Source: Candidatus Magasanikbacteria bacterium GW2011_GWC2_37_14 (GTDB lineage: Bacteria > Patescibacteriota > Patescibacteriia > Magasanikbacterales > UBA922). Taken from it: a stretch of 64,000 bases of DNA. Position numbers and translations under genes: made by a program. This document shows, in pieces, positions 1 through 64,000 of the stretch; position 1 is the first letter of the stretch; every line of letters starts with the position of its first letter. The stretch is from positions 21,489 through 85,488 of the forward strand of contig LBSX01000003.1 in NCBI GenBank assembly GCA_000990355.1, read 5' to 3'. Below the pieces are notes generated by a model, which worked only from the letters and a program-made list of their open reading frames with translations, did no database searches and was not told the origin of the DNA.

Positions 1-940
1 TTATTTTTATAAAAGTAAAAAAGGTTCTTCTTCTACTATTAGCACCAAAAATCTAGAAATGTTTGCCGTGGATTTAACAGCTCAAGCAAAACTTGGCAAA
101 ATTGATCCAGTTGTGGGGCGTCAAGAAGAAATTGATCGAGCCACACAAATTCTCACTCGCCGAACCAAAAATAATGTAATTTTGGTTGGTGCCCCTGGGG
201 TAGGCAAGACCGCGGTTGTGGAAGGTTTGGCTGGACGCATTGCCACTGGTGATGTTCCCGAAGTTTTATTAAACAAACGCGTTTTACTTTTACAAGTTGC
301 GGAATTATTGGCTGGCACCAAATATCGTGGAGAATTTGAACAGCGGATAAAAGGTATTGTGCAAGAAATTAAAAATTCCAATCGCACAATTATTTTGTTT
401 ATCGACGAAATCCACACTATTACCGAAACCAAAGGTACCGAAGGTGCAGTTAATTTATCCGACATTCTCAAACCAGCTTTGGCTCGGGGTGATTTACAAT
501 TAATTGGCGCGACCACGCAAAAAGAATACGAACAATATATTCAGCCCGATGAAAGTTGGGATCGTCGTTTTCAAGTAGTGTTGGTAGATGAGCCAAGTGC
601 AGAAGAATCAGTAAATATTTTACAAGGTATAAAGAAAAATTATGAAGATTATCATAAAGTAAAAATTAGTGATGAAGCAATTTCGGCAGCTGTCCGCTTA
701 TCACAAGAATATATCAAAAATCGTCGTTTGCCCGACAAAGCCATTGACATTATGGATGAGGCTTCGGCCATGGTAAATGTAGAAAAAGGTTCACGCCATC
801 ATTCGGCAGCTGCTTTGTTACATTTGGCTTCCAAAAAAGCTTGTGAAAATTGTCAAGAAGAATATCCTGTGGTTGATGTTGATCATGTAAAAGATGTCGT
901 TGCTGATTGGGTAGGTATGAAAAAAGAAGAAATACATTAA
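1..940 (+). CDS. ClpC/ClpB-like AAA+ ATPase, first nucleotide-binding module (D1) only; the 5' end lies outside the window; the ORF stops after the D1 small domain and no D2 follows
   Basis: Walker A GAPGVGKT, Walker B ILFIDEIH, sensor/arginine-finger region RGDLQLIGATT and the D1 small domain DKAIDIMDEA. The reading frame is open back to base 2. A stop at 938-940 comes right after a weak WTGIPVSKL-like remnant (ADWVGMKKEEIH). Confidence 0.8.
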   Translation, partial: YFYKSKKGSSSTISTKNLEMFAVDLTAQAKLGKIDPVVGRQEEIDRATQILTRRTKNNVILVGAPGVGKTAVVEGLAGRIATGDVPEVLLNKRVLLLQVAELLAGTKYRGEFEQRIKGIVQEIKNSNRTIILFIDEIHTITETKGTEGAVNLSDILKPALARGDLQLIGATTQKEYEQYIQPDESWDRRFQVVLVDEPSAEESVNILQGIKKNYEDYHKVKISDEAISAAVRLSQEYIKNRRLPDKAIDIMDEASAMVNVEKGSRHHSAAALLHLASKKACENCQEEYPVVDVDHVKDVVADWVGMKKEEIH

Positions 941-963
941 TAATTTTTATGTTTAAAAAAATT

Positions 964-2073
964 ATGGATACTTTATCTTCTACCAGTACAAAAGTAATTA
1001 GTGGTACTAAGTTATTAGTTGCGGTGTTTGTCATGTTTGGTGCTGGAGCAATTGCTTTGGCTAGTGTACCAGTAAATCAGAACAGCTGGGGTTGTTATCT
1101 TTCTGTTAATGGCACAAAAATCAAAATTGCCAACACCTTCAATGAATGTCATGATTATTATTTGGCACGAGAGTACGCAGGCAGAAGAGATTTTTATAAA
1201 TTATTAAAAAATGATGGTAGAGTAATTAGTGAAGATAAAATAACTAATGCCGATAATGTTGTAGATGTTTTTTATAAAAACGAAGATGACAATAAAATAG
1301 TAACTGGGATTAAATTGGGCAATAATAATATTATTTCTTCAAATAAATGTCAAAAAAATACTTTTTTTGGTATAGAATTATATTGTTTTAATGAATTGGC
1401 AGCTAGTGCCGCAGAACACACAAGTGGTAATTTTATTAAACCAGATAATTATGCGGCAGTTATTAAGTATCTTACTTTCATGAAGTACACCAGTAGGCCA
1501 TTAAAAAATTATCTTACTAATCAGACTATCGCTCCTTTTACTGAATTAGTAAATTACAAAACCAAGATTGCCGATGCTTCAAAAATTTCTTATTTGGAAG
1601 GTATCTACAATGGTTTTGGAGATCATTGTTCGGACGGCAAAGCTGGCGCTTACACTGGACGTAAAACTCTCGATGATCCAATGGTCAATAAAGTATTTTT
1701 TATTTGTCCAAAAAATTTAAATATAGAGCAAGTTAGCACTGATGAAAAATTAAAATTGCAAATTCATATGGCAGGGGTGATGTATCACGAAGCTTTACAT
1801 TTTAGCGCAACAGGCCAGGGGCATAAATATATTATGGAAAATGACAAATGTGTAGTAGACCCTACTAATCAAGGTAATGCTGATTTAGATGCTAATCGTG
1901 TTTATGGCGGACAAATTAGATATTTATTAGATATTTCTAAAAATGATTTAGTTGATTGTTCTAGTGTTCGTAAATATGCCTATGAAAAGGCTGAATTAGA
2001 GATTGCTAAAAGTATTTGTAGTCCATTAAAAAAATTATTGTTAGATACAACCAAAGCTCCAGTTTGTAATTAA
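964..2073 (+). CDS. N-terminally anchored secreted protein with an HExxH motif (putative zinc metallopeptidase); start chosen at MDTLSS
   Basis: Hydrophobic N-terminal anchor LLVAVFVMFGAGAIALA; motif MYHEALHF; no recognisable cytoplasmic domains. Confidence 0.4.
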   Translation: MDTLSSTSTKVISGTKLLVAVFVMFGAGAIALASVPVNQNSWGCYLSVNGTKIKIANTFNECHDYYLAREYAGRRDFYKLLKNDGRVISEDKITNADNVVDVFYKNEDDNKIVTGIKLGNNNIISSNKCQKNTFFGIELYCFNELAASAAEHTSGNFIKPDNYAAVIKYLTFMKYTSRPLKNYLTNQTIAPFTELVNYKTKIADASKISYLEGIYNGFGDHCSDGKAGAYTGRKTLDDPMVNKVFFICPKNLNIEQVSTDEKLKLQIHMAGVMYHEALHFSATGQGHKYIMENDKCVVDPTNQGNADLDANRVYGGQIRYLLDISKNDLVDCSSVRKYAYEKAELEIAKSICSPLKKLLLDTTKAPVCN

Positions 2074-2097
2074 TATATATTAAATTATAAATTATTT

Positions 2098-4236
2098 ATG
2101 CCTAAAATTAATTTTAAAAAACCTATGGAAACAACAACCAAAACCGCCACCAAAGTGGTGTCTAATACAGCGTTAATTGTGGCCACTTTTGTTGCCTTTG
2201 GTGCGGGCATGATTGCTTTCGCCGCCGCTCCCGTAACCAAGGCCGTTACTAGTGGTTCTAGCAATAACAAAGTTTATAGTTGTCGATCGGCTAAAAATGG
2301 TGTAACCATTAGAACTTCTGCAAAAGTTAGATCAACAGCTTTAATTAATGGTTGTAAAACTACTAATAAAGTAAAGAAAAGTTATACTTATACTTGTGTT
2401 TCCAATAAATTATACAAAAAAGCTTGGGGTCCTTGTGTGCCAAAAGTTACCACAATTTTACCGGACTTAATTGTTAAAGATTTTAGTTTTACAGCTGCAG
2501 ATGCTGGATATGGCCCAAATGCCAGGTTGGTAAATATTACAATTAAAAATATTGGTACAGCCAAAGCTACTAGTACTTCGGCAATAGGTTTTACAGTGCA
2601 ATCCTATGGTATTAAGGCCGATGGCACAGTTGTAGAGGGAGAAATGTATGATACATTAAATACACCTACTCTCACAGAAATAAATTCTGATCAAGAAGTT
2701 TCTTTTTCTTTTCCTTCGGACATACCCTCAAGTGGCTTGGCTGATGCAGTAAAAGTAAAAATGGTGGCAGATATGAGTTTTGGCCAAAGTTATCTTAAAG
2801 AAAGTAATGAAGATAATAATGAATTGACAAAAGATTTTAGTTTTACGGCTACCGAAGAAGGTTTGTCAGATTTGGTTATTGAAGATGTAAAATTTACAGC
2901 TGATTATGGGGAATTAACACTAAATGTAGTTAACAAAGGTACTGCGGCGAGTCCAGAAATAACAGTAGACGCCAATGCTAGTCCTGCCGATGAATCGGGC
3001 TTAAGAGTTATTTGGCAAGATGCAGATGGTAAACAATTATCCGCTTTTGGTAGTTATCTTGTTGCTTTAAAACCAGGAGAAAAGAAAGCCTTTACTATTT
3101 CTGCTGCAGGTGGAAATACTGTCAAATTAAATCATATAGTTATCTTTGTTGATAAAACCAATAAAGTTAAAGAGATTATTGAAGAGGATAATAATGCTTT
3201 TGTGGAAGAACTAAAAGTTCCTTTGGTAGTTGCCAACTGTGTTGATTCTGATGCTAAAACTTTTTCTGATCTCAATCAATTATTTATTAAATCAACTACA
3301 AAAGTTAAAGGTGTAGATCAAAAGGCTGACGTTTGTGTTGGTAACTATGTTTTTGAAGGCGCCTGCAACAAAGATGTTTTTGTTGTCTGGCACAAAAATT
3401 GTGCTGAGCTTAATGGTAGCAAATCAACTAATGATTATAAATGTGTGGAAGGAATTTGTGTAAATAAATATGTAGATCCTACTGTAGTACTGTCTGATTT
3501 AGATCTAGTTTTTCGTAATATTGGCACCAATGGTGGCATAGAAATACCAGTGGCTGCCAGCCCCAAAGTTGTTCGAGCTGTGTATGGTTTTGATGGCAGT
3601 ACTACCAATGCCAAACTTAATGTTCCAAAAGATACTAATATTTTTCCAGCTTATTTTATTAATGCAGGAAATGTATATGTACAGAACGGTGTAAAAATTT
3701 CTTTTCTTGATGAAGGTAAAAATGAGCTAGGTTCATATTTGGTTGATTTGGACGCCACTGCTGCTGCTAAAGCTTCTAGTATTAATTTGCCAAACAATCC
3801 TGATATTAAATTTGTTAGAGTTTACTTGGATGTAGACAATAAAATTGCCGAAACCAATGAAAACAATAATGTTTCCGAGCGTGCGGTTGATCCTAGTTTG
3901 TTTAGTTTGCCAGATATTACTTTTTCGGGTGCTATTGCTATTCCTACTTCGGCCAATCCAAAAATAGTGCAAGCATTTTATACTAATTCTGGCACAGCTG
4001 ATTCTGTTTGGACACGGAACGGTGTAAAATTTTCTTTTTTGGATGTTAACAAAAATGAAATTGCTAGTTTATTGGCAAATATGGACGTAGTAAGTGCTAA
4101 TAATTTACAAACCAAAGTGGCAGCAGTAAATTTACCTGTTATTCCGGAAATTAAATATATAAGAGTGTATTTAGATGCTTTTGCCGATAATTACGAATCC
4201 AATGAAGCTAATAATGTTTTGGAAAGAGCAATATAA
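2098..4236 (+). CDS. surface protein with repeated CARDB-like domains
   Basis: The N-terminal anchor is paralogous to the previous ORF (ALIVATFVAFGAGMIAFA). Repeated modules end in E.NE.NN / ETNENNN / SNEANN, typical of CARDB domains. Further internal repeats: DFSFTA..., NLP..P(D/E)IK(F/Y)(V/I)RVYLD. Confidence 0.5.
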   Translation: MPKINFKKPMETTTKTATKVVSNTALIVATFVAFGAGMIAFAAAPVTKAVTSGSSNNKVYSCRSAKNGVTIRTSAKVRSTALINGCKTTNKVKKSYTYTCVSNKLYKKAWGPCVPKVTTILPDLIVKDFSFTAADAGYGPNARLVNITIKNIGTAKATSTSAIGFTVQSYGIKADGTVVEGEMYDTLNTPTLTEINSDQEVSFSFPSDIPSSGLADAVKVKMVADMSFGQSYLKESNEDNNELTKDFSFTATEEGLSDLVIEDVKFTADYGELTLNVVNKGTAASPEITVDANASPADESGLRVIWQDADGKQLSAFGSYLVALKPGEKKAFTISAAGGNTVKLNHIVIFVDKTNKVKEIIEEDNNAFVEELKVPLVVANCVDSDAKTFSDLNQLFIKSTTKVKGVDQKADVCVGNYVFEGACNKDVFVVWHKNCAELNGSKSTNDYKCVEGICVNKYVDPTVVLSDLDLVFRNIGTNGGIEIPVAASPKVVRAVYGFDGSTTNAKLNVPKDTNIFPAYFINAGNVYVQNGVKISFLDEGKNELGSYLVDLDATAAAKASSINLPNNPDIKFVRVYLDVDNKIAETNENNNVSERAVDPSLFSLPDITFSGAIAIPTSANPKIVQAFYTNSGTADSVWTRNGVKFSFLDVNKNEIASLLANMDVVSANNLQTKVAAVNLPVIPEIKYIRVYLDAFADNYESNEANNVLERAI

Positions 4237-4328
4237 TTGTTGGCTCTTGACTCTTCTGTTCATCAGAGTCAACCCTGTCTTCGACTCCGAGGTCGTTCAG
4301 ACTCGAGGAGAGCACACAGCCGAAGGGG

Positions 4329-4357
4329 TTGACAGAATCTTTAATCTGTAGTATAAT
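4329..4357 (+). promoter_or_regulatory. sigma70-type promoter, TTGACA-17 nt-TATAAT, upstream of nusA
   Basis: Exact consensus hexamers with a 17-nt spacer: ttgaca gaatctttaatctgtag tataat. Confidence 0.55.
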
Positions 4358-4363
4358 TGACAT

Positions 4364-4395
4364 AAGACAACATAATTAATATGTTGTCTTTTTTA
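4364..4395 (+). promoter_or_regulatory. leader hairpin (10-bp perfect stem aagacaacat / atgttgtctt, 7-nt loop) followed by TTTTTT, starting at the predicted +1 of the nusA promoter; candidate attenuator or 5' stabiliser
   Basis: Perfect inverted repeat 4364-4373 / 4381-4390, followed by a T-run 4389-4394, 14 nt before the nusA ATG. Confidence 0.4.
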
Positions 4396-4408
4396 ATACT
4401 AATTTTAT

Positions 4409-5689
4409 ATGAGTGAAATAACAAAAGCAATCCAGGCGATTTGCACGGAAAAAGGCCTTTCTTATGAGGCTGTTTTGGAGTCCATTGAAGCAGCTTTGGC
4501 CGCAGCTTATCGCAAGGATTTTGGTAATCGTCAACAAAACATTAAGGTAAAATTTGACCCCGATACTGCCGAGATGAAAGCTTGGGATATTAAAGAAGTG
4601 GTAAAAGATATGGATTTGGAACAGTTGGAAAAAGACCAAGAAGAAATGGCCGTTCGTCGGGAAAAAGCTTATCAAGAAAATCGGGAATTGACTGAAGAAG
4701 AAACCGCTGATTTGTTACACTTTAACCCTAAGACTCAATTAATGTTGACTCCAGCTAAAGAAATAAATAAAAAAGCCAAAGTTGGCGAGACTTTGGAAAT
4801 AGTTTTGGAAGTGCCAGGTGAATTTGGCCGCATGGCAGCCCAAACCGCCAAGCAAGTAATTATTCAACGTTTGCGGGAAGCAGAACGCAATACTGTGTAT
4901 GATGAATTAAAGACCGAAGAAGGGCAATTAATTCAAGGTTTGGTACAACGTCGTGACAAAACTGGCGCCGTAATTATTGATTTAGGAAAAACTACTGGTA
5001 TTGTGCCAATTTCCGAACAAATTCCTCGTGAACAATATCGCACTGGTGTGCGTTTGCGTTTTTATATTGTTTCGGTAAACATGGGTAACCGTGGATTGGA
5101 AATTGTTTTATCGCGTTCGCATGCCAAAATGGTAGAGGCCGTTTTTGTCCAAGAGATTCCCGAAATTACTTCTGGCGTGGTAGTAGTTAAAGGAGTGGCT
5201 CGTGATGCTGGCAATCGTTCCAAAGTAGCAGTATTTACCGAAGATCAGAGTATTGATCCAGTTGGTTCTTGTATTGGCCAGCGTGGCAGTCGCATCAATA
5301 CAATTATCGAAGAATTGGGTGGAGAAAAAATAGATATTATTCAATATAGTGATAAACCAGAAGAATATTTAAAACAAGCCTTATCTCCAGCCAAAATAGA
5401 TAATGTAGAATTGAATGAAAAAACAATGGAAGCCACAGTGAATGTTTCTTCCGAACAATTTTCTTTGGCCATTGGCCGTGGTGGGGTAAATGTACGTTTA
5501 GCCGCCACCCTTACTGGTTGGAAAATAAATGTCGTGGATAATGGCAACGAAGAAAAAGTTGTGAGTAGTGAAGATGACGTCGAAGTGATTGAAGACCTCG
5601 TAAAGGACTCTGGAGAGTCCCACGAGGCAGGAAAAGTTGCTAGTGTGGAAGAAAAAGTAGAGGAAGTTGAAGAGAAAAAAGAGGAATAA
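4409..5689 (+). CDS. nusA: transcription termination/antitermination factor NusA
   Basis: N-terminal domain, S1 and two KH domains (GSCIGQRGSRINTIIEELGGEKIDII; AIGRGGVNVRLAATLTGWKINV); acidic C-terminal tail. Confidence 0.9.
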   Translation: MSEITKAIQAICTEKGLSYEAVLESIEAALAAAYRKDFGNRQQNIKVKFDPDTAEMKAWDIKEVVKDMDLEQLEKDQEEMAVRREKAYQENRELTEEETADLLHFNPKTQLMLTPAKEINKKAKVGETLEIVLEVPGEFGRMAAQTAKQVIIQRLREAERNTVYDELKTEEGQLIQGLVQRRDKTGAVIIDLGKTTGIVPISEQIPREQYRTGVRLRFYIVSVNMGNRGLEIVLSRSHAKMVEAVFVQEIPEITSGVVVVKGVARDAGNRSKVAVFTEDQSIDPVGSCIGQRGSRINTIIEELGGEKIDIIQYSDKPEEYLKQALSPAKIDNVELNEKTMEATVNVSSEQFSLAIGRGGVNVRLAATLTGWKINVVDNGNEEKVVSSEDDVEVIEDLVKDSGESHEAGKVASVEEKVEEVEEKKEE

Positions 5690-5726
5690 TTGTTTAATGG
5701 TTACATTGTTATATTGCTATATTGTT

Positions 5727-5756
5727 AGGAACGCCAAAAAGGCGTTCCTTTTATTA
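5727..5756 (+). terminator. rho-independent terminator of nusA
   Basis: aggaacgcc aaaaa ggcgttcct followed by tttatt. Confidence 0.7.
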
Positions 5757-5835
5757 TTCTCTTTAAATTTTGAATTATCCAAATTTAAAGGGAATTGGCG
5801 ACACGGGAGGAGTCGTCAATTCCCGGGTGTCGCCG

Positions 5836-6381
5836 CTAAAGAGCAGTAGAAGTTTTTTTGTACACGAGAAAGTCATAGAATGTTCCTATATCATTCCTGC
5901 TGGAATCAAGCATTCCAATATGTGTACATTGGACACGACGTCTATGACGGAAGAAGGTGAGATCAAGTACTGGTGCCACCCGGTAAGAATCTGGATCATT
6001 GGTCTTCCACAATGTCCCCAAAAGAATTATTTGGCGTCCGGGTTTTAGACATTTTGGATGCGCCTGCACATAACGCATGCCTTGTTTCCAGCCGACGAGT
6101 CCATAGTGGTTGTCCAGAAAGTACAACAACGCTTCCGTACTTCTAACTGGTTTGGGAAACGTGTGAACAAAGACATCGTCAAGTTCAAAACTTTCATCTT
6201 CATCAACCTTGTAGGCTCGATGAGAAATCCAACCTTCATCAATAAAGAATCCACATTCCTTGGCCACTTGCCGAATCGCACTTTCTTCTTCAGCAAAAAT
6301 ATTGTTTTCCTCCTCAACCTTCTTTAACCAAACACGGAATTCGCCATGGGTCATCTCATTGAGCTCGTCCTGTGTTGTCAT
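5836..6381 (-). CDS. hypothetical protein (181 aa); higher GC than its surroundings
   Basis: Strong Shine-Dalgarno AAAGGAGA 6 nt upstream of the ATG; no family recognised (motifs DNHYGLVGWKQGMRY, LLGTLWKTNDPDSYR). Confidence 0.5.
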   Translation of the reverse strand: MTTQDELNEMTHGEFRVWLKKVEEENNIFAEEESAIRQVAKECGFFIDEGWISHRAYKVDEDESFELDDVFVHTFPKPVRSTEALLYFLDNHYGLVGWKQGMRYVQAHPKCLKPGRQIILLGTLWKTNDPDSYRVAPVLDLTFFRHRRRVQCTHIGMLDSSRNDIGTFYDFLVYKKTSTAL

Positions 6382-6492
6382 CGCAGTTCTCCTTTGTAAA
6401 GGTACGTCTTTTGTCCAGCACCTACTGGACAGGGAAGTATAAGGTTTTTTGTGAATATTGTCGTTATTTAAGTCTATTTGTTATCCACAACC

Positions 6493-6521
6493 TTGATAAA
6501 ATGGCTAATGTATGCTATAAT
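6493..6521 (+). promoter_or_regulatory. candidate promoter TTGATA-17-TATAAT facing the tnpA unit
   Basis: ttgata aaatggctaatgtatgc tataat. Confidence 0.35.
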
Positions 6522-6574
6522 TTTAATATAAAAATGACGTCGGTTTTACCGACAAAATTGTTCACAATTGTTTA

Positions 6575-7209
6575 GCCCTGTAGGGGCATCAGAATAATAG
6601 CCAGGCACTTTAGTGCCTGGAAAGAGATTATTATTTATAATTTAGTCCCGTAGGGACGGCACAAATATGCCAAATACCTTTTCTAATTTATTATTTCACA
6701 TTGTTTTTAGTACCAAAGAAAGAAGAAAATTATTGTCAAAAGAATTGAGAGTTCGATTATTCAAATACATGTCTGGAATAGCCGACAAAAGTAATTTTAA
6801 AATAATAAAATTAGGCGGAATTGATGATCATATCCATTTATTATTTTCATTGAGTCCTGATATGCCTGTAGCAAAAGCAGTACAATTAATAAAAGGCAAC
6901 TCATCTAAATGGTTACGTGAAAATTTTACAGATTTGGATATATTTTCTTGGCAAGTAGGTTATGGCGCGTTTACTGTCAGTAAATCACAGATTGATATTG
7001 TTCAAAAATATATTGCTAACCAAGAAGAGCATCATAAAAAAATGAGTTTTGAAGAAGAATTCGTTGAATTATTAAAAAGGAACAAAATTGATTTTGATTA
7101 TAAATATTTATTTTAGAAATGTGTCGTCCCTATTGGGACTTTTTAAAATAATAAATACATTTTCCAGGCAATAAATTGCCTGGCTACTATCTATCGTCCC
7201 TAACGGGAC
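6575..7209 (+). mobile_element. IS200/IS605-family (or REP/RAYT-like) unit: Y1 HUH transposase gene with three hairpin palindromes on each side
   Basis: Left hairpins: gccctgtaggggc (6575-6587), ccaggcac-ttta-gtgcctgg (6601-6620), gtcccgtagggac (6645-6657). Right hairpins: gtccctattgggac (7126-7139), ccaggcaa-taaa-ttgcctgg (7164-7183), gtccctaacgggac (7196-7209). The middle hairpin carries a compensatory double change (c..g to a..t) that preserves pairing. Confidence 0.6.
6667..7116 (+). CDS. tnpA: IS200-like Y1 (HUH) tyrosine transposase TnpA/RAYT
   Basis: HUH motif HIHLL; N-terminus LLFHIVFSTKERRKLL (cf. YHVVFCTKYRR); catalytic Tyr region SWQVGYGAFTVSKSQIDIVQKYIANQEEHH; 149 aa. Confidence 0.75.
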   Translation: MPNTFSNLLFHIVFSTKERRKLLSKELRVRLFKYMSGIADKSNFKIIKLGGIDDHIHLLFSLSPDMPVAKAVQLIKGNSSKWLRENFTDLDIFSWQVGYGAFTVSKSQIDIVQKYIANQEEHHKKMSFEEEFVELLKRNKIDFDYKYLF

Positions 7210-7229
7210 TTAAATAATGATTTTAAATT

Positions 7230-7952
7230 ATGAACCTCTCAAAAATTTTTCAAGCTTATGGTCTAACCGAAAAACAAGCCAAAGTATATTTGGCTTGTTT
7301 GGAATTGGGTTCGGCCCCCGTGCAAAAGATTGCCGAGAAAGCTGTAGCACCTCGCTCTACGGTTTACGAAGTTTTGGAACATTTAGTACACCTTGGTTTT
7401 ATTAGTACTTTTAATAAAAAGAAAATAAAATATTTTTCTGCCGAAGATCCCCAGCAAATTATTCGTTTGGCAGAAAGCAAAGTTAATACCTTAAAAGATG
7501 CTTTGCCAGAAATGAACGCGATTGTTGGAAAAAGCAGAAAGCGTCCGACTGTGCGTTTTTATCAAGGCAAAGAACAAATGAAAATGGTTTTAGAAGAAAT
7601 GCTTGCCGAGGCTGATGAACTTTTAAGTTTTGCTGCACCTGAGGATTTATTTAGAGAATTAGGCGATTGGTATTTGGATTTTGTAAAAAGAAGAATTAAA
7701 CAAAAAGTTTCTGTGCGTTTGATTGCCACAGATTCCCCGCGGGCGCGTGAACGACAGAAAATTGGTATTGGTGAATTACGCACTGTTAGAATTGTCCCAA
7801 ATATTTTTCCTTATCACAGTAATAAGTGGCTTTGGCAAAACAAAATTGCCATGTTTTCTTTTGCTGGCGACTTAGTTTGTGTGGTAACCGAGAGTAAAGA
7901 ACTGGCCGATATGGAAAGAGCAATGTTTGAGCATTTGTGGAACCGTTGTTAG
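7230..7952 (+). CDS. TrmB-family HTH transcriptional regulator
   Basis: N-terminus LTEKQAKVYLACLELGSAPVQKIAEKAVAPRSTVYEVLEHLVHLGFI, typical of the TrmB winged helix. Confidence 0.6.
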   Translation: MNLSKIFQAYGLTEKQAKVYLACLELGSAPVQKIAEKAVAPRSTVYEVLEHLVHLGFISTFNKKKIKYFSAEDPQQIIRLAESKVNTLKDALPEMNAIVGKSRKRPTVRFYQGKEQMKMVLEEMLAEADELLSFAAPEDLFRELGDWYLDFVKRRIKQKVSVRLIATDSPRARERQKIGIGELRTVRIVPNIFPYHSNKWLWQNKIAMFSFAGDLVCVVTESKELADMERAMFEHLWNRC

Positions 7953-8086
7953 TTTGTAAGTGTATAGGTTTATTAAGTGTACAAGTAAATTTGTAACTTT
8001 AGTTGGATATTGATTTATTTAGATAATATTGTTATAATTGTTTAACTTACAGACTTACTAACTTATTTACTTACAAACTTACAATT

Positions 8087-8851
8087 ATGTCCCAATTTTT
8101 TACCACTATACTCTATCAACCAATATTTAATGGTTTTGTGGCTTTGTACAACCTTATTCCCGATGTGGGCGTGGTAATTTTGATTGTTACAGTTATCACC
8201 AAACTTATTCTTTATCCACTTAATTCCAAATCAATTAAGTCGCAAAAGGCTTTGAATGATTTGCAACCAAAAATGGAAGAAATTAAGAAAAAGTTTGCTG
8301 GCAATCAACAAACTATCGCGGCCGAAACCATGAAGCTTTACAAAGAAAACAAAGTAAATCCCATGGCTTCGTGTTTACCTCTTTTGGTGCAATTACCAAT
8401 TTTTATTGCCCTTTACTATGTACTCCGTAATGGTTTAACCGATAATAATTTTGAGTTGCTTTATTCTTTTGTAAAAAATCCAGGAACAATCAATACTCTA
8501 AGTTTGGGATTTTTTGATCTTAAGACCAAGAGTATTGTGTTGGCAATTTTGGCCGGTGCAGCTCAGTTTTGGCAAACCAAAATGATGATGCGTCGTCAAC
8601 CACCAAAATCAGCGGGGGCTGGTGGTAAAGATGAGGGTATGATGGCCATGATGAACAAACAAATGTTGTATTTTATGCCGTTTATGACCGTGTTGATTGG
8701 TTTTCAATTACCAGCTGGTTTGTCGTTATATTGGTTTTTGTCTACAGTTTTAACTGCTCTTCAACAAGTGCTGGTGTTTAAAAAACATGATTTAGGTGGT
8801 CCTTCGGCGAATGTTCCTGGTAAAGGAATAATTGAAGGAAAAGTGGAATAA
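8087..8851 (+). CDS. yidC: membrane protein insertase YidC (short Oxa1-like form)
   Basis: Conserved YidC core LYPL..KS..S...L..LQPKMEEIKKKF...Q...ETMKLYKENKVNP...CLPLLVQLPIFIALYYVL; five TM segments. Confidence 0.85.
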   Translation: MSQFFTTILYQPIFNGFVALYNLIPDVGVVILIVTVITKLILYPLNSKSIKSQKALNDLQPKMEEIKKKFAGNQQTIAAETMKLYKENKVNPMASCLPLLVQLPIFIALYYVLRNGLTDNNFELLYSFVKNPGTINTLSLGFFDLKTKSIVLAILAGAAQFWQTKMMMRRQPPKSAGAGGKDEGMMAMMNKQMLYFMPFMTVLIGFQLPAGLSLYWFLSTVLTALQQVLVFKKHDLGGPSANVPGKGIIEGKVE

Positions 8852-8879
8852 AAATGTGAGTTTATAAAGTTTGTAAAGT

Positions 8880-8907
8880 AGAGACGTGGCAAGCCACGTC
8901 TTTTTTA
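8880..8907 (+). terminator. rho-independent terminator of yidC
   Basis: agacgtggc aa gccacgtct followed by ttttttat. Confidence 0.7.
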
Positions 8908-9152
8908 TATTGACAGTTTATAATTTTTATGTTATTTTTATTATGAATTACATCGCCAACGGAGGCCGTTGAGGATGAGAAAACGCAGCTGGAAGGGACG
9001 GGCTAATTCGTTGTTGGTTGACTGCTGCAACCAACACGGGGTGTCAACTTTCACTTGCAAAGAATTGCCCCCGCGGTTGCGGAAAAAAAGGAGGCAATGG
9101 CTCGCGCAGTGTGCTCGAGGCGCTAAACAACAGGATACGAGGAGGGAGGAAC

Positions 9153-9335
9153 ATGGGTCGCGGTGAACAGACCAACAAGAACCGTCGCAAGAAGGCACAG
9201 CGAGCCAAGAAGGCTCGCGAGGAACGTCGGAAGACGGGTACGCTCGGGCCGAGTAAGACTGGCACCAAGGTACGCCCATGCCCTGGGTGTGGGCAGATCG
9301 GTGGTAGCCATAAGTGGAACTGTCGTTATCGTTAG
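9153..9335 (+). CDS. small basic zinc-ribbon-like protein (60 aa) in a GC-rich island; start supported by GAGGAGGGAGG 5 nt upstream
   Basis: Sequence MGRGEQTNKNRRKKAQRAKKAREERRKT...RPCPGCGQIGGSHKWNC, with a strong SD. The upstream 210 nt are GC-rich with hairpins (gttggttg-N8-caaccaac, ccgcggttgcgg). Confidence 0.45.
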   Translation: MGRGEQTNKNRRKKAQRAKKAREERRKTGTLGPSKTGTKVRPCPGCGQIGGSHKWNCRYR

Positions 9336-9417
9336 GAGGGCAAAATGCGACAAGCACGACCACCACCTCCCTGTGTATCATAGGGGAAGGTGGAATGATA
9401 AATGGCCACAATGCATC

Positions 9418-9452
9418 ACCTTCTTTCTTTTTAAGAATATTAAAAAGAAAGA
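9418..9452 (+). terminator. 13-bp perfect hairpin (cttctttcttttt / aaaaagaaagaag) followed by a G/T-rich tract; putative terminator of the small island gene
   Basis: Perfect palindrome seen in sequence; it is followed by gtggttttttgtttttg. A similar G/T tract (ggagttttttgtttttttg) follows the next island gene. Confidence 0.4.
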
Positions 9453-9554
9453 AGGGAGAATTTGCATTGTGGTTTTTTGTTTTTGACAAGTGACTTTTTA
9501 TATGGTTAAATTATTTTAAGATTTTGCCCCACAACGGGGTTTGGGAGAATTGCT

Positions 9555-10157
9555 ATGAAGTCTGTGCTGCCTCAGAAAAGACTTGCGCCAGGAACAGGAG
9601 CTATTCTTGCTGACGGCAACTGGCGTTGCCGTTGCTTGAGCAAGAACGTTCATCACGACCTGTTCGGCTACTGCAAGCTCTGCCGTACTACCAAGCCCCC
9701 TCCGGGGAAAGTGAAAGGAGGCATTGGCACAGCCTTGGATCACTGGCGTTGGCAGTGCTCGTGCACCAACAAGGTGCACGACTGGGACATAACCAAGTGT
9801 CCTATCTGCACCTACACCAGGCCGAAAGGTCGTCCGGAGGAAGTGAAGCAGTTCGGTCAATGGCATACCCACTACACTTGGCGCTGCAAGTGTGGCAAGA
9901 AACACTGCCAGCACAATGCCTCGGTGCCTAGTTGTCAGCACTGCCACTGCTGTCGTCCCGACGAATCCAGCCAGCCACCGGAGAAGATAAAACAAGAAGA
10001 GCCTCGCGCTAGTTCGACGTCCAAGAATCAGTGGCTGGATCGCTACTCTTGGGAGTGTGCCCAAGGGCACGTAAACAGCTCTTCAGAACCAGAGTGTTGG
10101 TGCCACAGAGGGGGAAGTCGTCCTCCTTTGGCCGACAGGCCAGATCCACAGTTCTAG
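9555..10157 (+). CDS. Cys-rich protein with four tandem RanBP2-like zinc-finger motifs (W-x-C-x-C-x3-N-x7-8-C-x2-C), GC-rich
   Basis: Repeats GNWRCRCLSKNVHHDLFGYCKLC / DHWRWQCSCTNKVHDWDITKCPIC / YTWRCKCGKKHCQHNASVPSCQHC / YSWECAQGHVNSSSEPECWC. The periodic Cys pattern argues against a spurious ORF. Confidence 0.5.
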   Translation: MKSVLPQKRLAPGTGAILADGNWRCRCLSKNVHHDLFGYCKLCRTTKPPPGKVKGGIGTALDHWRWQCSCTNKVHDWDITKCPICTYTRPKGRPEEVKQFGQWHTHYTWRCKCGKKHCQHNASVPSCQHCHCCRPDESSQPPEKIKQEEPRASSTSKNQWLDRYSWECAQGHVNSSSEPECWCHRGGSRPPLADRPDPQF

Positions 10158-10323
10158 CAGCTGAGAAGGATGGTCAACATGCATAAGTCACGTTCTCCGC
10201 CCTAATCTGGGGGAGGGCGCGCAAGAAACTTCAACGTGTCGCCTTCTTTATTTCTCAATTTGGGAAGTAGAGAAGGGAGATTTTACACGTTGGAGTTTTT
10301 TGTTTTTTTGTTGTACACTAATA

Positions 10324-10394
10324 CTGTCATGCTGAATTTATTTCAGCATCTCTCTTAAAATAAAAAAGATCCTGAAATAAATTCAGGATGACAG
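10324..10394. repeat. repeat family A: double hairpin tgtcatgctgaa-ttta-tttcagcat ... atcctgaa-ataaa-ttcaggatgaca
   Basis: Five copies or arrays in the window (also 43150, 43312, 51286, 51788), always intergenic and immediately upstream of a gene start. Confidence 0.7.
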
Positions 10395-10400
10395 ATTGTT

Positions 10401-11369
10401 ATGATTGACGGTTTAAAAAAATCAATTCTAAAAACCCTCGCCTATTTTGATATTTTTAATCATCCCTTAACCAAAGAGGAACTGTTTAGATACTTACTGA
10501 TTACGGATAATTCTGATTTACGGATAAAATATACTGATTTTATAAAACAGTTAGATGGCTTGCCCGGCGAAGTCCGCCCATGGCGGACGAAGTCGGGGTT
10601 TTATTTTTTACCTGGGCAGGAAAAAAATGTAGCTACACGACAAGCGCGGGTGAAAATTTCAGAACAAAAAATGAAAATTGCCGTACGAGGAATAAAAAAA
10701 ATTGCTTGGGTGCCTTTTGTCCGAGCGGTGTTTGTTTGCAATACTATTGCCATGGGTGTGGCCGAAGAAAATAGTGACATTGATGTTTTTATAATTGTAA
10801 AAAAGAATCGAATTTTTTTGGCACGTGCTTTGGCGACGCTAATCTTAAGTTTGTTTAGAATACGTCGGACTAAAAATAAAATTAATAACAGAATTTGCTT
10901 GAGTTTTTATGTAGCCGATGACCAACTTAATTTAGAAAAAGTCGGGATAAAAGATGACGTGTATTTGATCTATTGGTTAAACAATTTAATTCCAGTGTAC
11001 GACCCAGAAGGTTTACACAAGAGTGTTGTAAAAGCCAACAAATGGGTAGAAAGATATTTAATAAATAGTCTACAGTTATTTGTAACCAGTAGACAGTGGA
11101 AAGTGGACAATGGAAAAGTTGGTAAGTTTTTTAAGAAAATTTTAGAAAAAGTTTGGGGTGCAAAGTATGGTGATTTAATAGAAGCCCAGGCCAAAGGCGC
11201 GCAATTAGCCAAAATGAAAATGAATTATAATAGTGCACAAAATATTCCTGATACTCGAGTGATTGTCTCTGATTCAATGCTTAAATTTCATGAAAATGAT
11301 CGGAGAGAAGAATATAGAGAGAAGTGGTTGGAGAAATGTAGAGAAATTTCTAATTCACCTAATTTCTAA
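10401..11369 (+). CDS. hypothetical protein, possible polymerase-beta-like nucleotidyltransferase fold
   Basis: Motif GVAEENSDIDVFIIV (G[GS]-x-D-h-D-h pattern). Contains an in-frame GC hairpin gtccgcccatggcggac (about 10573-10589). Confidence 0.4.
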   Translation: MIDGLKKSILKTLAYFDIFNHPLTKEELFRYLLITDNSDLRIKYTDFIKQLDGLPGEVRPWRTKSGFYFLPGQEKNVATRQARVKISEQKMKIAVRGIKKIAWVPFVRAVFVCNTIAMGVAEENSDIDVFIIVKKNRIFLARALATLILSLFRIRRTKNKINNRICLSFYVADDQLNLEKVGIKDDVYLIYWLNNLIPVYDPEGLHKSVVKANKWVERYLINSLQLFVTSRQWKVDNGKVGKFFKKILEKVWGAKYGDLIEAQAKGAQLAKMKMNYNSAQNIPDTRVIVSDSMLKFHENDRREEYREKWLEKCREISNSPNF

Positions 11370-11375
11370 TGTCAA

Positions 11376-12797
11376 ATGAAATTTTCAATATCTAATATTT
11401 TGAATATTTTGTTAAAAGTTTTTCTTTTTCTCTTGCCTTGGCAAACGATTTGGATTTATCGTGAGTCTTTTTTGGGTGGTGTAAAATGGGAATATGGCAC
11501 GTTAGGGTTTTATGCTACAGAAATTTTGTTATGGATTATTGTGGTGGTATTTATGATTTGGTATATAAAAAAGTTTAGAGTTCAGAGTTCAAAGTTCAAA
11601 GTTCGTGTGACTAAAGATAGAGTATTTTTGTTTTCAGTCTTATGTCTTATATCTTATGCCATTATTTCTGCTTTCTGGGCGTCGGATAGAGATTTGGCTT
11701 GGCAACAGGGTTTACGAATTTTGGAAATGTTTTTATTATTTTTTGTTTTATATTTAGGACCAGTGGATTTTAAATTAACAGTAAAATGGTTGGTCTTAGG
11801 AGCAATAATCCCTAGTCTTTTGGGTATTTGGCAATTTTTAACGCAGACAACTTTTGCTTCTACTTTGTTTGGTTTAGCCGTTCATCCTGCTTGGCAATCA
11901 GGCACCTCAATTATTGCTAGTGAAACTATTGGCCGATGGCTTCGGGCTTATGGACCTTTTAGTCATCCCAATGTTTTTGGGGGGTATTTAGTGATTGTTT
12001 TGTGGCTGTCATTGCGAGGAGGAGCTCGCGCGACAACGAAGCAATCCCCTGGTGATTTAGAAAAAATAAAAAATATTAATTTACTTGGGATTGCTTCGTC
12101 AGCCGATGCGAATCGGCTTCCTCGCAATGACATGTTTTTCTATCTTACATCTTATGTCCTATGTCTTACATCTTTGTTTTTTACTTTTAGCCGTTCGGCT
12201 TGGTTGGCACTGTTAATTGGATTAGTTGTTTTATGTTGGCGAAACCTCTCCCAACCAGGGAAAGCCTGCCTGCCGGCGAGGCAGGGGTGGGGTCTGTTTT
12301 TAATTATGCCAGTGGTTTTATTTTCTTTGTTGTCCTTTATTTTTTTTCCACTTCTCCAAACTCGTACTAGTAATTCTACTATTTCCGAAACACGTTCAAT
12401 AACCGAAAGAACTACTGGCTATAGAGAAGCTTGGCAAATGATTAAACAAAATCCTGTTTTGGGAGTAGGAGCAGGTAATTACACGGTTGCCTTGTGGAGA
12501 ATGGATAAGTGGCGACCAGTTTGGGAATTACAGCCAGTACACAATGTGCTGTTATTATTTATTGCAGAGTTAGGTTTTGTAGGTGTTGGGTTGTTTTTGT
12601 TAGTAATATTAACATTTTTCAGTTTTCAGTTAACAGATAGCAAATATCAACTACGTTGTTATCTGTTATCTGTTATCTGCATTTTGCCCTTACTGTTATT
12701 TGATCACTACCTCTATTCCTCTTACTTTGGTTTGATGTTAAGTACAGTATTTTTTGCTTTATTTTTAAAAAGTGACACACAGTCTCTCCCCAGTTAA
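11376..12797 (+). CDS. O-antigen ligase (Wzy_C) family polytopic membrane protein
   Basis: At least 10 TM segments; Wzy_C-like motif HNVLLLFIAELGFVGVGLFLL. Carries two GC-rich in-frame insertions and three 7-nt tandem repeat tracts. Confidence 0.6.
   Translation: MKFSISNILNILLKVFLFLLPWQTIWIYRESFLGGVKWEYGTLGFYATEILLWIIVVVFMIWYIKKFRVQSSKFKVRVTKDRVFLFSVLCLISYAIISAFWASDRDLAWQQGLRILEMFLLFFVLYLGPVDFKLTVKWLVLGAIIPSLLGIWQFLTQTTFASTLFGLAVHPAWQSGTSIIASETIGRWLRAYGPFSHPNVFGGYLVIVLWLSLRGGARATTKQSPGDLEKIKNINLLGIASSADANRLPRNDMFFYLTSYVLCLTSLFFTFSRSAWLALLIGLVVLCWRNLSQPGKACLPARQGWGLFLIMPVVLFSLLSFIFFPLLQTRTSNSTISETRSITERTTGYREAWQMIKQNPVLGVGAGNYTVALWRMDKWRPVWELQPVHNVLLLFIAELGFVGVGLFLLVILTFFSFQLTDSKYQLRCYLLSVICILPLLLFDHYLYSSYFGLMLSTVFFALFLKSDTQSLPS
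12008..12131. repeat. in-frame GC-rich palindromic element (gtcattgcgagg ... cctcgcaatgac) inside the O-antigen ligase gene
   Basis: Its right arm cttgggattgcttcgtcagccgatgcgaatcggcttcctcgcaatgac is the exact reverse complement of the left arm of the copies in tsaC and ksgA. Translated as LRGGARATTKQSPGDLEKIKNINLLGIASSADANRLPRND. Confidence 0.7.
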
Positions 12798-12915
12798 TGC
12801 ACATTTTATACACTATTTTGCCTTCCTGCCGGTAGGCAGGGCTAAAATTAGCCATTTTTTTTATTTAGAATAACTTTGACAGTATCTTAAAATTAGGATA
12901 TACTTACTTTATTAA

Positions 12916-13035
12916 GAGCTTAGAGTAGGTAACAAGCTCGCATTGTTCGCCAGCGATTTCGTGTTACTGACAGGCATCATGAAATCATATCTGGACGGCA
13001 TATTGGGCTTGTTACCTACCCTGGGTTTTTATAAA
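12916..13035 (+). promoter_or_regulatory. candidate structured leader: 16-nt arms agagtaggtaacaagc / gcttgttacctaccct enclosing about 70 nt, followed by gggttttt, upstream of the giant gene
   Basis: Long-range complementarity seen directly (12921-12936 with 13008-13023); arms pair except for one G.T wobble at the outer end. Confidence 0.3.
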
Positions 13036-13104
13036 CAGCTTAAACTATAGGCTGTTTTATTTTTTTATGCTATAATTAATTTGTAAAATTTAATTTATTT
13101 ATCT

Positions 13105-16100
13105 ATGTCTTCTAGCCAGAAAATTTTTTTAGGTTATTTTCAAAAAATAACTTTGGTTTTTGTTTTTGTCTTAATAGGAGTTTTGTTTCCACAGGTTTTT
13201 GGTTTAAAAATAAGTGAATCCAAGGCCGTTACTTTTAGTAGTTCGGCTTTAATTAGTGAAGATTCTCCAGGAGTCAAAGACATGGTAAAACTAAAAAAGA
13301 TTAATGGCATATATTATTTAATTAATAAACCAAGTGGGTCTGGACCACTCAAAATGGCCACTTCTTCCGATGGAATAAACTGGAGTTCTTTTTCTAACAT
13401 TGCCAATGGAATTAATTCTGATTATGATTTTGGTTATTATGCCAATGGCGGATATTTTTATGCTGTTTTTTCCAATTTTAACTATACTGATGGGGCTAGC
13501 AGTGAAATAGTAATTACTACTTCATCGGATGCAATTACCTGGTCGGCCACTTCTACTGCTGTTAGTGTTATTGGCGATGGTGGCCCAATTTATTTATCAG
13601 TTTTATCGTCTAGTAATTATTTAACTTTGGCTTATACCAGAGACTTCCCTTTGTCAAAAAATTATGAGTTTCTTTTGGCGACATCTACTAATGGTATTAG
13701 TTGGAGTACATCAACAATTGCTACAGAATTGGAATTAATGGTAGAGGGATTTGTGGCAGATAGTGACGGTAGTATGCATGCTCTTTACAGCTATATATCA
13801 GATGAAAATTATAACACCAGCACTGAAGTATATTTAGAATACGCTAAATCAACTGATGGGGGTGTTACCTGGAGTACTAGTACTTTTGGTAGAACTGATT
13901 ATCAGTTTTACTCTTCAGATCGTACTGCTGCCATTGCCATTGACAGTAATGGTAATCCTGGGGTAGTTTATTACACCATTGATGAGATTGACGAACCAAA
14001 TAGCTGCACTTGGGATGTTGAAGGTGAAGAATGGACGGGGGACTGTAATGTTACTACTTCTATTCGTTATGCTAAATATTCTGGCTCTGCCTGGGCTTCT
14101 TCTACTGTGGTTACCTTTCCATTATTAATTGCTGATACAAGTTATGGTTTAGGTATAAAACCAAGCCTAACTTTTGCCGAAAATAATGAAGCGTTATTTG
14201 TTGGTGCTGGCTCTAATTTTTATCCTTATTTAATTACTAATACTAATACTTTAGATATCAACCAATTTACTATTACTCAAATTGATAGTAAGGCGATGGA
14301 TGGTTATTCACCATGGGATTCGGGTGTAAGTATGATTTTTAATACTAATACTTTGGGAGTTGATATTGCATTTATTGGTGATGACGGGTCGAGTACTGAT
14401 CGAGATGTTTTTTATACCACCAGCACAGCAGTAGTAGCACCTGTATCTCCTACTGGTCTCACTGCCACTCCAAGCACCACTACCCAGATTGATCTAACTT
14501 GGAATTCTACCGGTGGCGCCACTAGTTATATTTTATATGGCAGTGAAGATAATTTTTCTACCACTTCAACTGTAACTACTACTGCTTCAACAAGTTACAG
14601 TGACACTGGTTTGACTGCTAGCATTACTTATTATTATAAAATTGCGGCGATAAATGAGATTGGCACGGGTGTGGCGTCAGCATCGGTTAATACGACCACA
14701 TTGGCAGATGCTCCTGCTTATGATGGCAACCTTCCTTTGGTCAGCAATGATGCTAAAACCAAGTTACTTTGGGTTAATGATGTCTATTATTATGCTTTTT
14801 CTAGTTCTACCGGTAGTGATTATAATGTTTATCTTACTACTTCTACCAATGGTGGGACTGGCACTTGGAGCGAACCCCAATTAATTTTTGCCAGTGTAAA
14901 ACCCACAGTTGGTGGTTCACAAAGTGACAATGGCTTATTTGCCTTTGAATACAATTCATTTGGTAACTATTTTGGTGTTGCTGCTTTTGCTTCTTCTACA
15001 TTCGGTGCGGGTGGTACCTATGAAGTTTGGTTTAGTTCTTCCACAAATGGTTCATCTTGGTCTGCTACTAGTACTGTAGCGAGTGGTTTACCTAGTTCGG
15101 ATGCCGAAAGGCAAATTTATATGGATTTTTCTAGTCAGGAGGAATTTGTTGGTGTTTTTGTAAAATCTACGTTTGGGACTAACTACAAAGTTTATTATTC
15201 TACGAGCACAGGTTCGTCTTGGGACAATAGCGGAGCTTTGACATTTGAAACAGATACTTACCCTGTTTCACTTGGTTTTGGTATATCCGGCACTGGTGTC
15301 TCTCGTCAATTTCATACGGCTTATTATGGTACAAGTGGGAATTTTGATATTATTTATGCTTCTTCTACGGATAATGTTGGTACAAGTTGGACGACCACCA
15401 CAGTTGCTAGTAATGTTTCTATTAGTTTGCCTGGTATTGGAGATGTTCGTTTTTCATATCTAAATAGTTTTACTTTGGATGATAATGGTTTACCGGGTTT
15501 AATATATTATGACATTACTACCAGCACTCCTGATTATCACACAACTTCTAGCCTTATTTATGCCAAGAGAGATGGTAATAGTGTCTGGACGTCTGAGACA
15601 ATAGCTGATGATATAAGCATCACTCTCGTTAGTCATTATTATTTTGAACCAGCCAATCTGACTTTTTACGACACTGACAAGCCGATTATTTTTACTAGTG
15701 AGAGTAATTTATATCCAATGGCTATTGTTAATACCAGTTCGCAGTGGAGTAGTCTTTTTGAAGGTGGATCTGCCATGGGGGATTTTACAGAATTGTCTTC
15801 GGCTTATAATACTACGAGTGAATTTTGGGCGGGATCATATGTAACAGCCGATGGTCAATTATATTTTGTGACGAGTAGCTTGACCTCGTTAGTAGTTATC
15901 CCAGATACTCCTACTGGTCTCACTGCCACCCCAGTTTCTTCAGTACAAATAGATTTAACTTGGAACAGCTCTGCTGGGGCAACTAGCTATGTTTTATATA
16001 GTGCCACAACTAGTGGTTTTGTTGTTACAACCACTGTTACTACCACCGCTTTGACGAGTTTTAGCAATACTGGTTTAACTGCTTCTGCACAATATTATTA

Positions 16101-19100
16101 TAAAGTGGCGGCCGCGAACGCCATTGGTACAAGTATTTCATCAATGGCGGTTAACACTACAACTTTAGCTGGGGCGCCCGCTTATGGTGGTAATCTTCCT
16201 GTTCTGCCTGCCAATTCAATACAGAAATTAGTTTATGCCAACAGTTTATATTATTTAGCCTTTACAAGCAGTACTGGTGGTCTCTGGGATATATATATAA
16301 CCACTTCAACCAATGGTGTGTCTGGAACATGGAGCGAACCAATATTAATAAGTCCAGAAATAGTTAAAATTGACGATAATGGCCCTCAATTTTTTGATTT
16401 TATATTTAATACCACAGCCAATAATCTTGGCTTGGTCTATATCGCCAGTACAACAGGAATAACATATTTTACCACTTCAACCAATGCTATTTCCTGGTCT
16501 ACAGGAGTAAATACTATGTCACCCGTTGGTGGTTATTTCAATTTTGATTATAAAGGTGACAATGTTTTAGTCGTTTCAAAGAATAATACACTAAATGTTC
16601 ATAGTTCACAGTCTTCTTATTCTACTGATGGTGGTTCTAGTTGGGTGACTTCAGCAGTATTTTCCAGAGATGTGAGTGGGGCTGGTGACCCTAGTGGTGC
16701 AATTTTAGGTGCTCAAATTGGTGGTGATGGGAGCGTTCACATGCTGTATTTTAGTAGTGGCGACGGCGGGGCTACTCCCCACCAACTCATTTATGCTTCA
16801 TCCACTGACAATGGTGTTAGTTGGGTAGATACTACGGTTGGTACAGAAATTGGAAATGATGGCCTTGGCTTGGAATGGGGTACATTGAGCTTGGATTCTA
16901 ATGATGATCCGGGTGTATTGTATGCAGAGGCGAATGATTTTGATGGTAGTAACATCACCACTACCATCAGACTGGCCAAACGTTCTACCCTTGGAGTATG
17001 GGCAACCTCAACGATATATTATCCGGCATCGGCAACTGGTGTTTCTGGTTTTCCAAAATATCCAAAATTAGAATTTATCGGTAGTGATTATCCTTTGGCT
17101 TTTCATTTTGGTAATAACTATAACCCAGTTTGGTCTGTAAGCACTACTACTGATCCGTATGTATATACTAATAATACACTAAATGAAGATGTAGTTGGTA
17201 ATAACACTTCACTTGGTTTGGTTTATACTACCAGTACAGAGATAGTGGGCATGTCATATATTGATAATGCAGGGCAGTTATATTTTGCGACCAGTAGTTT
17301 AACATTGCCAGCAGGCATTCCTGCTACACCAACTGGACTTACCGCCACTCCAATTTCCGCTACTCAAATTGATGTGGCTTGGGATAGTTCTGTTGGGGCG
17401 ACTAGCTATAATCTTTATGCTAGTTCGGATAATTTTGTGGCTGATAATAATTTGGTTACAACCACTGTGTTAACTAGTTATAGTCATACGGGTATTCCTG
17501 CGAATTTTACTGTATATTATAAAATTTCAGCTGTAAATGCGTATGGAGAAAGCGCTAGTTCAACTGCTGTTAGCACTACTACTTTATCGGATATTATAGC
17601 CTTTGATGGTAATCTTCCTGCTGTTCCCGGCAATCTTTCTAACACAAAATTATTATACGTAGATAATTTGTATTATTTGTTTTTTACCAGTACCACTGTT
17701 ACCAGTAGTTTTGATCTTTACTTAACTACATCTACTAACGGTGTAGCTGGCACTTGGAGCGAACCGCAGATTATTTTTTCTGAAATGCCGGTCTTTGAAA
17801 TGGATCAGGCAATTGCTACGTTTGGTGCGGAATACAATTCAACTGCCGGCTATCTAGCTTTTTCAGCCATTTCTTCTAGTACAGGGCATATCATTGTGGC
17901 CACTTCTACTAATGGTGTGACTTGGGGTCAAGTGGATACTGGATTAGTGGGGACTTATGGCAATATTATCAACGGCATGAGTTTTGCTTCTGGTACTAAT
18001 TTTGGAGTGGTAGCTTATGATTTTACTAGTTATTTATATTCAACGGATAATTGGCAGACAATTAATACAAGTACAATACCGGTTAATTATGATGATGGTG
18101 GTTTTGTGAGTGGAATTAATGCTTACTACCCTGGTAGTGGTTCGGTGATTGTACAAGCTGTCTATGGTACGACAGCCACTACGACAGACTATATTTTTGT
18201 AACCACTACCAATCATGTAGATTTTGGTACCACCACTTTGGTAACTGGTTTGGATGGAGGCATATGGAATAATAGTTTTGCTGTTGATAGCAGTGGCAAC
18301 GCTGGGTTTGTTTATGTAACTAGTACTGTTGCTAAATTTTTGTATCACAACACAGATGGTTCTTGGAGTACTAGTAATTTGGGTGTGGGGCATCAAGTAG
18401 GTAAGTTTGATTTACAGTTTTTTAACGGTGCACCCTTCGCGGTTTATGCAGGAGCTTACGATTTAGCCGTCTTTGCTTATAGCACAAGTTCACCATATGT
18501 TTTTACAGAAATTACAGATATTGGTGCTGGTAAGACAGTGGGGTCAAATACTAAGATGTCCACAGTGTATGATGATGCCACCAACATTGTAACCGCAGTT
18601 TTTGCTACTGCCAGCAATACATTAATGTTTGTAACTACGAGTTTAGACTTGGCTGTAAGTAGTGGTAGTGCCCCCATCGCTCCTTCCGGACTTGGTACGG
18701 TGGTAGCTACTTCTAGCATAACTATATCTTGGGCTGACAATTCCAGTGATGAAGATGGTTTTGTTATCCAACAATCACTAAATGGCGTTGAATATTCTAC
18801 AATCGCAACCGTATCAGCCAATATTACTTCCACAGTTATAAGTTCACTATACCCTAATACTCGTTATTGGGAGAAAGTGGCGTCCTATAATACTTCTGGT
18901 ACTTCCACCTATACAGCCAGTAATGATGACTACACCAATCCAGTAGCTCCTGGCACACCGACTATTTCCAATGTTTCCACCTCAACACTAACAGCCACTT
19001 GGTCAGATAATTCCAATGGTTCCGGTACTGTCTATTATGTTAATTATACTGGTGGTTTCGTCACTACCTCAGCTACCACCACTAATATTACTGGTCTTAC

Positions 19101-22100
19101 CCCTAATACTGAATATACTTTTGCTGTCCGAACTCAATATTTAAGTAGTTCAACTTTGTATACTAGTTATTCGGCTTCTAGCACACCCACGACAACATTA
19201 TCTGCTGGTTCTGTTCCGAATGCCCCTACTGACATTGTCGTTACCAACATCACCACTTCCACCATGGATATATTATGGACAGATAATTCTTCTGATGAAG
19301 ATGGATTTACTTTAGATTATTCTATCGATGGTGTGTCAAGTTGGATCAGTGGTACGACCACAGAATACACAGTTGTTGTTGACTCTCTTTTACTCAATAC
19401 TCAATACTGGTTTAGAGTGGCGGCCTATAATTCATTTGGTACTTCTACGTTTGTGACAAGTACTGGTGATTATACCAACCCGGTAACTCCTGGCACACCA
19501 ACTATTTCCAACGTTTCAACATCTTCTGTCACCGCCACTTGGTCAGATAGTAGTAACTACGCCGGCACAGTATATTATGTTAATTACGCTGGTGGTTTCG
19601 TCACAACCTCAGCTACTACTACTAATATTATTGGTTTAACACCCAACACTGAGTATACTTTTGCTGTCCGCGCGCAATATTTAAGTAGTTCAACTTTGTA
19701 CACAGAATATTCTGCCTCTAGTACTCCACCAACCACCACTTTAAATGTGGTAGCACCAGAAGCCAGTTTTGATCTTACTATTGGTCAATATGACAACTTG
19801 TTTGCTGCAGCCAGTGGTACTAGTTGGACTTTTGACGTAACTTTTGATTCAGCTCTAGATGAAGGGGATGTAATTCAGTTTATTTGGCCCTGGATGGAAA
19901 ACAGTGATAATTTTAATTTGGATAACACCAGTGTCTCAGCCACAGACGTAACTCTTTATCGTCATTATGATCCGTTTGGTGGCGGTCAAGATGAAGGTGT
20001 GGAACGTTATCATGACGAAGGTACTAACGAAGAAAAATTTTATGGTTATTTGAACAGTAGTCTAAGTGCTGGTTCTAGTATTAGTATTACTTTTGCTGAT
20101 GTGATAAATCCTTACCCATTTAGTGGTAATGGTGGTAGTGGTTTTAGCAATTTACCAATTTATGTAAAAGCTGGTACTCCAGAAGAAATGATGCCAGGTG
20201 GTTCTTTGACAGTAGAAAAATTCTCCACTAGTACCGCAATTTCTCTTGTTAAGGGTGGTGGAGTGATCGTGTCTGATTATAATTCGGGTATTTCTGCTTC
20301 TTCTTATGCTACCAGTACTGAAGCCTCTTATACTTTTGCTTTTACAGCTACTAGCAGTATTCCCAATGGCGGTAATATTGTAGTAGTGATGCCAACGGGA
20401 TTTGATATTTCTGGAGCTTATTTAAGCGGTGATCAAAATATTAATGGGGCCGGAGCGACCGTTTCGAGTACTGCTATTACTACTTCTACTTATCACGATA
20501 TGCAAAGAATTTTTTTGGCGATAAGTAATACTTCCACCAGTCCGGGAGATACCATTACGGTAACTATTGATGGTCTTATCAATCCTAGCAGTAAGGGGGT
20601 TTATCGTGGACTTTATGTCTATACTGCGGAGGGTAATGACGGTTTAATTGACGGTAGTATTGGTGGTTTTGATCCTAGTGAATATGATGGACCACCACCA
20701 GTGGATACCATACATATTGGCGGAGACAATGATATTAGTGTTACTGTTTATAAAGACAATGGTGGCGTTATAACTTTACTTAGTGAAGAGGAAGCGGCTT
20801 TGCTAAAAATTGGTATGGATTGTCCAGATCGGAAGTTTTATGTTGGTAGTCGTTATTTGAATGCTTCAGCTACTGCTAGTTTCCAGAATTTATTGGATTG
20901 TAATTATGCTGTTTGGGTAGAACCAATCAACGAGGATCAAGAAACTATGGCAAGTTTTATGATGAGTTATTTGCCACCAGCTAGAAAGATGATTCAGGCA
21001 ACAGATGGAGCGTCTGTTTCTAGCACTCTTACTTTTGGTCTTCCCGATGCAGTGCTTACCTTGTCACTTAGTAATTTACCGGCAAATTATGATAGTTGGA
21101 TTAGCGCCTATGCTTATTCTGACAAATACATGGGTTTTTCGCCAGTATTTACTGACACCAGTTATACTACTCCAGGTACCAATGGTAGCGGAGTAGGTTA
21201 TGTGAGAATAAATGTTAAACAAGGTGAAAATTGGAAAGTAGGAATTGAAGGTGAAAGTGTTTCTTATAGTGGAAATAATTATTGGCCACCAACTTTTTCC
21301 TCTGCTTATATTGGTAGTTCCACAGTCGCTCTAGGTGATTTTCCTTATATATTAGCAGACAAGACTTTGACAGTGTCTTTGTTGGATAGTGGTAATGATA
21401 ATCCAGTAACGGACGCTTGTGTATCAGTCACACAGTCTAATAGTGGTGGATTTTTTGGGAAATCACAAGGAAATATCTGCCAACCTAACAGTGGTAATAA
21501 TTATGTATTCAAAGTGCCTCAAGGTTCAGTGGTGGTAAATGTTGAGAGATTTGGTAGTAAGATGCAGCAATATCCAGTGTCAGTAGGAGCTTTGGGAGCA
21601 ACTAAGGAAATATATATGGAGGCGCCAGATAATTATATAGCTGTGACCGTGGAAGATAGTGATGGCAACCCTGTAAATGGTGCTGGTGTTTTTGCTTATG
21701 GCCAAGGTGGTCATGCCGAGGGTATGACTGGCACTGCTGGAACTACCACCCTTTATCTTAACTCAGGTATTTATTCAGTAGAAGCTTTTGTACCAGGGTT
21801 TGGACAGCTTACTCGTCAAACGAATATTACTGTTTCAGAAGAAATTAACCCTGCAGTAACTTTTACTTTAAATTCTGGAAGCTTTGAACAAATTTCTGGT
21901 AGAATATATTATGATCTAAACAGTAATGATCAATATGACGATGGTATAGATACGCCAGTAAGCCAAATGAAAATGGGGGCCGGAAGTGATGATGGAACAA
22001 ATAATGGCGGTGGAGCAGAAACTGCTGATGATGGTACTTATACTATTTATGTGCCAAGCACTGGCAACTATAATGTTAGTGGTTGGTCAAAAAATACTGG

Positions 22101-24993
22101 TGGATTAGAATCTCAACCAGTAGTAGTAGGCGATAGTGGAGTGAGCGATGTAGATTGGGCATTGGGCGAAAGTGGTACTTTGGAAATAACTTTACAAAAT
22201 GCTTCAACAATTAGTAAGCTTTTTGCTGGAGTATTTAATCCAACAACTCAGCGTGGTTCGCATACTGGTTCTTGGCTTATTGATGGCACTAGTAAAAAAG
22301 CTAGTATTACTTTGCCAGCCGGTAGTTACCGATTGGATATAGGTTCGCCAGCTTATGGTCCGATTGTAGAAGGCCAAAATGTTACGGTAACTGGAGGTGT
22401 TACAACTCAGCTTACTTACAATGCCGCAGCCTCAGCCACTTGGGTTACTATTAGCGGTACAGTGACTTCCGATGGTAGTCCCGTATCAGGAGTAAATGTT
22501 TGGGCAGCGCGTTTAGCTGGACCTGGACATTATTCCGATCAAACCGACAGTAGTGGTAATTATTCTTTAACAGTACCAGGTAATCGAGCTTATTTTGCTG
22601 GAGTAGAGTATAGTGGTTATATTGCTGATGAGGGAGAAGTATCAATAAGCGTTACGACTGAAAATGTTGATCAAGATTTTACTTTAGCTAGCGCCCCATA
22701 TACGATTAGTGGTAAATTGATTAATCTTTCTGCTACAGCTTTGACTGAAGGTTGGGTATCGGCCAAGAAAACAATTGGCGATCGTGAAGTGTGGAAAGGT
22801 AGTCCGGTAGATGGAGCTGGTAATTACAGTATTAGTGTTAATGCCGGTGATTGGACTCTTTATGGTGAAGCCCCTTGTTATTATCGTAGTTCTGGAACAT
22901 CCTCGGTGGTTGTTGGTAGCAATGCTACTACCAATATTGCTTTAACCGCACGAGCTGGATGTAGTGTTGACAATGGTAAAATTTTTACAGTTATTGATAC
23001 GACTGGCGGACAGATTGTTACCGATGATGCTGTTATAAATATTCCAGCCAATGCTTTGGGCAGAACTGGCAATGCTGTAAACATCCGCATCTCACGTTCC
23101 AATTTGGCAGTTGGTTCTTCCAATGCTACTCCAATTGTACCAATTACTATTACTGCCACCGATAGTAGTGGTTCGTCTATTACCACTTTGAATAGCGCTG
23201 TAGAAATTAAATATAATTATGATGTGACCAAACTACCGGTAGGTTTTGATGAAAGTGATCTTTCATTTGGTTACTTTAGCGATTCTACTGGTCAGTGGGA
23301 AAGTGTGGCTGGCGTGGTGGATACCACCAATAATACTGTGACTGTAGAAGTGGAACACTTTACAGACTTTGGACCACTATTACCTGGTGTTCCTTCAGCC
23401 CCAGAAAATTTAGTAGCTACCGCCGCATCGACTAGCCAGATTGATCTTACTTGGAATACTGCTGCCAATGCGGATTCGTATATTATTTATGCTACGACAA
23501 CTAATTCTGGTGGTACATTTTATGCTGGTGATCAAATAGCTACTGGCGTTACTGAGACTAGTTATAGCCATACTACTTTGGATGCAGAAACGACTTGGTA
23601 TTATGAAGTAGCCGGGTACAATGAAAATGGCGAAGGTGCAAATTCTGATGTAGATAGTGCAACTACTGAAGCTGGTATTGATGGAATAACAGTTAGCCAA
23701 ACTACTCGAACAGTAGCCGAAGATAGCGGTACTGCTACTTACACTGTGGTTTTAGATTCAGTCCCTGGTGCTAGTGTGGTAATAACAGCGTCTGAAAGTA
23801 GTGCTGATTTTTCTGTGTCTCCCTCTACACTCACTTTTACCGTTGGTAATTGGAATACACCACAAACAGTTACGATTACTGCCACTAGTGATACTGATGT
23901 AGAAGGATCGGAAACTGCTGATATTGTTCACACAGCCGTAAGTGTGGTTGAAGATTATAATGGTATCAGTATTAGTAATGTCACTGTGACTGTTACGGAT
24001 AATGATTCAAATGGTAGTAGTGGCAGTAGTTCCTCCGACACCACTCCTCCAACCAACACCTCAATCAAGATTAATGAAAACGCTGTTACTGCACAATCCA
24101 ACCAAGTAATCCTGACTTTAGTAGCCAATGAAGCCACCCAAATGATCTTAAGCAATACTTCAGACTTTGCTGGTGCTACTTGGGAAGCATATGTTTCTAG
24201 TAAAATCTGGCTCTTAACCACTGGCGCTGGTACCAAGACTGTCTATGTTAAATTTAGAGATTCTAGCTTTAATGTTAGTTCAGTTGTTTCTGACAGCATT
24301 GATTACCTTTCGGCCACAGTCGTAGAAATTCCAGCCCCTGTAGTAGTAGTTACTCCACCAACCACTTGTGCTCTTACTACCAAATCTGCTTACAAACTGG
24401 CCACCTCTCCTGCTGTTTACTACATTACTCCTGAATGTACCAAACGAGCCTTTAACAAGTCTAATGTCTTCTTTACTTACTTCACATCATGGAATGATGT
24501 TCAAATCACCACTAAAGAAAAACTAGACTCCATCCCCAACGACACCCTTGGTTTTATGCCCTGGGGCCCTAAGTATGATCCTAAATATGGTGCTCTAGTA
24601 AAGATTGTCACTGATCCTAAGGTTTATTTACTCTTAGGTACAGAAAAGTACTGGATTACTTCCGAAGCAGTCTTTAACACGCTTAAATACTCTTGGAACT
24701 GGATCGAAGACATTGACCCAGACTTACTCAACAAATACACCACTGGTAGTGAAATAACCAACACCACTGTCCACCCTAATTACACCCTAATTAAGTACGC
24801 CAACAATTCTAAGGTTTACCGTCTAGACCCCGGCTCCGCTGAAGCTACGCCGGGCAAGCCAGAATTATATGGTAAACAAGTTAAACGTTGGATACCAAAC
24901 GAAACAATCTTTAATTCTCTTAACTTTAGATTGGATAGAATAGTTACCATACCTGATACAGAAGTTTACGAGATGGGTGAGAATTTAAAGTAA
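13105..24993 (+). CDS. giant (3962 aa) extracytoplasmic protein with three FN3 + BNR/Asp-box beta-propeller-like modules, further FN3 units, carboxypeptidase-regulatory-like and Calx-beta-like domains
   Basis: N-terminal signal/anchor. Threefold repeat PTGLTATP...IDLTWNS..GATSY.LY at about aa 450, 940 and 1420. Repeated S-x-D-x-G-x-(T/S)-W motifs (STDGGVTW, STDGGSSW, STDNGVSW). Ser/Thr-rich throughout. Confidence 0.7.
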   Translation: MSSSQKIFLGYFQKITLVFVFVLIGVLFPQVFGLKISESKAVTFSSSALISEDSPGVKDMVKLKKINGIYYLINKPSGSGPLKMATSSDGINWSSFSNIANGINSDYDFGYYANGGYFYAVFSNFNYTDGASSEIVITTSSDAITWSATSTAVSVIGDGGPIYLSVLSSSNYLTLAYTRDFPLSKNYEFLLATSTNGISWSTSTIATELELMVEGFVADSDGSMHALYSYISDENYNTSTEVYLEYAKSTDGGVTWSTSTFGRTDYQFYSSDRTAAIAIDSNGNPGVVYYTIDEIDEPNSCTWDVEGEEWTGDCNVTTSIRYAKYSGSAWASSTVVTFPLLIADTSYGLGIKPSLTFAENNEALFVGAGSNFYPYLITNTNTLDINQFTITQIDSKAMDGYSPWDSGVSMIFNTNTLGVDIAFIGDDGSSTDRDVFYTTSTAVVAPVSPTGLTATPSTTTQIDLTWNSTGGATSYILYGSEDNFSTTSTVTTTASTSYSDTGLTASITYYYKIAAINEIGTGVASASVNTTTLADAPAYDGNLPLVSNDAKTKLLWVNDVYYYAFSSSTGSDYNVYLTTSTNGGTGTWSEPQLIFASVKPTVGGSQSDNGLFAFEYNSFGNYFGVAAFASSTFGAGGTYEVWFSSSTNGSSWSATSTVASGLPSSDAERQIYMDFSSQEEFVGVFVKSTFGTNYKVYYSTSTGSSWDNSGALTFETDTYPVSLGFGISGTGVSRQFHTAYYGTSGNFDIIYASSTDNVGTSWTTTTVASNVSISLPGIGDVRFSYLNSFTLDDNGLPGLIYYDITTSTPDYHTTSSLIYAKRDGNSVWTSETIADDISITLVSHYYFEPANLTFYDTDKPIIFTSESNLYPMAIVNTSSQWSSLFEGGSAMGDFTELSSAYNTTSEFWAGSYVTADGQLYFVTSSLTSLVVIPDTPTGLTATPVSSVQIDLTWNSSAGATSYVLYSATTSGFVVTTTVTTTALTSFSNTGLTASAQYYYKVAAANAIGTSISSMAVNTTTLAGAPAYGGNLPVLPANSIQKLVYANSLYYLAFTSSTGGLWDIYITTSTNGVSGTWSEPILISPEIVKIDDNGPQFFDFIFNTTANNLGLVYIASTTGITYFTTSTNAISWSTGVNTMSPVGGYFNFDYKGDNVLVVSKNNTLNVHSSQSSYSTDGGSSWVTSAVFSRDVSGAGDPSGAILGAQIGGDGSVHMLYFSSGDGGATPHQLIYASSTDNGVSWVDTTVGTEIGNDGLGLEWGTLSLDSNDDPGVLYAEANDFDGSNITTTIRLAKRSTLGVWATSTIYYPASATGVSGFPKYPKLEFIGSDYPLAFHFGNNYNPVWSVSTTTDPYVYTNNTLNEDVVGNNTSLGLVYTTSTEIVGMSYIDNAGQLYFATSSLTLPAGIPATPTGLTATPISATQIDVAWDSSVGATSYNLYASSDNFVADNNLVTTTVLTSYSHTGIPANFTVYYKISAVNAYGESASSTAVSTTTLSDIIAFDGNLPAVPGNLSNTKLLYVDNLYYLFFTSTTVTSSFDLYLTTSTNGVAGTWSEPQIIFSEMPVFEMDQAIATFGAEYNSTAGYLAFSAISSSTGHIIVATSTNGVTWGQVDTGLVGTYGNIINGMSFASGTNFGVVAYDFTSYLYSTDNWQTINTSTIPVNYDDGGFVSGINAYYPGSGSVIVQAVYGTTATTTDYIFVTTTNHVDFGTTTLVTGLDGGIWNNSFAVDSSGNAGFVYVTSTVAKFLYHNTDGSWSTSNLGVGHQVGKFDLQFFNGAPFAVYAGAYDLAVFAYSTSSPYVFTEITDIGAGKTVGSNTKMSTVYDDATNIVTAVFATASNTLMFVTTSLDLAVSSGSAPIAPSGLGTVVATSSITISWADNSSDEDGFVIQQSLNGVEYSTIATVSANITSTVISSLYPNTRYWEKVASYNTSGTSTYTASNDDYTNPVAPGTPTISNVSTSTLTATWSDNSNGSGTVYYVNYTGGFVTTSATTTNITGLTPNTEYTFAVRTQYLSSSTLYTSYSASSTPTTTLSAGSVPNAPTDIVVTNITTSTMDILWTDNSSDEDGFTLDYSIDGVSSWISGTTTEYTVVVDSLLLNTQYWFRVAAYNSFGTSTFVTSTGDYTNPVTPGTPTISNVSTSSVTATWSDSSNYAGTVYYVNYAGGFVTTSATTTNIIGLTPNTEYTFAVRAQYLSSSTLYTEYSASSTPPTTTLNVVAPEASFDLTIGQYDNLFAAASGTSWTFDVTFDSALDEGDVIQFIWPWMENSDNFNLDNTSVSATDVTLYRHYDPFGGGQDEGVERYHDEGTNEEKFYGYLNSSLSAGSSISITFADVINPYPFSGNGGSGFSNLPIYVKAGTPEEMMPGGSLTVEKFSTSTAISLVKGGGVIVSDYNSGISASSYATSTEASYTFAFTATSSIPNGGNIVVVMPTGFDISGAYLSGDQNINGAGATVSSTAITTSTYHDMQRIFLAISNTSTSPGDTITVTIDGLINPSSKGVYRGLYVYTAEGNDGLIDGSIGGFDPSEYDGPPPVDTIHIGGDNDISVTVYKDNGGVITLLSEEEAALLKIGMDCPDRKFYVGSRYLNASATASFQNLLDCNYAVWVEPINEDQETMASFMMSYLPPARKMIQATDGASVSSTLTFGLPDAVLTLSLSNLPANYDSWISAYAYSDKYMGFSPVFTDTSYTTPGTNGSGVGYVRINVKQGENWKVGIEGESVSYSGNNYWPPTFSSAYIGSSTVALGDFPYILADKTLTVSLLDSGNDNPVTDACVSVTQSNSGGFFGKSQGNICQPNSGNNYVFKVPQGSVVVNVERFGSKMQQYPVSVGALGATKEIYMEAPDNYIAVTVEDSDGNPVNGAGVFAYGQGGHAEGMTGTAGTTTLYLNSGIYSVEAFVPGFGQLTRQTNITVSEEINPAVTFTLNSGSFEQISGRIYYDLNSNDQYDDGIDTPVSQMKMGAGSDDGTNNGGGAETADDGTYTIYVPSTGNYNVSGWSKNTGGLESQPVVVGDSGVSDVDWALGESGTLEITLQNASTISKLFAGVFNPTTQRGSHTGSWLIDGTSKKASITLPAGSYRLDIGSPAYGPIVEGQNVTVTGGVTTQLTYNAAASATWVTISGTVTSDGSPVSGVNVWAARLAGPGHYSDQTDSSGNYSLTVPGNRAYFAGVEYSGYIADEGEVSISVTTENVDQDFTLASAPYTISGKLINLSATALTEGWVSAKKTIGDREVWKGSPVDGAGNYSISVNAGDWTLYGEAPCYYRSSGTSSVVVGSNATTNIALTARAGCSVDNGKIFTVIDTTGGQIVTDDAVINIPANALGRTGNAVNIRISRSNLAVGSSNATPIVPITITATDSSGSSITTLNSAVEIKYNYDVTKLPVGFDESDLSFGYFSDSTGQWESVAGVVDTTNNTVTVEVEHFTDFGPLLPGVPSAPENLVATAASTSQIDLTWNTAANADSYIIYATTTNSGGTFYAGDQIATGVTETSYSHTTLDAETTWYYEVAGYNENGEGANSDVDSATTEAGIDGITVSQTTRTVAEDSGTATYTVVLDSVPGASVVITASESSADFSVSPSTLTFTVGNWNTPQTVTITATSDTDVEGSETADIVHTAVSVVEDYNGISISNVTVTVTDNDSNGSSGSSSSDTTPPTNTSIKINENAVTAQSNQVILTLVANEATQMILSNTSDFAGATWEAYVSSKIWLLTTGAGTKTVYVKFRDSSFNVSSVVSDSIDYLSATVVEIPAPVVVVTPPTTCALTTKSAYKLATSPAVYYITPECTKRAFNKSNVFFTYFTSWNDVQITTKEKLDSIPNDTLGFMPWGPKYDPKYGALVKIVTDPKVYLLLGTEKYWITSEAVFNTLKYSWNWIEDIDPDLLNKYTTGSEITNTTVHPNYTLIKYANNSKVYRLDPGSAEATPGKPELYGKQVKRWIPNETIFNSLNFRLDRIVTIPDTEVYEMGENLK

Positions 24994-25003
24994 TAAAATA
25001 AAA

Positions 25004-25037
25004 ATCCCTCGTAAGAACGAGGGATTTTGTTTGACAT
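25004..25037 (+). terminator. rho-independent terminator of the giant gene
   Basis: aaatccctcgt aagaa cgagggattt followed by tgtttg. Confidence 0.65.
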
Positions 25038-25058
25038 AATTATCGTGTTTGTTATACT
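25031..25058 (+). promoter_or_regulatory. candidate promoter TTGACA-16-TATACT
   Basis: ttgaca taattatcgtgtttgt tatact, about 25 nt upstream of ORF 25084. Confidence 0.35.
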
Positions 25059-25083
25059 AAATATATATTCTTAATATTATTTT

Positions 25084-25368
25084 ATGGGAGAAGGTTTTAG
25101 AAAATTTATTAGAGATGCTGGTAAGATTGGTTTAGTTCTCGGTGCATTACATGGTTCACCAGACAAGGCCGAAGCCAAGCCGATTGTTCCACCCGAGAAT
25201 AATCGTCTTGCGGAGATTATTGATGGTGATAAAAAAGTTGCCGAACGTGATCCAGCACTTATACCGGCTGATGTTATGGAACATTATAGAGAACATAGTA
25301 AAGATGATGATACTGATGCTCGCGATGATGGTGGAGACGAAGCATACAGACCAGAAAAAAGAAAATAA
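25084..25368 (+). CDS. small hypothetical protein with an acidic C-terminus
   Basis: ORF only; somewhat higher GC than neighbours. Confidence 0.3.
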   Translation: MGEGFRKFIRDAGKIGLVLGALHGSPDKAEAKPIVPPENNRLAEIIDGDKKVAERDPALIPADVMEHYREHSKDDDTDARDDGGDEAYRPEKRK

Positions 25369-25385
25369 TTTTTTAATTTTATATT

Positions 25386-25751
25386 ATGGAAGAACAAAAT
25401 CAAACACCGCAATCTGTGTTACCAATACAAATGAAATCTGGGCCAGGTGACGTGCAGGAAAATAAAATTTTAGCTATTATTGGCTATTTGGGTATACTTT
25501 GTCTTATCCCTTTACTTTTAAAAAGAGACAGTCAATTTGCTCAGTATCATGGTAAACAAGGTGTAATGCTTTTGATTGGCTGGGTGGTTATAAATGTGGT
25601 AATGGTGGTGCCAATTTTGGGCTGGATTGTTGGTTTTGTGGGTAATATTGCTTGTTTGGTGCTAATGATTGTAGGTATTGTGAATGCTGCCCAAGGACAA
25701 ATGAAAGAATTGCCTTGGATTGGAAAGTACGCTGGCAAAATAAATCTTTAA
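25386..25751 (+). CDS. DUF4870-like small membrane protein
   Basis: KILAIIGYLGILCLIPLLLKRDSQFAQYHGKQGVMLLI, the characteristic DUF4870/TM2-like core; three TM segments. Confidence 0.55.
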   Translation: MEEQNQTPQSVLPIQMKSGPGDVQENKILAIIGYLGILCLIPLLLKRDSQFAQYHGKQGVMLLIGWVVINVVMVVPILGWIVGFVGNIACLVLMIVGIVNAAQGQMKELPWIGKYAGKINL

Positions 25752-25762
25752 CAGGGTTTATT

Positions 25763-25801
25763 AACACTGGTAGATGAGAGTTTGCCAGTGTTTTATTTTT
25801 T
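25763..25801 (+). terminator. rho-independent terminator
   Basis: aacactgg tagatgagagtttg ccagtgtt followed by ttatttttt. Confidence 0.7.
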
Positions 25802-25837
25802 AAATGTTTTTGATGTAGGATTTAAGACATAGGTTAT

Positions 25838-26194
25838 ATGAGTGATATTGAAAAATGGAGAAAATTAGATGTCTGGTTGAAAGCACATAAATTAGTTGTT
25901 GAAGTTTATAGAATTACAGAAATTTTTCCTAATCATGAACTATATTGTTTGGTCTCGCAGATAAGACGCGCTGCTATTTCTATAGTTGCTAATATTGTGG
26001 AAGGTACAAAAAGGCAAACGTCAAAAGATAGAGTACATTTTTATGTAATGTCAGACACTTCTCTTGAAGAGTTGAAATATTACTTCATTTTAAGTTATAA
26101 TCTACATTATATAGATTTGCAGAAAGCTAGCCTTCTAACTGAGAAGGCTAGAACTGTTGGCCGAATGCTGAACGGACTAATTAAGTGTCAATAA
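25838..26194 (+). CDS. four-helix-bundle protein (23S rRNA-IVS / S23 ribosomal protein family)
   Basis: LDVWLKAHKLVVEVYRITEIFPNHELYCLVSQIRRAAISIVANIVEG; family signature. Confidence 0.7.
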   Translation: MSDIEKWRKLDVWLKAHKLVVEVYRITEIFPNHELYCLVSQIRRAAISIVANIVEGTKRQTSKDRVHFYVMSDTSLEELKYYFILSYNLHYIDLQKASLLTEKARTVGRMLNGLIKCQ

Positions 26195-26234
26195 AATCTT
26201 ATATCCTAGGCCATATATCTTAAACCCGTATAAT

Positions 26235-27386
26235 ATGGAAATACATGAGTTGGTACAAAGTTTAGTAGAATTAAATAAAAAACTTGTAAATTTACAAGTG
26301 ATGTTAAAGTTATCGGAAAAAGAAAAAGAAATAAAAATTTTAGCAGAAAAAATGAATGAAAATGGTTTTTGGAACAACCAAGAAGAAGCAACCAAAGTAA
26401 GCAAACGTTTAAGTTATTTGCAAAATGAACAAACAGAATGGAAAAAATTATCTAGTCAAGTTGTTGATTTGTTGGAAATGGCCAAACTAGATGAAGAAGA
26501 TAAAGATGTAAATTTACGTGAGGAATTGGAAAAACAATACAAAATTATAAATAAAGCAATCAATCATTTGGAATTTAATACTCTAATGAGTGAAAAATAT
26601 GATGACCACAATGCGATTGTGGCCATTCACTCGGGAAGTGGTGGAACCGAAGCACAAGACTGGGCCGAAATATTACTTCGCATGTATTTAAAATATTCAG
26701 AAAACAAGAATTGGAAAATAATGATGATTGATGAAACACGCGGGCAAGAGGCGGGAATAAAATCAGCAGTGTTTAGAGTTGAAGGTGACCCTTCGGCTAG
26801 TGCTCCCCTCGGCGTGAGCTCGGGCCGAACGCAGGGCGGGTTTGTTTATGGACATTTAAAATCCGAACACGGTACTCATCGCTTAGTTAGAATTTCTCCA
26901 TTTGACGCAGAAAAAATGCGTCATACTTCTTTTGCTTTAGTAGAAGTAATTCCGGAGCTGGAGGAAAGCGAAAGTTTACAAATTGATGCTAAAGATTTGC
27001 GTGTAGATACTTTTATGTCTGGTGGTAAGGGTGGACAATCTGTTAATACTACTTATTCCGCAGTACGTATAGTTCATATTCCCACAGGTACCACTGTACA
27101 ATGTCAAAATGAACGCAGTCAACAACAAAACAAAGAAATGGCATTAAAAATTTTACAATCCAAACTACAAAAAATAAAAGATGAGGAAGAAGATAAAGAA
27201 AAACAAAAATTACGTGGAGAATACAAGAGCCCAGAGTGGGGTAGTCAAATTCGTTCTTATGTACTCCACCCATATCACCTAGTAAAAGATTTGCGTACAG
27301 ATTATGAGACGACCGATGACAAAAGTGTTTTGGAAGGGAATTTGGATGAGTTTGTGGAGAGTTATTTAAGGTGGAAAAAGAAATAA
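26235..27386 (+). CDS. prfB: peptide chain release factor 2, encoded without the programmed +1 frameshift
   Basis: SPF tripeptide (RISPFD), GGQ (SGGKGGQSVN), single uninterrupted ORF. Contains an in-frame GC-rich insertion (D PSASAPLGVSSGRTQGG F) at 26788-26840. Confidence 0.85.
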   Translation: MEIHELVQSLVELNKKLVNLQVMLKLSEKEKEIKILAEKMNENGFWNNQEEATKVSKRLSYLQNEQTEWKKLSSQVVDLLEMAKLDEEDKDVNLREELEKQYKIINKAINHLEFNTLMSEKYDDHNAIVAIHSGSGGTEAQDWAEILLRMYLKYSENKNWKIMMIDETRGQEAGIKSAVFRVEGDPSASAPLGVSSGRTQGGFVYGHLKSEHGTHRLVRISPFDAEKMRHTSFALVEVIPELEESESLQIDAKDLRVDTFMSGGKGGQSVNTTYSAVRIVHIPTGTTVQCQNERSQQQNKEMALKILQSKLQKIKDEEEDKEKQKLRGEYKSPEWGSQIRSYVLHPYHLVKDLRTDYETTDDKSVLEGNLDEFVESYLRWKKK

Positions 27387-27387
27387 A

Positions 27388-27500
27388 ATTTTCAATGATC
27401 AATTTACAATTTACAATAAATTATCAATTTTCAATTACCATTAGTGATTGAAAATTGTGTCATTGTAAATTTATTGAAAATTGAAAAATGAAAATTGGTA
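27388..27500. repeat. repeat family C: ~110-bp AT-rich palindromic element (arms tcaatttacaatttacaataaatt... / ...aatttattgtaaattg...)
   Basis: Copies at 27388, 31151, 49590/50005 (split by a gene) and 55201; all intergenic and just upstream of gene starts. Confidence 0.65.
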
Positions 27501-27503
27501 ATT

Positions 27504-28196
27504 ATGAACATTATTGAAAAAGAAAAAGCATTGGATTACTTGCGATCTGGTAAAATAATTATTTTTCCTACCGAAACCTCGTACGGTCTTGGTTGTGATG
27601 CGACCAATCAACAAGCAGTAGATAAAATTTTTAAAATAAAAGGCCGTCGTGGTGACAAACCTCTTTTAGTAATAGTGCCGACAATAGAAATGGCCAAAGA
27701 ATATTTGGAGTGGAATGATTTGTTGGAAAAGATTGCGACAAAATATTGGTTTACCCGCCGAAGCCCTAGCGAAGGCGGGCCTGGTCCACTGACTGTGGTG
27801 GGCATGTCATTGCGAGGAAGCCGGTTCGCATCGGCTGACGAAGCAATCCCAATGGGATCGCCACACCCCTTACTGCGTGGGGTTCGCGATGACAGACTCG
27901 CCAGTGGCGTGGTGTCTAAAGATAAAACTATTGCCGTTCGTGTTACTAATGCCGAGATACCAAAATATTTATCCGAACAATTAGGCAGGCCAGTAGTAGC
28001 GACTTCGGCAAATTTGGCAGATCTAGGTGATGTTTACAGTGGCGAAGAGCTAATAAAAATGTATGAAGGACGAGAAATTCAACCAGATGCAATTATTAAT
28101 GCTGGAATTTTACCATCAAATCCACCAACGACGATTGTAAGTGTAGTTGGGGGAGAGTTGAAAGTATTACGGCAGGGTGAAGTGAAAGTCGTTTAA
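27504..28196 (+). CDS. tsaC: L-threonylcarbamoyladenylate synthase TsaC (YrdC/Sua5 family); ATG at 27504 preferred over the TTG at 27495
   Basis: LRSGKIIIFPTETSYGLGCDATN...KIFKIKGRRGDKPLLV...GPGPLTVV; carries the in-frame palindromic insertion. Confidence 0.75.
   Translation: MNIIEKEKALDYLRSGKIIIFPTETSYGLGCDATNQQAVDKIFKIKGRRGDKPLLVIVPTIEMAKEYLEWNDLLEKIATKYWFTRRSPSEGGPGPLTVVGMSLRGSRFASADEAIPMGSPHPLLRGVRDDRLASGVVSKDKTIAVRVTNAEIPKYLSEQLGRPVVATSANLADLGDVYSGEELIKMYEGREIQPDAIINAGILPSNPPTTIVSVVGGELKVLRQGEVKVV
27806..27893. repeat. in-frame GC-rich palindromic element (gtcattgcgaggaagccggttcgcatcggctgacgaagcaatccca ... cgcgatgac) inside tsaC
   Basis: Near-identical to 31577-31681; encodes MSLRGSRFASADEAIPMGSPHPLLRGVRDD between the conserved PGPLTVV and IAVRV segments. 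Confidence 0.65.
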
Positions 28197-28199
28197 CTG

Positions 28200-28320
28200 A
28201 ATCCTCCTGGAGTTTATCCCGTACCAGGTTACGGGGAAGGAGGAGTACCCCGACTGCGACGTCGGGGGCAGAAGGCGTTCGTTTTCCTCCCCTTTATAAG
28301 GGGAGGATTAAGGAGGGGTA
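28200..28320. repeat. cluster of GC-rich hairpins (ccccgactgcgacgtcgggg; cctcccc-tttataa-ggggagg) upstream of the DUF559 gene
   Basis: Palindromes seen directly; mirrored by a similar cluster downstream of the gene. Confidence 0.5.
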
Positions 28321-28322
28321 GT

Positions 28323-28688
28323 ATGACAGATTTATACAACAAAAAAGAATATACATTCATTAGACGTAAACTAAGAAAAGAAACACCTAAAGGGGAACAA
28401 ATACTCTGGCAGAAATTAAGACGTAAAACATTGGGTTGTAAATTCCGTCGTCAGTATGGTATTGGTAAGTATGTAGTGGACTTTTACTGTCAAGAATTAC
28501 GTTTAGCAATAGAAGTAGATGGTATTACGCACGAAGATAAAGCAGACTACGAAAAAGAAAGAAATCAATTTTTAAAATGTAAAAACATAAAAGTATTACA
28601 TTTTCGTAGTGAAGAAATATTTTACAATTTAGATAACCTTGTTGAAGGCTTGTATAATCTCTGTGAAGAACTTAAAACTAAACTTTAA
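28323..28688 (+). CDS. DUF559 (Vsr-like endonuclease fold) protein
   Basis: ILWQKLRRKTLGCKFRRQYGIGKYVVDFYCQELRLAIEVDGITH matches the DUF559 core; strong SD AAGGAGGGG. Confidence 0.7.
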   Translation: MTDLYNKKEYTFIRRKLRKETPKGEQILWQKLRRKTLGCKFRRQYGIGKYVVDFYCQELRLAIEVDGITHEDKADYEKERNQFLKCKNIKVLHFRSEEIFYNLDNLVEGLYNLCEELKTKL

Positions 28689-28689
28689 A

Positions 28690-28795
28690 CCTTACCCCCA
28701 CCTAGCCTCCCCCTTATAAAGGGGGAGGAAACCACCCCGTCTCCGACCTGCGAAGGTCGGAGACACCCCTCCTTACGAAGGAGGGGTCAGACACT
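28690..28795. repeat. cluster of GC-rich hairpins (cctccccc-ttataaa-gggggagg; gtctccgacc-tgcgaa-ggtcggagac; cccctcctt-acgaa-ggaggggt) downstream of the DUF559 gene
   Basis: Three perfect or near-perfect palindromes at 28706-28728, 28739-28764 and 28766-28786. Confidence 0.5.
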
Positions 28796-30040
28796 GTGTG
28801 TGATTTATTACACTATAAAAATGTAAACCTTGTGTTAGAAAATAGAACACAAAATTTAAAAAAAAACTTTGGTCGCATGTTTTGGATGCAAGCTTTGCAA
28901 AATATTAGTGCTTCTAATTTGATAATTACTTTATTTTATTTGCACCGTGGGTTATCTTTGGCCCAGGTTTTTTATTTATCCATTATTTGGTCTATTACCA
29001 ATTTAGTATTTGAAGTTCCTTCTAGTTATTTAGCAGATTATTGGGGTCGTAAAAAAACTCTTATTTTGGGTATTGTTTTAGGCGGTTTTGGTGATCTTTT
29101 GCTTATTTTTTCACATAGTTTTGCTTTGTTTGCCATTGCCATGTTTTTTATTTCTTTGTGCTTTGCCATGTTTTCGGGAACAGACGAAGCATTGGTTTAT
29201 GATACTGCCAAAGAATTAGGTAGTGAAGAGAAAACTTTAGGTCATTTGGGAAGATATTTTTCTGCACGTACTTTTTTAAAAATTGGTATGCCACTATTAG
29301 CGGCTTTTTTGGCTAAAGATTTATTTGATTGGCAGTTTGTTTCGTTGATTTTGGTTGATTTGACAGCGGGTATTTTATCTTTATTGTTTGCTTGGTTTTT
29401 AGTAGAACCAAAACATTATTTTAAGGTAGAAGAACATGAAGGTCATATCTTAAAAGATGCAGTTAAATTAATTAAAACAGATACAGTGTTGGTGAAAGCT
29501 TTGTTAACTCGCACTGTATTTTTTATTGCCATGTTCATTCTTTGGCGTTTTCATTTACCTTACCTGTTAAGTATTGGTATTACGATATTGCCAATTGGCA
29601 TTATGTGGTCAACAGTACATTTAGTTAATTTTTTGATTAATGTATTTATAATTAAAAAAATTGCTCATAAAAAAGTAATGTCCCGAATAAATAATATTAA
29701 TTTTATAGTTGTTTTAGTAATTTTGCTTGAAGTGGTCTTTATATATTTTGGATTTAATAAATGGTGTATACTATTGGGGTTGGGTTTAGTTTTCTTTTTT
29801 GAATCTTCTCGTTGGCCACTATATTCTCAATTGTACAATGAAAGAAGCTATTCTTTTAATCGTGCTACCACACTTTCATTGGCTAATTTTTTGAAAAGTG
29901 TTTTGGATATACCAGTGTTGTTTGTTGGTTCGATTCTAGTGGGTGTTAGTCCTTTTTATCCTTTTGTATTTTCTTTTATTTTAGTTTTGATGTTTTATGT
30001 TGGAGCAAGATTTTCCAAAAATGATATCCGCACTGTCTAA
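28796..30040 (+). CDS. MFS-type transporter-like polytopic membrane protein (true start probably the internal ATG near 28877)
   Basis: About 12 hydrophobic segments; motif YLADYWGRKKTLILG (MFS loop 2-3-like). Confidence 0.45.
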   Translation: MCDLLHYKNVNLVLENRTQNLKKNFGRMFWMQALQNISASNLIITLFYLHRGLSLAQVFYLSIIWSITNLVFEVPSSYLADYWGRKKTLILGIVLGGFGDLLLIFSHSFALFAIAMFFISLCFAMFSGTDEALVYDTAKELGSEEKTLGHLGRYFSARTFLKIGMPLLAAFLAKDLFDWQFVSLILVDLTAGILSLLFAWFLVEPKHYFKVEEHEGHILKDAVKLIKTDTVLVKALLTRTVFFIAMFILWRFHLPYLLSIGITILPIGIMWSTVHLVNFLINVFIIKKIAHKKVMSRINNINFIVVLVILLEVVFIYFGFNKWCILLGLGLVFFFESSRWPLYSQLYNERSYSFNRATTLSLANFLKSVLDIPVLFVGSILVGVSPFYPFVFSFILVLMFYVGARFSKNDIRTV

Positions 30041-31151
30041 AAACATATATCTAATAATTTTTTTGGTTATTTCATTAATGGCTGGATTTTTGATAACTTG
30101 GCAGTGGCTAGAAACAAGCACTGCTCAGTCATTGGCCATATTATCTTTAGAAGAAATCAAGTCACCACTCCGAGCCAAGGCAGATTTGAAAACTGTAAAA
30201 GCATTATATTTAACAGCTTATTCTGCTGGTAACCCAAAGAAATTAGCTGAGATTATTGATTTAATAAACAAAACCGAGTTGAATGCGGTAGTAATTGATA
30301 TAAAAGATTATTCGGGAAAAGTATTATACAATAGTAATTTGGAATGGGTAAAAAGGTTTGAAGCTAGAGAAAACCGTTTGGGAAATGTACGGGAAGTAAT
30401 TCAAAAATTACATGATAATAAAATATATGTAATTGCTCGTCTTACTGTTTTTCAAGACCCACTATTGGCAAGTAAAAAACCTGAGTGGGCCATAAAATCC
30501 AAAAACGATGGATTGTGGCAAGATAACAAAGGTTTAAATTGGGTAGATCCTACCCGTGTAGAAGTTTGGAATTATAATTTGGCCATTGCCAAAGAAGCTA
30601 TTGGTTTTGGTTTTGATGAAATTAATTTTGATTATGTGCGTTTTCCTTCGGATGGAGATATGAGTTTGGTAGTTTATAATAATGGCGATGAACCAAAATA
30701 TCAAACAATGAAGCGTTTTTATACTTTTTTACGTGAGCATCTAAATAATTATCCAGCTTGGATTTCACTAGATATGTTTGGTTATGTTATGGAACGTACT
30801 GATGATTTGCGTATTGGTCAACGCTTGGTAGACGCGGTAGATTCGGCAGATTTTATTTGTCCAATGATGTACCCTTCACACTATTCTAGAAATTCTTTTG
30901 GGGTAGAAAAACCCGCCGAAATTCCTGGAATAATTATTGATAATGGTATGAAAAAGGGAATGCCGACTTTTGTTAATAAGCGCGCCAAGGTACGTCCTTG
31001 GTTACAAGCTTTTGATTTGGGGGCAGTGTATAGCGATGGCATAAAGATTCGCGAGCAAATTGATGCAGTAGAAAAATATAGTGATGCGGGGTGGCTTTTG
31101 TGGAATGCCAGTAATAGATATACGTCAGCTGGATTAAAGATAGAGTGGTAA
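30021..31151 (+). CDS. putative TIM-barrel glycoside-hydrolase-like protein (GHL/DUF4015-like) with an N-terminal anchor
   Basis: N-terminal TM; NAVVIDIKDYSGKV..., GLNWVDP, FGFDEINFDYVRFP are reminiscent of GHL15-type proteins. This is recall-based and the confidence is low. Confidence 0.35.
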   Translation: MISALSKNIYLIIFLVISLMAGFLITWQWLETSTAQSLAILSLEEIKSPLRAKADLKTVKALYLTAYSAGNPKKLAEIIDLINKTELNAVVIDIKDYSGKVLYNSNLEWVKRFEARENRLGNVREVIQKLHDNKIYVIARLTVFQDPLLASKKPEWAIKSKNDGLWQDNKGLNWVDPTRVEVWNYNLAIAKEAIGFGFDEINFDYVRFPSDGDMSLVVYNNGDEPKYQTMKRFYTFLREHLNNYPAWISLDMFGYVMERTDDLRIGQRLVDAVDSADFICPMMYPSHYSRNSFGVEKPAEIPGIIIDNGMKKGMPTFVNKRAKVRPWLQAFDLGAVYSDGIKIREQIDAVEKYSDAGWLLWNASNRYTSAGLKIEW

Positions 31152-31260
31152 TTTTCAATAATCAATTTACAATTTACAACAAATTTTCATTTAGATAATT
31201 TTCAATGTCAATGATAATTGAAAATTGGTTATTGATTGAAAATTGTGAATTGTAAATTGA
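31151..31260. repeat. repeat family C copy
   Basis: taattttcaataatcaatttacaatttacaacaaatt ... aattgtgaattgtaaattga. Confidence 0.65.
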
Positions 31261-31277
31261 TAATTATTTATTATTTT

Positions 31278-32264
31278 ATGCGTCTTACTCCAACAAAATT
31301 AAAAGAGCTTTGTGAGCAATATGATCTTTCTCCAAGCAAAAAATATGGTCAAAATTTTTTGATTCAAGAACATCCAATTAAAAAAATGTTTGAAGCGGCA
31401 GAAATAAATAAAAACGACCTAGTAGTTGAAATTGGACCAGGTTTTGGAATATTAACTTTTGCTTTGGCAGAAAAAGCCAAAAAAGTAATTGCTTTTGAAA
31501 TTGAAAAAAAGATTGAAAATTATTGGCAAGAAAATAAACCAGAAAATGTGGAAATTATTTGGGGGAATGCGCTCATGTCATTGCGAGGAAGCCGATTCGC
31601 ATCGGCTGACGAAGCAATCCCAAGTTTAGTGAAGAGTGCAAAGGGATTGCCACACCTCGCTCGGGCGGGGTTCGCAATGACAGGTTACAAAGTAATCGCC
31701 AATGTACCGTATCAAATTACTTCGGATTTAATTAGAACTTTATTGGAATTAGAAAATAAGCCTGAGAGCATTACGATTATGGTGCAAAAAGAAGTTGCTG
31801 AGCGTATTTGTGCCCAAGCTGGAGAAATGAGTTTGTTGGCAATTTCAGTACAATATTATGGCGAAGTAAAAACTGTGGCAATTGTAACACGAGGAAATTT
31901 TTGGCCAGAACCAAAGGTGGATTCGGCAATATTGCACATTAAAGTGAGACAACAACCCCCTTGTTCCCCCTTTATTAAGGGGGAAACCAACAAACCCTGT
32001 TTAATTCCCCCCTTGGTAAAGGGGGGTAGGGGGGATATTGACCAAGAACAATTTTTTAAGATTGTTAAAACTGGTTTTTCACAAAAGCGTAAACAATTGT
32101 GGAGCAATCTAAGCAAAGGTCTTAAAATAGAGGGTGAAATGGTAAAAAAAGTGCTTTTGGAAGTGGTTGGCAATGATAAAGTAAGAGCAGAGGAATTGGG
32201 AGTAGAGGAGTGGAAAGAAATTACCACGCGGTTATCCACAACGTCAAAAGAAAAATTGCTGTAA
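31278..32264 (+). CDS. rsmA: 16S rRNA (adenine1518/1519-N6)-dimethyltransferase RsmA/KsgA with two in-frame GC-rich insertions
   Basis: YGQNFL, VVEIGPGFGILT, ANVPYQITS, PKVDSAIL, FSQKRKQL. Confidence 0.8.
   Translation: MRLTPTKLKELCEQYDLSPSKKYGQNFLIQEHPIKKMFEAAEINKNDLVVEIGPGFGILTFALAEKAKKVIAFEIEKKIENYWQENKPENVEIIWGNALMSLRGSRFASADEAIPSLVKSAKGLPHLARAGFAMTGYKVIANVPYQITSDLIRTLLELENKPESITIMVQKEVAERICAQAGEMSLLAISVQYYGEVKTVAIVTRGNFWPEPKVDSAILHIKVRQQPPCSPFIKGETNKPCLIPPLVKGGRGDIDQEQFFKIVKTGFSQKRKQLWSNLSKGLKIEGEMVKKVLLEVVGNDKVRAEELGVEEWKEITTRLSTTSKEKLL
31577..31681. repeat. in-frame 105-bp GC-rich palindromic element (gtcattgcgaggaagccgattcgc ... ggttcgcaatgac) inside rsmA
   Basis: Terminal inverted repeats gtcattgcg / cgcaatgac; the length is exactly 35 codons; inserted between the GNAL and ANVPY segments, where homologues have about 15-20 aa. 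Confidence 0.7.
31955..32036. repeat. second in-frame GC-rich insertion in rsmA containing hairpins ccccc-tttatta-aggggg and cccccc-ttggtaaa-gggggg
   Basis: Encodes PPCSPFIKGETNKPCLIPPLVKGGRG; the hairpin motif resembles those flanking the DUF559 gene. Confidence 0.5.
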
Positions 32265-32309
32265 AGCAATTTTTTTGTTATAATAAGGCCATTAAACGGT
32301 TTAGGTTTT

Positions 32310-33014
32310 ATGCCTGAAAACCAAGAAAAAAAAAGTCTTACCAAAACACAAAAGACAGGGTTTGTCTTATTGTTAATTTTTGCTGTTTTAACAATTGGAT
32401 TAGGTGGTTTACAATTGCGTAATACAATCTACAGTCCTTTTGTCTTAAAACTTTCTGGCCCTGATTCTAGTTTACAATTATTAAATGACGAACAAACTCG
32501 TTTGCAAAGTATAGACACAGATCACGATGGTTTAAATGATTGGGAAGAATTAAATTATTACGAAACTAGTCCTTATTTACCAGACACAGATTCTGATGGC
32601 ATAAATGATAAGACAGAAATAGATAATGGCGATAATCCTCTTTGCGCCAAAGGAGAAGCTTGTGAATCCAGTACTGCCGAATCAGTTGTTGGTGAAGAAC
32701 CAATTACTTCGGCAATTGCTGCTACTGGTGTTACGCCAACCGATGTTATAAATTCTTCTGGTCTTTCTGGCTTTACGGAAGGTGGCGAAGAATTTTCTGC
32801 TTTATTGGCTGCCCTAGAAGATCCACCAAAATTGCGTGAATTATTATTAAAGTCTGGTAGTATTACAGTCGAGCAATTATCAAAAGTAGATGATGCTACT
32901 TTGGTAAAAACTGCCAAAGAATTATTACAAAATCAAATGCAACCTAATAATGAGGTTGTAAATACACCAAGTTCAAATACTTCCACTTTAAATACCACTT
33001 CTACTTTGCCGTAA
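32310..33014 (+). CDS. membrane-anchored protein with thrombospondin-type-3/dockerin-like Ca-binding repeats
   Basis: N-terminal TM; DTDHDGLNDWEE, DTDSDGINDKTEIDNGDNP. Confidence 0.45.
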   Translation: MPENQEKKSLTKTQKTGFVLLLIFAVLTIGLGGLQLRNTIYSPFVLKLSGPDSSLQLLNDEQTRLQSIDTDHDGLNDWEELNYYETSPYLPDTDSDGINDKTEIDNGDNPLCAKGEACESSTAESVVGEEPITSAIAATGVTPTDVINSSGLSGFTEGGEEFSALLAALEDPPKLRELLLKSGSITVEQLSKVDDATLVKTAKELLQNQMQPNNEVVNTPSSNTSTLNTTSTLP

Positions 33015-33017
33015 TTT

Positions 33018-36000
33018 ATGTTTATTTTACACAAAACAAAAAAGTCCCTGTTAGTTATCTTAATAAGTATTTTTATTTGTGTACAACTGTTTGGAGTTTT
33101 GGCTTTTGCCAAACCGGCCAATGCCCAAATGGATTCGGCCATTACTGCAGCTTTTAGTGGCAAATGGACTTGGGAACAAGTTGGTAATTCTTTGTTGGCA
33201 GCTTCATTAGGTGCTTTGGTAAATGGCATGTCTTATTTTATGCGTAAAATGGCTTATGATACTGCCATGTATGTGTCTTCTGGTGGTAAAGGAAAAGGGG
33301 CTTTGGCTTTTAAACAAGGTCCAGCAAAATATTTTGAAAATGTAGCCAAAGATGCTGCAGCTAGTGCCATTGAAGTTTTTGGTGAACCATTTGGTTTAAA
33401 TTTATGTCAAACTCCAGATTTAAGAGTACAAGTTTATTTGCAAGTAGGTTTGCGTAACATGTATGGAGATGGTGGTGGTGGCCAAACCGGCCCACAACCA
33501 AGATGCGATTGGAATAAATTAAGCAATTCTTGGTCTGGTGAAGCTTTTGAAAGTAAATATGGCCCAGGTGGCAGAAAGTTTTTGGCCGAAACTTTTTCTA
33601 ATTCCTTAAGAGTAGAAGACACTGATTTTGGTATAGCTCTTGGAGCTATGGGTAAAATAGACAGAATTAAAGCCAATGCCGAAGCTGGAGCTGCTACTGA
33701 AAGAATTGAAGGTCAGGGCTACAAAGCTTTAACTGGTTTAATTACTGGTAATGTTAAGACTCCAGCTCAAATAATTAAAACTGAAACCGAGGCAATTACT
33801 GCCAAAAATCAAACAGATTTAAGTGCCAAACAAATTGCTGGCATCTATGGTTCTGGAGCTTTACAAATAATTCCCATGGGTGCTTCGGTTTTTATCAACA
33901 CCCTAACTGGTCAACTTTTAAATAAATTAATGAGTGCGGCACAAGGTTTGTTTAGTGACGACAGTGGAGAAGAAAGTACCGACGGTGGCACAACTAATTT
34001 TTTTGCTCAATATGTGCAAGATACTCGTAAAGCCGCAGCCCAAGCTTTTAATTTTTTGTATACAGCAGTACCGCAAAAACAATTAAATACTTACGATATT
34101 ATTTCAGAATTTGCGGCTTGCCCAGATAGTCCCTCTCTAAATAATTGTGTAATTGACACCCAATTACAACAAGCCATTGAGCGCGCCAAAAGCAACAAAC
34201 CTCTAACAATCAAAGAAGCCATGAGTGATACAGAAAAGTTATTAAATAAAAAAGGGTTTTTAATTTCTCCTCGTCGCGAAGTAGATAATACTAATTTTAA
34301 TTGTTATAAAAAAGGCTATTGTTATTCCAATTTACAAAAATTAAGAAAAGCCAGAATTTTGCCAATTGGTTTTGAGTTGGCCGCTTTAAAATCCGATCCC
34401 GATAATCCTTGGACTTTGGAACAAGTGGTAAATGGTTTTGAAGATTGCAAACGAGATGAAAATGGAGAGGCTATACCAGACGTAGGACATCCTTTTTGTC
34501 ATTTAATAGATCCTAATTGGATTATTCGTTCTCCAGAGGCTCATTGCGAGGCCAAAGTAAATGGCCCAATACTCGAAAGTCCAGATACTGCTCGCAGGCA
34601 AACAGAATGTGTAGATATTTCTACTTGTTTGGCAGAAAATGAAAATGGTACTTGTGCTTCACCGTTTAGTTATTGTTTGCGAGAAAAAAATATTTGGCAG
34701 ATTGGCGGGCAATCTTGTAATGATTATTATAGTACTTGTGACACTTATTTCGATAGTACAGGCAAAGCCGTGTCTTATCTTTCTCGTACTTTAGACTTTG
34801 GTGAGTGTAATTTGGATGCTGTTGGTTGTCGGGCTTACAGTTTGGAGCAAGGCGCTGGTGGTGTTTGGCAAAATAGTGAACAAATTATTTTTAATAATAA
34901 ATATTTAAGTCGTCCTCAAACCATATTCTTTAATAAAAATATTGATAATTATAGATGTGCCAATGCCAATGATGAAGGCTGTAGTGCTTTTAATGCCGTG
35001 GGTGCAGATAATTCTCGCGGTAGTTTAACTTATCTTAAAAAAGCTCCAGATTATTTAGGTTGTTACGATATAAATACTTCTACTGGTTCCGCAGTAATTA
35101 ATTGGCCAAAAACCAAAGTAGAATTAAGTTATTTAAATGATCGCTCCGAAAGTTGTAAAAATTTTGCCGGAGTTTGTTTGCCAGACGAATTAGGTTGTGA
35201 AAGTTATACTTCGGGCGATGGCGGGGTAGCTATACCAGGCATAATTGGCTCCAATTATTGTCGTCCTGAATGTGTAGGTTATGACACATACAAACAAGAA
35301 GCAACCAATTTTTCTTCCTCAACTTTTCCATTACATTTTATTCCTGGCAAGGGCACCAAATGTTTGCCACAAGAAGCTGGTTGTGAAGAATTTACCAATA
35401 TAGATACAGTAACCAAGGGTGGTGAAGGTTTGGAATATTATACAGATTTGCGTTATTGCGAAAGACCCGCGGCCAACAATCAAGAAACTTATTATTCTTG
35501 GCAAGGTTCGGCTACCGAGGGTTATGTTTTACGTACTCACAAACTTTTGCCAATAGACCCAGTAGAAGCTGGAATAATTAGCGGGTTGTCTGGTTTTGTG
35601 AGTTCTACTGTTGGTGCCAATGTTAAAAGCACTTTTGTCTCGAGTTCTCCAGCTTATGTAGATGATAGTGTAGAAGCATTAGAAAAAAATTATAATTTAT
35701 GCAATGCCACAAGTTACAATGTTTTAATTAATAATCCTTATAGTAAAGAAGCCAAGAGTGCCGACTGTCGAGCTTTGTACAATAAAAAAGGGGATGTTTA
35801 TTATCGTTTATTAGCCGAAACCGTTACTATTTCCGAAGCTTGCCATCCTTTGCGCAAGACCGAAAGTGAATTATATGTAGACCAAAATATTAGTGTTGCT
35901 AATTGTACTGCCAAAGGTGGCAAGGTAGAGAATAGCCAATGTTTGCGCTGTTATCGTGGTGGAAAACTAGATAGTACTGGTAATGCTTGTATTTATTGGA

Positions 36001-39000
36001 CAATTTCTAAGTCTGGTGAATCTGTTTCTTGTACACCAACAGCCAAAAGTTGTCGGGCCTATACTGGTAATACGGGCAATAATATAAAAGAAATATTATT
36101 TAATGGCGAAGATATTGTTACTTTTGAACCCACGAGTACCGACCCTGGAGCTTTGACTGCGGCAGCCGCTGGTTGGCTTGGTACCAAACAAGTGCGACCA
36201 GAATCAATTCAAGTTGGTCAATATTCTTTGGGTGTACAAGGAGAAATAAAATATGAATTTGCAAGTAACGTAATAGAAAGTAATTCTTGGTATGAATTAA
36301 GTTTTTGGGCCAAAGGTAATACCCAAAATTTAAATATTAGATTTTATGGCAAAAATGCCACTGGTGGTTTTGAAGAGAAGGGTGAATTTACTTATAACCC
36401 CTACGTCCAAGTAAGTGTACCGGCAACTGTGGGTGCTGAATGGCAAGAATATAGTTTGGGCCCAATTTTGTTTAAGGGGAATGGTGAAAAGGAAGTACGT
36501 TTGTCTTTTTCTAGCAATGTTACCAACAAAGAATATTATTTAGACAATATTCGTCTAACCAAAATACAAGATCATACCTATTTAATAAAAAATTCCTGGA
36601 AAACTGTAGAAGGTTACGATGTACCGTTAACCTGTGACAATGAACCTGCCGATGGTTTGCCGGGCGTGGCTTTGGGTTGTAAGGCTTATCGCGATTCACA
36701 GGGTACACCAATTAGCGCCACTGGTTTTGAAAAATTATGTCGCCCCGAAGCTGTAGGGTGTCAAGAATTTTATGATACCTTCAACACTCCCAATGAAATT
36801 ACCACTAGTAGTTATAATGTGTGGTGTAATGGAAATGTCCAAGGTGTGTGTAAATTAACTTCTAGTACTGTTGAACTTGGCAAATGTGAAGTGCCAGTAG
36901 GGCAAACAGGTTGTTTGGTAGACAAAATTGTGGTGCCCGAGGGTGTGGCTTTTCCTAGTGGTATTACCAATGCTTCGGTAGTTACTTCTACTATTATTAT
37001 TCCTGCCGATACTCCTATTGGCCAACAGATTTATTTAACCAACCGCAGGTCTTTTAAATGTTCGGAAAGCGCTCTTGGTTGTACCAAAGTAGCTTTGGAA
37101 TCTCGTACAGTATTGGGCTTAAATAATTCACCTTCACTCTATGATTTTTCCGAAACTTACCTAAAAAATAATCCTGCGAATTATAGTGAAACTCTTTGTG
37201 CTGATTCTTTGGTAGGTTGTCAAGAATTTAAATCAGGAAGTGATATTACTTATTTTAAAAATCCCGAAATTTTGGGCAGTGTGCAGTGTAATTATAAAAC
37301 TTTGGTAGACATTGCTGGTACCAAATATTCTGGCTGGTTTAGAGATGGTGTGGGCACTTGTATCAATAATGCCGATAAATTTTGTCGGGCAGATAAAGAT
37401 TGTGGCACAGGCACCGAAGCCAAATGTAATACCAAAGATCCAGTACCTTGCTATGAAAATTATGTACAAGCTGGCTCAAATTATGGTGTTTGGTCCAATA
37501 GTTCAGACAATTACAAAGGATTGGTGGGTATGTGCCCGGCCGCACAAAATGGTTGTACCGAATTAATTGATCCAGCCGATACTTCACAAAACAATCCCGA
37601 AGGCAAACCTTATTATATTATTTTTAATCGTGACGTAGAAAAGCGCACTGGTGAGTGCGAAGGTAAGGTAAGCTTAAAAGATGGCTGTGTGTTGTTTGAT
37701 CGTACCGATCTCCCCAACAAAATTTATAATGTTGCTGAAACATATAAAAATAGTGAAAATTTAACAGATAATAAATATGGTTCGGTAACTCCTTCGACTA
37801 CAGTGTCGGCTTTGGAACCAAAATTAAAAGCCAATTTAATTTTAAAAGTAGAACGTGACCGTCAATGCAGTGAATGGCTACAGTGTAAGAGTTATGCTGT
37901 AAATTATAACGAAAAAGGCCAACCAACCAATTTGTGTGAAGAATTCAAAAGATGTACACAGTTAAATGATCGTGGTGAATGTATTTCTTGGGTACCAGAA
38001 AATGATGAGTTATATTCTCAAACACTTACCGAAGATTTTTATGTGGGTCGTTCTACAAATTGGTATGCTGAAGATTTTTCGGGGTATAGTTTGCTCAACA
38101 AATATCAAATTGGCAGTTATGTATATTTAAAAATGGGTTTGCCAAATGAACCAACATTTTTGGCACACACGGTTGATGATCGAACAAGACCAGAAGGTGC
38201 TGCTGGTTGTACTGTAGCCTTGGGGGCACAGCCCGACAGCAAAGATGGAGATATTTGTGGTTTGGCCAATGGTGGGCGTTGTTGGCAAGGAAATTGTGTT
38301 TATCCACTTGAGGGATCTTTTACAGAAGAAGCAGTTAAAGCAACTTTTGCTAGTTATTTAGAACAAGGTTCTTGTAAAGCTTATCCCGAAAAAGAAAGTC
38401 CTTTTGAAGTTTATCAAGCTACAGAAGATTTTGGTGATACAGGTGCACCAAAACAATTATTTGGTGTAACAAGTACTATTAGTGGATCTAAGTTTAGATG
38501 GAATTACCCTGGTAGAAAAGATAGTTTTGGTAAAGTTAATATTTGTCAGGATTATAAAGATACAGATGGTAATAATTATAAGTGTTCTTGTGGTTATGTT
38601 AAAGTAACTTATAAAAATAATGTAACTGATTACTGGCCAGCAACCAACAAAATAGAAAGTATTTTACCAAAGGGTGTCTGTAGTGGTGGGTCTTTGGATG
38701 GCATTCCTTGTGATCCAGATTATGGTGACAAAAATCAATGTGGTGATGTTCTAGAAAATCCGGGTCAATGTAGTCGGATTACCGAAAGAACCCAAAGAAA
38801 TGGGCAAACTGGTTTTTGTTTGGAATATGATTTAAGTAGACCACTAGGCAAAGCAAACACAGATTTTAAAAAACAAACCTATGCTTGTCTCACTTGGTTG
38901 CCAGTAGAAGTTTCGGCTTCGGGAATAGACACTTACAATTATTATGAAAAAGCTGGTTATCACCCCGGCATAGACGCCAACGCTTCTCTTGGACAAGTTT

Positions 39001-41765
39001 TTTGTACCGAGTCTACTGCCAATGGCCAGTTTACTTATGACACAACACAATATCAGAATTTGGGTGGAATTGTAGAGTCTAAATGCAGTTATTTATTTAA
39101 TGAATTTGGACAAAGTAGAATAAATACTTCTGACCTTACTGGTGCCTGCGGTCCTAGTGGCGCTGTAACATCAAATTATAGCGGTGATCAATTTGGATTA
39201 AATATGTATACAACACTGTCAAAATTATTAATATATTTTGATACGGGTCTTGAAAATTTTCAAACTAGTTTTGCCTGGCTAGGTGATAAAAATAACTATG
39301 ATAGTGGTTATGTAACCAACAAAAATGTTTATACTTTTATGCAGCTTTTTGGCTGGCATGGAGTGGATAAATTTTTAACTCAAAAAGATGTAATGTCTAC
39401 TAATGGCGCAATATCTGCGCCAGACGTGGTAGTTTGGTATATAAAAGATCCAACTTGGTGGGTAGACACTTTGTTAAGATTGTCTAATACGGGTTGGGAT
39501 TTATCAAGTGATTATTTTACTACAAGAATTCCACATAGTTATAGCTATGATATAAATAAAACAATTTATTTAAATGAAGTACGAAGAATTTATTTGCCAT
39601 CTTTTGCTTTTATTGTGGACGATGGTACTCTGCATGGAGATGCTGGTGATGATATGGTTTTTACCGATGATATTTATATAGATTTTGAAAGATTAAGAAC
39701 CAATGGTTCTCTTTATGATAGATTTCAGAACCCTTGTGTTAAAGGAGGGTCATTAACCTGTATATCGGTAGATGGCCCACGAAATGCTGCTTATAGTAGA
39801 AAAGAAGTTTATGAACCTGGTGCAAGCCATTTTGTAGGCTATGAAGACGATGAAACATTTCCTTATTATACTTTTTATGGTGTAAGGGATGATGGTACAG
39901 AAGTGTATGGTATTTATTTGTTAACTCAAGAATTTTTGGATAAATATCCTGGTGCAACTAATATTTATAAAGCCATGGTCTGGAATATAGATAGAAATAA
40001 TAACGGAGATATTTGGCCAAATCAGCTGGCTGGACGTTATATTCTTACTTGGGAAAATAAAAATGGTGTTTTAACTAAGCCAGGTGAAGGTTATCCCAGT
40101 GTTGAAACCAGTCTAGCAGCAGGCAACGCTTTGTGTGAAAAGATAGTTAATGGTGTTCCAAAATGTGAAATAAACAAAGTTAGTTATCTAGGGGCTTTAA
40201 TAGAATTTATGCCTCGTTGTACAACTTTTAATTTGGTACATAAAAATCAATCTAATGATGATTATGACACCAAGAACAAAGCTTGGACCAATAGAGTTTG
40301 GATCAATGGTGCAGAAAAATATACATTTGACCGAGCAGGGAATGAATATTTTAAACGTGATGGTGCTGGGACTTCGGCTCCTTATGGCGCTACGGCTTTG
40401 TCTGAAACAGACTTTACTGATAAAACGGTTTTAAGAAAATATTGGTATCAAAATTTAGTTTTTGCTGGAGGCTTTCCTTTTGCTTGTTATGACAAGATTT
40501 TTTCTGGTGCTAATTTTGATGTTGTGCCTGTAATCGGTTTATATTTTAGTGGTAATTGGGGAGAAAAAGCGTATTGCAGTGGTTTGCTCGGGCATATTTC
40601 AGAATTAAGAACTTTTAAGCCAATTATAGAAAAGTTTTCTAGCCAAGTAAATATAAATAGTAGTCCATGGGAAAAAGGCTTTGATGGAGAAGATGCTTTG
40701 GCACGTCTTTTTGCGAAAAGTTTTGAAATAAAATTTCGTAGTCCAACTAGTACAGATGAAACAAATTTTGTTAGAGTTGTTGATGGTACTGACAATGCCG
40801 GTGATTTAGGTATTGCTAATAAATATTATAGCGATACCGAATCAGAAGTAACTCTCTTTCCACCACGCATATATTCCTTAAACCCCAACACTTGTAAAAC
40901 TGGTTTATCTAGTGTGCCGTGTACTTATGGCGAAGAAAACAATGTAACTGTGGGCAATAAAAATGGCACCAAAACAGATTATAACAAAGACGGTTCTATT
41001 GATGAAGATTTAACTGGCGACCAAATACCAGAATATAATTATGGGTTAACTAGCTTTTTGGCTTCGGTAAAGTTTTATGCTTTGGCCGACGAAAATCGCA
41101 TGCCAATCAAACGGGTGTTGGTAGAATGGGGAGACGGAAGTATAAAAGATGAGAGAGTTGGCATGTATAGAAATCATTTACCATTTTGTTCGGATGATGC
41201 CGAAACCGCTAATCGCAATTTCTGTTTTGCCAATGGTGTAAACACTCAATTAACTTGTACTACTCCCGAGGATTGCCCTGTTGAGCCTGGCACTGATTAT
41301 TATTGTCACGCTAGTGTTCCAGCAGAACCTCACTTTGGCGTAGCCAAACGCGCTTGTGAAACAAATATTTTTGAACGTGTTCATAATTATACTTGTACAG
41401 ATTTGGATGCTGGTGAAGTTTGGACTTCTACAACAGAACAACTTTCTTCAGATATTAAACAAAAATTACAGCGAATGGGTGTGGCAAATGTTCCTTTTGT
41501 TTGTATTTTTCAGCCCAAAGTTCAAGTTTTGGATAACTGGGGTTGGTGTAATGGAACATGTGGAGATTTAACTGATTATGGTGGAAATAATAATGGAATA
41601 ATAGATGGTAGTGAGTTTGAAGGTTGTTATAATAATACTGACCCAGCTTCTGGCTCTTTAGATTGCGATCCGGGAGTTTCACCTGTCACTAATGAAAAAC
41701 ATTGGACACAATATCAGGGACAAATTATTGTAGTGCCAACTAGTACTGCATCGGGGGGATATTAA
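33018..41765 (+). CDS. giant (2915 aa) Cys-rich secreted protein
   Basis: Signal peptide ending AFAKPANAQ; more than 150 Cys residues in recurring C-x-C / CxxC contexts; no cytoplasmic enzyme motifs. Confidence 0.65.
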   Translation: MFILHKTKKSLLVILISIFICVQLFGVLAFAKPANAQMDSAITAAFSGKWTWEQVGNSLLAASLGALVNGMSYFMRKMAYDTAMYVSSGGKGKGALAFKQGPAKYFENVAKDAAASAIEVFGEPFGLNLCQTPDLRVQVYLQVGLRNMYGDGGGGQTGPQPRCDWNKLSNSWSGEAFESKYGPGGRKFLAETFSNSLRVEDTDFGIALGAMGKIDRIKANAEAGAATERIEGQGYKALTGLITGNVKTPAQIIKTETEAITAKNQTDLSAKQIAGIYGSGALQIIPMGASVFINTLTGQLLNKLMSAAQGLFSDDSGEESTDGGTTNFFAQYVQDTRKAAAQAFNFLYTAVPQKQLNTYDIISEFAACPDSPSLNNCVIDTQLQQAIERAKSNKPLTIKEAMSDTEKLLNKKGFLISPRREVDNTNFNCYKKGYCYSNLQKLRKARILPIGFELAALKSDPDNPWTLEQVVNGFEDCKRDENGEAIPDVGHPFCHLIDPNWIIRSPEAHCEAKVNGPILESPDTARRQTECVDISTCLAENENGTCASPFSYCLREKNIWQIGGQSCNDYYSTCDTYFDSTGKAVSYLSRTLDFGECNLDAVGCRAYSLEQGAGGVWQNSEQIIFNNKYLSRPQTIFFNKNIDNYRCANANDEGCSAFNAVGADNSRGSLTYLKKAPDYLGCYDINTSTGSAVINWPKTKVELSYLNDRSESCKNFAGVCLPDELGCESYTSGDGGVAIPGIIGSNYCRPECVGYDTYKQEATNFSSSTFPLHFIPGKGTKCLPQEAGCEEFTNIDTVTKGGEGLEYYTDLRYCERPAANNQETYYSWQGSATEGYVLRTHKLLPIDPVEAGIISGLSGFVSSTVGANVKSTFVSSSPAYVDDSVEALEKNYNLCNATSYNVLINNPYSKEAKSADCRALYNKKGDVYYRLLAETVTISEACHPLRKTESELYVDQNISVANCTAKGGKVENSQCLRCYRGGKLDSTGNACIYWTISKSGESVSCTPTAKSCRAYTGNTGNNIKEILFNGEDIVTFEPTSTDPGALTAAAAGWLGTKQVRPESIQVGQYSLGVQGEIKYEFASNVIESNSWYELSFWAKGNTQNLNIRFYGKNATGGFEEKGEFTYNPYVQVSVPATVGAEWQEYSLGPILFKGNGEKEVRLSFSSNVTNKEYYLDNIRLTKIQDHTYLIKNSWKTVEGYDVPLTCDNEPADGLPGVALGCKAYRDSQGTPISATGFEKLCRPEAVGCQEFYDTFNTPNEITTSSYNVWCNGNVQGVCKLTSSTVELGKCEVPVGQTGCLVDKIVVPEGVAFPSGITNASVVTSTIIIPADTPIGQQIYLTNRRSFKCSESALGCTKVALESRTVLGLNNSPSLYDFSETYLKNNPANYSETLCADSLVGCQEFKSGSDITYFKNPEILGSVQCNYKTLVDIAGTKYSGWFRDGVGTCINNADKFCRADKDCGTGTEAKCNTKDPVPCYENYVQAGSNYGVWSNSSDNYKGLVGMCPAAQNGCTELIDPADTSQNNPEGKPYYIIFNRDVEKRTGECEGKVSLKDGCVLFDRTDLPNKIYNVAETYKNSENLTDNKYGSVTPSTTVSALEPKLKANLILKVERDRQCSEWLQCKSYAVNYNEKGQPTNLCEEFKRCTQLNDRGECISWVPENDELYSQTLTEDFYVGRSTNWYAEDFSGYSLLNKYQIGSYVYLKMGLPNEPTFLAHTVDDRTRPEGAAGCTVALGAQPDSKDGDICGLANGGRCWQGNCVYPLEGSFTEEAVKATFASYLEQGSCKAYPEKESPFEVYQATEDFGDTGAPKQLFGVTSTISGSKFRWNYPGRKDSFGKVNICQDYKDTDGNNYKCSCGYVKVTYKNNVTDYWPATNKIESILPKGVCSGGSLDGIPCDPDYGDKNQCGDVLENPGQCSRITERTQRNGQTGFCLEYDLSRPLGKANTDFKKQTYACLTWLPVEVSASGIDTYNYYEKAGYHPGIDANASLGQVFCTESTANGQFTYDTTQYQNLGGIVESKCSYLFNEFGQSRINTSDLTGACGPSGAVTSNYSGDQFGLNMYTTLSKLLIYFDTGLENFQTSFAWLGDKNNYDSGYVTNKNVYTFMQLFGWHGVDKFLTQKDVMSTNGAISAPDVVVWYIKDPTWWVDTLLRLSNTGWDLSSDYFTTRIPHSYSYDINKTIYLNEVRRIYLPSFAFIVDDGTLHGDAGDDMVFTDDIYIDFERLRTNGSLYDRFQNPCVKGGSLTCISVDGPRNAAYSRKEVYEPGASHFVGYEDDETFPYYTFYGVRDDGTEVYGIYLLTQEFLDKYPGATNIYKAMVWNIDRNNNGDIWPNQLAGRYILTWENKNGVLTKPGEGYPSVETSLAAGNALCEKIVNGVPKCEINKVSYLGALIEFMPRCTTFNLVHKNQSNDDYDTKNKAWTNRVWINGAEKYTFDRAGNEYFKRDGAGTSAPYGATALSETDFTDKTVLRKYWYQNLVFAGGFPFACYDKIFSGANFDVVPVIGLYFSGNWGEKAYCSGLLGHISELRTFKPIIEKFSSQVNINSSPWEKGFDGEDALARLFAKSFEIKFRSPTSTDETNFVRVVDGTDNAGDLGIANKYYSDTESEVTLFPPRIYSLNPNTCKTGLSSVPCTYGEENNVTVGNKNGTKTDYNKDGSIDEDLTGDQIPEYNYGLTSFLASVKFYALADENRMPIKRVLVEWGDGSIKDERVGMYRNHLPFCSDDAETANRNFCFANGVNTQLTCTTPEDCPVEPGTDYYCHASVPAEPHFGVAKRACETNIFERVHNYTCTDLDAGEVWTSTTEQLSSDIKQKLQRMGVANVPFVCIFQPKVQVLDNWGWCNGTCGDLTDYGGNNNGIIDGSEFEGCYNNTDPASGSLDCDPGVSPVTNEKHWTQYQGQIIVVPTSTASGGY

Positions 41766-41838
41766 TTTTATAACTCATAGAACAGATAGCATGAAGCATT
41801 ATTGACAAAAGTGAAATTGTAAACTATAATCATTATAT

Positions 41839-42102
41839 ATGAACGAAGAATTATTAATACAAAAAGTGATAGGTCTAGAGGCAGATATGAAAGAAGTGAA
41901 ACAAACACTTGGAGAAATTAATGGTAAAATTTCTTTGTTTGATGATTTGTTGTCTGGTCAAGATAAGATGATTCAGCTTTTAACTAGAGTTGATCAAGAG
42001 AGTGTTTTTTTTAATAATAGAATAAGAAGACTGGAAGAAGACAGAGTACAAAAGTTGGAAACAGATATGAAAATAGTAAAACAGCATTTGCAACTTGTAT
42101 AA
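41839..42102 (+). CDS. small coiled-coil protein with an internal duplication (EADMKEVKQTL / ETDMKIVKQHL)
   Basis: ORF with heptad-like periodicity. Confidence 0.4.
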   Translation: MNEELLIQKVIGLEADMKEVKQTLGEINGKISLFDDLLSGQDKMIQLLTRVDQESVFFNNRIRRLEEDRVQKLETDMKIVKQHLQLV

Positions 42103-42116
42103 CAACCACCATTAAG

Positions 42117-42156
42117 AGATCCCTCGACTTCGCTTCGCTACGCTCGGGATGACAGT
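42117..42156. repeat. repeat family B (gtcatcccgagcgtagcgaagcgaagtcgagggatctc, minus orientation)
   Basis: Copies at 54526-54564 (degenerate) and 54580-54618; shares the gtcatcc ... ggatctc termini with family A. Confidence 0.6.
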
Positions 42157-42162
42157 GTAAAA

Positions 42163-42196
42163 TAAAAAATTCACCTTTTGGGTGAATTTTTTATTT
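42163..42196. terminator. bidirectional rho-independent terminator shared by the convergent genes 41839 (+) and 42310 (-)
   Basis: aaaaaattcacc ttttg ggtgaatttttt. Confidence 0.65.
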
Positions 42197-42309
42197 GCTT
42201 TGAATAAAATTATTTTCATTCAAAGTGTGAGTGGTGGAGAGGCCGACCATCCACACCTCCGCGTATCGAGGACGCAGAGAGAGAGGAAGGGAGAGAACGA
42301 GACCGGAGG

Positions 42310-42888
42310 TCACGGGCGCTGGAGGACGATGGGGGTGTCGCCGATGTAGGAGCCCCAGAGCTTGAGCTTGATGACTTCTTCGAGCGAGGCGAAGATCTTC
42401 GGGTTGTTGAGTGGCCCTTGGAGGACCTCCCATTCGCCCTTCTTCGCGAAGAAGTAGACACCGAAGTTCTCGGTGCTGGCGTAGCAGTAGCTGGGGTCCT
42501 TCTCGTAGTCGACGAACTGGTTGATGGTGTAGACGTTGCCGTCGTCATCCACCCAGTTGCCTTCTCGCGACGCCAGCGGCGCGCAGTCGGTCGTCGTGAC
42601 CTCGTCGGTGAGCACCTCTTCGGCGCTCGTGGCGTCCGGCGAGTCGTCCGGGGGGTTGGCGATGCAGGAGTCGCCGCTCTTGATCATGTGCCCGGGGCAC
42701 GTGAACGGGAGCTGGTTGTCCTGCGAGACGTCGTCCTCGAGAATCGAGGTGTCGCCGCCGATGGTGTCGGCGGTGTTGATGACGTCGCCGTCGTAGCTGT
42801 CGCCACCACCACAGGCGGGGACGAAGAGGGCCACCATGAGAGTGACCCAGAAGGAGAGAACCAGCGAGTTGCGGGTCGTCGTGAGCAT
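42310..42888 (-). CDS. GC-rich (~60%) lipoprotein; start at the internal ATG with SD AGGAGG
   Basis: MLTTTRNSLVLSFWVTLMVALFVPAC: signal plus lipobox Cys; SD taggaggcgcacc immediately before the ATG; base composition is atypical for the window. Confidence 0.55.
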   Translation of the reverse strand: MLTTTRNSLVLSFWVTLMVALFVPACGGGDSYDGDVINTADTIGGDTSILEDDVSQDNQLPFTCPGHMIKSGDSCIANPPDDSPDATSAEEVLTDEVTTTDCAPLASREGNWVDDDGNVYTINQFVDYEKDPSYCYASTENFGVYFFAKKGEWEVLQGPLNNPKIFASLEEVIKLKLWGSYIGDTPIVLQRP

Positions 42889-43149
42889 GGTGCGCCTCCT
42901 AGCGCGTTGTTGTTGCCCAGAATAGGGATTTAGTAAATCCACATTCTGGGCAAGCACTAGCAAGGCATAACCATGGGCCTCTTAATTCCACCACACCCTA
43001 AACCACAAGGGTTCAGGGTAAAATTTTTAAAGAGCATTATCCATTTATAGTATAGAACATTAAAACCTTGTCTGTCAAGACAAGGGAAACGATTATAGCA
43101 TATTTTAGCCTTTTTGTCAAGGGTATGCGGTGGATAAACTGTGCACCGT

Positions 43150-43227
43150 TGTCATGCTGAACTCGTTTCAGCATCCCTTACTTATTTAATATTGCCAGGG
43201 GATCCTGAAATAAATTCAGGATGACAG
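43150..43227. repeat. repeat family A copy
   Basis: tgtcatgctgaactcgtttcagcat ... gatcctgaaataaattcaggatgaca. Confidence 0.7.
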
Positions 43228-43311
43228 ACAATGTGGATATCTATATTTTTTCTTTAAACAAACAAAAAAATGTGTTATAATGTTTGTAGTTTAGCATGTA
43301 GTGTAAATCAA

Positions 43312-43406
43312 CTGTCATGCTGAATGTAATTGTCATGCTGAACTTGTTTCAGCATCCCGTGAGATCCTGAAATAAATTCAGGATGACAGCCAAGTTCAGG
43401 ATGACA
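43312..43406. repeat. repeat family A copy with extra half-sites (ctgtcatgctgaa; ttcaggatgaca x2)
   Basis: Immediately upstream of ORF 43420, whose ATG lies in a degenerate half-site (gtcATGctcaaattc). Confidence 0.7.
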
Positions 43407-43419
43407 TTTAAAAAAAGTC

Positions 43420-46400
43420 ATGCTCAAATTCTTTAAACAAAAAAATAAGCAGAAATATCTTTTTGTGCTAAGCGCGGCATTTTTGCTTACGCTAGTTTTG
43501 GTTTTGCCTGTCTCTGCTCAATGGGATCCTGCTGGTTTTCAAAATAGTGTCATGAGTATAATTTCGGATTTGTTTTTGGGCTTTGGTAAATTTTTTATTG
43601 GTAGTGCAATTTTCTTTTTAAAGTTTTTTATTGCCCTAGCGCAATACAACAATTATTTAGATGTACCCACAGTACAGATTGGTTGGGTAATGGTTCGCGA
43701 TGTGGCCAATATGTTTTTTGTGGTTGCTTTGCTCGTGATTGCTTTTGGCACAATTTTGGGGTTAGAACAATATCAATGGAATAAAACTTTGGTCAAACTT
43801 ATTTTGGCCGCTGTGTTTATTAATTTTAGTAATTTAATTTGTGGAATTTTTATCGACATTGCCCATGTCTTTACCATTACTTTTGTAAATGCGATTGCTG
43901 GGGCCGCGGGTGGCAATTTAATCAACATGTTTAAATTGTCCGAGATTTACAAAATGGTTACTGGTGGTGCTACACCACAACCTGGTACTAATTTATCTTT
44001 AGAAGTTTTGATTGGTTCTTTTGCGGCTTTTATTTTTTCTTTAATGGTCGCCTTAATTATGGGTTTTTATGCCCTAATTATGCTTTTCCGTGTAGTAGCT
44101 TTGTGGGTCTTAATTATTCTTTCGCCTTTGGCTTTTATTTTTCAAGTTTTACCCGAAACAGAGGCCCGAGCCAAAGAATGGTGGAAACAATTTGGTAATT
44201 ATGTGTTGGTCGCACCAGTAATGGTTTTCTTTATGTGGTTGGCTTTTGCTACTCTGGGTACTGGTGATGTAGTCACCACACTAGATTTAAAATTAAATGA
44301 ACAAACATTATCCGATGTAGTGGCTTCGCAAGCAACGAACAAAGCCGAAGGTCAGGCCGAATATTCTGGCCCCAATGCTTTGTCCCTAAATGCTGTTACT
44401 ACTTGGGAAAATCTTGCCAGCTTTTTAATCCCTATGGTTTTGCTCTATGTAGGCATACAAAAAGTTCAAGAACTTTCGGTGGCAGGTGGCAGTATGTTGG
44501 CTGGGGCACTTGATACAGTCAAGAAAGTAGCCACTGTGGCTTCGGGTTTTGCTGCCGGCCGGTGGTTGGTTGGCAAAGGTGCTGAAGGTGCCAAAGCCGT
44601 GGCCGGTGGGGTTGGTTTGGGCTTGGTAAAAGGCGCGGGCTATGTGGTTGGTGCCGAAAGAATTGGTAATTACTTTAAACGACAATTACAAGGTTTTCAT
44701 GCTTGGCGGCAAGATTCTGGTTTAAGACCTATACAAAAAGAAGTAGATGAAGAAGTAGCGAAAAAAGATGCCGATGGCAAGGTGATGACAGATGCAGATG
44801 GAAAAGTCATAATGGAAAAAACTGGACGCAAACGTATGATTTACGAACAAGAAGACTTTTTAAATACAGAAACTGGTCAAATGGAAAAGCGTTTCAAAAT
44901 GGAAAAAGTGGCTCCAAAATTTGCTCCTTTACAAAAAATATTTTTTGCTGGAGCAGCCAGAGACACTGCTTCTCGTAAAAAATTAGAAAAAACTACAAAC
45001 TTTGCCAAAAATCGTACCGAATTGTTGGACAAATTAACCAGTGGTGTGCCAACTGCTTGGATGATGGGTGGTACAGAAAAGATCGATGCCTTAGACAGAA
45101 TTGAACAAGGTATGGTTTTGGGTATGAAAGCTCGTTCTGCTGCCAAAACCGAAGAATTTCATGCTATGGGCGAGGCCATGGTTTTGCAAGCGCCACGTTA
45201 CAAAGTAGAAGGTTGGGGTAAAATGACTGGTAAAGATCCAACAATTGCCGAACAAGCAGCCAAGCATTCACAAGCCGCAGTAGTCAACAAAGCCATGGTA
45301 GAAGCCATTAAATCTGGGGCCAAAGCCAGATATATCAAAGGCGCTTTTTCTTTTGGTCCATTTGATCCGGGGAAAGCAACCGGTGTTGATGCTCAAGGCA
45401 ATGCTGTGTATGACCAAGGCCGGAATTTAATACATCAAGCCAATATTTTGGAACACCGAAAAGAAGAAAGTGAATCAATTGTTAGTAATATTAAATTATT
45501 AGATGTTGCCGAAGAATCTGTAGAAGGCAAAGAAGAGCTTGAAAAAGCATTAAAGCGTTTGAAAGCAGAAGGTAGAAGTAAATTACCAGAAATATTACAA
45601 GCAATGCATAATCCTGCTGCCAGGGCGGCTTTTGCCAAAGAGGTTGAAGAATATACCAAAGAAAAAGTTACTGGCGCAGCTCATAATAAATTGTCTGACC
45701 AAGCGGGTAGTATGCATAATTGGGCAGTAAATGGTTTTGATACACCAAGCACAGCTATCAAAAAAGTAGTCGCAGCAGCTGGTGAACCTTGGAAAGGAGA
45801 AGAAAAAGAAAAGGCTGCTTCTATGAGTACAGACGCTTTCCAACATTTATTGTCAGTAGCCATGAATGGCAAACTAGATGATGGACAACGTGGCACAACT
45901 ATGGCTTTAACCGAATTTTTGGTAAAGAATGGCTGGTTAGATGATATGTTGTCGCGGATGGTTAATAAAACTAGAGAACTAGTTGCTGGTAATATTACCA
46001 ATCCAGATGAAGCTAAAGAAGTAGAGGAAATGGCCAAGTGGATGTGTGATGAAAATGGTTGGGGTACATTACAAAGAGACAAGGATACGGGTAAAATTAC
46101 TGGGGTAGACATTGTGAATGAATCTTCCAAAGAAAGAACCAATGATTTACAAAGATTTTTTGCTTCGGGAATGGACAAAACTTCTTTTCAATCAGAAAGT
46201 GCAGTTTTATTGCATAAAAAAATTATGGAAGATAAAAGTGGTGAAGCAGTTGATATAGAAGATGCGGCCAAAGATTTAGCCGAAAGAATGAGAGGCGACA
46301 ATGGCAAGAGTATGGCAGAATATGAAACTGATTACCAGACATATGGAGTAGAAACTTTAAATTGGACACCAGAACGTATTAAACAACAATTTTCTACTTT

Positions 46401-47283
46401 TGAAGATGCTTTTGTAAAAGGTGCAAAAGATGCTCAAACTGCAGTAACTGGTTTTGTAGAAAGATTGAATGAACATGCTGAAGAACAAGAGTACTTAACA
46501 GAATTAAAACCATTGGGTATCGATACTACTCATATTGATGACACTGGTCATACTTTTCATAATCAACGTCGTGGTTATGCTCATGGTCTTTTGGCGCCCG
46601 ATGCCATGGCCAATATGGAAGGTGACATGGTAAAACAAGATGGCGCTACCAAAATGAGAAAACACAAGAGTCATGCCATTGGTTATATGGAAGAAGATAC
46701 TGGTACTTTGCACCGTTTAGAAGGTGATCGGGTGGCAACCATGTATTCGGGTGTAGACAGTAAACAAAAAAATGAGCTTCAGGATGTTCGTATTCAGCGT
46801 CATTTGTTAAAGAACGCGGCTGATGAAGAATTTATCAAGGAAAGTGGAAATTTGATTGTTGGTTCAGCTGATTCTGTTTTGGTTAAAAAGAAATTTAAAG
46901 GTGATAAAGAGGCCGCGGCTATTGATACAGCGCGTGATTGGGCCGTGTTATTAAATAATGGTGGTGAAAAAGCTTTGATGGGATTTTTGGGTACTCACTC
47001 GGGAACTGGCTACGAGGGCGGGGTAAGTGGCAAATTTAATTTAAAACTTTTTGGGGAAGATATTACCAGCGCTGATCAGTTGGTTGAGTGGATTAATAAG
47101 ACTATGGCAGAAGAAGAAAAAAAGAGAGCGGCTGGAGTTTCCAAGAGAGATAAAAGAGATCATCGTAAAATAAAACAAGTTGATTTAGCCTCGATAATTA
47201 GGGGTGTCAAAGCCGCAGCTGCTCAAGCTGTTGCCACTCCAGAAGGAAATGTGGTAGATGAAACCTTGGGTGATGGAGTATAG
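43420..47283 (+). CDS. large polytopic membrane protein, VirB6/TrbL-like N-terminal domain plus a long hydrophilic C-terminal region (putative T4SS component)
   Basis: Signal plus at least 7 TM segments in the first 330 aa; lies in a cluster with VirB3-like and VirB4; assignment by architecture only. Confidence 0.45.
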   Translation: MLKFFKQKNKQKYLFVLSAAFLLTLVLVLPVSAQWDPAGFQNSVMSIISDLFLGFGKFFIGSAIFFLKFFIALAQYNNYLDVPTVQIGWVMVRDVANMFFVVALLVIAFGTILGLEQYQWNKTLVKLILAAVFINFSNLICGIFIDIAHVFTITFVNAIAGAAGGNLINMFKLSEIYKMVTGGATPQPGTNLSLEVLIGSFAAFIFSLMVALIMGFYALIMLFRVVALWVLIILSPLAFIFQVLPETEARAKEWWKQFGNYVLVAPVMVFFMWLAFATLGTGDVVTTLDLKLNEQTLSDVVASQATNKAEGQAEYSGPNALSLNAVTTWENLASFLIPMVLLYVGIQKVQELSVAGGSMLAGALDTVKKVATVASGFAAGRWLVGKGAEGAKAVAGGVGLGLVKGAGYVVGAERIGNYFKRQLQGFHAWRQDSGLRPIQKEVDEEVAKKDADGKVMTDADGKVIMEKTGRKRMIYEQEDFLNTETGQMEKRFKMEKVAPKFAPLQKIFFAGAARDTASRKKLEKTTNFAKNRTELLDKLTSGVPTAWMMGGTEKIDALDRIEQGMVLGMKARSAAKTEEFHAMGEAMVLQAPRYKVEGWGKMTGKDPTIAEQAAKHSQAAVVNKAMVEAIKSGAKARYIKGAFSFGPFDPGKATGVDAQGNAVYDQGRNLIHQANILEHRKEESESIVSNIKLLDVAEESVEGKEELEKALKRLKAEGRSKLPEILQAMHNPAARAAFAKEVEEYTKEKVTGAAHNKLSDQAGSMHNWAVNGFDTPSTAIKKVVAAAGEPWKGEEKEKAASMSTDAFQHLLSVAMNGKLDDGQRGTTMALTEFLVKNGWLDDMLSRMVNKTRELVAGNITNPDEAKEVEEMAKWMCDENGWGTLQRDKDTGKITGVDIVNESSKERTNDLQRFFASGMDKTSFQSESAVLLHKKIMEDKSGEAVDIEDAAKDLAERMRGDNGKSMAEYETDYQTYGVETLNWTPERIKQQFSTFEDAFVKGAKDAQTAVTGFVERLNEHAEEQEYLTELKPLGIDTTHIDDTGHTFHNQRRGYAHGLLAPDAMANMEGDMVKQDGATKMRKHKSHAIGYMEEDTGTLHRLEGDRVATMYSGVDSKQKNELQDVRIQRHLLKNAADEEFIKESGNLIVGSADSVLVKKKFKGDKEAAAIDTARDWAVLLNNGGEKALMGFLGTHSGTGYEGGVSGKFNLKLFGEDITSADQLVEWINKTMAEEEKKRAAGVSKRDKRDHRKIKQVDLASIIRGVKAAAAQAVATPEGNVVDETLGDGV

Positions 47284-47301
47284 TTTTGTAAATACTAGCT
47301 T

Positions 47302-48648
47302 ATGTTGGATAAAAATAATTTAAAAGTAAAAAATTGGTTGCAAAATAAAGAAGCTTTAAAAGAAACTGTTGATTTGGCCAATGTTTTTTTTGTTGGCAAA
47401 TGGCAAGAAGAAAGTGTTTTGGACTGGCTTAATAAATTAAATCAGCATTTAGAAGATTATAATCCCCTAAAAATTGCTAGTGATCTGGATACGGCTTTTG
47501 TAAATACAGTTTTAAATCTTTTAGATTATAATTTACTCAGCGAAATTAAAGATGTCTTAACAAAATTAATTGCCAACAAAACCGAGGCTGAGGCGCAAAA
47601 ATTAGATGAGTTAATTAAACAATTTGAACCAGATTTTTCCAATATTGCCGCTGTTTTACTTTGTTCCTTGCCAACCGATACTAGCGTGGCTTTAGAAGAA
47701 ATAGACTCAAAAGATCTCACCCCTGGTTTTTATCGGTTTTTGGGTCAATCAGTATTGGGCCACGAACATCAAGTAAGTTTTGAAGCTTTTAAAATTTTGG
47801 AAAGTAGTGTTTTTAACAATCAAAAAAACACTACCAAAGACAAATTGATTTTTATTGCAGTGATATTTTTGGCATATAACCAATTTAAAAGTTTAAGTTA
47901 TACCCAACAAATAGAATTATTACTCAGTTATTTTTGGTCAGCAATTGAGGTTGGTGTGCCTGTTGCCGAAATTTTTGCAGAGCAACTGCTTACTGAAAAT
48001 TCTTTGGTTGAATATATTAATACGAGTATTTTGTGGGGCAAGACAATTTTGGAAAGTAAAGAAGTAATTTTTATAGATAAAAATAAGCAAAACTTTTTAG
48101 TGGGGGATCTGGTGATTAAATATCTAATAATGGCGGGCAATGACATTTTGCTTGAAGATAAACAAAATAGTTATTTAGAAAAAATTATTAAAGAAAATAA
48201 TTTAAATAGTGATAAAAAAGAAAAATTAATTAGTTTACTTTCTTTTTATTTGCGTTTAAGCACCTGTAGTTTAGTAGACTATAATGGTTTGTTGCACGAG
48301 CAAGGCCTGGTAAAAACACCTTTTGATTGGCAAGAATTAATTAATAATGGTATCTCTGATTTACAAGCAGAAGAAATAAAAAAATACTTTTCACAGTTAC
48401 ACCAATCTTTGAGCATTAAAATTGAAATAGTTAATTCTTTACAAACCATGTCAAACTGGCGCGAGGAGCCTTATTTTGAAAGAATGCTTGCCCTTAGCCA
48501 ATCATATGAAGATGTTTGCGGGTTGTATTTTGGTCCTTTGGTTTATTTTGATGGCGAAAAAGATAAATGGGATTTTTATGTAGAATTACCCAATGGTTTA
48601 AAAGAAAAGTTTGAAGAATCATTTAAAAAATATGGAATTAAAGAATAA
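47302..48648 (+). CDS. hypothetical protein, paralogous to the next ORF
   Basis: Shared segment LLSYFWSAIEVGVPVAEIFAEQLL vs LLKNYFYTAIVAGVPVKIILDRFL. Confidence 0.5.
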   Translation: MLDKNNLKVKNWLQNKEALKETVDLANVFFVGKWQEESVLDWLNKLNQHLEDYNPLKIASDLDTAFVNTVLNLLDYNLLSEIKDVLTKLIANKTEAEAQKLDELIKQFEPDFSNIAAVLLCSLPTDTSVALEEIDSKDLTPGFYRFLGQSVLGHEHQVSFEAFKILESSVFNNQKNTTKDKLIFIAVIFLAYNQFKSLSYTQQIELLLSYFWSAIEVGVPVAEIFAEQLLTENSLVEYINTSILWGKTILESKEVIFIDKNKQNFLVGDLVIKYLIMAGNDILLEDKQNSYLEKIIKENNLNSDKKEKLISLLSFYLRLSTCSLVDYNGLLHEQGLVKTPFDWQELINNGISDLQAEEIKKYFSQLHQSLSIKIEIVNSLQTMSNWREEPYFERMLALSQSYEDVCGLYFGPLVYFDGEKDKWDFYVELPNGLKEKFEESFKKYGIKE

Positions 48649-49585
48649 TTTTTGGTTTAATTATCAGTTACAAAATTACCACGAAGTTGTTGATTCTTTT
48701 GGTTTGTTAGAAAACAAACGTTTGGAAATTATTTCAAAAATTGGCAAGTTGGGTGAAAGGATTTTTTTATATGTTGATTTTATTTCTAAAAAAATATTAC
48801 AACACCAAATTAAACCCGAAGTAAGTTTTGAAACCAATCTTATTAAATATTTGGATTTAGGATTATTAAATAATTTTATTAACGATCCTTTAAACAAAGA
48901 AAATCGCGATTTGTTTTCCGAACAGCTTTTGCTGGTTTATTCGGCTTTGGGCGGGGCTTTGCCTATAAATGCTTATTCGGTAGAAGAAATGTTACAAATC
49001 AAATCAGCCGAATATTTATATTATGATGATAATATTTTTGTGGGTACTTTACGTTATATTTTTAGTGATTTGGATGTATTTTATAAATATTTACCAAGTA
49101 TTAGCGACTATTTGTTTAGAGATGGCCAAAATTCTATTAAACAAAACTTTGATTGGCACACAGCTTTTATTTATTCGGCTTTAATTAATTTTTGCTGGTC
49201 AAGTTTTTGGTTTTTAAAAAGTGAAGAACAAGAAAATTTGCTTAAAAATTATTTTTATACGGCCATTGTTGCCGGAGTGCCGGTAAAAATTATTTTAGAT
49301 CGTTTTTTGGCTGTGGGCACTGCAGAAGAAAAAGTACGTTGTCAACAATTGTTTGCCAATGGTCTTGAAAATAATTTAGAAGAAGTTCCTTTGAATGGAG
49401 ATTTTACCGAGTGGAAAAAATTATTAGCTATTATCCGTGGTTTTTCGGTGCGAATTAAGGGTTCAAATTCTGGTTTTGAACAAGAAGAATTTTTAAAGGA
49501 ATTTTATCAAAATCAACCAGGGAGAGACGTTTATCGCGGTTGGCTACGAGAAGTTTTGAATATAGTGTTTAGTTTGGAAAAGTAG
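48611..49585 (+). CDS. hypothetical protein, paralogue of 47302..48648
   Basis: See previous entry; overlaps it by 38 nt (the start may be the ATG at 48632). Confidence 0.5.
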   Translation: MKNHLKNMELKNNFWFNYQLQNYHEVVDSFGLLENKRLEIISKIGKLGERIFLYVDFISKKILQHQIKPEVSFETNLIKYLDLGLLNNFINDPLNKENRDLFSEQLLLVYSALGGALPINAYSVEEMLQIKSAEYLYYDDNIFVGTLRYIFSDLDVFYKYLPSISDYLFRDGQNSIKQNFDWHTAFIYSALINFCWSSFWFLKSEEQENLLKNYFYTAIVAGVPVKIILDRFLAVGTAEEKVRCQQLFANGLENNLEEVPLNGDFTEWKKLLAIIRGFSVRIKGSNSGFEQEEFLKEFYQNQPGRDVYRGWLREVLNIVFSLEK

Positions 49586-49589
49586 TACA

Positions 49590-50062
49590 ATTATCAGTTT
49601 TCAATTTACAATTTACAATAAATTTTCAATTAAATAATTTTCAATGAATAAAAGTTCTAACAACTATGATTTGGAAGAACGTACAGCAGTATTTAGTGGA
49701 GAGATAATTAAATTTTGTAGAAGTCTAAAAGAAGATAATGTTACTAGACCGTTGATAAATCAGTTAGTGCGTTCTGGAACTAGTATCGGGGCAAATTATT
49801 GTGAAGCTAATAACGCGAGTTCAAAAAAGGATTTTCAAAATAAAATATTTATTTGTAAAAAAGAGGCACAAGAGACCAAATATTGGTTAAGGACACTTTC
49901 TACCTGTTGTCCAGAAGAAGTAGAAAATTTAAGGAAACTTTGGAAGGAAACACAAGAATTATTGATGATATTTCAAAAAATTGTGAATACTTTAAGAAGT
50001 AAATGATAATTGATAAATTGAAAATTTATTGTAAATTGTAAAATGGTTATTGTAAATTAAAC
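49590..50062. repeat. family C palindromic element split by a four-helix-bundle gene (left arm 49590-49646, right arm 50005-50062)
   Basis: The arms match the empty copies C1, C2 and C4; the 4HB ATG sits in the conserved centre aattttcaATG. Confidence 0.6.
49644..50006 (+). CDS. four-helix-bundle protein (23S rRNA-IVS protein family)
   Basis: LVRSGTSIGANYCEANNASSKKDFQNKIFICKKEAQETKYWLRTL. Confidence 0.7.
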   Translation: MNKSSNNYDLEERTAVFSGEIIKFCRSLKEDNVTRPLINQLVRSGTSIGANYCEANNASSKKDFQNKIFICKKEAQETKYWLRTLSTCCPEEVENLRKLWKETQELLMIFQKIVNTLRSK

Positions 50063-50066
50063 AATT

Positions 50067-51281
50067 ATGAGTAATTCTCCCACAATTCTAGTAAAGAAAG
50101 CTGACGGCACCCAGGTTCGCATGACCATGGAGGAGTTTAAGGTATACAAAAGTGGCGTTAATTCAGATAACAAAAAGCAAATAGCCTTCGTCCCGAGCTC
50201 AGGCCGAGGGGCAGATAGCATAAAAAAAATTGAGACAGCGGTTAAGACAGAAATAAAACATGAAGAGAAATTAGAAAATTTAGAAACTGAGAAATTAGTT
50301 GTTAACGACTTGCCAATGGTGTTGAATACCGAAGCTTTAACAACTACTGCACCAGTAAAAGAGGTGTTTGTAAATGAAGCGGAATATAAATCATTAAACC
50401 ATGAAAACATTAAAGCTTTAAAACAAGTTGAGCCTGTAAAAATAAAACAGCCAGTAATAAAGCCAGAAATAGTAAAAATAAAAAATTGGAAAGAGGATGA
50501 TTATAAATCTTTGCTGGATAGCCCAGAAACAGAAAAAGTGGCTCCAGTTGCTAGTGCGCCAGTAAACAAAAATGAACAATTAGCAGAAAAGATTATTTCG
50601 GCTCTGCCTTTTAAAGTTAATAATGACATTTTAGGTCGTTTGCGTTCTTTGGTACTGTCTCGAGTAAAAGAAATTCGTGATGATGACCAAGTAGTAAGTT
50701 ATGCCACTCGTGCCAAAGAAAATGGGGGACTGGGTTTGGCCGAATTAGCTGCTAGTGATTTGGTTGCTTTAATTAATAAATATTTACCAAGCAAATCAAA
50801 ATTAACCAAGACTGTTTTAGACGACGAAGAATCAGAAGCACCGCAAACTGCTACCAAAATGGCACCCGCCAAAGTCTATTTTCCCCAAACAGAAACCAAA
50901 AAGCCAGAAGTTGTGGGCAAACCAATAATGCAAGATGTAACGCCTCCACCGCCGGTAGAAAAGAGAAGTATGGGCCCTGTAGAAGAGTTTAAATTTATCA
51001 CTGTGGTAGATTTTCGTCGTTTGGCTACTAAACCAGAAGAGTGTACCAGAATTTTAAATGAAAAATTAATTGCTTTAAAAGCAGAATCATATTTAATTTA
51101 TAGCCAAGCAGTGGCTGGCTGGTTTGCTAGTCCATTGTATAGTAAATATTGCGAAGTTTTTAAAAGAAGTTTAAACGAAAAACAAAAAATAAGTGATTTA
51201 TTGTTAATTAAAAATAAAGAAGAATTAACTTTGGAAGAATTTAAAGCCCTATTGGAATTTAGTAGGGGGTTGAATGGTTAG
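50067..51281 (+). CDS. Lys-rich hypothetical protein
   Basis: ORF only; contains the 20-mer cccgagctcaggccgagggg (50192-50211), the reverse complement of a motif in prfB. Confidence 0.45.
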   Translation: MSNSPTILVKKADGTQVRMTMEEFKVYKSGVNSDNKKQIAFVPSSGRGADSIKKIETAVKTEIKHEEKLENLETEKLVVNDLPMVLNTEALTTTAPVKEVFVNEAEYKSLNHENIKALKQVEPVKIKQPVIKPEIVKIKNWKEDDYKSLLDSPETEKVAPVASAPVNKNEQLAEKIISALPFKVNNDILGRLRSLVLSRVKEIRDDDQVVSYATRAKENGGLGLAELAASDLVALINKYLPSKSKLTKTVLDDEESEAPQTATKMAPAKVYFPQTETKKPEVVGKPIMQDVTPPPPVEKRSMGPVEEFKFITVVDFRRLATKPEECTRILNEKLIALKAESYLIYSQAVAGWFASPLYSKYCEVFKRSLNEKQKISDLLLIKNKEELTLEEFKALLEFSRGLNG

Positions 51282-51285
51282 TGTC

Positions 51286-51342
51286 TGTCATGCTGAACTA
51301 GTTTCAGCATCCCAGGAGATCCTGAAATAAATTCAGGATGAC
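51286..51342. repeat. repeat family A copy
   Basis: ctgtcatgctgaactagtttcagcatcccaggagatcctgaaataaattcaggatgaca. Confidence 0.65.
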
Positions 51343-51350
51343 AAAACAAT

Positions 51351-51782
51351 ATGCAACAATTTGTAGTACCACAATTTATTGATGTTGAAGATAAAATTTT
51401 TGGGCCGATTACTACCCGTCAATTTTTAATTTTGTTGGCAGCAGGCTTGCTGATTTTTGTATTCTATAAATTAACAGATTTTGCTTTGTTTGTAACTCTT
51501 ACGGCAGTGTTGGGCGGGTTGGCACTGGTATTTGCTTTTGTAAAAATAAATGGCCAGCCTTTTCATTATTTTTTGTTAAATTTATTACAAACTTTGCGCA
51601 AACCCTCTTTAAGGGTCTGGAAGAAAAATTTGTCTGATGAAGAATTAAATTTTTTACGTAAATTAAATACCGAGAAAGCACCTGAAAAAATTGCTAGAAA
51701 AGAAGTAAAATCTGGGCATATCCATGATTTAGCATTACTCGTTAATACTGGTGGTTTTTATAAACCAGAGGATGAATTGTAA
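51351..51782 (+). CDS. PrgI/VirB3-like small membrane protein of type IV secretion systems
   Basis: MQQFVVPQFIDVEDKIFGPITTRQFLILL followed by 2 TM segments; directly upstream of VirB4. Confidence 0.5.
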   Translation: MQQFVVPQFIDVEDKIFGPITTRQFLILLAAGLLIFVFYKLTDFALFVTLTAVLGGLALVFAFVKINGQPFHYFLLNLLQTLRKPSLRVWKKNLSDEELNFLRKLNTEKAPEKIARKEVKSGHIHDLALLVNTGGFYKPEDEL

Positions 51783-51787
51783 TTATC

Positions 51788-51925
51788 TGTCATCCTGAAT
51801 TTATTTCAGGATCTCCTGTTAGCATTAAAAGTGTTGGGGATGCTGAAATGGTACTTGTCCTGAATTTATTTCAGGATTCAGCATGACAATTGCATTCAGG
51901 ATGACAACCAAGTTCAGCATGACAA
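51788..51925. repeat. array of family A half-sites (tgtcatcctgaa-tttat-ttcaggat; atgctgaa; gtcctgaatttatttcaggat; ttcagcatgaca x2; ttcaggatgaca)
   Basis: Six or more copies of the 12-nt half-site TGTCATSCTGAA or its reverse complement within 140 bp, upstream of the VirB4 genes. Confidence 0.65.
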
Positions 51926-51959
51926 ATAGAACGTTTTGTGTTAAAATGACAAGTGTAAT

Positions 51960-52649
51960 ATGGCCAAGAAACAAGAAATGAAAGGAAGAGTAAATAATAA
52001 GCCTTCGACCCAGGCTTATTTGCCTATTGCCGAAATTAGAGACGGGGTAGTTATCTTAAAAGATGGCACTTTGCGTAGTGTGCTAATGGTTTCTAGTATA
52101 AATTTTGCTTTAAAATCCGAAGATGAACAAAATGCTTTGGTATCGGCTTATGTGGGTTTTTTAAATTCATTGGATTTTCCTTTACAAATATTAATGCAGT
52201 CGCGACGTTTGCAAATAAAACCATATTTAGAAAAATTAGCCAAAATAGAACGTGAACAAACCAATGAATTGTTGCAAGTTCAAGTAGCCGATTACAAGGC
52301 TTTTATCGAAGAATTTGTAGAAATTGGGCAAATTATGACCAAGAGATTTTATGTAGTAGTGCCTTATGACCCCTTATCCAACAACAAAAAAAGCTTTTGG
52401 TCTAGATTTAAAGAAGTTTTAAAACCCGCAATTACTTTGCGCCTAAAAGATGAAAGGTTTAAAAAAAGAATAGAAGATTTGGAAATGCGTTTGCGTCAAG
52501 TAAGGAGCGGCTTAGAAAGTATGGGTTTGCAAATTGTACAACTAGACACCCAATCATTAATAGAATTATTTTATTCCACTTACAACCCCGATACTGCTTT
52601 TAGTGAGCAGTTGGGCAAAATAGGTGATATCCAAATAGAAAATATTTAA
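51960..52649 (+). CDS. VirB4/TraE-family N-terminal domain, encoded as a separate ORF
   Basis: YLPIAEIRDGVVILKDGTLRSVLMVSSINFALKSEDEQ, typical of the VirB4 N-terminus; stop TAA at 52647-52649 followed by ATG at 52651. Confidence 0.55.
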   Translation: MAKKQEMKGRVNNKPSTQAYLPIAEIRDGVVILKDGTLRSVLMVSSINFALKSEDEQNALVSAYVGFLNSLDFPLQILMQSRRLQIKPYLEKLAKIEREQTNELLQVQVADYKAFIEEFVEIGQIMTKRFYVVVPYDPLSNNKKSFWSRFKEVLKPAITLRLKDERFKKRIEDLEMRLRQVRSGLESMGLQIVQLDTQSLIELFYSTYNPDTAFSEQLGKIGDIQIENI

Positions 52650-52650
52650 T

Positions 52651-54519
52651 ATGGCCTTTAAGCCAATGCAAAATTTAAAGATTGATAATACTTTGAGTGG
52701 AGAATCAGTAAAAGAAAAAGCAAAAAAACAAATTGCCGAGGAAATTGTAAGTTTGGAAGAAGAAAAAGTTTATCGTCGCGGTACCGTGGCAATTCGGGAT
52801 TTAATTTCTCCTGCTGGTTTGCGCATCGAAAATAATTATATTCAATTGGGTGATGTATTTTTGCGCACTATTTTTGTAATCACTTATCCACGTTATATTG
52901 CCGTAGGTTGGGGCATGCCGATTTTAAATTTAAACATTACCATGGATGTTTCCATGTTTTTTTATCCAGTGCCTTCACCAATTATTTTAAAACAACTAAA
53001 GAAAAAAGTAGGTGCTTTGGAAGCACAAATTACTGGTGATGCCGAAAAAGGCGCTGCTCGCGACCCAATTCACGAAACTGCCCTTCGCGATATTGAACAA
53101 TTGCGTGATGATTTGACCCAAGGAGTGGAACATTTTTTTCAATTTTCTTTTTATGTAACTGTTTATGCCAAAGATTTAGACGAACTTAACCGGACTACCG
53201 AAGATGTAGAAAATATTTTTGGTTCCAAATTAATTTATAGTAAGCACGTGTTGTATCAAGCCGAACAAGGTTTTACTTCTACTTTGCCCCTCGGCATCGA
53301 CGAATTATCGATTGCTTTCAACATGAATTCTTCGCCAATTGCGGCTTCTTTTCCTTTTATTTCTTCGGAATTAACTTCGGATGATGGAATTTTGTATGGC
53401 ATTAATCGTCATAATAATAGTTTGATTATCTTTGATCGTTTTAGTTTACAAAATGCCAATATGGCAGTGTTTGCTACATCGGGTGCTGGCAAATCTTATA
53501 CCGTAAAGCTAGAAGTATTGCGCAGTTTAATGATGGGTGTGGATATTATTATTATTGATCCGGAAATGGAATATCAGCATTTGTGCGAAGCAGTGGGAGG
53601 TACTTATGTAAATATTTCTTTGGCTGCCGAAAGCAAGGTTAATCCTTTTGATTTACCACGACCAGTGGGTCAGCAGATTTCTACCGAAGATGTAATTCGT
53701 AGTGCCATTATTACCTTAAAAGGCTTAATCCGCATAATGTTCGGCAGTCTCAATGTTACTGAAGATTCCATTATGGATCGGGCTTTAAAAGAAACTTATG
53801 CCAAAAAAGATATTACGCCAGATTCTGATTTGGGTAGTATTGAACCGCCAATTATGCAGGATTTGCTAGAAGTTTTAGAAGGCATGCAAGGGGCAGAAAA
53901 TTTGGTGCTACGTTTAAGAAAATTTACCGAGGGTACTTTTTCGGGATTGTTCAATTCGCCCACCAATGTAAATATGAATAATCAGTTGGTGGTATTTTCG
54001 GTGCGTGATTTGGAAGACGAACTTCGCGCTATGGCAATTTACAATCTTATCAACTATGTTTGGAATATAGTTCGCAGTGAGCGCAAAAAAAGAATTTTAA
54101 TAATTGATGAAGCTTGGTGGTTAATGACTCACGAAGATAGTGCCAAATTTATTTATGCTTTGGTAAAACGTTGTCGCAAATATTATTTGGGGGTTACCAC
54201 TATTACCCAAGATGTGAGCGACTTTTTGCGTTCTCCCTATGGTCAGTCTATTGTAACCAATTCGGCTTTACAACTTTTATTGCGTCAAACACCAGCGGCA
54301 ATTGATATTGTACAAAAAACTTTTATGCTTACCGAAGGCGAAAAATATTTATTATTGGAAAGTGCAGTGGGTGAAGGAATATTTTTTGCTGGTTTAAAAC
54401 ATGCCGCGATTAAAGTAATTGCTTCTTATACCGAAGATCAGTTGGTAACTTCGGATCCCAAGCAATTAATGGAAATAGAAAAAGCTAAAAAAGAATACGA
54501 AGAACAAATGCTTAAATAA
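52651..54519 (+). CDS. VirB4/TrsE-family type IV secretion ATPase (C-terminal part, Walker A/B)
   Basis: Walker A ATSGAGKSYTV, Walker B ILIIDEAWWL, ITQDVSDF; the upstream part RGTVAIRDLISPAGLRIENNYIQLGDVFLRTIFVITYPRYI is typical. Confidence 0.75.
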   Translation: MAFKPMQNLKIDNTLSGESVKEKAKKQIAEEIVSLEEEKVYRRGTVAIRDLISPAGLRIENNYIQLGDVFLRTIFVITYPRYIAVGWGMPILNLNITMDVSMFFYPVPSPIILKQLKKKVGALEAQITGDAEKGAARDPIHETALRDIEQLRDDLTQGVEHFFQFSFYVTVYAKDLDELNRTTEDVENIFGSKLIYSKHVLYQAEQGFTSTLPLGIDELSIAFNMNSSPIAASFPFISSELTSDDGILYGINRHNNSLIIFDRFSLQNANMAVFATSGAGKSYTVKLEVLRSLMMGVDIIIIDPEMEYQHLCEAVGGTYVNISLAAESKVNPFDLPRPVGQQISTEDVIRSAIITLKGLIRIMFGSLNVTEDSIMDRALKETYAKKDITPDSDLGSIEPPIMQDLLEVLEGMQGAENLVLRLRKFTEGTFSGLFNSPTNVNMNNQLVVFSVRDLEDELRAMAIYNLINYVWNIVRSERKKRILIIDEAWWLMTHEDSAKFIYALVKRCRKYYLGVTTITQDVSDFLRSPYGQSIVTNSALQLLLRQTPAAIDIVQKTFMLTEGEKYLLLESAVGEGIFFAGLKHAAIKVIASYTEDQLVTSDPKQLMEIEKAKKEYEEQMLK

Positions 54520-54525
54520 CTAACT

Positions 54526-54618
54526 GTCATCCTGACCGAGTGTAGCAACGAGTGGAGGGATCTCTTAAACAATGTACAAGAGATTCCTCGACTTCGCTTC
54601 GCTACGCTCGGAATGACA
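54526..54618. repeat. inverted pair of family B repeats (gtcatcctgaccgag ... ggagggatctc and gagattcctcgacttcgcttcgctacgctcggaatgaca)
   Basis: The two copies face each other across a 15-nt spacer. Confidence 0.6.
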
Positions 54619-54623
54619 AATTT

Positions 54624-55199
54624 ATGTATATGCTTACACTACGTCAAAGAATTTTTGCTTACATTGGTATTTTTGTTGGTTTGGTGGTGGTTTTTTTGTT
54701 GGCTTATTTATTTATCAACAATAGTGGCGGGGTACGTGATTATGTAACAGAAAAAGGCACAAAAATTTTAAATATTAAACCCACAGGAGAGCAAACACCG
54801 GTGGCTACTACTACTCCAAACGTGGTAAAAGCCGACCCGCTTACTCCCGAGATTTATACCAAACAATTGTCACGAATTTTTGTCGAGCGTTTTAGTAGTT
54901 ATTCCAACCAAAATGATAATCTTCATATTAGCGAAGTAATTCCACTTTGTACCGAAACAATGGTTGCTTGGCTAAAGACACAAAATTTAACTAGTAGTTT
55001 GGATTATGCGGGGGTAACTACCAGAGTAATTGCCAGTAATGTTAGTAAAATTACTGCTACCTCGGCTACCGTGGAAATTCAAGTACAACAAGAAATAGAA
55101 AATAAAGCGGGAAAACAAGTGGTACAAAAAGATGGGCGTGTGGAACTTTTAAAAGTAGGCAATGATTGGAAAATAGATGGGTTGTATTGGCAAAAATAG
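54624..55199 (+). CDS. membrane-anchored hypothetical protein (start chosen downstream of the repeat)
   Basis: N-terminal TM IFAYIGIFVGLVVVFLLAYLFI; last gene of the T4SS-like cluster. Confidence 0.45.
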   Translation: MYMLTLRQRIFAYIGIFVGLVVVFLLAYLFINNSGGVRDYVTEKGTKILNIKPTGEQTPVATTTPNVVKADPLTPEIYTKQLSRIFVERFSSYSNQNDNLHISEVIPLCTETMVAWLKTQNLTSSLDYAGVTTRVIASNVSKITATSATVEIQVQQEIENKAGKQVVQKDGRVELLKVGNDWKIDGLYWQK

Positions 55200-55200
55200 T

Positions 55201-55312
55201 TTAATTTTCAGTAATCAATTTTCAATTTACAAAAAATTTTCAATTAAATAATTTTCAATGTTATTGATAATTGAACATTGTAAATTTATTGAAAATTGTG
55301 AATTGTAAATTG
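55201..55312. repeat. repeat family C copy
   Basis: tttaattttcagtaatcaattttcaatttacaaaaaatt ... aattgtgaattgtaaattgg. Confidence 0.65.
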
Positions 55313-55319
55313 GCAATTT

Positions 55320-55967
55320 ATGCTACATGGATTAATTAGTTTAATTAAAGATTATATTTTTCCCGTATATTGTCTAGGTTGCCAAACAGAAGGTGAGTGG
55401 GTTTGTAAAAATTGTTATAACAACATAAACGCGCAGAGCGTTTTTTGTTTTACAAATTTAGAGGATAATTTTGTTAATTTATTAATTTCGCCTTATCTTT
55501 ATCAAGAAAATGAACTGATCGGCAAAATTATTCAATATTTTAAATATCATTATGCAGAAGAATTAGAGCAGGTAATCTTTAATTTAATAAATAAATTTTT
55601 ATTAGAAAATAAAAATTTATTTGCAGAGATTGATTGTGTTATACCTGTGCCATTACATGCTCGGCGTTTGGCAGAGCGGGGATTTAACCAAGCCGAAGTT
55701 ATTGCTAAAATTTTAGGTGCTATTTTGAATAAGCCAGTTTTAAATAATTTGGGGCGTGTTCGATATACCAAGCAACAAGCCAAACTAAACAAATTGGCTA
55801 GGCAAGAAAATGTGGCTAGTGCTTTTGTGGTTAATGGTAAAATAAGCAATAATATTTTAATTGTTGATGATGTGTTTACTACAGGTGCGACTACAAAAGA
55901 ATGTGCCAAAGTGCTAAAACAAGCCGGAGCTAAAAAAATTATTGCCTTTACTTTGGCACGAGGTTAA
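55320..55967 (+). CDS. comFC: ComFC-family phosphoribosyltransferase-domain protein
   Basis: N-terminal C-x2-C...C-x2-C zinc motif; PRTase motif ILIVDDVFTTGAT. Confidence 0.75.
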   Translation: MLHGLISLIKDYIFPVYCLGCQTEGEWVCKNCYNNINAQSVFCFTNLEDNFVNLLISPYLYQENELIGKIIQYFKYHYAEELEQVIFNLINKFLLENKNLFAEIDCVIPVPLHARRLAERGFNQAEVIAKILGAILNKPVLNNLGRVRYTKQQAKLNKLARQENVASAFVVNGKISNNILIVDDVFTTGATTKECAKVLKQAGAKKIIAFTLARG

Positions 55968-55975
55968 AATTATTA

Positions 55976-56004
55976 TTGACAGAGAATTAATTTTGAGGTA
56001 AGAT
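55976..56004 (+). promoter_or_regulatory. candidate promoter TTGACA-17-TAAGAT upstream of the tRNA pair
   Basis: ttgaca gagaattaattttgagg taagat, about 15 nt before tRNA 1. Confidence 0.35.
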
Positions 56005-56018
56005 AAATTGCAACTTAT

Positions 56019-56105
56019 GGAGAGATGGCTGAGTGGTCGATAGCAGCAGTTTACTAAACTGCAGTCCCCGTAAGGGGACCTAGGGTTCGAATCCCTATCT
56101 CTCCG
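56019..56105 (+). tRNA. type-II tRNA, Ser-like (G73, long variable arm) with anticodon loop TTACTAA, i.e. anticodon ACU by canonical numbering; no encoded CCA
   Basis: Hand-folded: acceptor GGAGAGA / TCTCTCC, D-stem GCT / AGC with an 11-nt loop, anticodon stem GCAGT / ACTGC, 18-nt variable hairpin GTCCCCGTAAGGGGAC, T-arm TAGGG-TTCGAAT-CCCTA. Confidence 0.7.
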
Positions 56106-56158
56106 CCTTCGCGCGCCGAAGCGCGCTTCGGCGGACAAAGTCCGCTAAATTAGACTTT

Positions 56159-56246
56159 GGAGAGGTGTCAGAGCGGTCTATCGTCCAGCTTTGCTAAAGC
56201 TGCAGGGGGCAACCCCTCGCGGGTTCGAATCCCGCCCTCTCCGCCA
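56159..56246 (+). tRNA. tRNA-Ser (anticodon GCU), CCA encoded
   Basis: Acceptor GGAGAGG / CCTCTCC, anticodon stem CAGCT / AGCTG with loop TTGCTAA, variable hairpin GGGGGCAACCCC, T-loop GGTTCGAATCC, then G-CCA. Confidence 0.85.
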
Positions 56247-56407
56247 GGACAATTTAGTATCGGATAGATTCATCTAGCCGAGACTGAAGGGCGACCCTAG
56301 TGTATGATTATTCCTTTTGGTAGAATAAAAGTCGGTATAAAAAGCCGTCTTTTATTTATCCCAAACAAGTGGTACAATATATTCAATGTATTTAAATAAA
56401 TGATAAT

Positions 56408-56605
56408 ATGTCGACGATTGGTAAAAATATAAAAAATTTTAGAGAATTGAAAAAAATATCGCAGGATCGTCTTTCTAAACTTGCTGATATTTCATCTAAT
56501 ACAGTGGCGAAGCTAGAGTTAGATGATAGTACCAATCCAACTATTGATACTTTACAAAAGATAGCTGAAGCACTTGGTGTTAAGGTAGAAGATCTCATAA
56601 AATAA
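56408..56605 (+). CDS. XRE-family (Cro/CI-type) HTH transcriptional regulator
   Basis: IKNFRELKKISQDRLSKLADISSNTVAKLE...IDTLQKIAEALGV. Confidence 0.7.
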   Translation: MSTIGKNIKNFRELKKISQDRLSKLADISSNTVAKLELDDSTNPTIDTLQKIAEALGVKVEDLIK

Positions 56606-56608
56606 TTT

Positions 56609-59305
56609 ATGATCAATTTAGTAACCTTACAAGAAAATCTTGAAAATCTCAGTCAAAACTTTTCTAAAGAATCGTTTATTTTTGATTTGCTTTCTGTGTA
56701 TGAGTTACCCAAAAGCACTATTTCTTTATTGTCGAAAAGTCCTTCAAAATTATCTGGCAAAGAAGATCAGATTATTTTAAAAAACAAAGTACTTTTCCAC
56801 ATAACTACCCTTGAGGAAGATGAGCATGTTGCGATTGATGCACTACAAAAAGATAAGTCTTCATACAAGTTCAACCCGCGATTTATTATCGTTACAGACT
56901 TCGTAACCTTTTTAGCAATTGATACAAAAACAAAAGAAACACTTGATATTCAAATTGAGGATCTTGGCAAGCACTACGCTTTTTTCTTGCCATGGTGTGG
57001 TATGGAAAAATCTCAGCATGTAAATGAGAACCCTGCTGATATTCGTGCCGCCTACAAAATGGATAAGTTGTATCAAGCAATTGTGAACGACAATACTGAA
57101 TACTATAAAAACAACAGCCATGATCTAAATATATTTCTTTCACGCCTTTTGTTCTGTTTCTTTGCTGAGGATACTGGAATATTCCCTAAAACAGGAATGT
57201 TTACTAACTCTGTGACATCACACACCCATGAAAATGGCAACGAAATGGGTATTTATTTTTCAACTTTTTTTGATGTTTTAAATACTAAAGATTCTGAACG
57301 ATCAAAATATGCTTCACATTTCTTAGAATTTCCATATGTAAACGGAGGTCTTTTTGAAAGTAAGATTAAATTACCTACATTTACGGCAAGTTCACGAAAA
57401 CTGATTATTGAATGTGGAAAGTTGGACTGGAGTTCAATTAACCCAGATATTTTTGGATCTATGATTCAAGCTGTTGTTCATCCTGGCCAGAGAGAGAACC
57501 TTGGGATGCACTACACATCCGTTCCAAATATAATGAAAGTTATTGAACCTCTCTTTTTAAATAATCTCTATGAGGAAGTAAAAAATTCAAAGAATGATAC
57601 TAAAAAACTTGTAAAGCTCCGTGAACGAATCGCAAAAATTAAGATATTTGACCCCGCTTGTGGATCAGGTAATTTTCTTATTATTTCTTACAAAGAATTA
57701 TGTAAATTAGAGATTGAAATAATTAGATTACTAAATTTACAAAATTCATTTGCTACACAAGAAGGTTGGAATAGTACAATGTCAGGTATTACCTTAAATA
57801 ATTTTTATGGTATAGAGATAGACGATTTTGCACATGAAATAGCAAAGCTGTCTCTATATTTAGCTCAGCATCAAATAAACATTAAATTCCAAGAAGAGTT
57901 CGGAAAACTTAAACCAACCCTTCCTCTTAAAGAGAGCGGTAGAATCGTATATGCAAATGCAACTAGAATTGACTGGGATGAGGTTTGTCTTAAGAAAGAC
58001 CGTTTTGGGAATGAATATGAAATATATATTATCGGGAACCCACCATATTTAGGTTCAAAAAATCAGGATATTGAGCAAAAAAATGATATGGCTATTACTT
58101 TTAAGGGGGTGGAAGATTATAAAAAGTTAGATTATGTTGCTTGTTGGTTTTACATTGCATCTTCGTATATTCAAAATACAAATGTACAGTATGCTTTTGT
58201 GACTACCAACTCTATTACACAAGGTGAACAAGTATCCCTACTTTGGAACCTTATTTTAAGCAGAAATCAAGAAATTTTTCTTGCGCACCAATCATTCAAA
58301 TGGACAAATAATGCTAAGGGAAATGCAGGAGTTGCTGTTGTGGTTATTGGAATTAGAAATATTAATGATTCTGAAAAGTATCTTTATAACCAGGATCACA
58401 GACAGCTAGTAAAAAACATAAGTCCATATTTAACCAATACTTCAAACATTTTTATTTTACCACGAAACAATTCTTTAGGAAATTTTCCCTTAATGATTAC
58501 AGGTAGTGGTCCTGGTGATGACGGAAATTTGATTTTAGATATAGATGAAAAAGAAAAACTGATTATACAAAATAATAAGATTGAAAGTTTCTTAAAAAAA
58601 TATATTGGAGCGCAAGAATTTATTGGTAATACATATAGATATTGTATTTATATTACACAAGAAAATGTGAGTGCGGCTTATAAAATAACTCAATTAGTAC
58701 AACGATTTGAAAAAGTAAAAGCATTCAGATTGGCAAGTAAAAAAGAAGGAACCAAAAAAAAGGCCGTTACACCACATTTTTTTGATGAAGATCGATACAG
58801 GGATGATGAATTTATTTTAGTTCCTAAGGTAGGTTCTGAAAGACGAGAATATCTCCCAATTGGGTATTTTGATGGAACATTTCTTCCTTCTAACACGACA
58901 AAAGTTATTTATAATGCTAAACCTTGGCTTTTCGGTATCTTGTCTTCTAAAATGCACATTGTTTGGGTAAGAGCAGTTGCCGGAAGGTTAAAAACAGATA
59001 TGCAATATTCAAACACACTATGCTATAACACTTTCCCATTTCCGAATGTAACAGAAAAGCAAAAAGAGTCTCTCTCAAGTCATGTGTACAATATTTTAGA
59101 AGAACGAGAGAGGTATCCAGAAAAATCAATGGCAGAACTGTATGATCCAGATAAGATGCCTAATGGTTTAAGAGAAGCTCATAGATACTTAGATCAAGCC
59201 ATAGATCAGATATACCGAGGTAAACCGTTTGAAAGTGACGATGACCGACTAGCTCACTTGTTCAAACTTTACGAAGAGATGATTATTAGAAAAAATAACG
59301 AATAA
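56609..59305 (+). CDS. MmeI-family type IIL restriction-modification enzyme (N-terminal endonuclease, gamma-class N6-adenine methyltransferase, C-terminal TRD in one polypeptide)
   Basis: Motif order FDPACGSGNFL (I) then IIGNPPYLG (IV). Long colinear similarity to MmeI as recalled: LLFCFFAEDT, FPYVNGGLF, YGIEIDDFAHEIAKLSLYLAQHQ, VTTNSITQGEQVSLLW, FKWTN. Size 898 aa (MmeI is 919 aa). Confidence 0.75.
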   Translation: MINLVTLQENLENLSQNFSKESFIFDLLSVYELPKSTISLLSKSPSKLSGKEDQIILKNKVLFHITTLEEDEHVAIDALQKDKSSYKFNPRFIIVTDFVTFLAIDTKTKETLDIQIEDLGKHYAFFLPWCGMEKSQHVNENPADIRAAYKMDKLYQAIVNDNTEYYKNNSHDLNIFLSRLLFCFFAEDTGIFPKTGMFTNSVTSHTHENGNEMGIYFSTFFDVLNTKDSERSKYASHFLEFPYVNGGLFESKIKLPTFTASSRKLIIECGKLDWSSINPDIFGSMIQAVVHPGQRENLGMHYTSVPNIMKVIEPLFLNNLYEEVKNSKNDTKKLVKLRERIAKIKIFDPACGSGNFLIISYKELCKLEIEIIRLLNLQNSFATQEGWNSTMSGITLNNFYGIEIDDFAHEIAKLSLYLAQHQINIKFQEEFGKLKPTLPLKESGRIVYANATRIDWDEVCLKKDRFGNEYEIYIIGNPPYLGSKNQDIEQKNDMAITFKGVEDYKKLDYVACWFYIASSYIQNTNVQYAFVTTNSITQGEQVSLLWNLILSRNQEIFLAHQSFKWTNNAKGNAGVAVVVIGIRNINDSEKYLYNQDHRQLVKNISPYLTNTSNIFILPRNNSLGNFPLMITGSGPGDDGNLILDIDEKEKLIIQNNKIESFLKKYIGAQEFIGNTYRYCIYITQENVSAAYKITQLVQRFEKVKAFRLASKKEGTKKKAVTPHFFDEDRYRDDEFILVPKVGSERREYLPIGYFDGTFLPSNTTKVIYNAKPWLFGILSSKMHIVWVRAVAGRLKTDMQYSNTLCYNTFPFPNVTEKQKESLSSHVYNILEERERYPEKSMAELYDPDKMPNGLREAHRYLDQAIDQIYRGKPFESDDDRLAHLFKLYEEMIIRKNNE

Positions 59306-59309
59306 TTTT

Positions 59310-61247
59310 ATGAAAACCATTCAAGTCGCAGAAGCAACATACGCACAAACTGGAGAAAGTACCAAAATCAATAGTTTTGGTATGCGTGAAATGCAGGCAA
59401 AAGCATTCGAAAAAAGAACTGCGCAGTACCTCCTTTTGAAAGCTCCTCCAGCATCAGGAAAATCTCGAGCTTTAATGTTCCTTGCTTTGGACAAGCTCAC
59501 TAATCAAGGTATCAAGAAAGTAATTGTAGCTGTTCCTGAAAAATCAATCGGCGGATCTTTCAGCGAAACTAATTTAACTGATAGTGGATTTTTCGCAGAC
59601 TGGAAACCAAATGATAATTATAATCTTTGTACCCCTGGCCTTGATAATGCCAAAGGAAAGGTTGAAGCGTTTAAGAACTTTATGGAAAACAATGAGAAGA
59701 TTCTTATCTGTACCCACGCTACATTTCGTTTTGCTTGTGAACAAATTGAAGATACAAAATTTAATGACATACTCATTGCTATAGATGAATTCCACCATGT
59801 TTCTGCTGATAAAGAGAGTAGTATTTTAGGACGTGTATTGCATGGGATAATGACTAACTCAAATGCTCACGTTATTGCGATGACTGGATCATATTTCCGA
59901 GGTGACGGTGTCGCTGTTTTGTTACCAGAAGACGAGGCTAAATTTCAGAAAGTAACATATAACTATTATCAACAATTGAATGGTTACACCTATTTAAAGA
60001 CTTTGGGCATCGGATATCACTTTTATCAAGGCAGGTACACATCAGCAATCGCTGAGGTTTTGGATACGAATAAGAAAACGATTTTACATATTCCAAACGT
60101 AAATTCTGGGGAATCTACAAAAGACAAACTTAATGAGGTTGATTTGATTTTAGATATTATTGGTGAAGTAGATCATCAAGATCATGAGACTGGAGTTATT
60201 TATGTGAAGCGTGATGGTGATGGGAAAATTCTAAAAGTAGCAAACCTTGTTGATGATTCAGTAGATCGAGATAAAATTTCAAACTATCTTCGTACTATGA
60301 GAAAAGAAGATGACATGGATATTATTATTGCTCTTGGTATGGCAAAAGAAGGTTTTGACTGGCCATATTGTGAACATGCTTTAACTGTTGGTTACCGTAG
60401 TTCACTTACTGAAATTATTCAGATCATTGGTCGCTGTACTCGTGATAGTGCAAATAAGACTCATTCACAGTTTACAAACCTTATCGCACAGCCCGATGCA
60501 AAAGATGGTGAAGTTAAGGTGTCTGTAAACAATATGCTTAAAGCAATAACTTGTTCTTTGCTTATGGAGCAAGTCATGGCCCCTCACTATAACTTCAAAC
60601 CACGCTTTCCAAATGATGATACTGCATTTACTCCAGGTGAAATTAAAATAAATGGTTTTAAAGCACCAAGCACTGATCGTGTACGAGAGATTATTGAATC
60701 TGATATCAACGACCTTAAAGCTTCAATTCTTCAAGATGACCAGATGATTAAGGCATTGCCTGGAAATGTTGACCCAGAGGTAATAAACAAGGTAATGATT
60801 CCAAAGATTATTCAAATCAAATATCCTGATCTCACAGATCTTGAAGTTGAAGAAGTTCGTCAGCATGTAGTAGTTGATTCTGTAATTAAAAATGGAGAAA
60901 TAAAAGAAGTTGGAGATAAGAAATTTGTTCGTATGGCAGGTCAATTTGTTAATATTGACGATCTTAATATCGACCTTATCGACCGCATTAATCCATTTCA
61001 AGAAGCTTTTGAGATTCTTTCAAAGTCAGTTACATCAAATATTCTTAAGGTTATACAAGATACAATTGATTCATCACGAATTGAAATGACACCTGAAGAG
61101 GTTAAGATTCTATGGCCTAAAGCCAAGGAGTTCACCATACAAACGGGTCGAAAGCCCGACATTTCATCATCTGATCCTCTTGAGAAGCGTTTGGCAGAAG
61201 CCGTTCTTTATTTGAAGAAACTTAAGGCTGAACAAATTCAAAATTAA
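59310..61247 (+). CDS. SF2 (DEAH-type) helicase/ATPase, co-operonic with the MmeI-like gene
   Basis: Motif I APPASGKSRA, motif II IDEFHH, motif III MTGSYF, motif VI QIIGRCTR; 4-nt gap to the upstream gene. Confidence 0.7.
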   Translation: MKTIQVAEATYAQTGESTKINSFGMREMQAKAFEKRTAQYLLLKAPPASGKSRALMFLALDKLTNQGIKKVIVAVPEKSIGGSFSETNLTDSGFFADWKPNDNYNLCTPGLDNAKGKVEAFKNFMENNEKILICTHATFRFACEQIEDTKFNDILIAIDEFHHVSADKESSILGRVLHGIMTNSNAHVIAMTGSYFRGDGVAVLLPEDEAKFQKVTYNYYQQLNGYTYLKTLGIGYHFYQGRYTSAIAEVLDTNKKTILHIPNVNSGESTKDKLNEVDLILDIIGEVDHQDHETGVIYVKRDGDGKILKVANLVDDSVDRDKISNYLRTMRKEDDMDIIIALGMAKEGFDWPYCEHALTVGYRSSLTEIIQIIGRCTRDSANKTHSQFTNLIAQPDAKDGEVKVSVNNMLKAITCSLLMEQVMAPHYNFKPRFPNDDTAFTPGEIKINGFKAPSTDRVREIIESDINDLKASILQDDQMIKALPGNVDPEVINKVMIPKIIQIKYPDLTDLEVEEVRQHVVVDSVIKNGEIKEVGDKKFVRMAGQFVNIDDLNIDLIDRINPFQEAFEILSKSVTSNILKVIQDTIDSSRIEMTPEEVKILWPKAKEFTIQTGRKPDISSSDPLEKRLAEAVLYLKKLKAEQIQN

Positions 61248-61248
61248 T

Positions 61249-62403
61249 ATGGATAAAAAAGATTTACTAGATTTAATAGATGATGATGATTTAGGACTTC
61301 TTGATATAGAGAAGAAAACTGTTTCGGTTACGCCGGATGATCGATTATCAGAATCATTTATGGAAATAAATGAGTTCTTTTCATTACATAATATCGAGCC
61401 AAAAAGTGGTGGAGACATTCATGAACATAAACTAGCATCACGTCTCAAACATATTAGAGAAAACAAAGAACAAAGAGACTTTCTTAGTAAGTACGATACT
61501 CATGGTCTGTTAAAAATCGAGAATAAAGACATCGATACAGTAAATGATATTTTTGAAGACGATGATTTAGATCTTCTTTCAATTGAAGATAGTTCTGTTT
61601 TTAATATAAAGAATGTGCCAGAAATAAAACAAGATCGTTCTGATCCTGACTTTGTTGCACAGAGAAAGATTTGTGCTGATTTTGATCAGTATGAACATTT
61701 GTTCGCACAGGTTCAAAGAGATTTGAAAAATGGCACAAAAAATCTCGCGACTTTTGTAGAAAATGAAATGAAACAGGGGGATTTCTTTGTTCTTAGTGGT
61801 GTTTTAATATATCTAGAAAAAATCTATGATCCATACCGAGGTAATAGTCAAAAAATAAATAGAAGAACTCGCTGTATATATGAGAATGGTACCGAATCAA
61901 GTGTACTTTTACGTTCGCTAGGAAAGAGATTGTCTGATGTAGGTTACGCCATAAAAGATAATGTAAATGTTGTAAGTGTTGAAGATGGCGATTCAGAAAC
62001 CGGTTATATTTATGTTCTCAAGTCACTAAGTAACAATCCTAGAATTGCTAGCACAAAAAACCTTTTTAAAATTGGCTTCTCAACCACTAGTGTTGAAGAA
62101 CGTATAAAGAACGCGCAACAGGATCCTACTTATCTTATGTCCCCAGTTTCTATTGTTGCTACCTACAGATGTTTTAATATGAATCCTCAAAGATTTGAGA
62201 GATTAGTACATCGTTTCTTTGGTGATTCATGTCTAGATATTGAGATCACTGACAACAACGGAAAAAACTACAATCCAAAAGAGTGGTTTATTGCCCCAAT
62301 TAGGGTGATTGGGAATGTTATTGAATTAATTATCAAAGGAGAGATTGTTAATTACTTTTATGATAAAAACGCAGAATCAATTATAAAGATTTCTAATCCT
62401 TAA
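61249..62403 (+). CDS. T5orf172/MUG113 (GIY-YIG-related) domain protein with an acidic repeat N-terminus
   Basis: GYIYVLKS...LFKIGFSTTSVEERIKN...PVSIVATY matches the T5orf172 core; N-terminal acidic repeats DLLDLIDDDDLGLLDIE / IFEDDDLDLLSIED; 1-nt gap after the helicase gene. Confidence 0.6.
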   Translation: MDKKDLLDLIDDDDLGLLDIEKKTVSVTPDDRLSESFMEINEFFSLHNIEPKSGGDIHEHKLASRLKHIRENKEQRDFLSKYDTHGLLKIENKDIDTVNDIFEDDDLDLLSIEDSSVFNIKNVPEIKQDRSDPDFVAQRKICADFDQYEHLFAQVQRDLKNGTKNLATFVENEMKQGDFFVLSGVLIYLEKIYDPYRGNSQKINRRTRCIYENGTESSVLLRSLGKRLSDVGYAIKDNVNVVSVEDGDSETGYIYVLKSLSNNPRIASTKNLFKIGFSTTSVEERIKNAQQDPTYLMSPVSIVATYRCFNMNPQRFERLVHRFFGDSCLDIEITDNNGKNYNPKEWFIAPIRVIGNVIELIIKGEIVNYFYDKNAESIIKISNP

Positions 62404-63718
62404 GTAGTGTTAATATTTTATCTTTATAAACAATTCTTGATCTCAAATTTCCAAGCAGTTCTCTCTTCTCGCTAACCGATCCCTCCTTTAAAATATACTT
62501 AGCATAGTTCCGTATATCTGTGTCTTCTCTATTCTTCATTTTATCAGTACTACCAAGTACTGACCTTTGAAATATATTAAATCTGGCAATTTCATTTTCT
62601 AGCTTTTGTCGCATTCCAAGTTCGTTAATATTTACTTTATCCAATATCTTTAATAGCTCAATTATTAAATCTTCCTCTCGTATATACTTATTTTTACAAT
62701 TTCTGTCTCTCGCTCTTGAACATGAATAGTAAATATATCTTGCATGTGTGCCATCTTTTAATTGTTTATATTTTTCTTCAGCAGAAATTCCACTGCCACA
62801 ATACCCACAGGTAAATAACTTAGTAAATGAGAACTCGTGATTTTCTCGAACTATCTGGTCTCTTTTTAATTGGGCTCTAGCTTTTTCAAATAATTCTTGG
62901 GTTATTAGTGGTTCATGTTTTCCTGTATACCAATTTCCACTTCCTCTTGGACTTTCAAATACTCCATAATAAAAACTGTTATTAATTATTCTATATACCC
63001 CAGCCAATGTCAGCGGTTTATTGCCACGAGTATAAAAATTTAGTTCATGCTTTAGCCAATTATATATTTTTCTGCCCGAATAATGTTCATTAGCAACTTT
63101 TTCAAACATTTTTTTAATTGCTGGAGCACGCAGTGGATCAACTATCACTTGGCATTTCTTATCCATTAGTTTTTGATTTAGATATCCAAGTGGTGCCACA
63201 CCTGGCCACAATCCCATTTCTACTCTAGTTCTTAAACCTCGTTTTACATTTATTCCTCTATTATCATTTTCAAGTTTGGCTTGCGATCCCAATATCATCA
63301 ACAGGAACTTTTCGTTTGGATTATTACCAAATCTCTGTCCGAACGTCCTTATTTCTACAAGAGCGCCCGAATCCATTAAATCTACTATTTTCCCTAAGTC
63401 CCCAGCATTTCTGGAAATTCTGTCTGGTGCCCAAGTCAAAATACCATTGAATTTACCTTGTTTTAATTCCTCTATGATTTCATTGAAAATTGGCCTTTGA
63501 CCAGTTTCTTTGGCCGAGTGGGATTCTCTTTTCATTGTAACCACATCTAAATTCTCCTTTTCTGCCAGCTGAAGCATCTCCTTAATTTGGCTATCTATGG
63601 AGAGAACCTGCCTTTCCTCTGATTCTGTTGATTTTCTTGCGTAAAGGCAGTATTTTACCTTAATTTGGGTCGTTATTTTGCCCGTAGACCCCGTGGGCAT
63701 TAGTGCGATATTCATCAT
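62393..63718 (-). CDS. large serine recombinase (resolvase catalytic domain + recombinase domain + zinc ribbon)
   Basis: YARKSTESEERQVLSIDSQ (catalytic Ser region), GILTWAPDRISRN, C-terminal CGYCGSGISAEE ... YYSC. Confidence 0.8.
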   Translation of the reverse strand: MMNIALMPTGSTGKITTQIKVKYCLYARKSTESEERQVLSIDSQIKEMLQLAEKENLDVVTMKRESHSAKETGQRPIFNEIIEELKQGKFNGILTWAPDRISRNAGDLGKIVDLMDSGALVEIRTFGQRFGNNPNEKFLLMILGSQAKLENDNRGINVKRGLRTRVEMGLWPGVAPLGYLNQKLMDKKCQVIVDPLRAPAIKKMFEKVANEHYSGRKIYNWLKHELNFYTRGNKPLTLAGVYRIINNSFYYGVFESPRGSGNWYTGKHEPLITQELFEKARAQLKRDQIVRENHEFSFTKLFTCGYCGSGISAEEKYKQLKDGTHARYIYYSCSRARDRNCKNKYIREEDLIIELLKILDKVNINELGMRQKLENEIARFNIFQRSVLGSTDKMKNREDTDIRNYAKYILKEGSVSEKRELLGNLRSRIVYKDKILTLLKD

Positions 63719-63854
63719 ATACCTAATTAATGACGCTAACTCCCGAAGGAGTCCAGAGCGTCCCGAGTCCTAGCTGTTGGTAACTTTTACAAGCTTTACA
63801 TTTATAGTTAAAGTGGTAAAATCAGTGTATTATTAAGAGTTTTATAATAAAAGT

Positions 63855-64000
63855 ATGCCGCATCTCATCCCGATTGAATTGATTGAAAAAATATCAAAAG
63901 GTCCTTCTGACACAAAAATAGAAAGTGTTTCAAATTTACAAAATTACATCCAAGATCTTCTGGGTGATAGTCATCACACTTTTTTGCAAGGTTCTTATAG
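63855..64000 (+). CDS. 5' part of a hypothetical ORF running off the window
   Basis: Open frame only (MPHLIPIELIEKISKGPSD...). Confidence 0.2.
   Translation, partial: MPHLIPIELIEKISKGPSDTKIESVSNLQNYIQDLLGDSHHTFLQGSY

Follow-up and report, generated by a model that had tools for sequence, protein, structure and literature searches.

The window that we analysed is a stretch of 64,000 nt from Candidatus Magasanikbacteria bacterium GW2011_GWC2_37_14, in which an uninterrupted reading frame of 898 codons had been taken, on first pass, for a complete MmeI-family restriction-modification enzyme. This methylase gene has close neighbours on both sides (Table 1). An HTH gene ends 3 nt ahead of its start, a helicase gene begins 4 nt past its stop codon, and a YeeC-like gene follows 1 nt past the helicase. 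A gene for a large serine recombinase is convergent with the YeeC-like gene and overlaps it by 11 nt, and a pair of tRNA-Ser genes marks the left border.

Table 1. Features of the locus, in positions of the window (MTase, methyltransferase; residue numbers in domain and motif rows refer to the methylase).
Feature	Position	Strand	Evidence or remark
Two tandem tRNA-Ser genes	56019..56246	+	ARAGORN; Rfam tRNA 57.8 and 39.8 bits; 56019-56107, anticodon ACU; 56159-56246, anticodon GCU
Small Cro/C1-type HTH protein, 65 aa	56408..56605	+	Pfam HTH_3, E 1e-14
YeeA/DnmA-type MmeI homologue (methylase), 898 aa	56609..59305	+	MTase and target-recognition subunit without nuclease catalytic residues
N-terminal domain, aa 1-160	56609..57088	+	Degenerate restriction-endonuclease-like fold; Pfam MmeI_N, E 5e-23, aa 5-160
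Helical spacer, aa 161-310	57089..57538	+	Pfam MmeI_hel, E 1e-23, aa 171-249; helical in the model
Methyltransferase region with motifs I and IV	57539..58438	+	Pfam MmeI_Mtase, E 6e-104, aa 326-593
Motif I, FDPACGSGNFL, aa 347-357	57647..57679	+	
Motif IV, NPPY, aa 477-480	58037..58048	+	
Target recognition domain, aa 611-814	58439..59050	+	Pfam MmeI_TRD, E 5e-72, aa 612-813
C-terminal helical bundle, aa 815-898, and stop codon	59051..59305	+	Pfam MmeI_C, E 9e-23, aa 815-891; model helices 816-897
YeeB-like SF2 (DEAD/ResIII) helicase, 645 aa	59310..61247	+	Pfam ResIII, DEAD, Helicase_C
YeeC-like protein, 384 aa	61249..62403	+	Conserved N-terminal region; C-terminal T5orf172 (GIY-YIG-type) nuclease domain, aa 252-361; Pfam T5orf172, E 7e-14, and MUG113, E 2e-13
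Large serine recombinase, 441 aa	62393..63718	-	Pfam Resolvase, Recombinase, Zn_ribbon_recom

What does the 898-codon frame encode? All five MmeI domains of Pfam score over their cut-offs, far beyond chance, and phmmer aligns residues 89-891 with residues 107-902 of MmeI (PDB 5HR4) at 38% identity (E 2e-183). The AF2 model, with a pLDDT of 82, matches the same structure in Foldseek (E 2e-63, TM 0.87 normalised to the target). The family homology proposed on first pass is borne out by each of these comparisons, and so are the gamma-class motifs that had been named alongside it: both motif I and motif IV are preserved intact, with the post-NPPY block, VTTNSITQGEQVSLLW, at residues 531-546. Among 81 distant relatives, motif I is the same in 77, and motif IV reads NPPY in 76 and NPPF in five. 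At the level of sequence this confirms an MmeI relative with intact gamma-class N6-adenine methyltransferase motifs and an MmeI-type target recognition domain (TRD). The TRD had been drawn at about residues 620-898, which is roughly right; its Pfam match ends at residue 813, and the C-terminal helical bundle comes after it.

D70, E80 and K82 of MmeI are invariant in all 113 canonical MmeI-type N-domains, and a PD-ExK motif aligned with these residues served Morgan et al. 2009 (PMC2731913) as the inclusion criterion for the MmeI family. In the methylase, profile-profile comparison (hhalign, probability 99%) places D70 at a gap beside D53 (56765-56767), E80 at H64 (56798-56800) and K82 at T66 (56804-56806). 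Profiles were used for this mapping, with the N-terminal sequence of MmeI checked against PDB 5HR4, because plain sequence search is too short at the N-terminus: the phmmer alignment begins only at MmeI residue 107, past the catalytic segment, and the N-terminal 192 aa alone, searched against PDB sequences, again aligned only over residues 89-192. The colinearity with MmeI that had been claimed for the nuclease-proximal region thus extends to the C-terminal half of the N-domain and leaves out the catalytic segment. Within the subfamily the three equivalent positions are variable, being D/N/G, H/K/Q/R and T/E in 120 close homologues and G/D, K/R and V/E/T/A in 81 distant ones. These comparisons show an N-domain that has kept its restriction-endonuclease-like fold without the D...ExK chemistry. 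As the methylase holds none of the three equivalents, no intrinsic cleavage is expected. The first-pass annotation had itself pointed to the N-terminal PD-ExK residues as the place to check its view of a whole single-chain enzyme with cleavage some 20 nt away from the recognition site; they are absent, and that view is not supported. A different set of residues, K58, R91, D105, E133 and D144, is invariant or nearly so across the N-domains of the YeeA-type subfamily. The equivalents of D105, E133 and D144 show no conservation at the corresponding canonical MmeI positions, and E133 and D144 form the edges of a linker (aa 134-140) in which pLDDT drops below 50.

Both partner proteins are under strong constraint across phyla. 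Their reading frames are full length and colinear throughout with their homologues, including those of a Vibrio renipiscarius locus (L060). In the helicase, motifs I (PPASGKS, 46-52), II (DEFHH, 159-163), III (TGS, 192-194) and VI (Q371..G374-R375..R378) are at least 95% conserved in 67 homologues, and 198 of its 645 columns reach at least 95% conservation across phyla. The YeeC-like protein likewise keeps G252, Y255, K274-I275-G276, R285, E317, H321 and E345-W346-F347, each at least 95% conserved in 59 homologues. Searched with phmmer against PDB sequences, neither partner gave a significant match (best for the helicase E 0.29, to RNA helicases), and Pfam scans found no domains in the C-terminal 225 aa of the helicase or the N-terminal 250 aa of the YeeC-like protein, nor any detectable nuclease domain in the helicase.

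How general is this arrangement? Of the 69 methylase-related loci with enough downstream sequence, drawn from many phyla, 67 have a helicase homologue downstream in the same orientation, and in 64 a T5orf172 protein comes after the helicase, with strand and order preserved. The methylase stands without partners in two of the 69 (L031 and L064), from which it follows that solitary use of the methylase occurs. Bacillus homologues with the same trio are found at one locus (L071) and on plasmid pBTBD59S1 (46.8% identity). The trio also occurs on other plasmids, where RefSeq names the YeeC homologues 'GIY-YIG nuclease family protein'; relatives of the methylase are present on hundreds of plasmid records, a count in which YeeA-type and canonical MmeI-type proteins are pooled. 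With more than 594 matched stretches in species-representative genomes, the YeeA-YeeB-YeeC class is very common.

The register of the TRD against MmeI is free of gaps in the phmmer alignment (offset 11), and the MmeI specificity positions can be read directly: K740/N762 at position 3, T763/Q799 at position 4 and K795/D797 at position 6, giving the signature KNTQKD. Under the recognition-code rules for these positions (PMC2731914), which come from nuclease-active MmeI enzymes, the KxD pair at the positions of MmeI 806/808 predicts G at the last position (6), in keeping with the earlier suggestion that specificity might be deduced from TRD contact residues. That Arg is missing at the 810 position speaks weakly, under the same rules, against a purine at position 4. 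Since KNTQKD differs from the B. subtilis signature, the site is presumably not GACGAG. Co-varying pairs of the MmeI type predominate among the 81 relatives (KxD 42, ExR 27, RxD 5). In 100 close homologues, mean identity is 86% over the N-domain as against 35% over TRD-N, and 33 distinct specificity signatures are found. Among close relatives the TRDs are thus mosaic, swapped or diversified on near-identical scaffolds, and they use the MmeI recognition code. Such a pattern suggests a specificity under arms-race-like diversification, as expected of a defence system.

The setting of the operon points to mobility. With the HTH gene in front, the serine recombinase behind and tRNA genes at the border, the operon is probably a mobile cassette, and the recombinase is probably its mobility gene. 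Recombinase homologues occupy the same position in two close CPR relatives (L081 and L082) and in a further locus (L021), and in another (L004) the homologue is found on the upstream side of the methylase, about 4.4 kb away. The similarity of the window to L081 spans 56534-63667. Related cassettes adjoin tRNA-Glu (L081) and tRNA-Trp (L021), and the tRNA-Ser genes at the left border are a possible insertion landmark. When the flanks of the cassette within the window were searched for att-like repeats, direct or inverted, only short matches at chance level came up, and the element may extend beyond the right window end. The HTH gene sits at the same place in both close CPR relatives, and the protein is possibly a C-protein-like controller of the operon. 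It is no core component, being nearly absent from 80 distant loci, of which a single one has such a gene, a weak match on the opposite strand. A scan for consensus promoters and terminators gave counts at shuffle level.

What is the role of the methylase in this operon? Morgan et al. 2009 (PMC2731913) defined a subgroup of MmeI homologues that come with a separate helicase and a GIY-YIG protein. Judged by its domains and gene order, the reading frame most plausibly belongs here (probability about 0.78), as the subunit for methylation and specificity in an R-M-like defence operon of three genes, of the YeeA(DnmA)-YeeB-YeeC type, rather than as a self-contained MmeI-type restriction enzyme. By analogy with B. 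subtilis DnmA (GACGm6AG) and MmeI, the methylase would bind a short asymmetric site and methylate a single strand of it, converting the penultimate A to m6A. Where the site is unmethylated, the degenerate N-domain might dock the helicase and the GIY-YIG nuclease or couple them to the methylase, a role that follows Morgan et al. 2009, with the contact itself a conjecture. Between them, helicase and nuclease would then translocate at the expense of ATP and cleave the DNA, and the operon would work as a split counterpart of Type ISP, Type I or Type III enzymes. Going one step further, the CPR trio could be a five-gene module of HTH protein, methylase, helicase, GIY-YIG protein and recombinase, which inserts at different tRNA genes, swaps whole TRDs on a near-invariant scaffold and uses its N-domain (K58, R91, D105, E133, D144) as a switch that couples the detection of unmethylated sites to helicase and nuclease recruitment. 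We offer this extension tentatively and consider it rather doubtful; if true, the small, compact CPR version would be well suited to working out how restriction by YeeABC systems proceeds.

Could the methylase nevertheless cut by itself, as a single-chain MmeI-type (Type IIL/IIG) enzyme that methylates its site and cuts about 20 nt away? The five Pfam domains, the identity and fold similarity to the MmeI structure and the PADLOC model REase_MTase_IIG (E 8.5e-301, 998 bits) would all fit, but D70/E80/K82 equivalents are neither present nor conserved, and YeeA and MslORFHP, the subgroup members tested, had no endonuclease activity alone (Morgan et al. 2009, PMC2731913). Moreover, the helicase and GIY-YIG genes are near-invariably linked to the methylase, unlike the flanking genes of nuclease-active MmeI homologues, which Morgan et al. 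found to be inconsistent. Intrinsic cleavage of the MmeI kind is therefore extremely unlikely. The inactivity of YeeA and MslORFHP also weighs against an N-domain that remains a nuclease through a non-canonical site formed by K58, R91, D105, E133 and D144. The retained fold, the near-invariance of these residues and the lack of conservation at the canonical equivalents of three of them would suit such a site; E133 and D144, however, border a low-confidence linker off the beta2/beta3 catalytic strands, and a dedicated nuclease gene is linked in 64 of 69 loci, which makes such an active site very improbable. Membership in BREX, as the PglX-like protein that had been kept as a fallback on first pass, or in DISARM, as DrmMI, has a negligible chance. 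Homology to these proteins is distant, seen as weak local matches of the MTase core to PglX models, MTase/TRD matches to DrmMI models and PglX structures far down the Foldseek list. Against it stand a BREX_1_MTaseX score of 49.4 bits with a cut-off of 500, a length of 898 rather than about 1200 aa, the presence of MmeI_N, hel, TRD and C domains, and conserved partners that are a helicase and a GIY-YIG protein. PglZ, BrxC, BrxL, DrmA, DrmB and DrmC were all absent from the window. On these sub-cut-off scores and missing core genes, BREX and DISARM were rejected.

A different kind of alternative is that the protein is an orphan, epigenetic methyltransferase and that the helicase and GIY-YIG genes are non-restricting relics, as has been proposed for DnmA-YeeB-YeeC of B. 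subtilis. There, DnmA places m6A at GACGAG and the mark modulates promoter activity; deletion of dnmA, yeeB or yeeC left transformation and phage sensitivity unchanged, and plasmid transformation, phage infection and motif avoidance by phages all failed to point to active R-M. The solitary copies in two loci fit the same idea. Relics, in contrast, would hardly be expected to remain full length and colinear with their homologues, with all signature residues of helicase and GIY-YIG protein intact and nearly a third of the helicase columns (198/645) so strongly conserved. Swapped or diversified TRDs on near-identical scaffolds are what an arms race typically produces, the cassette has the look of a recently mobile element, and yeeAB confers phage resistance in Vibrio crassostreae. 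We consider an orphan role unlikely for the methylase described here, and favour the subunit of a three-gene defence operon.

The phenotypes of YeeABC systems thus conflict between Bacillus and Vibrio, and the literature that we searched contained no biochemical proof of restriction by a YeeABC system. The distinction between YeeA-type and MmeI-type proteins matters for defence-system annotation and for the mining of new restriction enzymes: the PADLOC Type IIG model, like the first-pass annotation, misreads the methylase as a self-sufficient cutter. The YeeABC-type architecture has already been described, the methylase is an ordinary further member, and the classification is unchanged. Added here are the constraint on the partner genes across phyla, a TRD that follows the MmeI code and appears to be swapped on near-identical scaffolds, and a compact, apparently mobile CPR version.

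Compared to BREX PglX and DISARM DrmMI, with which it shares distant homology in the MTase core and partly in the TRD, the methylase falls far under the family cut-offs, differs in size and domain set and lacks their partner genes. Type ISP (LlaGI, LlaBIII), Type I and Type III enzymes resemble the operon in bringing together a gamma-class MTase and TRD, an SF2 ATPase and a nuclease, and probably also in an asymmetric site methylated on one strand. Here, however, the three activities lie on separate polypeptides, and the nuclease is of the GIY-YIG type, not Mrr/PD-(D/E)XK; unlike in Type I R-M, MTase and TRD form one polypeptide, a separate HsdS is absent, and there is no HsdR-like fusion of nuclease and SF2 motor. 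The Type IIL enzymes MmeI (5HR4) and NmeAIII share the five-domain layout, the MTase motifs and the TRD recognition code with its ExR/KxD pairs, and from this likeness one-strand m6A is expected; the methylase differs from them in lacking D70/E80/K82 equivalents and in its dependence on two linked partner genes, which are missing from MmeI enzymes. The closest counterparts by architecture are YeeA(DnmA)-YeeB-YeeC of B. subtilis, the 'second set' of Morgan et al. 2009 (PMC2731913) and yeeAB of V. crassostreae, which share an MmeI homologue divergent over its first ~100 aa and without PD-ExK, a same-strand DEAD/SF2 helicase followed by a T5orf172/GIY-YIG protein, and a horizontally acquired setting beside recombinase genes. 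What sets the present operon apart from these known YeeABC systems is its CPR host, Candidatus Magasanikbacteria, the extra HTH gene abutting the methylase, the serine recombinase abutting the nuclease gene and, relative to B. subtilis, the TRD signature KNTQKD.

What kind of enzyme is the MmeI homologue encoded in this window? The ORF and the blocks quoted from it in the first-pass annotation are all present (FDPACGSGNFL, aa 347–357; NPPY, aa 477–480; VTTNSITQGEQVSLLW, aa 531–546), and five MmeI-specific Pfam domains occur in order, far exceeding their cut-offs, so that placing a real gene in the MmeI superfamily was correct. The PADLOC Type IIG model covers the protein end to end (E 8.5e-301), and a full-length model (pLDDT 82) superimposes on MmeI over spacer, MTase, TRD and C-terminal bundle (TM 0.87, 38% identity). 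Its intact MTase motifs are near-invariant in 81 distant members of its YeeA/DnmA-type subfamily (FDPACGSGNF in 77/81, NPPY or NPPF in 81/81). By analogy with characterised relatives, the product would be m6A on one strand of an asymmetric 6–7 bp site. An identical database entry is labelled a hypothetical protein from a Candidatus Magasanikbacteria (CPR) genome.

Cleavage by MmeI requires D70, E80 and K82, and is lost on mutation of any of them (PMC4833311; PMC2731913). Against the solved MmeI chain (5HR4), the phmmer alignment of the methylase (E 2e-183) begins at query residue 89, corresponding to MmeI residue 107, and this start did not change when the N-terminus was searched alone. The MmeI N-terminal sequence was checked against the PDB entry and canonical MmeI-type N-domains were gathered for comparison; here, the three residues are invariant (113/113). 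Profile–profile alignment of the query subfamily (120 sequences) with this canonical profile (probability 99%, E 6e-17) shows the two N-domains to be homologous. It places MmeI E80 on H64, K82 on T66, D70 on a gap beside D53, and E51 on S42. The 120 close homologues carry D/N/G at 53, H/K/Q/R at 64 and T/E at 66; at the nuclease-equivalent positions the 81 distant members, which represent many phyla, have mainly G, K/R and V/E/T/A. Within the subfamily, these positions lack both conservation and suitable chemistry. Likenesses listed for the N-domain fold include HsdR nuclease domains, BpuSI and several 'restriction endonuclease-like fold' proteins: the fold is kept and the catalytic chemistry lost.

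Other residues of the YeeA-type N-domain and linker are strongly retained: R91, D105, E133 and D144 are invariant or nearly so, and K58 is nearly invariant, being present in 74/81 of the diverse sequences; the canonical MmeI counterparts of D105, E133 and D144 are the variable D123, Q151 and N162. These residues could form a partner interface, contact DNA or do something else.

Features of the cassette, its surroundings and related loci (window coordinates unless a locus handle such as L081 denotes a locus encoding a methylase relative)
Feature	Position	Strand	Details
MmeI homologue (methylase), 898 aa	56609–59305	+	ORF reading, no interruptions
MmeI_N	aa 5–160		Pfam E 5e-23
MmeI_hel	aa 171–249		Pfam
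MmeI_Mtase	aa 326–593		Pfam E 6e-104
MmeI_TRD	aa 612–813		Pfam E 5e-72
MmeI_C	aa 815–891		Pfam
Invariant or near-invariant N-domain/linker residues	aa 58, 91, 105, 133, 144 (region 56609–57088)
SF2 helicase, 645 aa	59310–61247		starts 4 nt past methylase stop; ResIII, DEAD, Helicase_C (Pfam)
YeeC-like protein, 384 aa	61249–62403		1 nt past helicase gene; C-terminal T5orf172/MUG113 (Pfam)
YeeC-like acidic motifs	aa 6–19 (61264–61305); aa 101–112 (61549–61584)
Cro/C1-type HTH gene, 65 aa	56408–56605	+	ends 3 nt ahead of methylase start; HTH_3 E 1e-14
Large serine recombinase	62393–63718	-	convergent with GIY-YIG gene, 11-nt overlap with its end
Recombinase homologues	L081 12764–14044; L021 10718–12010; L004 2–1165
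Tandem tRNA-Ser genes	56019–56107; 56159–56246	+	directly upstream
Type-IV-like cluster	43420–55199	+	upstream
VirB4/TraG-type P-loop ATPase	52651–54519	+	in type-IV-like cluster
ComF-type phosphoribosyltransferase	55320–55967		after type-IV-like cluster
Giant ORFs, 3962 and 2915 aa	13105–24993; 33018–41765		farther upstream
Solitary methylase matches	L031 8001–10625; L064 8001–10727
Genes between methylase and helicase (examples)	L001 10703–12567; L028 10688–12337; L040 10652–11404; L034 10725–15495; L051 2830–8683

The methylase gene is followed by genes for a helicase and a protein with a T5orf172/MUG113 domain, families that belong to the GIY-YIG clan. The comparison covered 80 loci from species-representative genomes that encode methylase relatives (43–55% identical), spread over Bacteroidota, Pseudomonadota, Actinomycetota, Bacillota, Chlamydiota, CPR and others. 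Among the 69 with at least 3.3 kb downstream, 67 encode a same-strand helicase homologue (45–74% identity) and 64 have, in addition, a third-protein homologue directly behind the helicase. The linkage is thus tight and phylogenetically broad, and the signature residues of both partners are intact: 198 of 645 helicase columns are conserved at 95% or more, among them motifs I (PPASGKS), II (DEFHH), III (TGS) and VI (QxxGRxxR), and the window copies keep these motifs as well as the conserved third-protein residues G252, Y255, K274-I-G276, R285, E317, H321 and E345-W-F347. On conjugative plasmids, RefSeq labels the trio DNA methyltransferase, DEAD/DEAH box helicase and GIY-YIG nuclease family protein.

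No Pfam domain was found in aa 1–250 of the YeeC-like protein; its N-terminal half has a pair of acidic motifs that resemble each other, LLDLIDDDDLGLLD and IFEDDDLDLLSI, and F37, F43, P51, E59, R139, G184, R206 and N213–T215 are kept across phyla. At 22 of 72 related loci, 1–6 kb of extra genes separate methylase and helicase; among their products are RhuM-family, DUF3800, Abi_C and Schlafen AlbA_2/HATPase_c_4 proteins, and two of the ORFs are very large (1086 and 1284 aa). At L031 and L064, two of the 69 loci, the 8 kb downstream of the methylase contain neither a helicase nor a GIY-YIG gene, and therefore solitary YeeA-type copies exist; Actinotignum timonense, the source of L064, has a complete trio at a second locus, L072.

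Because the TRD aligns with that of MmeI without gaps (offset 11), the MmeI specificity positions known from engineering (PMC2731914) can be read directly in the window protein: E751/N773 correspond to K740/N762 (recognition position 3), A774/R810 to T763/Q799 (position 4), and E806/R808 to K795/D797 (position 6). At position 6, the 81 subfamily members have KxD in 42 cases, ExR in 27 and RxD in 5; at position 3, mostly R/D (24) or S/N (16). Since MmeI enzymes tell G from C by these very co-varying pairs, the subfamily follows the MmeI code. Read from the TRD contacts, the basis that the first-pass annotation had proposed for predicting the site, G is predicted with reasonable firmness at position 6, position 3 is ambiguous, and position 4, which would lack a purine-specific contact since the Arg is absent, might tentatively be C or N. 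Diversification of the TRD is rapid. Mean identity of 100 close homologues to the window protein is 86% in the N-domain, 83% in the spacer, 64% in the MTase, 35% in TRD-N, 54% in TRD-C and 79% in the C-terminal bundle, and they display 33 distinct six-residue specificity signatures, that of the window (KNTQKD) occurring in 8/100. Exchange of TRDs while the scaffold stays conserved is as expected for an arms-race system.

The cassette looks mobile, given its recombinase, varied tRNA neighbours and bounded similarity to a related locus. L081 and L082, from another CPR genome with a 70%-identical homologue, carry all five genes in the order of the window, beside tRNA-Glu, and the window resembles that locus over 56534–63667 only. 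In L021 (Peribacteria) the recombinase is placed as in the window, with tRNA-Trp upstream, and in L004 (Moraniibacteriota) its homologue is found on the other side, ~4.4 kb upstream of the methylase; the bordering tRNA gene thus changes from locus to locus, tRNA-Ser in the window against tRNA-Glu in L081 and tRNA-Trp in L021. Other relatives have neither HTH gene nor recombinase. Within the window, no att repeats were found. Both tRNA-Ser genes pass the Rfam tRNA threshold (57.8 and 39.8 bits); their anticodons are ACU (loop UUACUAA) and GCU, so both would read AGY codons. An unmodified A34 is unusual in bacterial tRNAs other than tRNA-Arg(ACG). The position of the HTH gene recalls that of controller (C) proteins in some R-M systems; the gene is kept in the close CPR relatives L081 and L082 and missing from nearly all distant loci. 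The remainder of the window holds housekeeping genes and a cluster that looks like a conjugation or type IV secretion apparatus; besides the ATPase, it encodes a multi-pass membrane protein of 1287 aa and a protein with a weak likeness to PrgI.

How might the trio act? We propose that the N-domain would recruit or activate helicase and nuclease at unmethylated sites, after which translocation and cleavage would follow, as if a Type ISP, Type I or Type III enzyme had been split up. Chief among the alternatives is that the partners are inactive and the methylase acts as an orphan, as claimed for B. subtilis. The turnover of TRDs argues against a purely regulatory orphan methylase, without thereby proving restriction, and we regard this alternative as unlikely. 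The complete single-chain restriction enzyme read by the first-pass annotation has the full MmeI domain set; as none of the N-terminal D...ExK residues, whose absence that annotation had itself named as refuting, is present (gap beside D53, H64, T66), it is highly improbable. Its fallback, a BREX PglX-like protein, found no backing either, there being no BREX or DISARM partner genes anywhere in the 64,000-nt window.

Morgan et al. (2009) divided MmeI homologues into two sets: the first has the PD-ExK motif, single-chain activity and no consistent flanking genes, whereas the second lacks PD-ExK, differs in the first 100 residues and 'invariably' precedes a YeeB-like DEAD helicase and a YeeC-like GIY-YIG protein (PMC2731913). 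B. subtilis YeeA and M. osloensis MslORFHP, both from the second set, showed no endonuclease activity, and the altered N-domain was speculated to be a dock for helicase and nuclease (PMC2731913). YeeA, renamed DnmA, makes m6A at GACGAG (PMC7261158). The B. subtilis cluster had no effect on transformation or phage infection and was termed a relic (PMC9973331); yeeAB of Vibrio crassostreae confers resistance to a phage subclade (bioRxiv 10.1101/2021.05.05.442762). In the literature searched, we found neither a mechanism nor a newer name for this class, which is common. Beyond comparative support and a version that is compact and apparently mobile, the present instance adds little to it. In every architectural respect the locus agrees with the second set of Morgan et al., and it is a YeeA/DnmA–YeeB–YeeC member, in a CPR host, of a class already known.

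Follow-up and report, generated by a model that had tools for sequence, protein, structure and literature searches.

An operon of Candidatus Magasanikbacteria with the gene content of a DnmA/YeeA-YeeB-YeeC-type restriction-modification-like system

The adjacent helicase and T5orf172 genes of Candidatus Magasanikbacteria bacterium GW2011_GWC2_37_14 very probably form part of a single operon (positions 56408-62403) encoding a restriction-modification (RM)-like defense system of the DnmA/YeeA-YeeB-YeeC type, together with an upstream helix-turn-helix (HTH) regulator. The window analyzed is a 64,000-nucleotide stretch (LBSX01000003.1:21489-85488) whose positions are counted from its first letter, and the parts of the operon all lie on its + strand. 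A preliminary description of the helicase and its partner was correct in its domain calls, and its idea of an anti-phage helicase-nuclease was reasonable, but it missed the boundary of the system and overestimated its novelty. The upstream "RM enzyme" that it mentioned is the nuclease-dead specificity and methylation subunit of the same system, and the pairing that it could not name belongs to a trio reported in 2009 (PMC2731913), in 2023 (PMC9973331) and in a Vibrio preprint. The helicase and the nuclease are the motor and the cutter of this trio, and the window copy is a new, mechanistically unstudied example. The names YeeB and YeeC are applied here on the basis of architecture, published work and the A. 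baumannii Tn2009 genes so named. Taken as a whole, the locus is best explained, with moderate confidence, as an RM-like trio with the mechanism proposed below.

Operon organization and genomic setting

The four genes are separated by only 3, 4 and 1 nt (HTH-methyltransferase, methyltransferase-helicase and helicase-nuclease, respectively). All three open reading frames of the trio are full length here, and the catalytic motifs of the helicase and of the GIY-YIG nuclease are intact. The first gene encodes a 65-aa XRE-type HTH protein (56408..56605), a candidate C-protein-like controller of the operon whose stop codon lies 3 nt before the ATG of the methyltransferase (MTase). An identical 65-aa product at loci L088/L089 matches Pfam HTH_3/HTH_19/HTH_26. 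Seven close CPR relatives carry a 68-69-aa XRE HTH gene 5-11 nt upstream of the MTase, and some small HTH gene precedes the MTase in about 13 of 56 loci. A homolog of the window's own HTH protein is present in only 2 of 57 other loci; it is therefore an accessory, not a universal or core part of the system.

The host locus is a defense island of this CPR genome. The upstream neighbors of the trio are the HTH gene, two tRNA-Ser genes and a ComF-like gene, and the downstream ones a serine recombinase and a CD-NTase gene, so that the cassette is flanked by the two tRNA-Ser genes on one side and the large serine recombinase on the other. No second DNA methyltransferase flanks the trio; a ParB_N-N6_N4_Mtase protein is encoded about 5 kb further on (L088), not adjacent to it. 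The right border of the island lies beyond the window. A tRNA-Ser 3' fragment recurs beside the cassette in loci L007 and L012, and recombinase homologs accompany the cassette in many CPR relatives.

A nuclease-dead MmeI-family methyltransferase with an exchangeable recognition domain

The gene preceding the helicase encodes an 898-aa MmeI-family (YeeA/DnmA-type) adenine MTase and specificity subunit with an inactivated N-terminal PD-ExK domain (56609..59305), identified by Pfam, phmmer and motif analysis. It carries all five MmeI Pfam domains (MmeI_N, MmeI_hel, MmeI_Mtase, MmeI_TRD and MmeI_C), the SAM motif (DPACGSGNFL, aa 348-357) and NPPY (aa 477-480), and its residues 89-891 align with residues 107-902 of MmeI (PDB 5HR4; phmmer E 1.9e-183). 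By phmmer the first 88 residues do not align with MmeI, even as a separate query. HHalign with 51 trio MTases nevertheless recovers the homology of the N-terminal domain (aa 1-160; 56609..57088) to the verified MmeI nuclease domain (residues 1-175) with a probability of 97%, and reveals that the catalytic triad is gone: D70 lies within a deletion of 7 residues, E80 corresponds to H64 (family consensus K) and K82 to T66 (a variable position), with low alignment confidence in this stretch. No (D/E)xK motif exists in aa 40-88. Because the PD-ExK triad is lost, the MTase is not a complete RM enzyme. The placement of the pair "behind an RM enzyme" was thus accurate as to the MmeI family and its five domains, but not as to an independent enzyme, since the nuclease residues are gone and the gene lies 4 nt away in the same operon. 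Trio MTases do conserve a TD97...D105-x-K107 hairpin aligning with MmeI 115-127, so a cryptic activity is conceivable. The inactivated domain is a candidate docking platform for the helicase and the nuclease.

The target-recognition domain (TRD, aa 612-813; 58442..59047) is exchanged between near-identical cassettes, as indicated by identity, nucleotide and distance comparisons. Among the ten closest cassettes its identity is 40% (maximum 45%), with helicases that are 92% identical, and no nucleotide similarity was found across 58350-58900 in any relative. Pairwise TRD distances are decoupled from those of all other parts (rho 0.08-0.25), while those of the MTase N-domain co-vary with the helicase (rho 0.82) and the nuclease (rho 0.77). 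Exchange of the TRD together with this co-variation constitutes an RM signature.

The SF2 helicase and its C-terminal module

As the preliminary description had it, the helicase has 645 aa (59310..61247) and its partner 384 aa (61249..62403), with the same boundaries. The YeeB-type SF2 helicase/translocase was identified from its reading frame, Pfam matches and motifs: motif I (PASGKSRA, aa 47-54; 59448-59471), motif II (DEFHH, aa 159-163; 59784-59798), motif III (59883-59906) and motif VI (QIIGRCTRD, aa 371-379; 60420-60446). Motifs I, II and VI, which contain the GKS, DEFHH and QIIGRCTR already recognized, are invariant in a cross-phylum alignment. Helicase identity across phyla is 59-79% (mean identity 75%, mean column identity 71%), and the protein is under very strong purifying selection. 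The Pfam matches (ResIII, DEAD and Helicase_C) all fall within aa 25-378 and are all weak (E 1.6e-7 to 2.3e-5). Pfam detects no nuclease domain, in agreement with the first reading, and the C-terminal 260 aa have no Pfam match at all. In profile searches against PDB sequences no solved type I, III or ISP motor, including the LlaGI/LlaBIII chains, was retrieved at E<=1, and the marginal matches were the RecA2 domains of LGP2 and XPB. The helicase is therefore not detectably nearer by profile search to type I/III/ISP motors than to RIG-I-like or XPB helicases, and translocation on dsDNA is for this reason an assumption. Its predicted structure, from a shallow alignment (pLDDT 53), was too poor and was kept out of fold searches.

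Near its end the helicase carries a helical module (aa 602-638, W..K..F....GR.P......D..E.R.AE; 61113..61223) that HHalign matches to aa 37-72, in the N-terminal bundle of the nuclease (probability 85.5%, E 5.7e-6, 36 columns). As a control, the same module against the other nuclease domains gave probabilities of 0.2-0.3%. The possibility that it is a Pfam "helicase-associated" domain found no support, as it has no Pfam match at E<=10; at the same threshold the isolated bundle of the nuclease, its middle domain and the C-terminal half of the helicase likewise returned nothing.

The T5orf172/GIY-YIG subunit and its duplicated acidic motif

The YeeC-type subunit was delimited by Pfam and by an AlphaFold model (mean pLDDT 89), and consists, in order, of a first acidic motif, a three-helix bundle, a second acidic motif, a disordered linker, an SH3/Tudor-like barrel and the T5orf172 domain. 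The T5orf172/MUG113 core proposed at the outset is borne out by Pfam (PF10544, E 7.2e-14, aa 252-361; PF13455, E 2.2e-13), as ResIII is in the helicase. In the nuclease domain itself (aa 250-384; 61996..62400) Y255, G276, R285, H321 and E345 are intact, and GYIYVL (252-257), LFKIGF (272-277), R285, H321 and E345 are invariant across 46 members. The family comprises 431 clusters at 50% identity, mostly full length (E<=1e-30). From its sequence, the protein belongs to the T5orf172 branch of the GIY-YIG superfamily and is a predicted nuclease; for the T5orf172 domain of ICP1 Gp88, nuclease function has experimental support (PMC8263062). Structural matches were to T5orf172 proteins and SLX1. A Foldseek comparison of the model with the PDB yielded no match at E<=0.001, and the profile search against PDB sequences only a marginal one, to spastin. 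According to the PDB profile searches, neither the helicase nor the nuclease family has a solved relative.

The two acidic repeats noticed in the preliminary description are real. Copy 1 (LLDLIDDDDLGLL, aa 6-18; 61264..61302) forms a helix in the model, and copy 2 (VNDIFEDDDLDLL, aa 98-110; 61540..61578) is followed by a low-confidence linker. Both share the consensus hydrophobic-x-x-hydrophobic-hydrophobic-x-x-D-x-hydrophobic-G-hydrophobic-L. Conservation reaches 44/46 members for D13, 40/46 for G16 and 41/46 for L18 in copy 1, and 42/46 for D105, 33/46 for G108 (D in the window protein) and 37/46 for L110 in copy 2. Since 40 of 46 diverse members retain both copies, position by position, the repeats are not a product of compositional chance. 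The middle domain (aa 146-237; 61684..61959), a helix plus a small beta-barrel of SH3/Tudor/KOW type, has no Pfam family. The searched literature holds no prior description of the duplicated acidic motif, of the shared helical module or of the 65-aa HTH gene before the operon.

Prior evidence and the function of the trio

Morgan et al. reported in 2009 that MmeI homologs without PD-ExK always have a YeeB-like DEAD helicase and a YeeC-like GIY-YIG protein encoded beside them, proposed that the three cooperate in a type I-like RM system in which one strand is modified, and found no endonuclease activity for YeeA or an M. osloensis homolog alone (PMC2731913). The synteny, with the helicase at +1 and the T5orf172 gene at +2 from the MTase, was re-documented by Fernandez in 2023 (PMC9973331). 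Nye 2020 (PMC7261158) and PMC9973331 give the non-palindromic GACGAG as the sequence methylated by DnmA. No biochemical reconstitution of any trio member was found in the searchable literature, and an S. mutans "DnmA" preprint and a 2026 BREX survey contain nothing on the helicase or the nuclease.

The two genetic tests of the trio disagree. In V. crassostreae, inactivation of yeeAB abolishes resistance to a phage subclade (Piel 2021 preprint, bioRxiv 10.1101/2021.05.05.442762). In B. subtilis, deletion of dnmA, yeeB or yeeC leaves phage susceptibility and transformation unchanged, the DnmA site is not depleted in phages, and m6A affects promoter activity (PMC9973331). From the latter results, and along the lines proposed for B. 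subtilis, the window trio might not be a defense system but an orphan methylase acting as an epigenetic regulator, or a decaying relic, with the helicase and the nuclease as non-functional passengers. Decay is in fact common on plasmids, as illustrated by an IS26-truncated MTase in Proteus, a solitary YeeC in Klebsiella, and a truncated YeeB with a split YeeC in A. baumannii Tn2009. This interpretation is nevertheless unlikely for the window copy. Its three reading frames are full length with intact catalytic motifs, whereas B. subtilis YeeB and YeeC reportedly lack stretches present in the active Vibrio proteins. The helicase is under very strong purifying selection, TRD turnover on a conserved chassis is a product of specificity-driven conflict, yeeAB does defend Vibrio, and the locus adjoins a recombinase and a CD-NTase gene.

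The extent of the unit was addressed by a synteny survey of 80 species-representative loci, with counts over the testable subsets (72 for the helicase and 52 for the MmeI-like gene). In 71 of 72 loci the T5orf172 gene directly follows that of the helicase, so the nuclease does not usually occur without it. An MmeI-like gene is found upstream on the same strand in 49 of 52, and the remaining three loci are degraded, either the helicase or the T5orf172 gene being truncated. This distribution speaks against a self-contained two-gene anti-phage system of helicase and T5orf172 protein that merely neighbors an independent type IIL/IIG RM enzyme, as do the missing PD-ExK triad, the inactivity of YeeA alone as an endonuclease (PMC2731913), the co-variation of the MTase N-domain with both partners and the gap of only 4 nt. 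Such a division would fit the full-length PADLOC match of the MTase to REase_MTase_IIG (998 bits), the divergent helicase (741 aa) and GIY-YIG protein (444 aa) of M. osloensis plasmid pSKB0120-4, which have no adjacent MTase, and the passenger genes that separate MTase and helicase in 24 of the 49 loci; on balance it is improbable. The passengers (AlbA_2/Schlafen, RhuM, Fic, SIR2-HerA and AAA_13) are of kinds that type I RM operons typically contain. Together with the intact motifs and the turnover of TRDs on a co-evolving chassis, they argue that intact copies such as that of the window are working RM-like systems.

The trio occurs in at least 555 species-representative genomes, and the YeeB/YeeC family has thousands of members. 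The same trio resides on Bacillus, Rhodococcus and Staphylococcus plasmids, and the helicase in 265 plasmid records, of which 168 are conjugative or mobilizable. The window nuclease is 43.6% identical (86% coverage) to the A. baumannii pABTJ1/Tn2009 gene that PMC3691203 names YeeC, beside a gene named YeeB. A phage-borne function was rejected, the system being all but missing from phages (3 fragments among 50,697 records). Finally, service of the pair to its carrier element by homing, by helping integration or excision, or by maintenance through post-segregational killing is very improbable as a replacement for phage defense: GIY-YIG/T5orf172 domains are common in homing endonucleases, and the plasmid records, the flanking tRNA-Ser genes and recombinase and the recurrence of these features in CPR relatives agree with it, but the position and orientation of the recombinase are not constant and most non-CPR loci have none (it therefore lies outside the conserved unit), a search of the window for an att-type direct repeat of the tRNA-Ser 3' end near this gene was negative, and homing offers no role for a site-specific MTase whose TRD can be exchanged. 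Moreover, RM systems are themselves addictive, so that this account overlaps the RM-like trio and does not replace it.

Relationship to known systems

The closest system is the DnmA/YeeA-YeeB-YeeC trio (Morgan 2009 group 2). It likewise has an MTase that resembles MmeI except in the first ~100 residues and lacks D70/E80/K82, a DEAD-type helicase directly downstream, and then a protein with a C-terminal T5orf172/GIY-YIG domain; it has no second MTase and lies on horizontally acquired DNA beside recombinases. The window copy differs in its CPR host (Magasanikbacteria) and in the upstream XRE-type HTH gene. Type IIL MmeI (5HR4) shares the MTase, helical spacer, TRD and C-terminal domains, the TRD-based switching of specificity and, probably, single-strand adenine methylation of an asymmetric site. 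However, MmeI cuts with its own N-terminal PD-ExK domain without ATP, whereas in the window protein the triad is lost and cutting is presumably carried out by a separate motor and GIY-YIG protein. Type IIL proper was consequently rejected despite the PADLOC label, there being no catalytic PD-ExK in the same polypeptide.

Type ISP (LlaGI, LlaBIII), type I and type III systems also unite a TRD-bearing adenine MTase, an SF2 ATPase motor and a nuclease, and types ISP and III hemimethylate asymmetric sites and avoid self-targeting by requiring inverted site pairs. Type ISP enzymes are single polypeptides with an Mrr nuclease; this type was rejected, as the window trio has three separate reading frames, no Mrr domain and a GIY-YIG nuclease. 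In type I systems HsdS is a subunit of its own and HsdR carries a fused PD-ExK nuclease, and type III Res has its own PD-ExK. Type I was rejected because the TRD is fused to the MTase, HsdS is absent, the helicase has no nuclease domain and the nuclease is of the GIY-YIG kind. In MANTIS (formerly Gao_RL; bioRxiv 10.64898/2026.09.23.753747), a BREX/MmeI-related MTase hemimethylates short asymmetric sites and a coupled helicase-nuclease effector prefers inverted pairs of unmodified sites. The window operon, in contrast, has a separate GIY-YIG nuclease and no equivalent of the AAA+ ATPase MtsA, of MtsB or of the fused helicase-nuclease MtsD, nor does it match PADLOC Gao_RL, and this assignment was discarded. 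BREX and DISARM were rejected for the absence of PglZ, BrxC or DrmA/B genes in the neighborhood; PADLOC PglX/DrmMI gave only partial matches, confined to the common MTase core and far below threshold (49 bits; cut-off 500). Dnd/Pbe was rejected too, with only weak PbeA and dnd_restrict matches over the RecA2 domain.

Proposed mechanism and implications

The mechanism outlined here is held to be somewhat better than an even bet. The exchangeable TRD of the MmeI-type subunit would recognize a short asymmetric DNA site, at which the subunit would methylate a single adenine of one strand and so mark the DNA as self. Having lost the PD-ExK triad, this subunit would be unable to cut; its dead nuclease domain may instead provide the platform on which the YeeB SF2 motor is recruited or licensed at an unmethylated site. 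ATP-driven translocation of YeeB on DNA, with YeeC attached by the twin acidic motifs and the helical bundle of its N-terminal part, would then deliver the GIY-YIG (T5orf172) nuclease, leading to cleavage of foreign DNA. Since modification is single-stranded, a pair of unmodified sites in inverse orientation is probably required for cleavage, as it is in type III, type ISP and MANTIS systems. Domain content, triad loss, co-occurrence, TRD exchange and co-variation come from this analysis, and single-strand methylation by the MTase family and phage protection by yeeAB from the literature. What we infer is the recruitment and translocation of the motor, the geometry of cleavage and the part played by the twin motifs.

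More tentatively, and at slightly less than even chances, the trio may represent a distinct, unclassified RM type (neither I, IIL, III nor ISP), in which a nuclease-dead hemimethylase of the MmeI type licenses two further proteins, an SF2 motor and a GIY-YIG cutter. Assembly would rely on the duplicated acidic motif as a docking element and on the shared helical module, and among CPR bacteria the system would spread as a compact HTH-controlled, swappable-TRD cassette located beside a serine recombinase. The twin acidic motifs, the shared helical module and the dead nuclease domain offer experimental handles on these ideas. Defense-annotation models classify the MTase as an entire type IIG restriction enzyme and overlook both of its partner genes; the trio is therefore probably miscounted and misdescribed in surveys. 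Remnants of it sit within the OXA-23 carbapenem-resistance transposon of A. baumannii.

A known three-protein system in a CPR bacterium

The pair formed by the 645-aa SF2 helicase (59310-61247, + strand) and the 384-aa T5orf172/GIY-YIG nuclease (61249-62403, + strand), whose ORFs the preliminary description had placed correctly, is part of a compact operon. Its four genes code for a 65-aa XRE-type HTH protein (56408-56605, +), an 898-aa MmeI-family methyltransferase (56609-59305, +), the helicase and the nuclease, and are separated by 3, 4 and 1 nt, the stop codon of the HTH gene lying 3 nt before the methyltransferase start codon. This operon is, with high confidence, a member of the YeeA/DnmA-YeeB-YeeC trio. 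The pairing, which the preliminary description could not name, is thus not novel: the system was already on record in 2009, when Morgan et al. distinguished two sets of MmeI homologs (PMC2731913). Members of the second set lack the PD-ExK motif, are divergent over the initial ~100 residues and 'invariably' have a DEAD helicase like YeeB and a GIY-YIG protein like YeeC as neighbours. The same work proposed that the three proteins jointly form a type I-like RM system that modifies a single strand, and no endonuclease activity was obtained from YeeA alone (PMC2731913). Later on, YeeA was renamed DnmA, and the two reports concerned (Nye 2020, PMC7261158; Fernandez 2023, PMC9973331) showed a conserved synteny of DnmA homologs, with the helicase at +1 and T5orf172 at +2. 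Remnants in the OXA-23 transposon Tn2009/Tn6206 have been named 'YeeB, YeeC' in A. baumannii papers (PMC3691203), and the window nuclease shows 43.6% identity to that YeeB/YeeC region of plasmid pABTJ1. The window system is real and intact, a known system found here in a CPR bacterium (Candidatus Magasanikbacteria bacterium GW2011_GWC2_37_14). Its remaining interest resides in an unstudied mechanism (the searchable literature yielded neither biochemical nor structural work on the trio), in conflicting genetics from Vibrio and B. subtilis, and in the assembly features of its subunits, namely twin motifs and a shared module.

The methyltransferase is a nuclease-dead partner

The preliminary description had the pair embedded behind an RM enzyme. 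There is indeed an MmeI-family gene upstream; its product is a nuclease-dead methyltransferase/specificity protein sharing the operon with the pair, and not a separate RM enzyme, because it has lost the catalytic triad and retains intact SAM and NPPY motifs, and because the genes are only 3, 4 and 1 nt apart. The protein contains all five MmeI Pfam domains and matches the solved MmeI chain 5HR4 with an E value of 1.9e-183, in an alignment starting only at residue 89 (MmeI residue 107); residues 1-88 gave no match, also when used as the sole query. A profile of 51 such methyltransferases indicates that the whole N-terminal domain is homologous to that of MmeI (probability 97%), whose N-terminal sequence was checked against 5HR4 and is identical over residues 1-151. 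On this alignment MmeI D70 falls inside a 7-residue deletion, MmeI E80 corresponds to H64 (family consensus K) and MmeI K82 to T66, a variable column. A hairpin of the form TD97F...AID105-T-K107 (aa 96-107, 56894-56929) is kept in the trio methyltransferases, with D105 present in 100% and K107 in 96%; this PD-DxK-like element aligns with MmeI D115/D123, that is, with later strands and not with the canonical active site. PADLOC labels the nuclease-dead protein 'REase_MTase_IIG' (998 bits, full length) and models neither the helicase nor the nuclease that accompany it; automated surveys will therefore call such trios complete type IIG enzymes.

Helicase and nuclease subunits

In the helicase, the motifs PASGKSRA (aa 47-54), DEFHH (159-163), TGSYFRGD (192-199) and QIIGRCTRD (371-379) are present, and the weak Pfam matches to ResIII, DEAD and Helicase_C all fall inside aa 25-378. 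As had been read from the sequence alone, Pfam finds no nuclease domain in this protein, and its C-terminal 260 residues match nothing. Profile search retrieved no solved relative, the top hits being marginal RecA2-domain matches to LGP2 and XPB, and the PbeA and dnd_restrict models (PADLOC, NCBIfam) gave only weak matches over the RecA2 domain; the protein may accordingly act as a dsDNA translocase or as an unwinding helicase. Identity between homologs from CPR, Bacillota, Actinomycetota, Pseudomonadota and Bacteroidota reaches 59-79% over the whole length, with a mean column identity of 71% that includes the uncharacterised C-terminal half. For a gene of mobile defence systems and defence islands, this degree of conservation is unusually high. 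Across phyla, identities were about 60-70% for the helicase and about 45-50% for the methyltransferase and the nuclease.

The nuclease carries the predicted T5orf172/MUG113 core (T5orf172 at aa 252-361, E 7.2e-14; MUG113, E 2.2e-13), in which Y255, G276, R285, H321 and E345 are invariant in an alignment of 46 diverse members. The family comprises 431 clusters at 50% identity (E<=1e-30), full length for the most part. The two acidic repeats noticed ahead of the core, LLDLIDDDDLGLL at aa 6-18 and VNDIFEDDDLDLL at aa 98-110, fit one consensus position for position (hydrophobic-x-x-hydrophobic-hydrophobic-x-x-D-x-hydrophobic-G-hydrophobic-L), and both copies occur in 40 of the 46 members. In the confident AlphaFold model built on the same alignment (mean pLDDT 89, pTM 0.47), a helix at aa 3-11 corresponds to the first acidic motif and is followed by a three-helix bundle (aa 29-82). 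The second motif forms a short helix (aa 98-103) ahead of a low-confidence linker extending to about aa 140; the pTM value indicates a flexible domain arrangement in the model. Part of the bundle (aa 37-72, 61357-61464) is related to the helicase C-terminus (aa 602-638, 61113-61223), as HHalign gives a probability of 85.5% and an E value of 5.7e-6 for the two, with controls at 0.2-0.3%. This helical module, which follows the pattern F/W...F....GR.P......D..E..LA, is unrecognised by Pfam. We infer that the twin acidic motifs and the shared module are assembly elements. An ASCH domain is found at the C-terminus of two long nucleases of this family (P0128, aa 424-499; P0259, aa 449-514). ASCH is PUA-like and belongs to the superfamily of the EVE/YTH modified-base readers, which hints that some nuclease subunits may themselves read modification status.

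Signs of a working restriction-modification-like system

The ten cassettes closest to the window copy share with it 92% identity in the helicase, 73% in the nuclease, 85% in the methyltransferase N-domain (aa 1-160) and 80% in its C-terminus, against 40% (maximum 45%) in the target-recognition domain (TRD, aa 612-813); no relative displays DNA similarity over 58350-58900, which corresponds to the TRD. Across 1275 locus pairs, methyltransferase N-domain distances track helicase distances (rho 0.82) and nuclease distances (0.77), and TRD distances correlate with no other part (rho 0.08-0.25). TRD divergence and decoupling, together with this N-domain co-variation, show that specificity modules are swapped on a co-evolving three-protein chassis. 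In this exchange on a conserved chassis, the trio resembles MmeI-family and type I systems. Moreover, 24 of 49 loci (among them L023, L031, L036, L043, L050, L052, L055, L059, L060, L072, L075 and L077-L082) bear an insert of 0.5-4.2 kb between methyltransferase and helicase, coding for AlbA_2/Schlafen+HATPase_c_4 (12-13 loci), RhuM (4), Fic, SIR2+HerA, AAA_13 or Mrr_cat products. All of these products are typical passengers in type I RM operons.

A mechanism composed of a hemimethylating specificity subunit, an ATP motor and a tethered GIY-YIG cutter is, taken as a whole, somewhat favoured. The MmeI-type subunit would read an asymmetric site and hemimethylate it; at an unmodified site its dead nuclease domain would engage the ATP motor, and cutting would then be carried out by the tethered GIY-YIG subunit. 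By analogy with type III, type ISP and MANTIS systems, inverted site pairs are probably required for cutting. The recently dissected MANTIS/Gao_RL follows a logic analogous to that of the trio, but with different component proteins. It has been argued for B. subtilis that the methylase is an orphan regulator accompanied by relic partners, and in the two B. subtilis reports a restriction or anti-phage phenotype was not found (Nye 2020, PMC7261158; Fernandez 2023, PMC9973331). In Vibrio crassostreae, however, resistance to one phage subclade is mediated by yeeAB (bioRxiv 10.1101/2021.05.05.442762), and we consider the orphan reading improbable for the window operon.

Distribution of the trio

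An alignment of T5orf172-protein relatives was used to scan a one-genome-per-species collection, yielding at least 555 confirmed loci, of which the best 80 were kept; these span CPR, Bacteroidota, Alpha-, Beta-, Gamma- and Epsilonproteobacteria, Spirochaetota, Verrucomicrobiota and others. Among these best 80, 72 loci extend far enough upstream to be judged, and in 71 of them the gene immediately upstream, on the same strand, is a homolog of the window helicase, so that the nuclease does not occur mostly without the helicase; the only one to lack it, L016, is a fragment of a truncated gene. An MmeI-like gene likewise precedes the pair on the same strand in 49 of the 52 loci that could be tested, and the three without it (L016, L044, L058) are degraded. 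Pair-only and solo arrangements occur at the edge of the family: M. osloensis pSKB0120-4 (L086, 4646-8212) encodes a divergent helicase (741 aa) and GIY-YIG protein (444 aa) behind a RelB/YafQ module and with no adjacent methyltransferase, and K. quasipneumoniae pCAV1947-173 (L085, 7016-8182) has a solitary full-length nuclease gene beside IS elements. That helicase and nuclease form an autonomous two-gene system beside an unrelated RM enzyme is, for the window operon, quite unlikely.

Complete trios are annotated on plasmids of Bacillus, Rhodococcus and Staphylococcus, and decayed copies are found in Proteus (with an IS26-cut methyltransferase), A. baumannii and Klebsiella. Remnants inside resistance regions (A. 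baumannii pABTJ1, L084 5528-8144; Proteus pG32-177, L002 4734-9138), including the OXA-23 transposon Tn2009/Tn6206, show a truncated helicase, a split nuclease gene and a methyltransferase truncated by IS26 or ISAba1. Phage genomes almost lack the helicase (3 fragments matched among 50,697 records), whereas 265 plasmid records carry it. A function serving the mobile element is the least probable reading of the trio, and a very doubtful one.

Genomic neighbourhood

Of 56 related loci, about 13 have a small HTH gene of XRE or excisionase type just 5' of the methyltransferase, and all seven close CPR relatives with a small ORF in this place have such a gene; its product resembles an RM controller (C) protein, a further sign of an RM-like system. 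Upstream of the cassette lie two tRNA-Ser genes (56019-56246). Downstream, a large serine recombinase gene (62393-63718) is convergent with the cassette, with which it shares 11 nt at the end of the nuclease gene; homologs of the recombinase are found with the cassette, at differing positions, in several CPR relatives. The 3' end of tRNA-Ser(gct) is also found beside the cassette in two other genomes (L007, 3913-3959; L012, 100-149) at 92-94% identity; a search of the window for an att repeat was negative. The region is possibly an integrative island associated with tRNA-Ser. After the recombinase comes a CD-NTase-like gene (63855-64000, +; faint SMODS, CD_NTase_C) that runs off the window and continues in L089 (12607-13485) and L088 (7666-8544), followed by ORFs of 153 and 70 aa, an SNase-domain protein and a ParB_N-N6_N4_Mtase. 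This neighbour looks CBASS-like, as in a defence island. Further upstream, a type IV secretion-like cluster (51351-54519) encodes PrgI-family, TraC-like and VirB4/TraG-type P-loop ATPase proteins and is followed by a ComF-like phosphoribosyltransferase gene (55320-55967). A 120-aa four-helix-bundle gene of the '23S rRNA-intervening sequence protein' family (49644-50006; Pfam E 1e-15) sits where the GC content of the window is lowest (0.29, 48001-50000).
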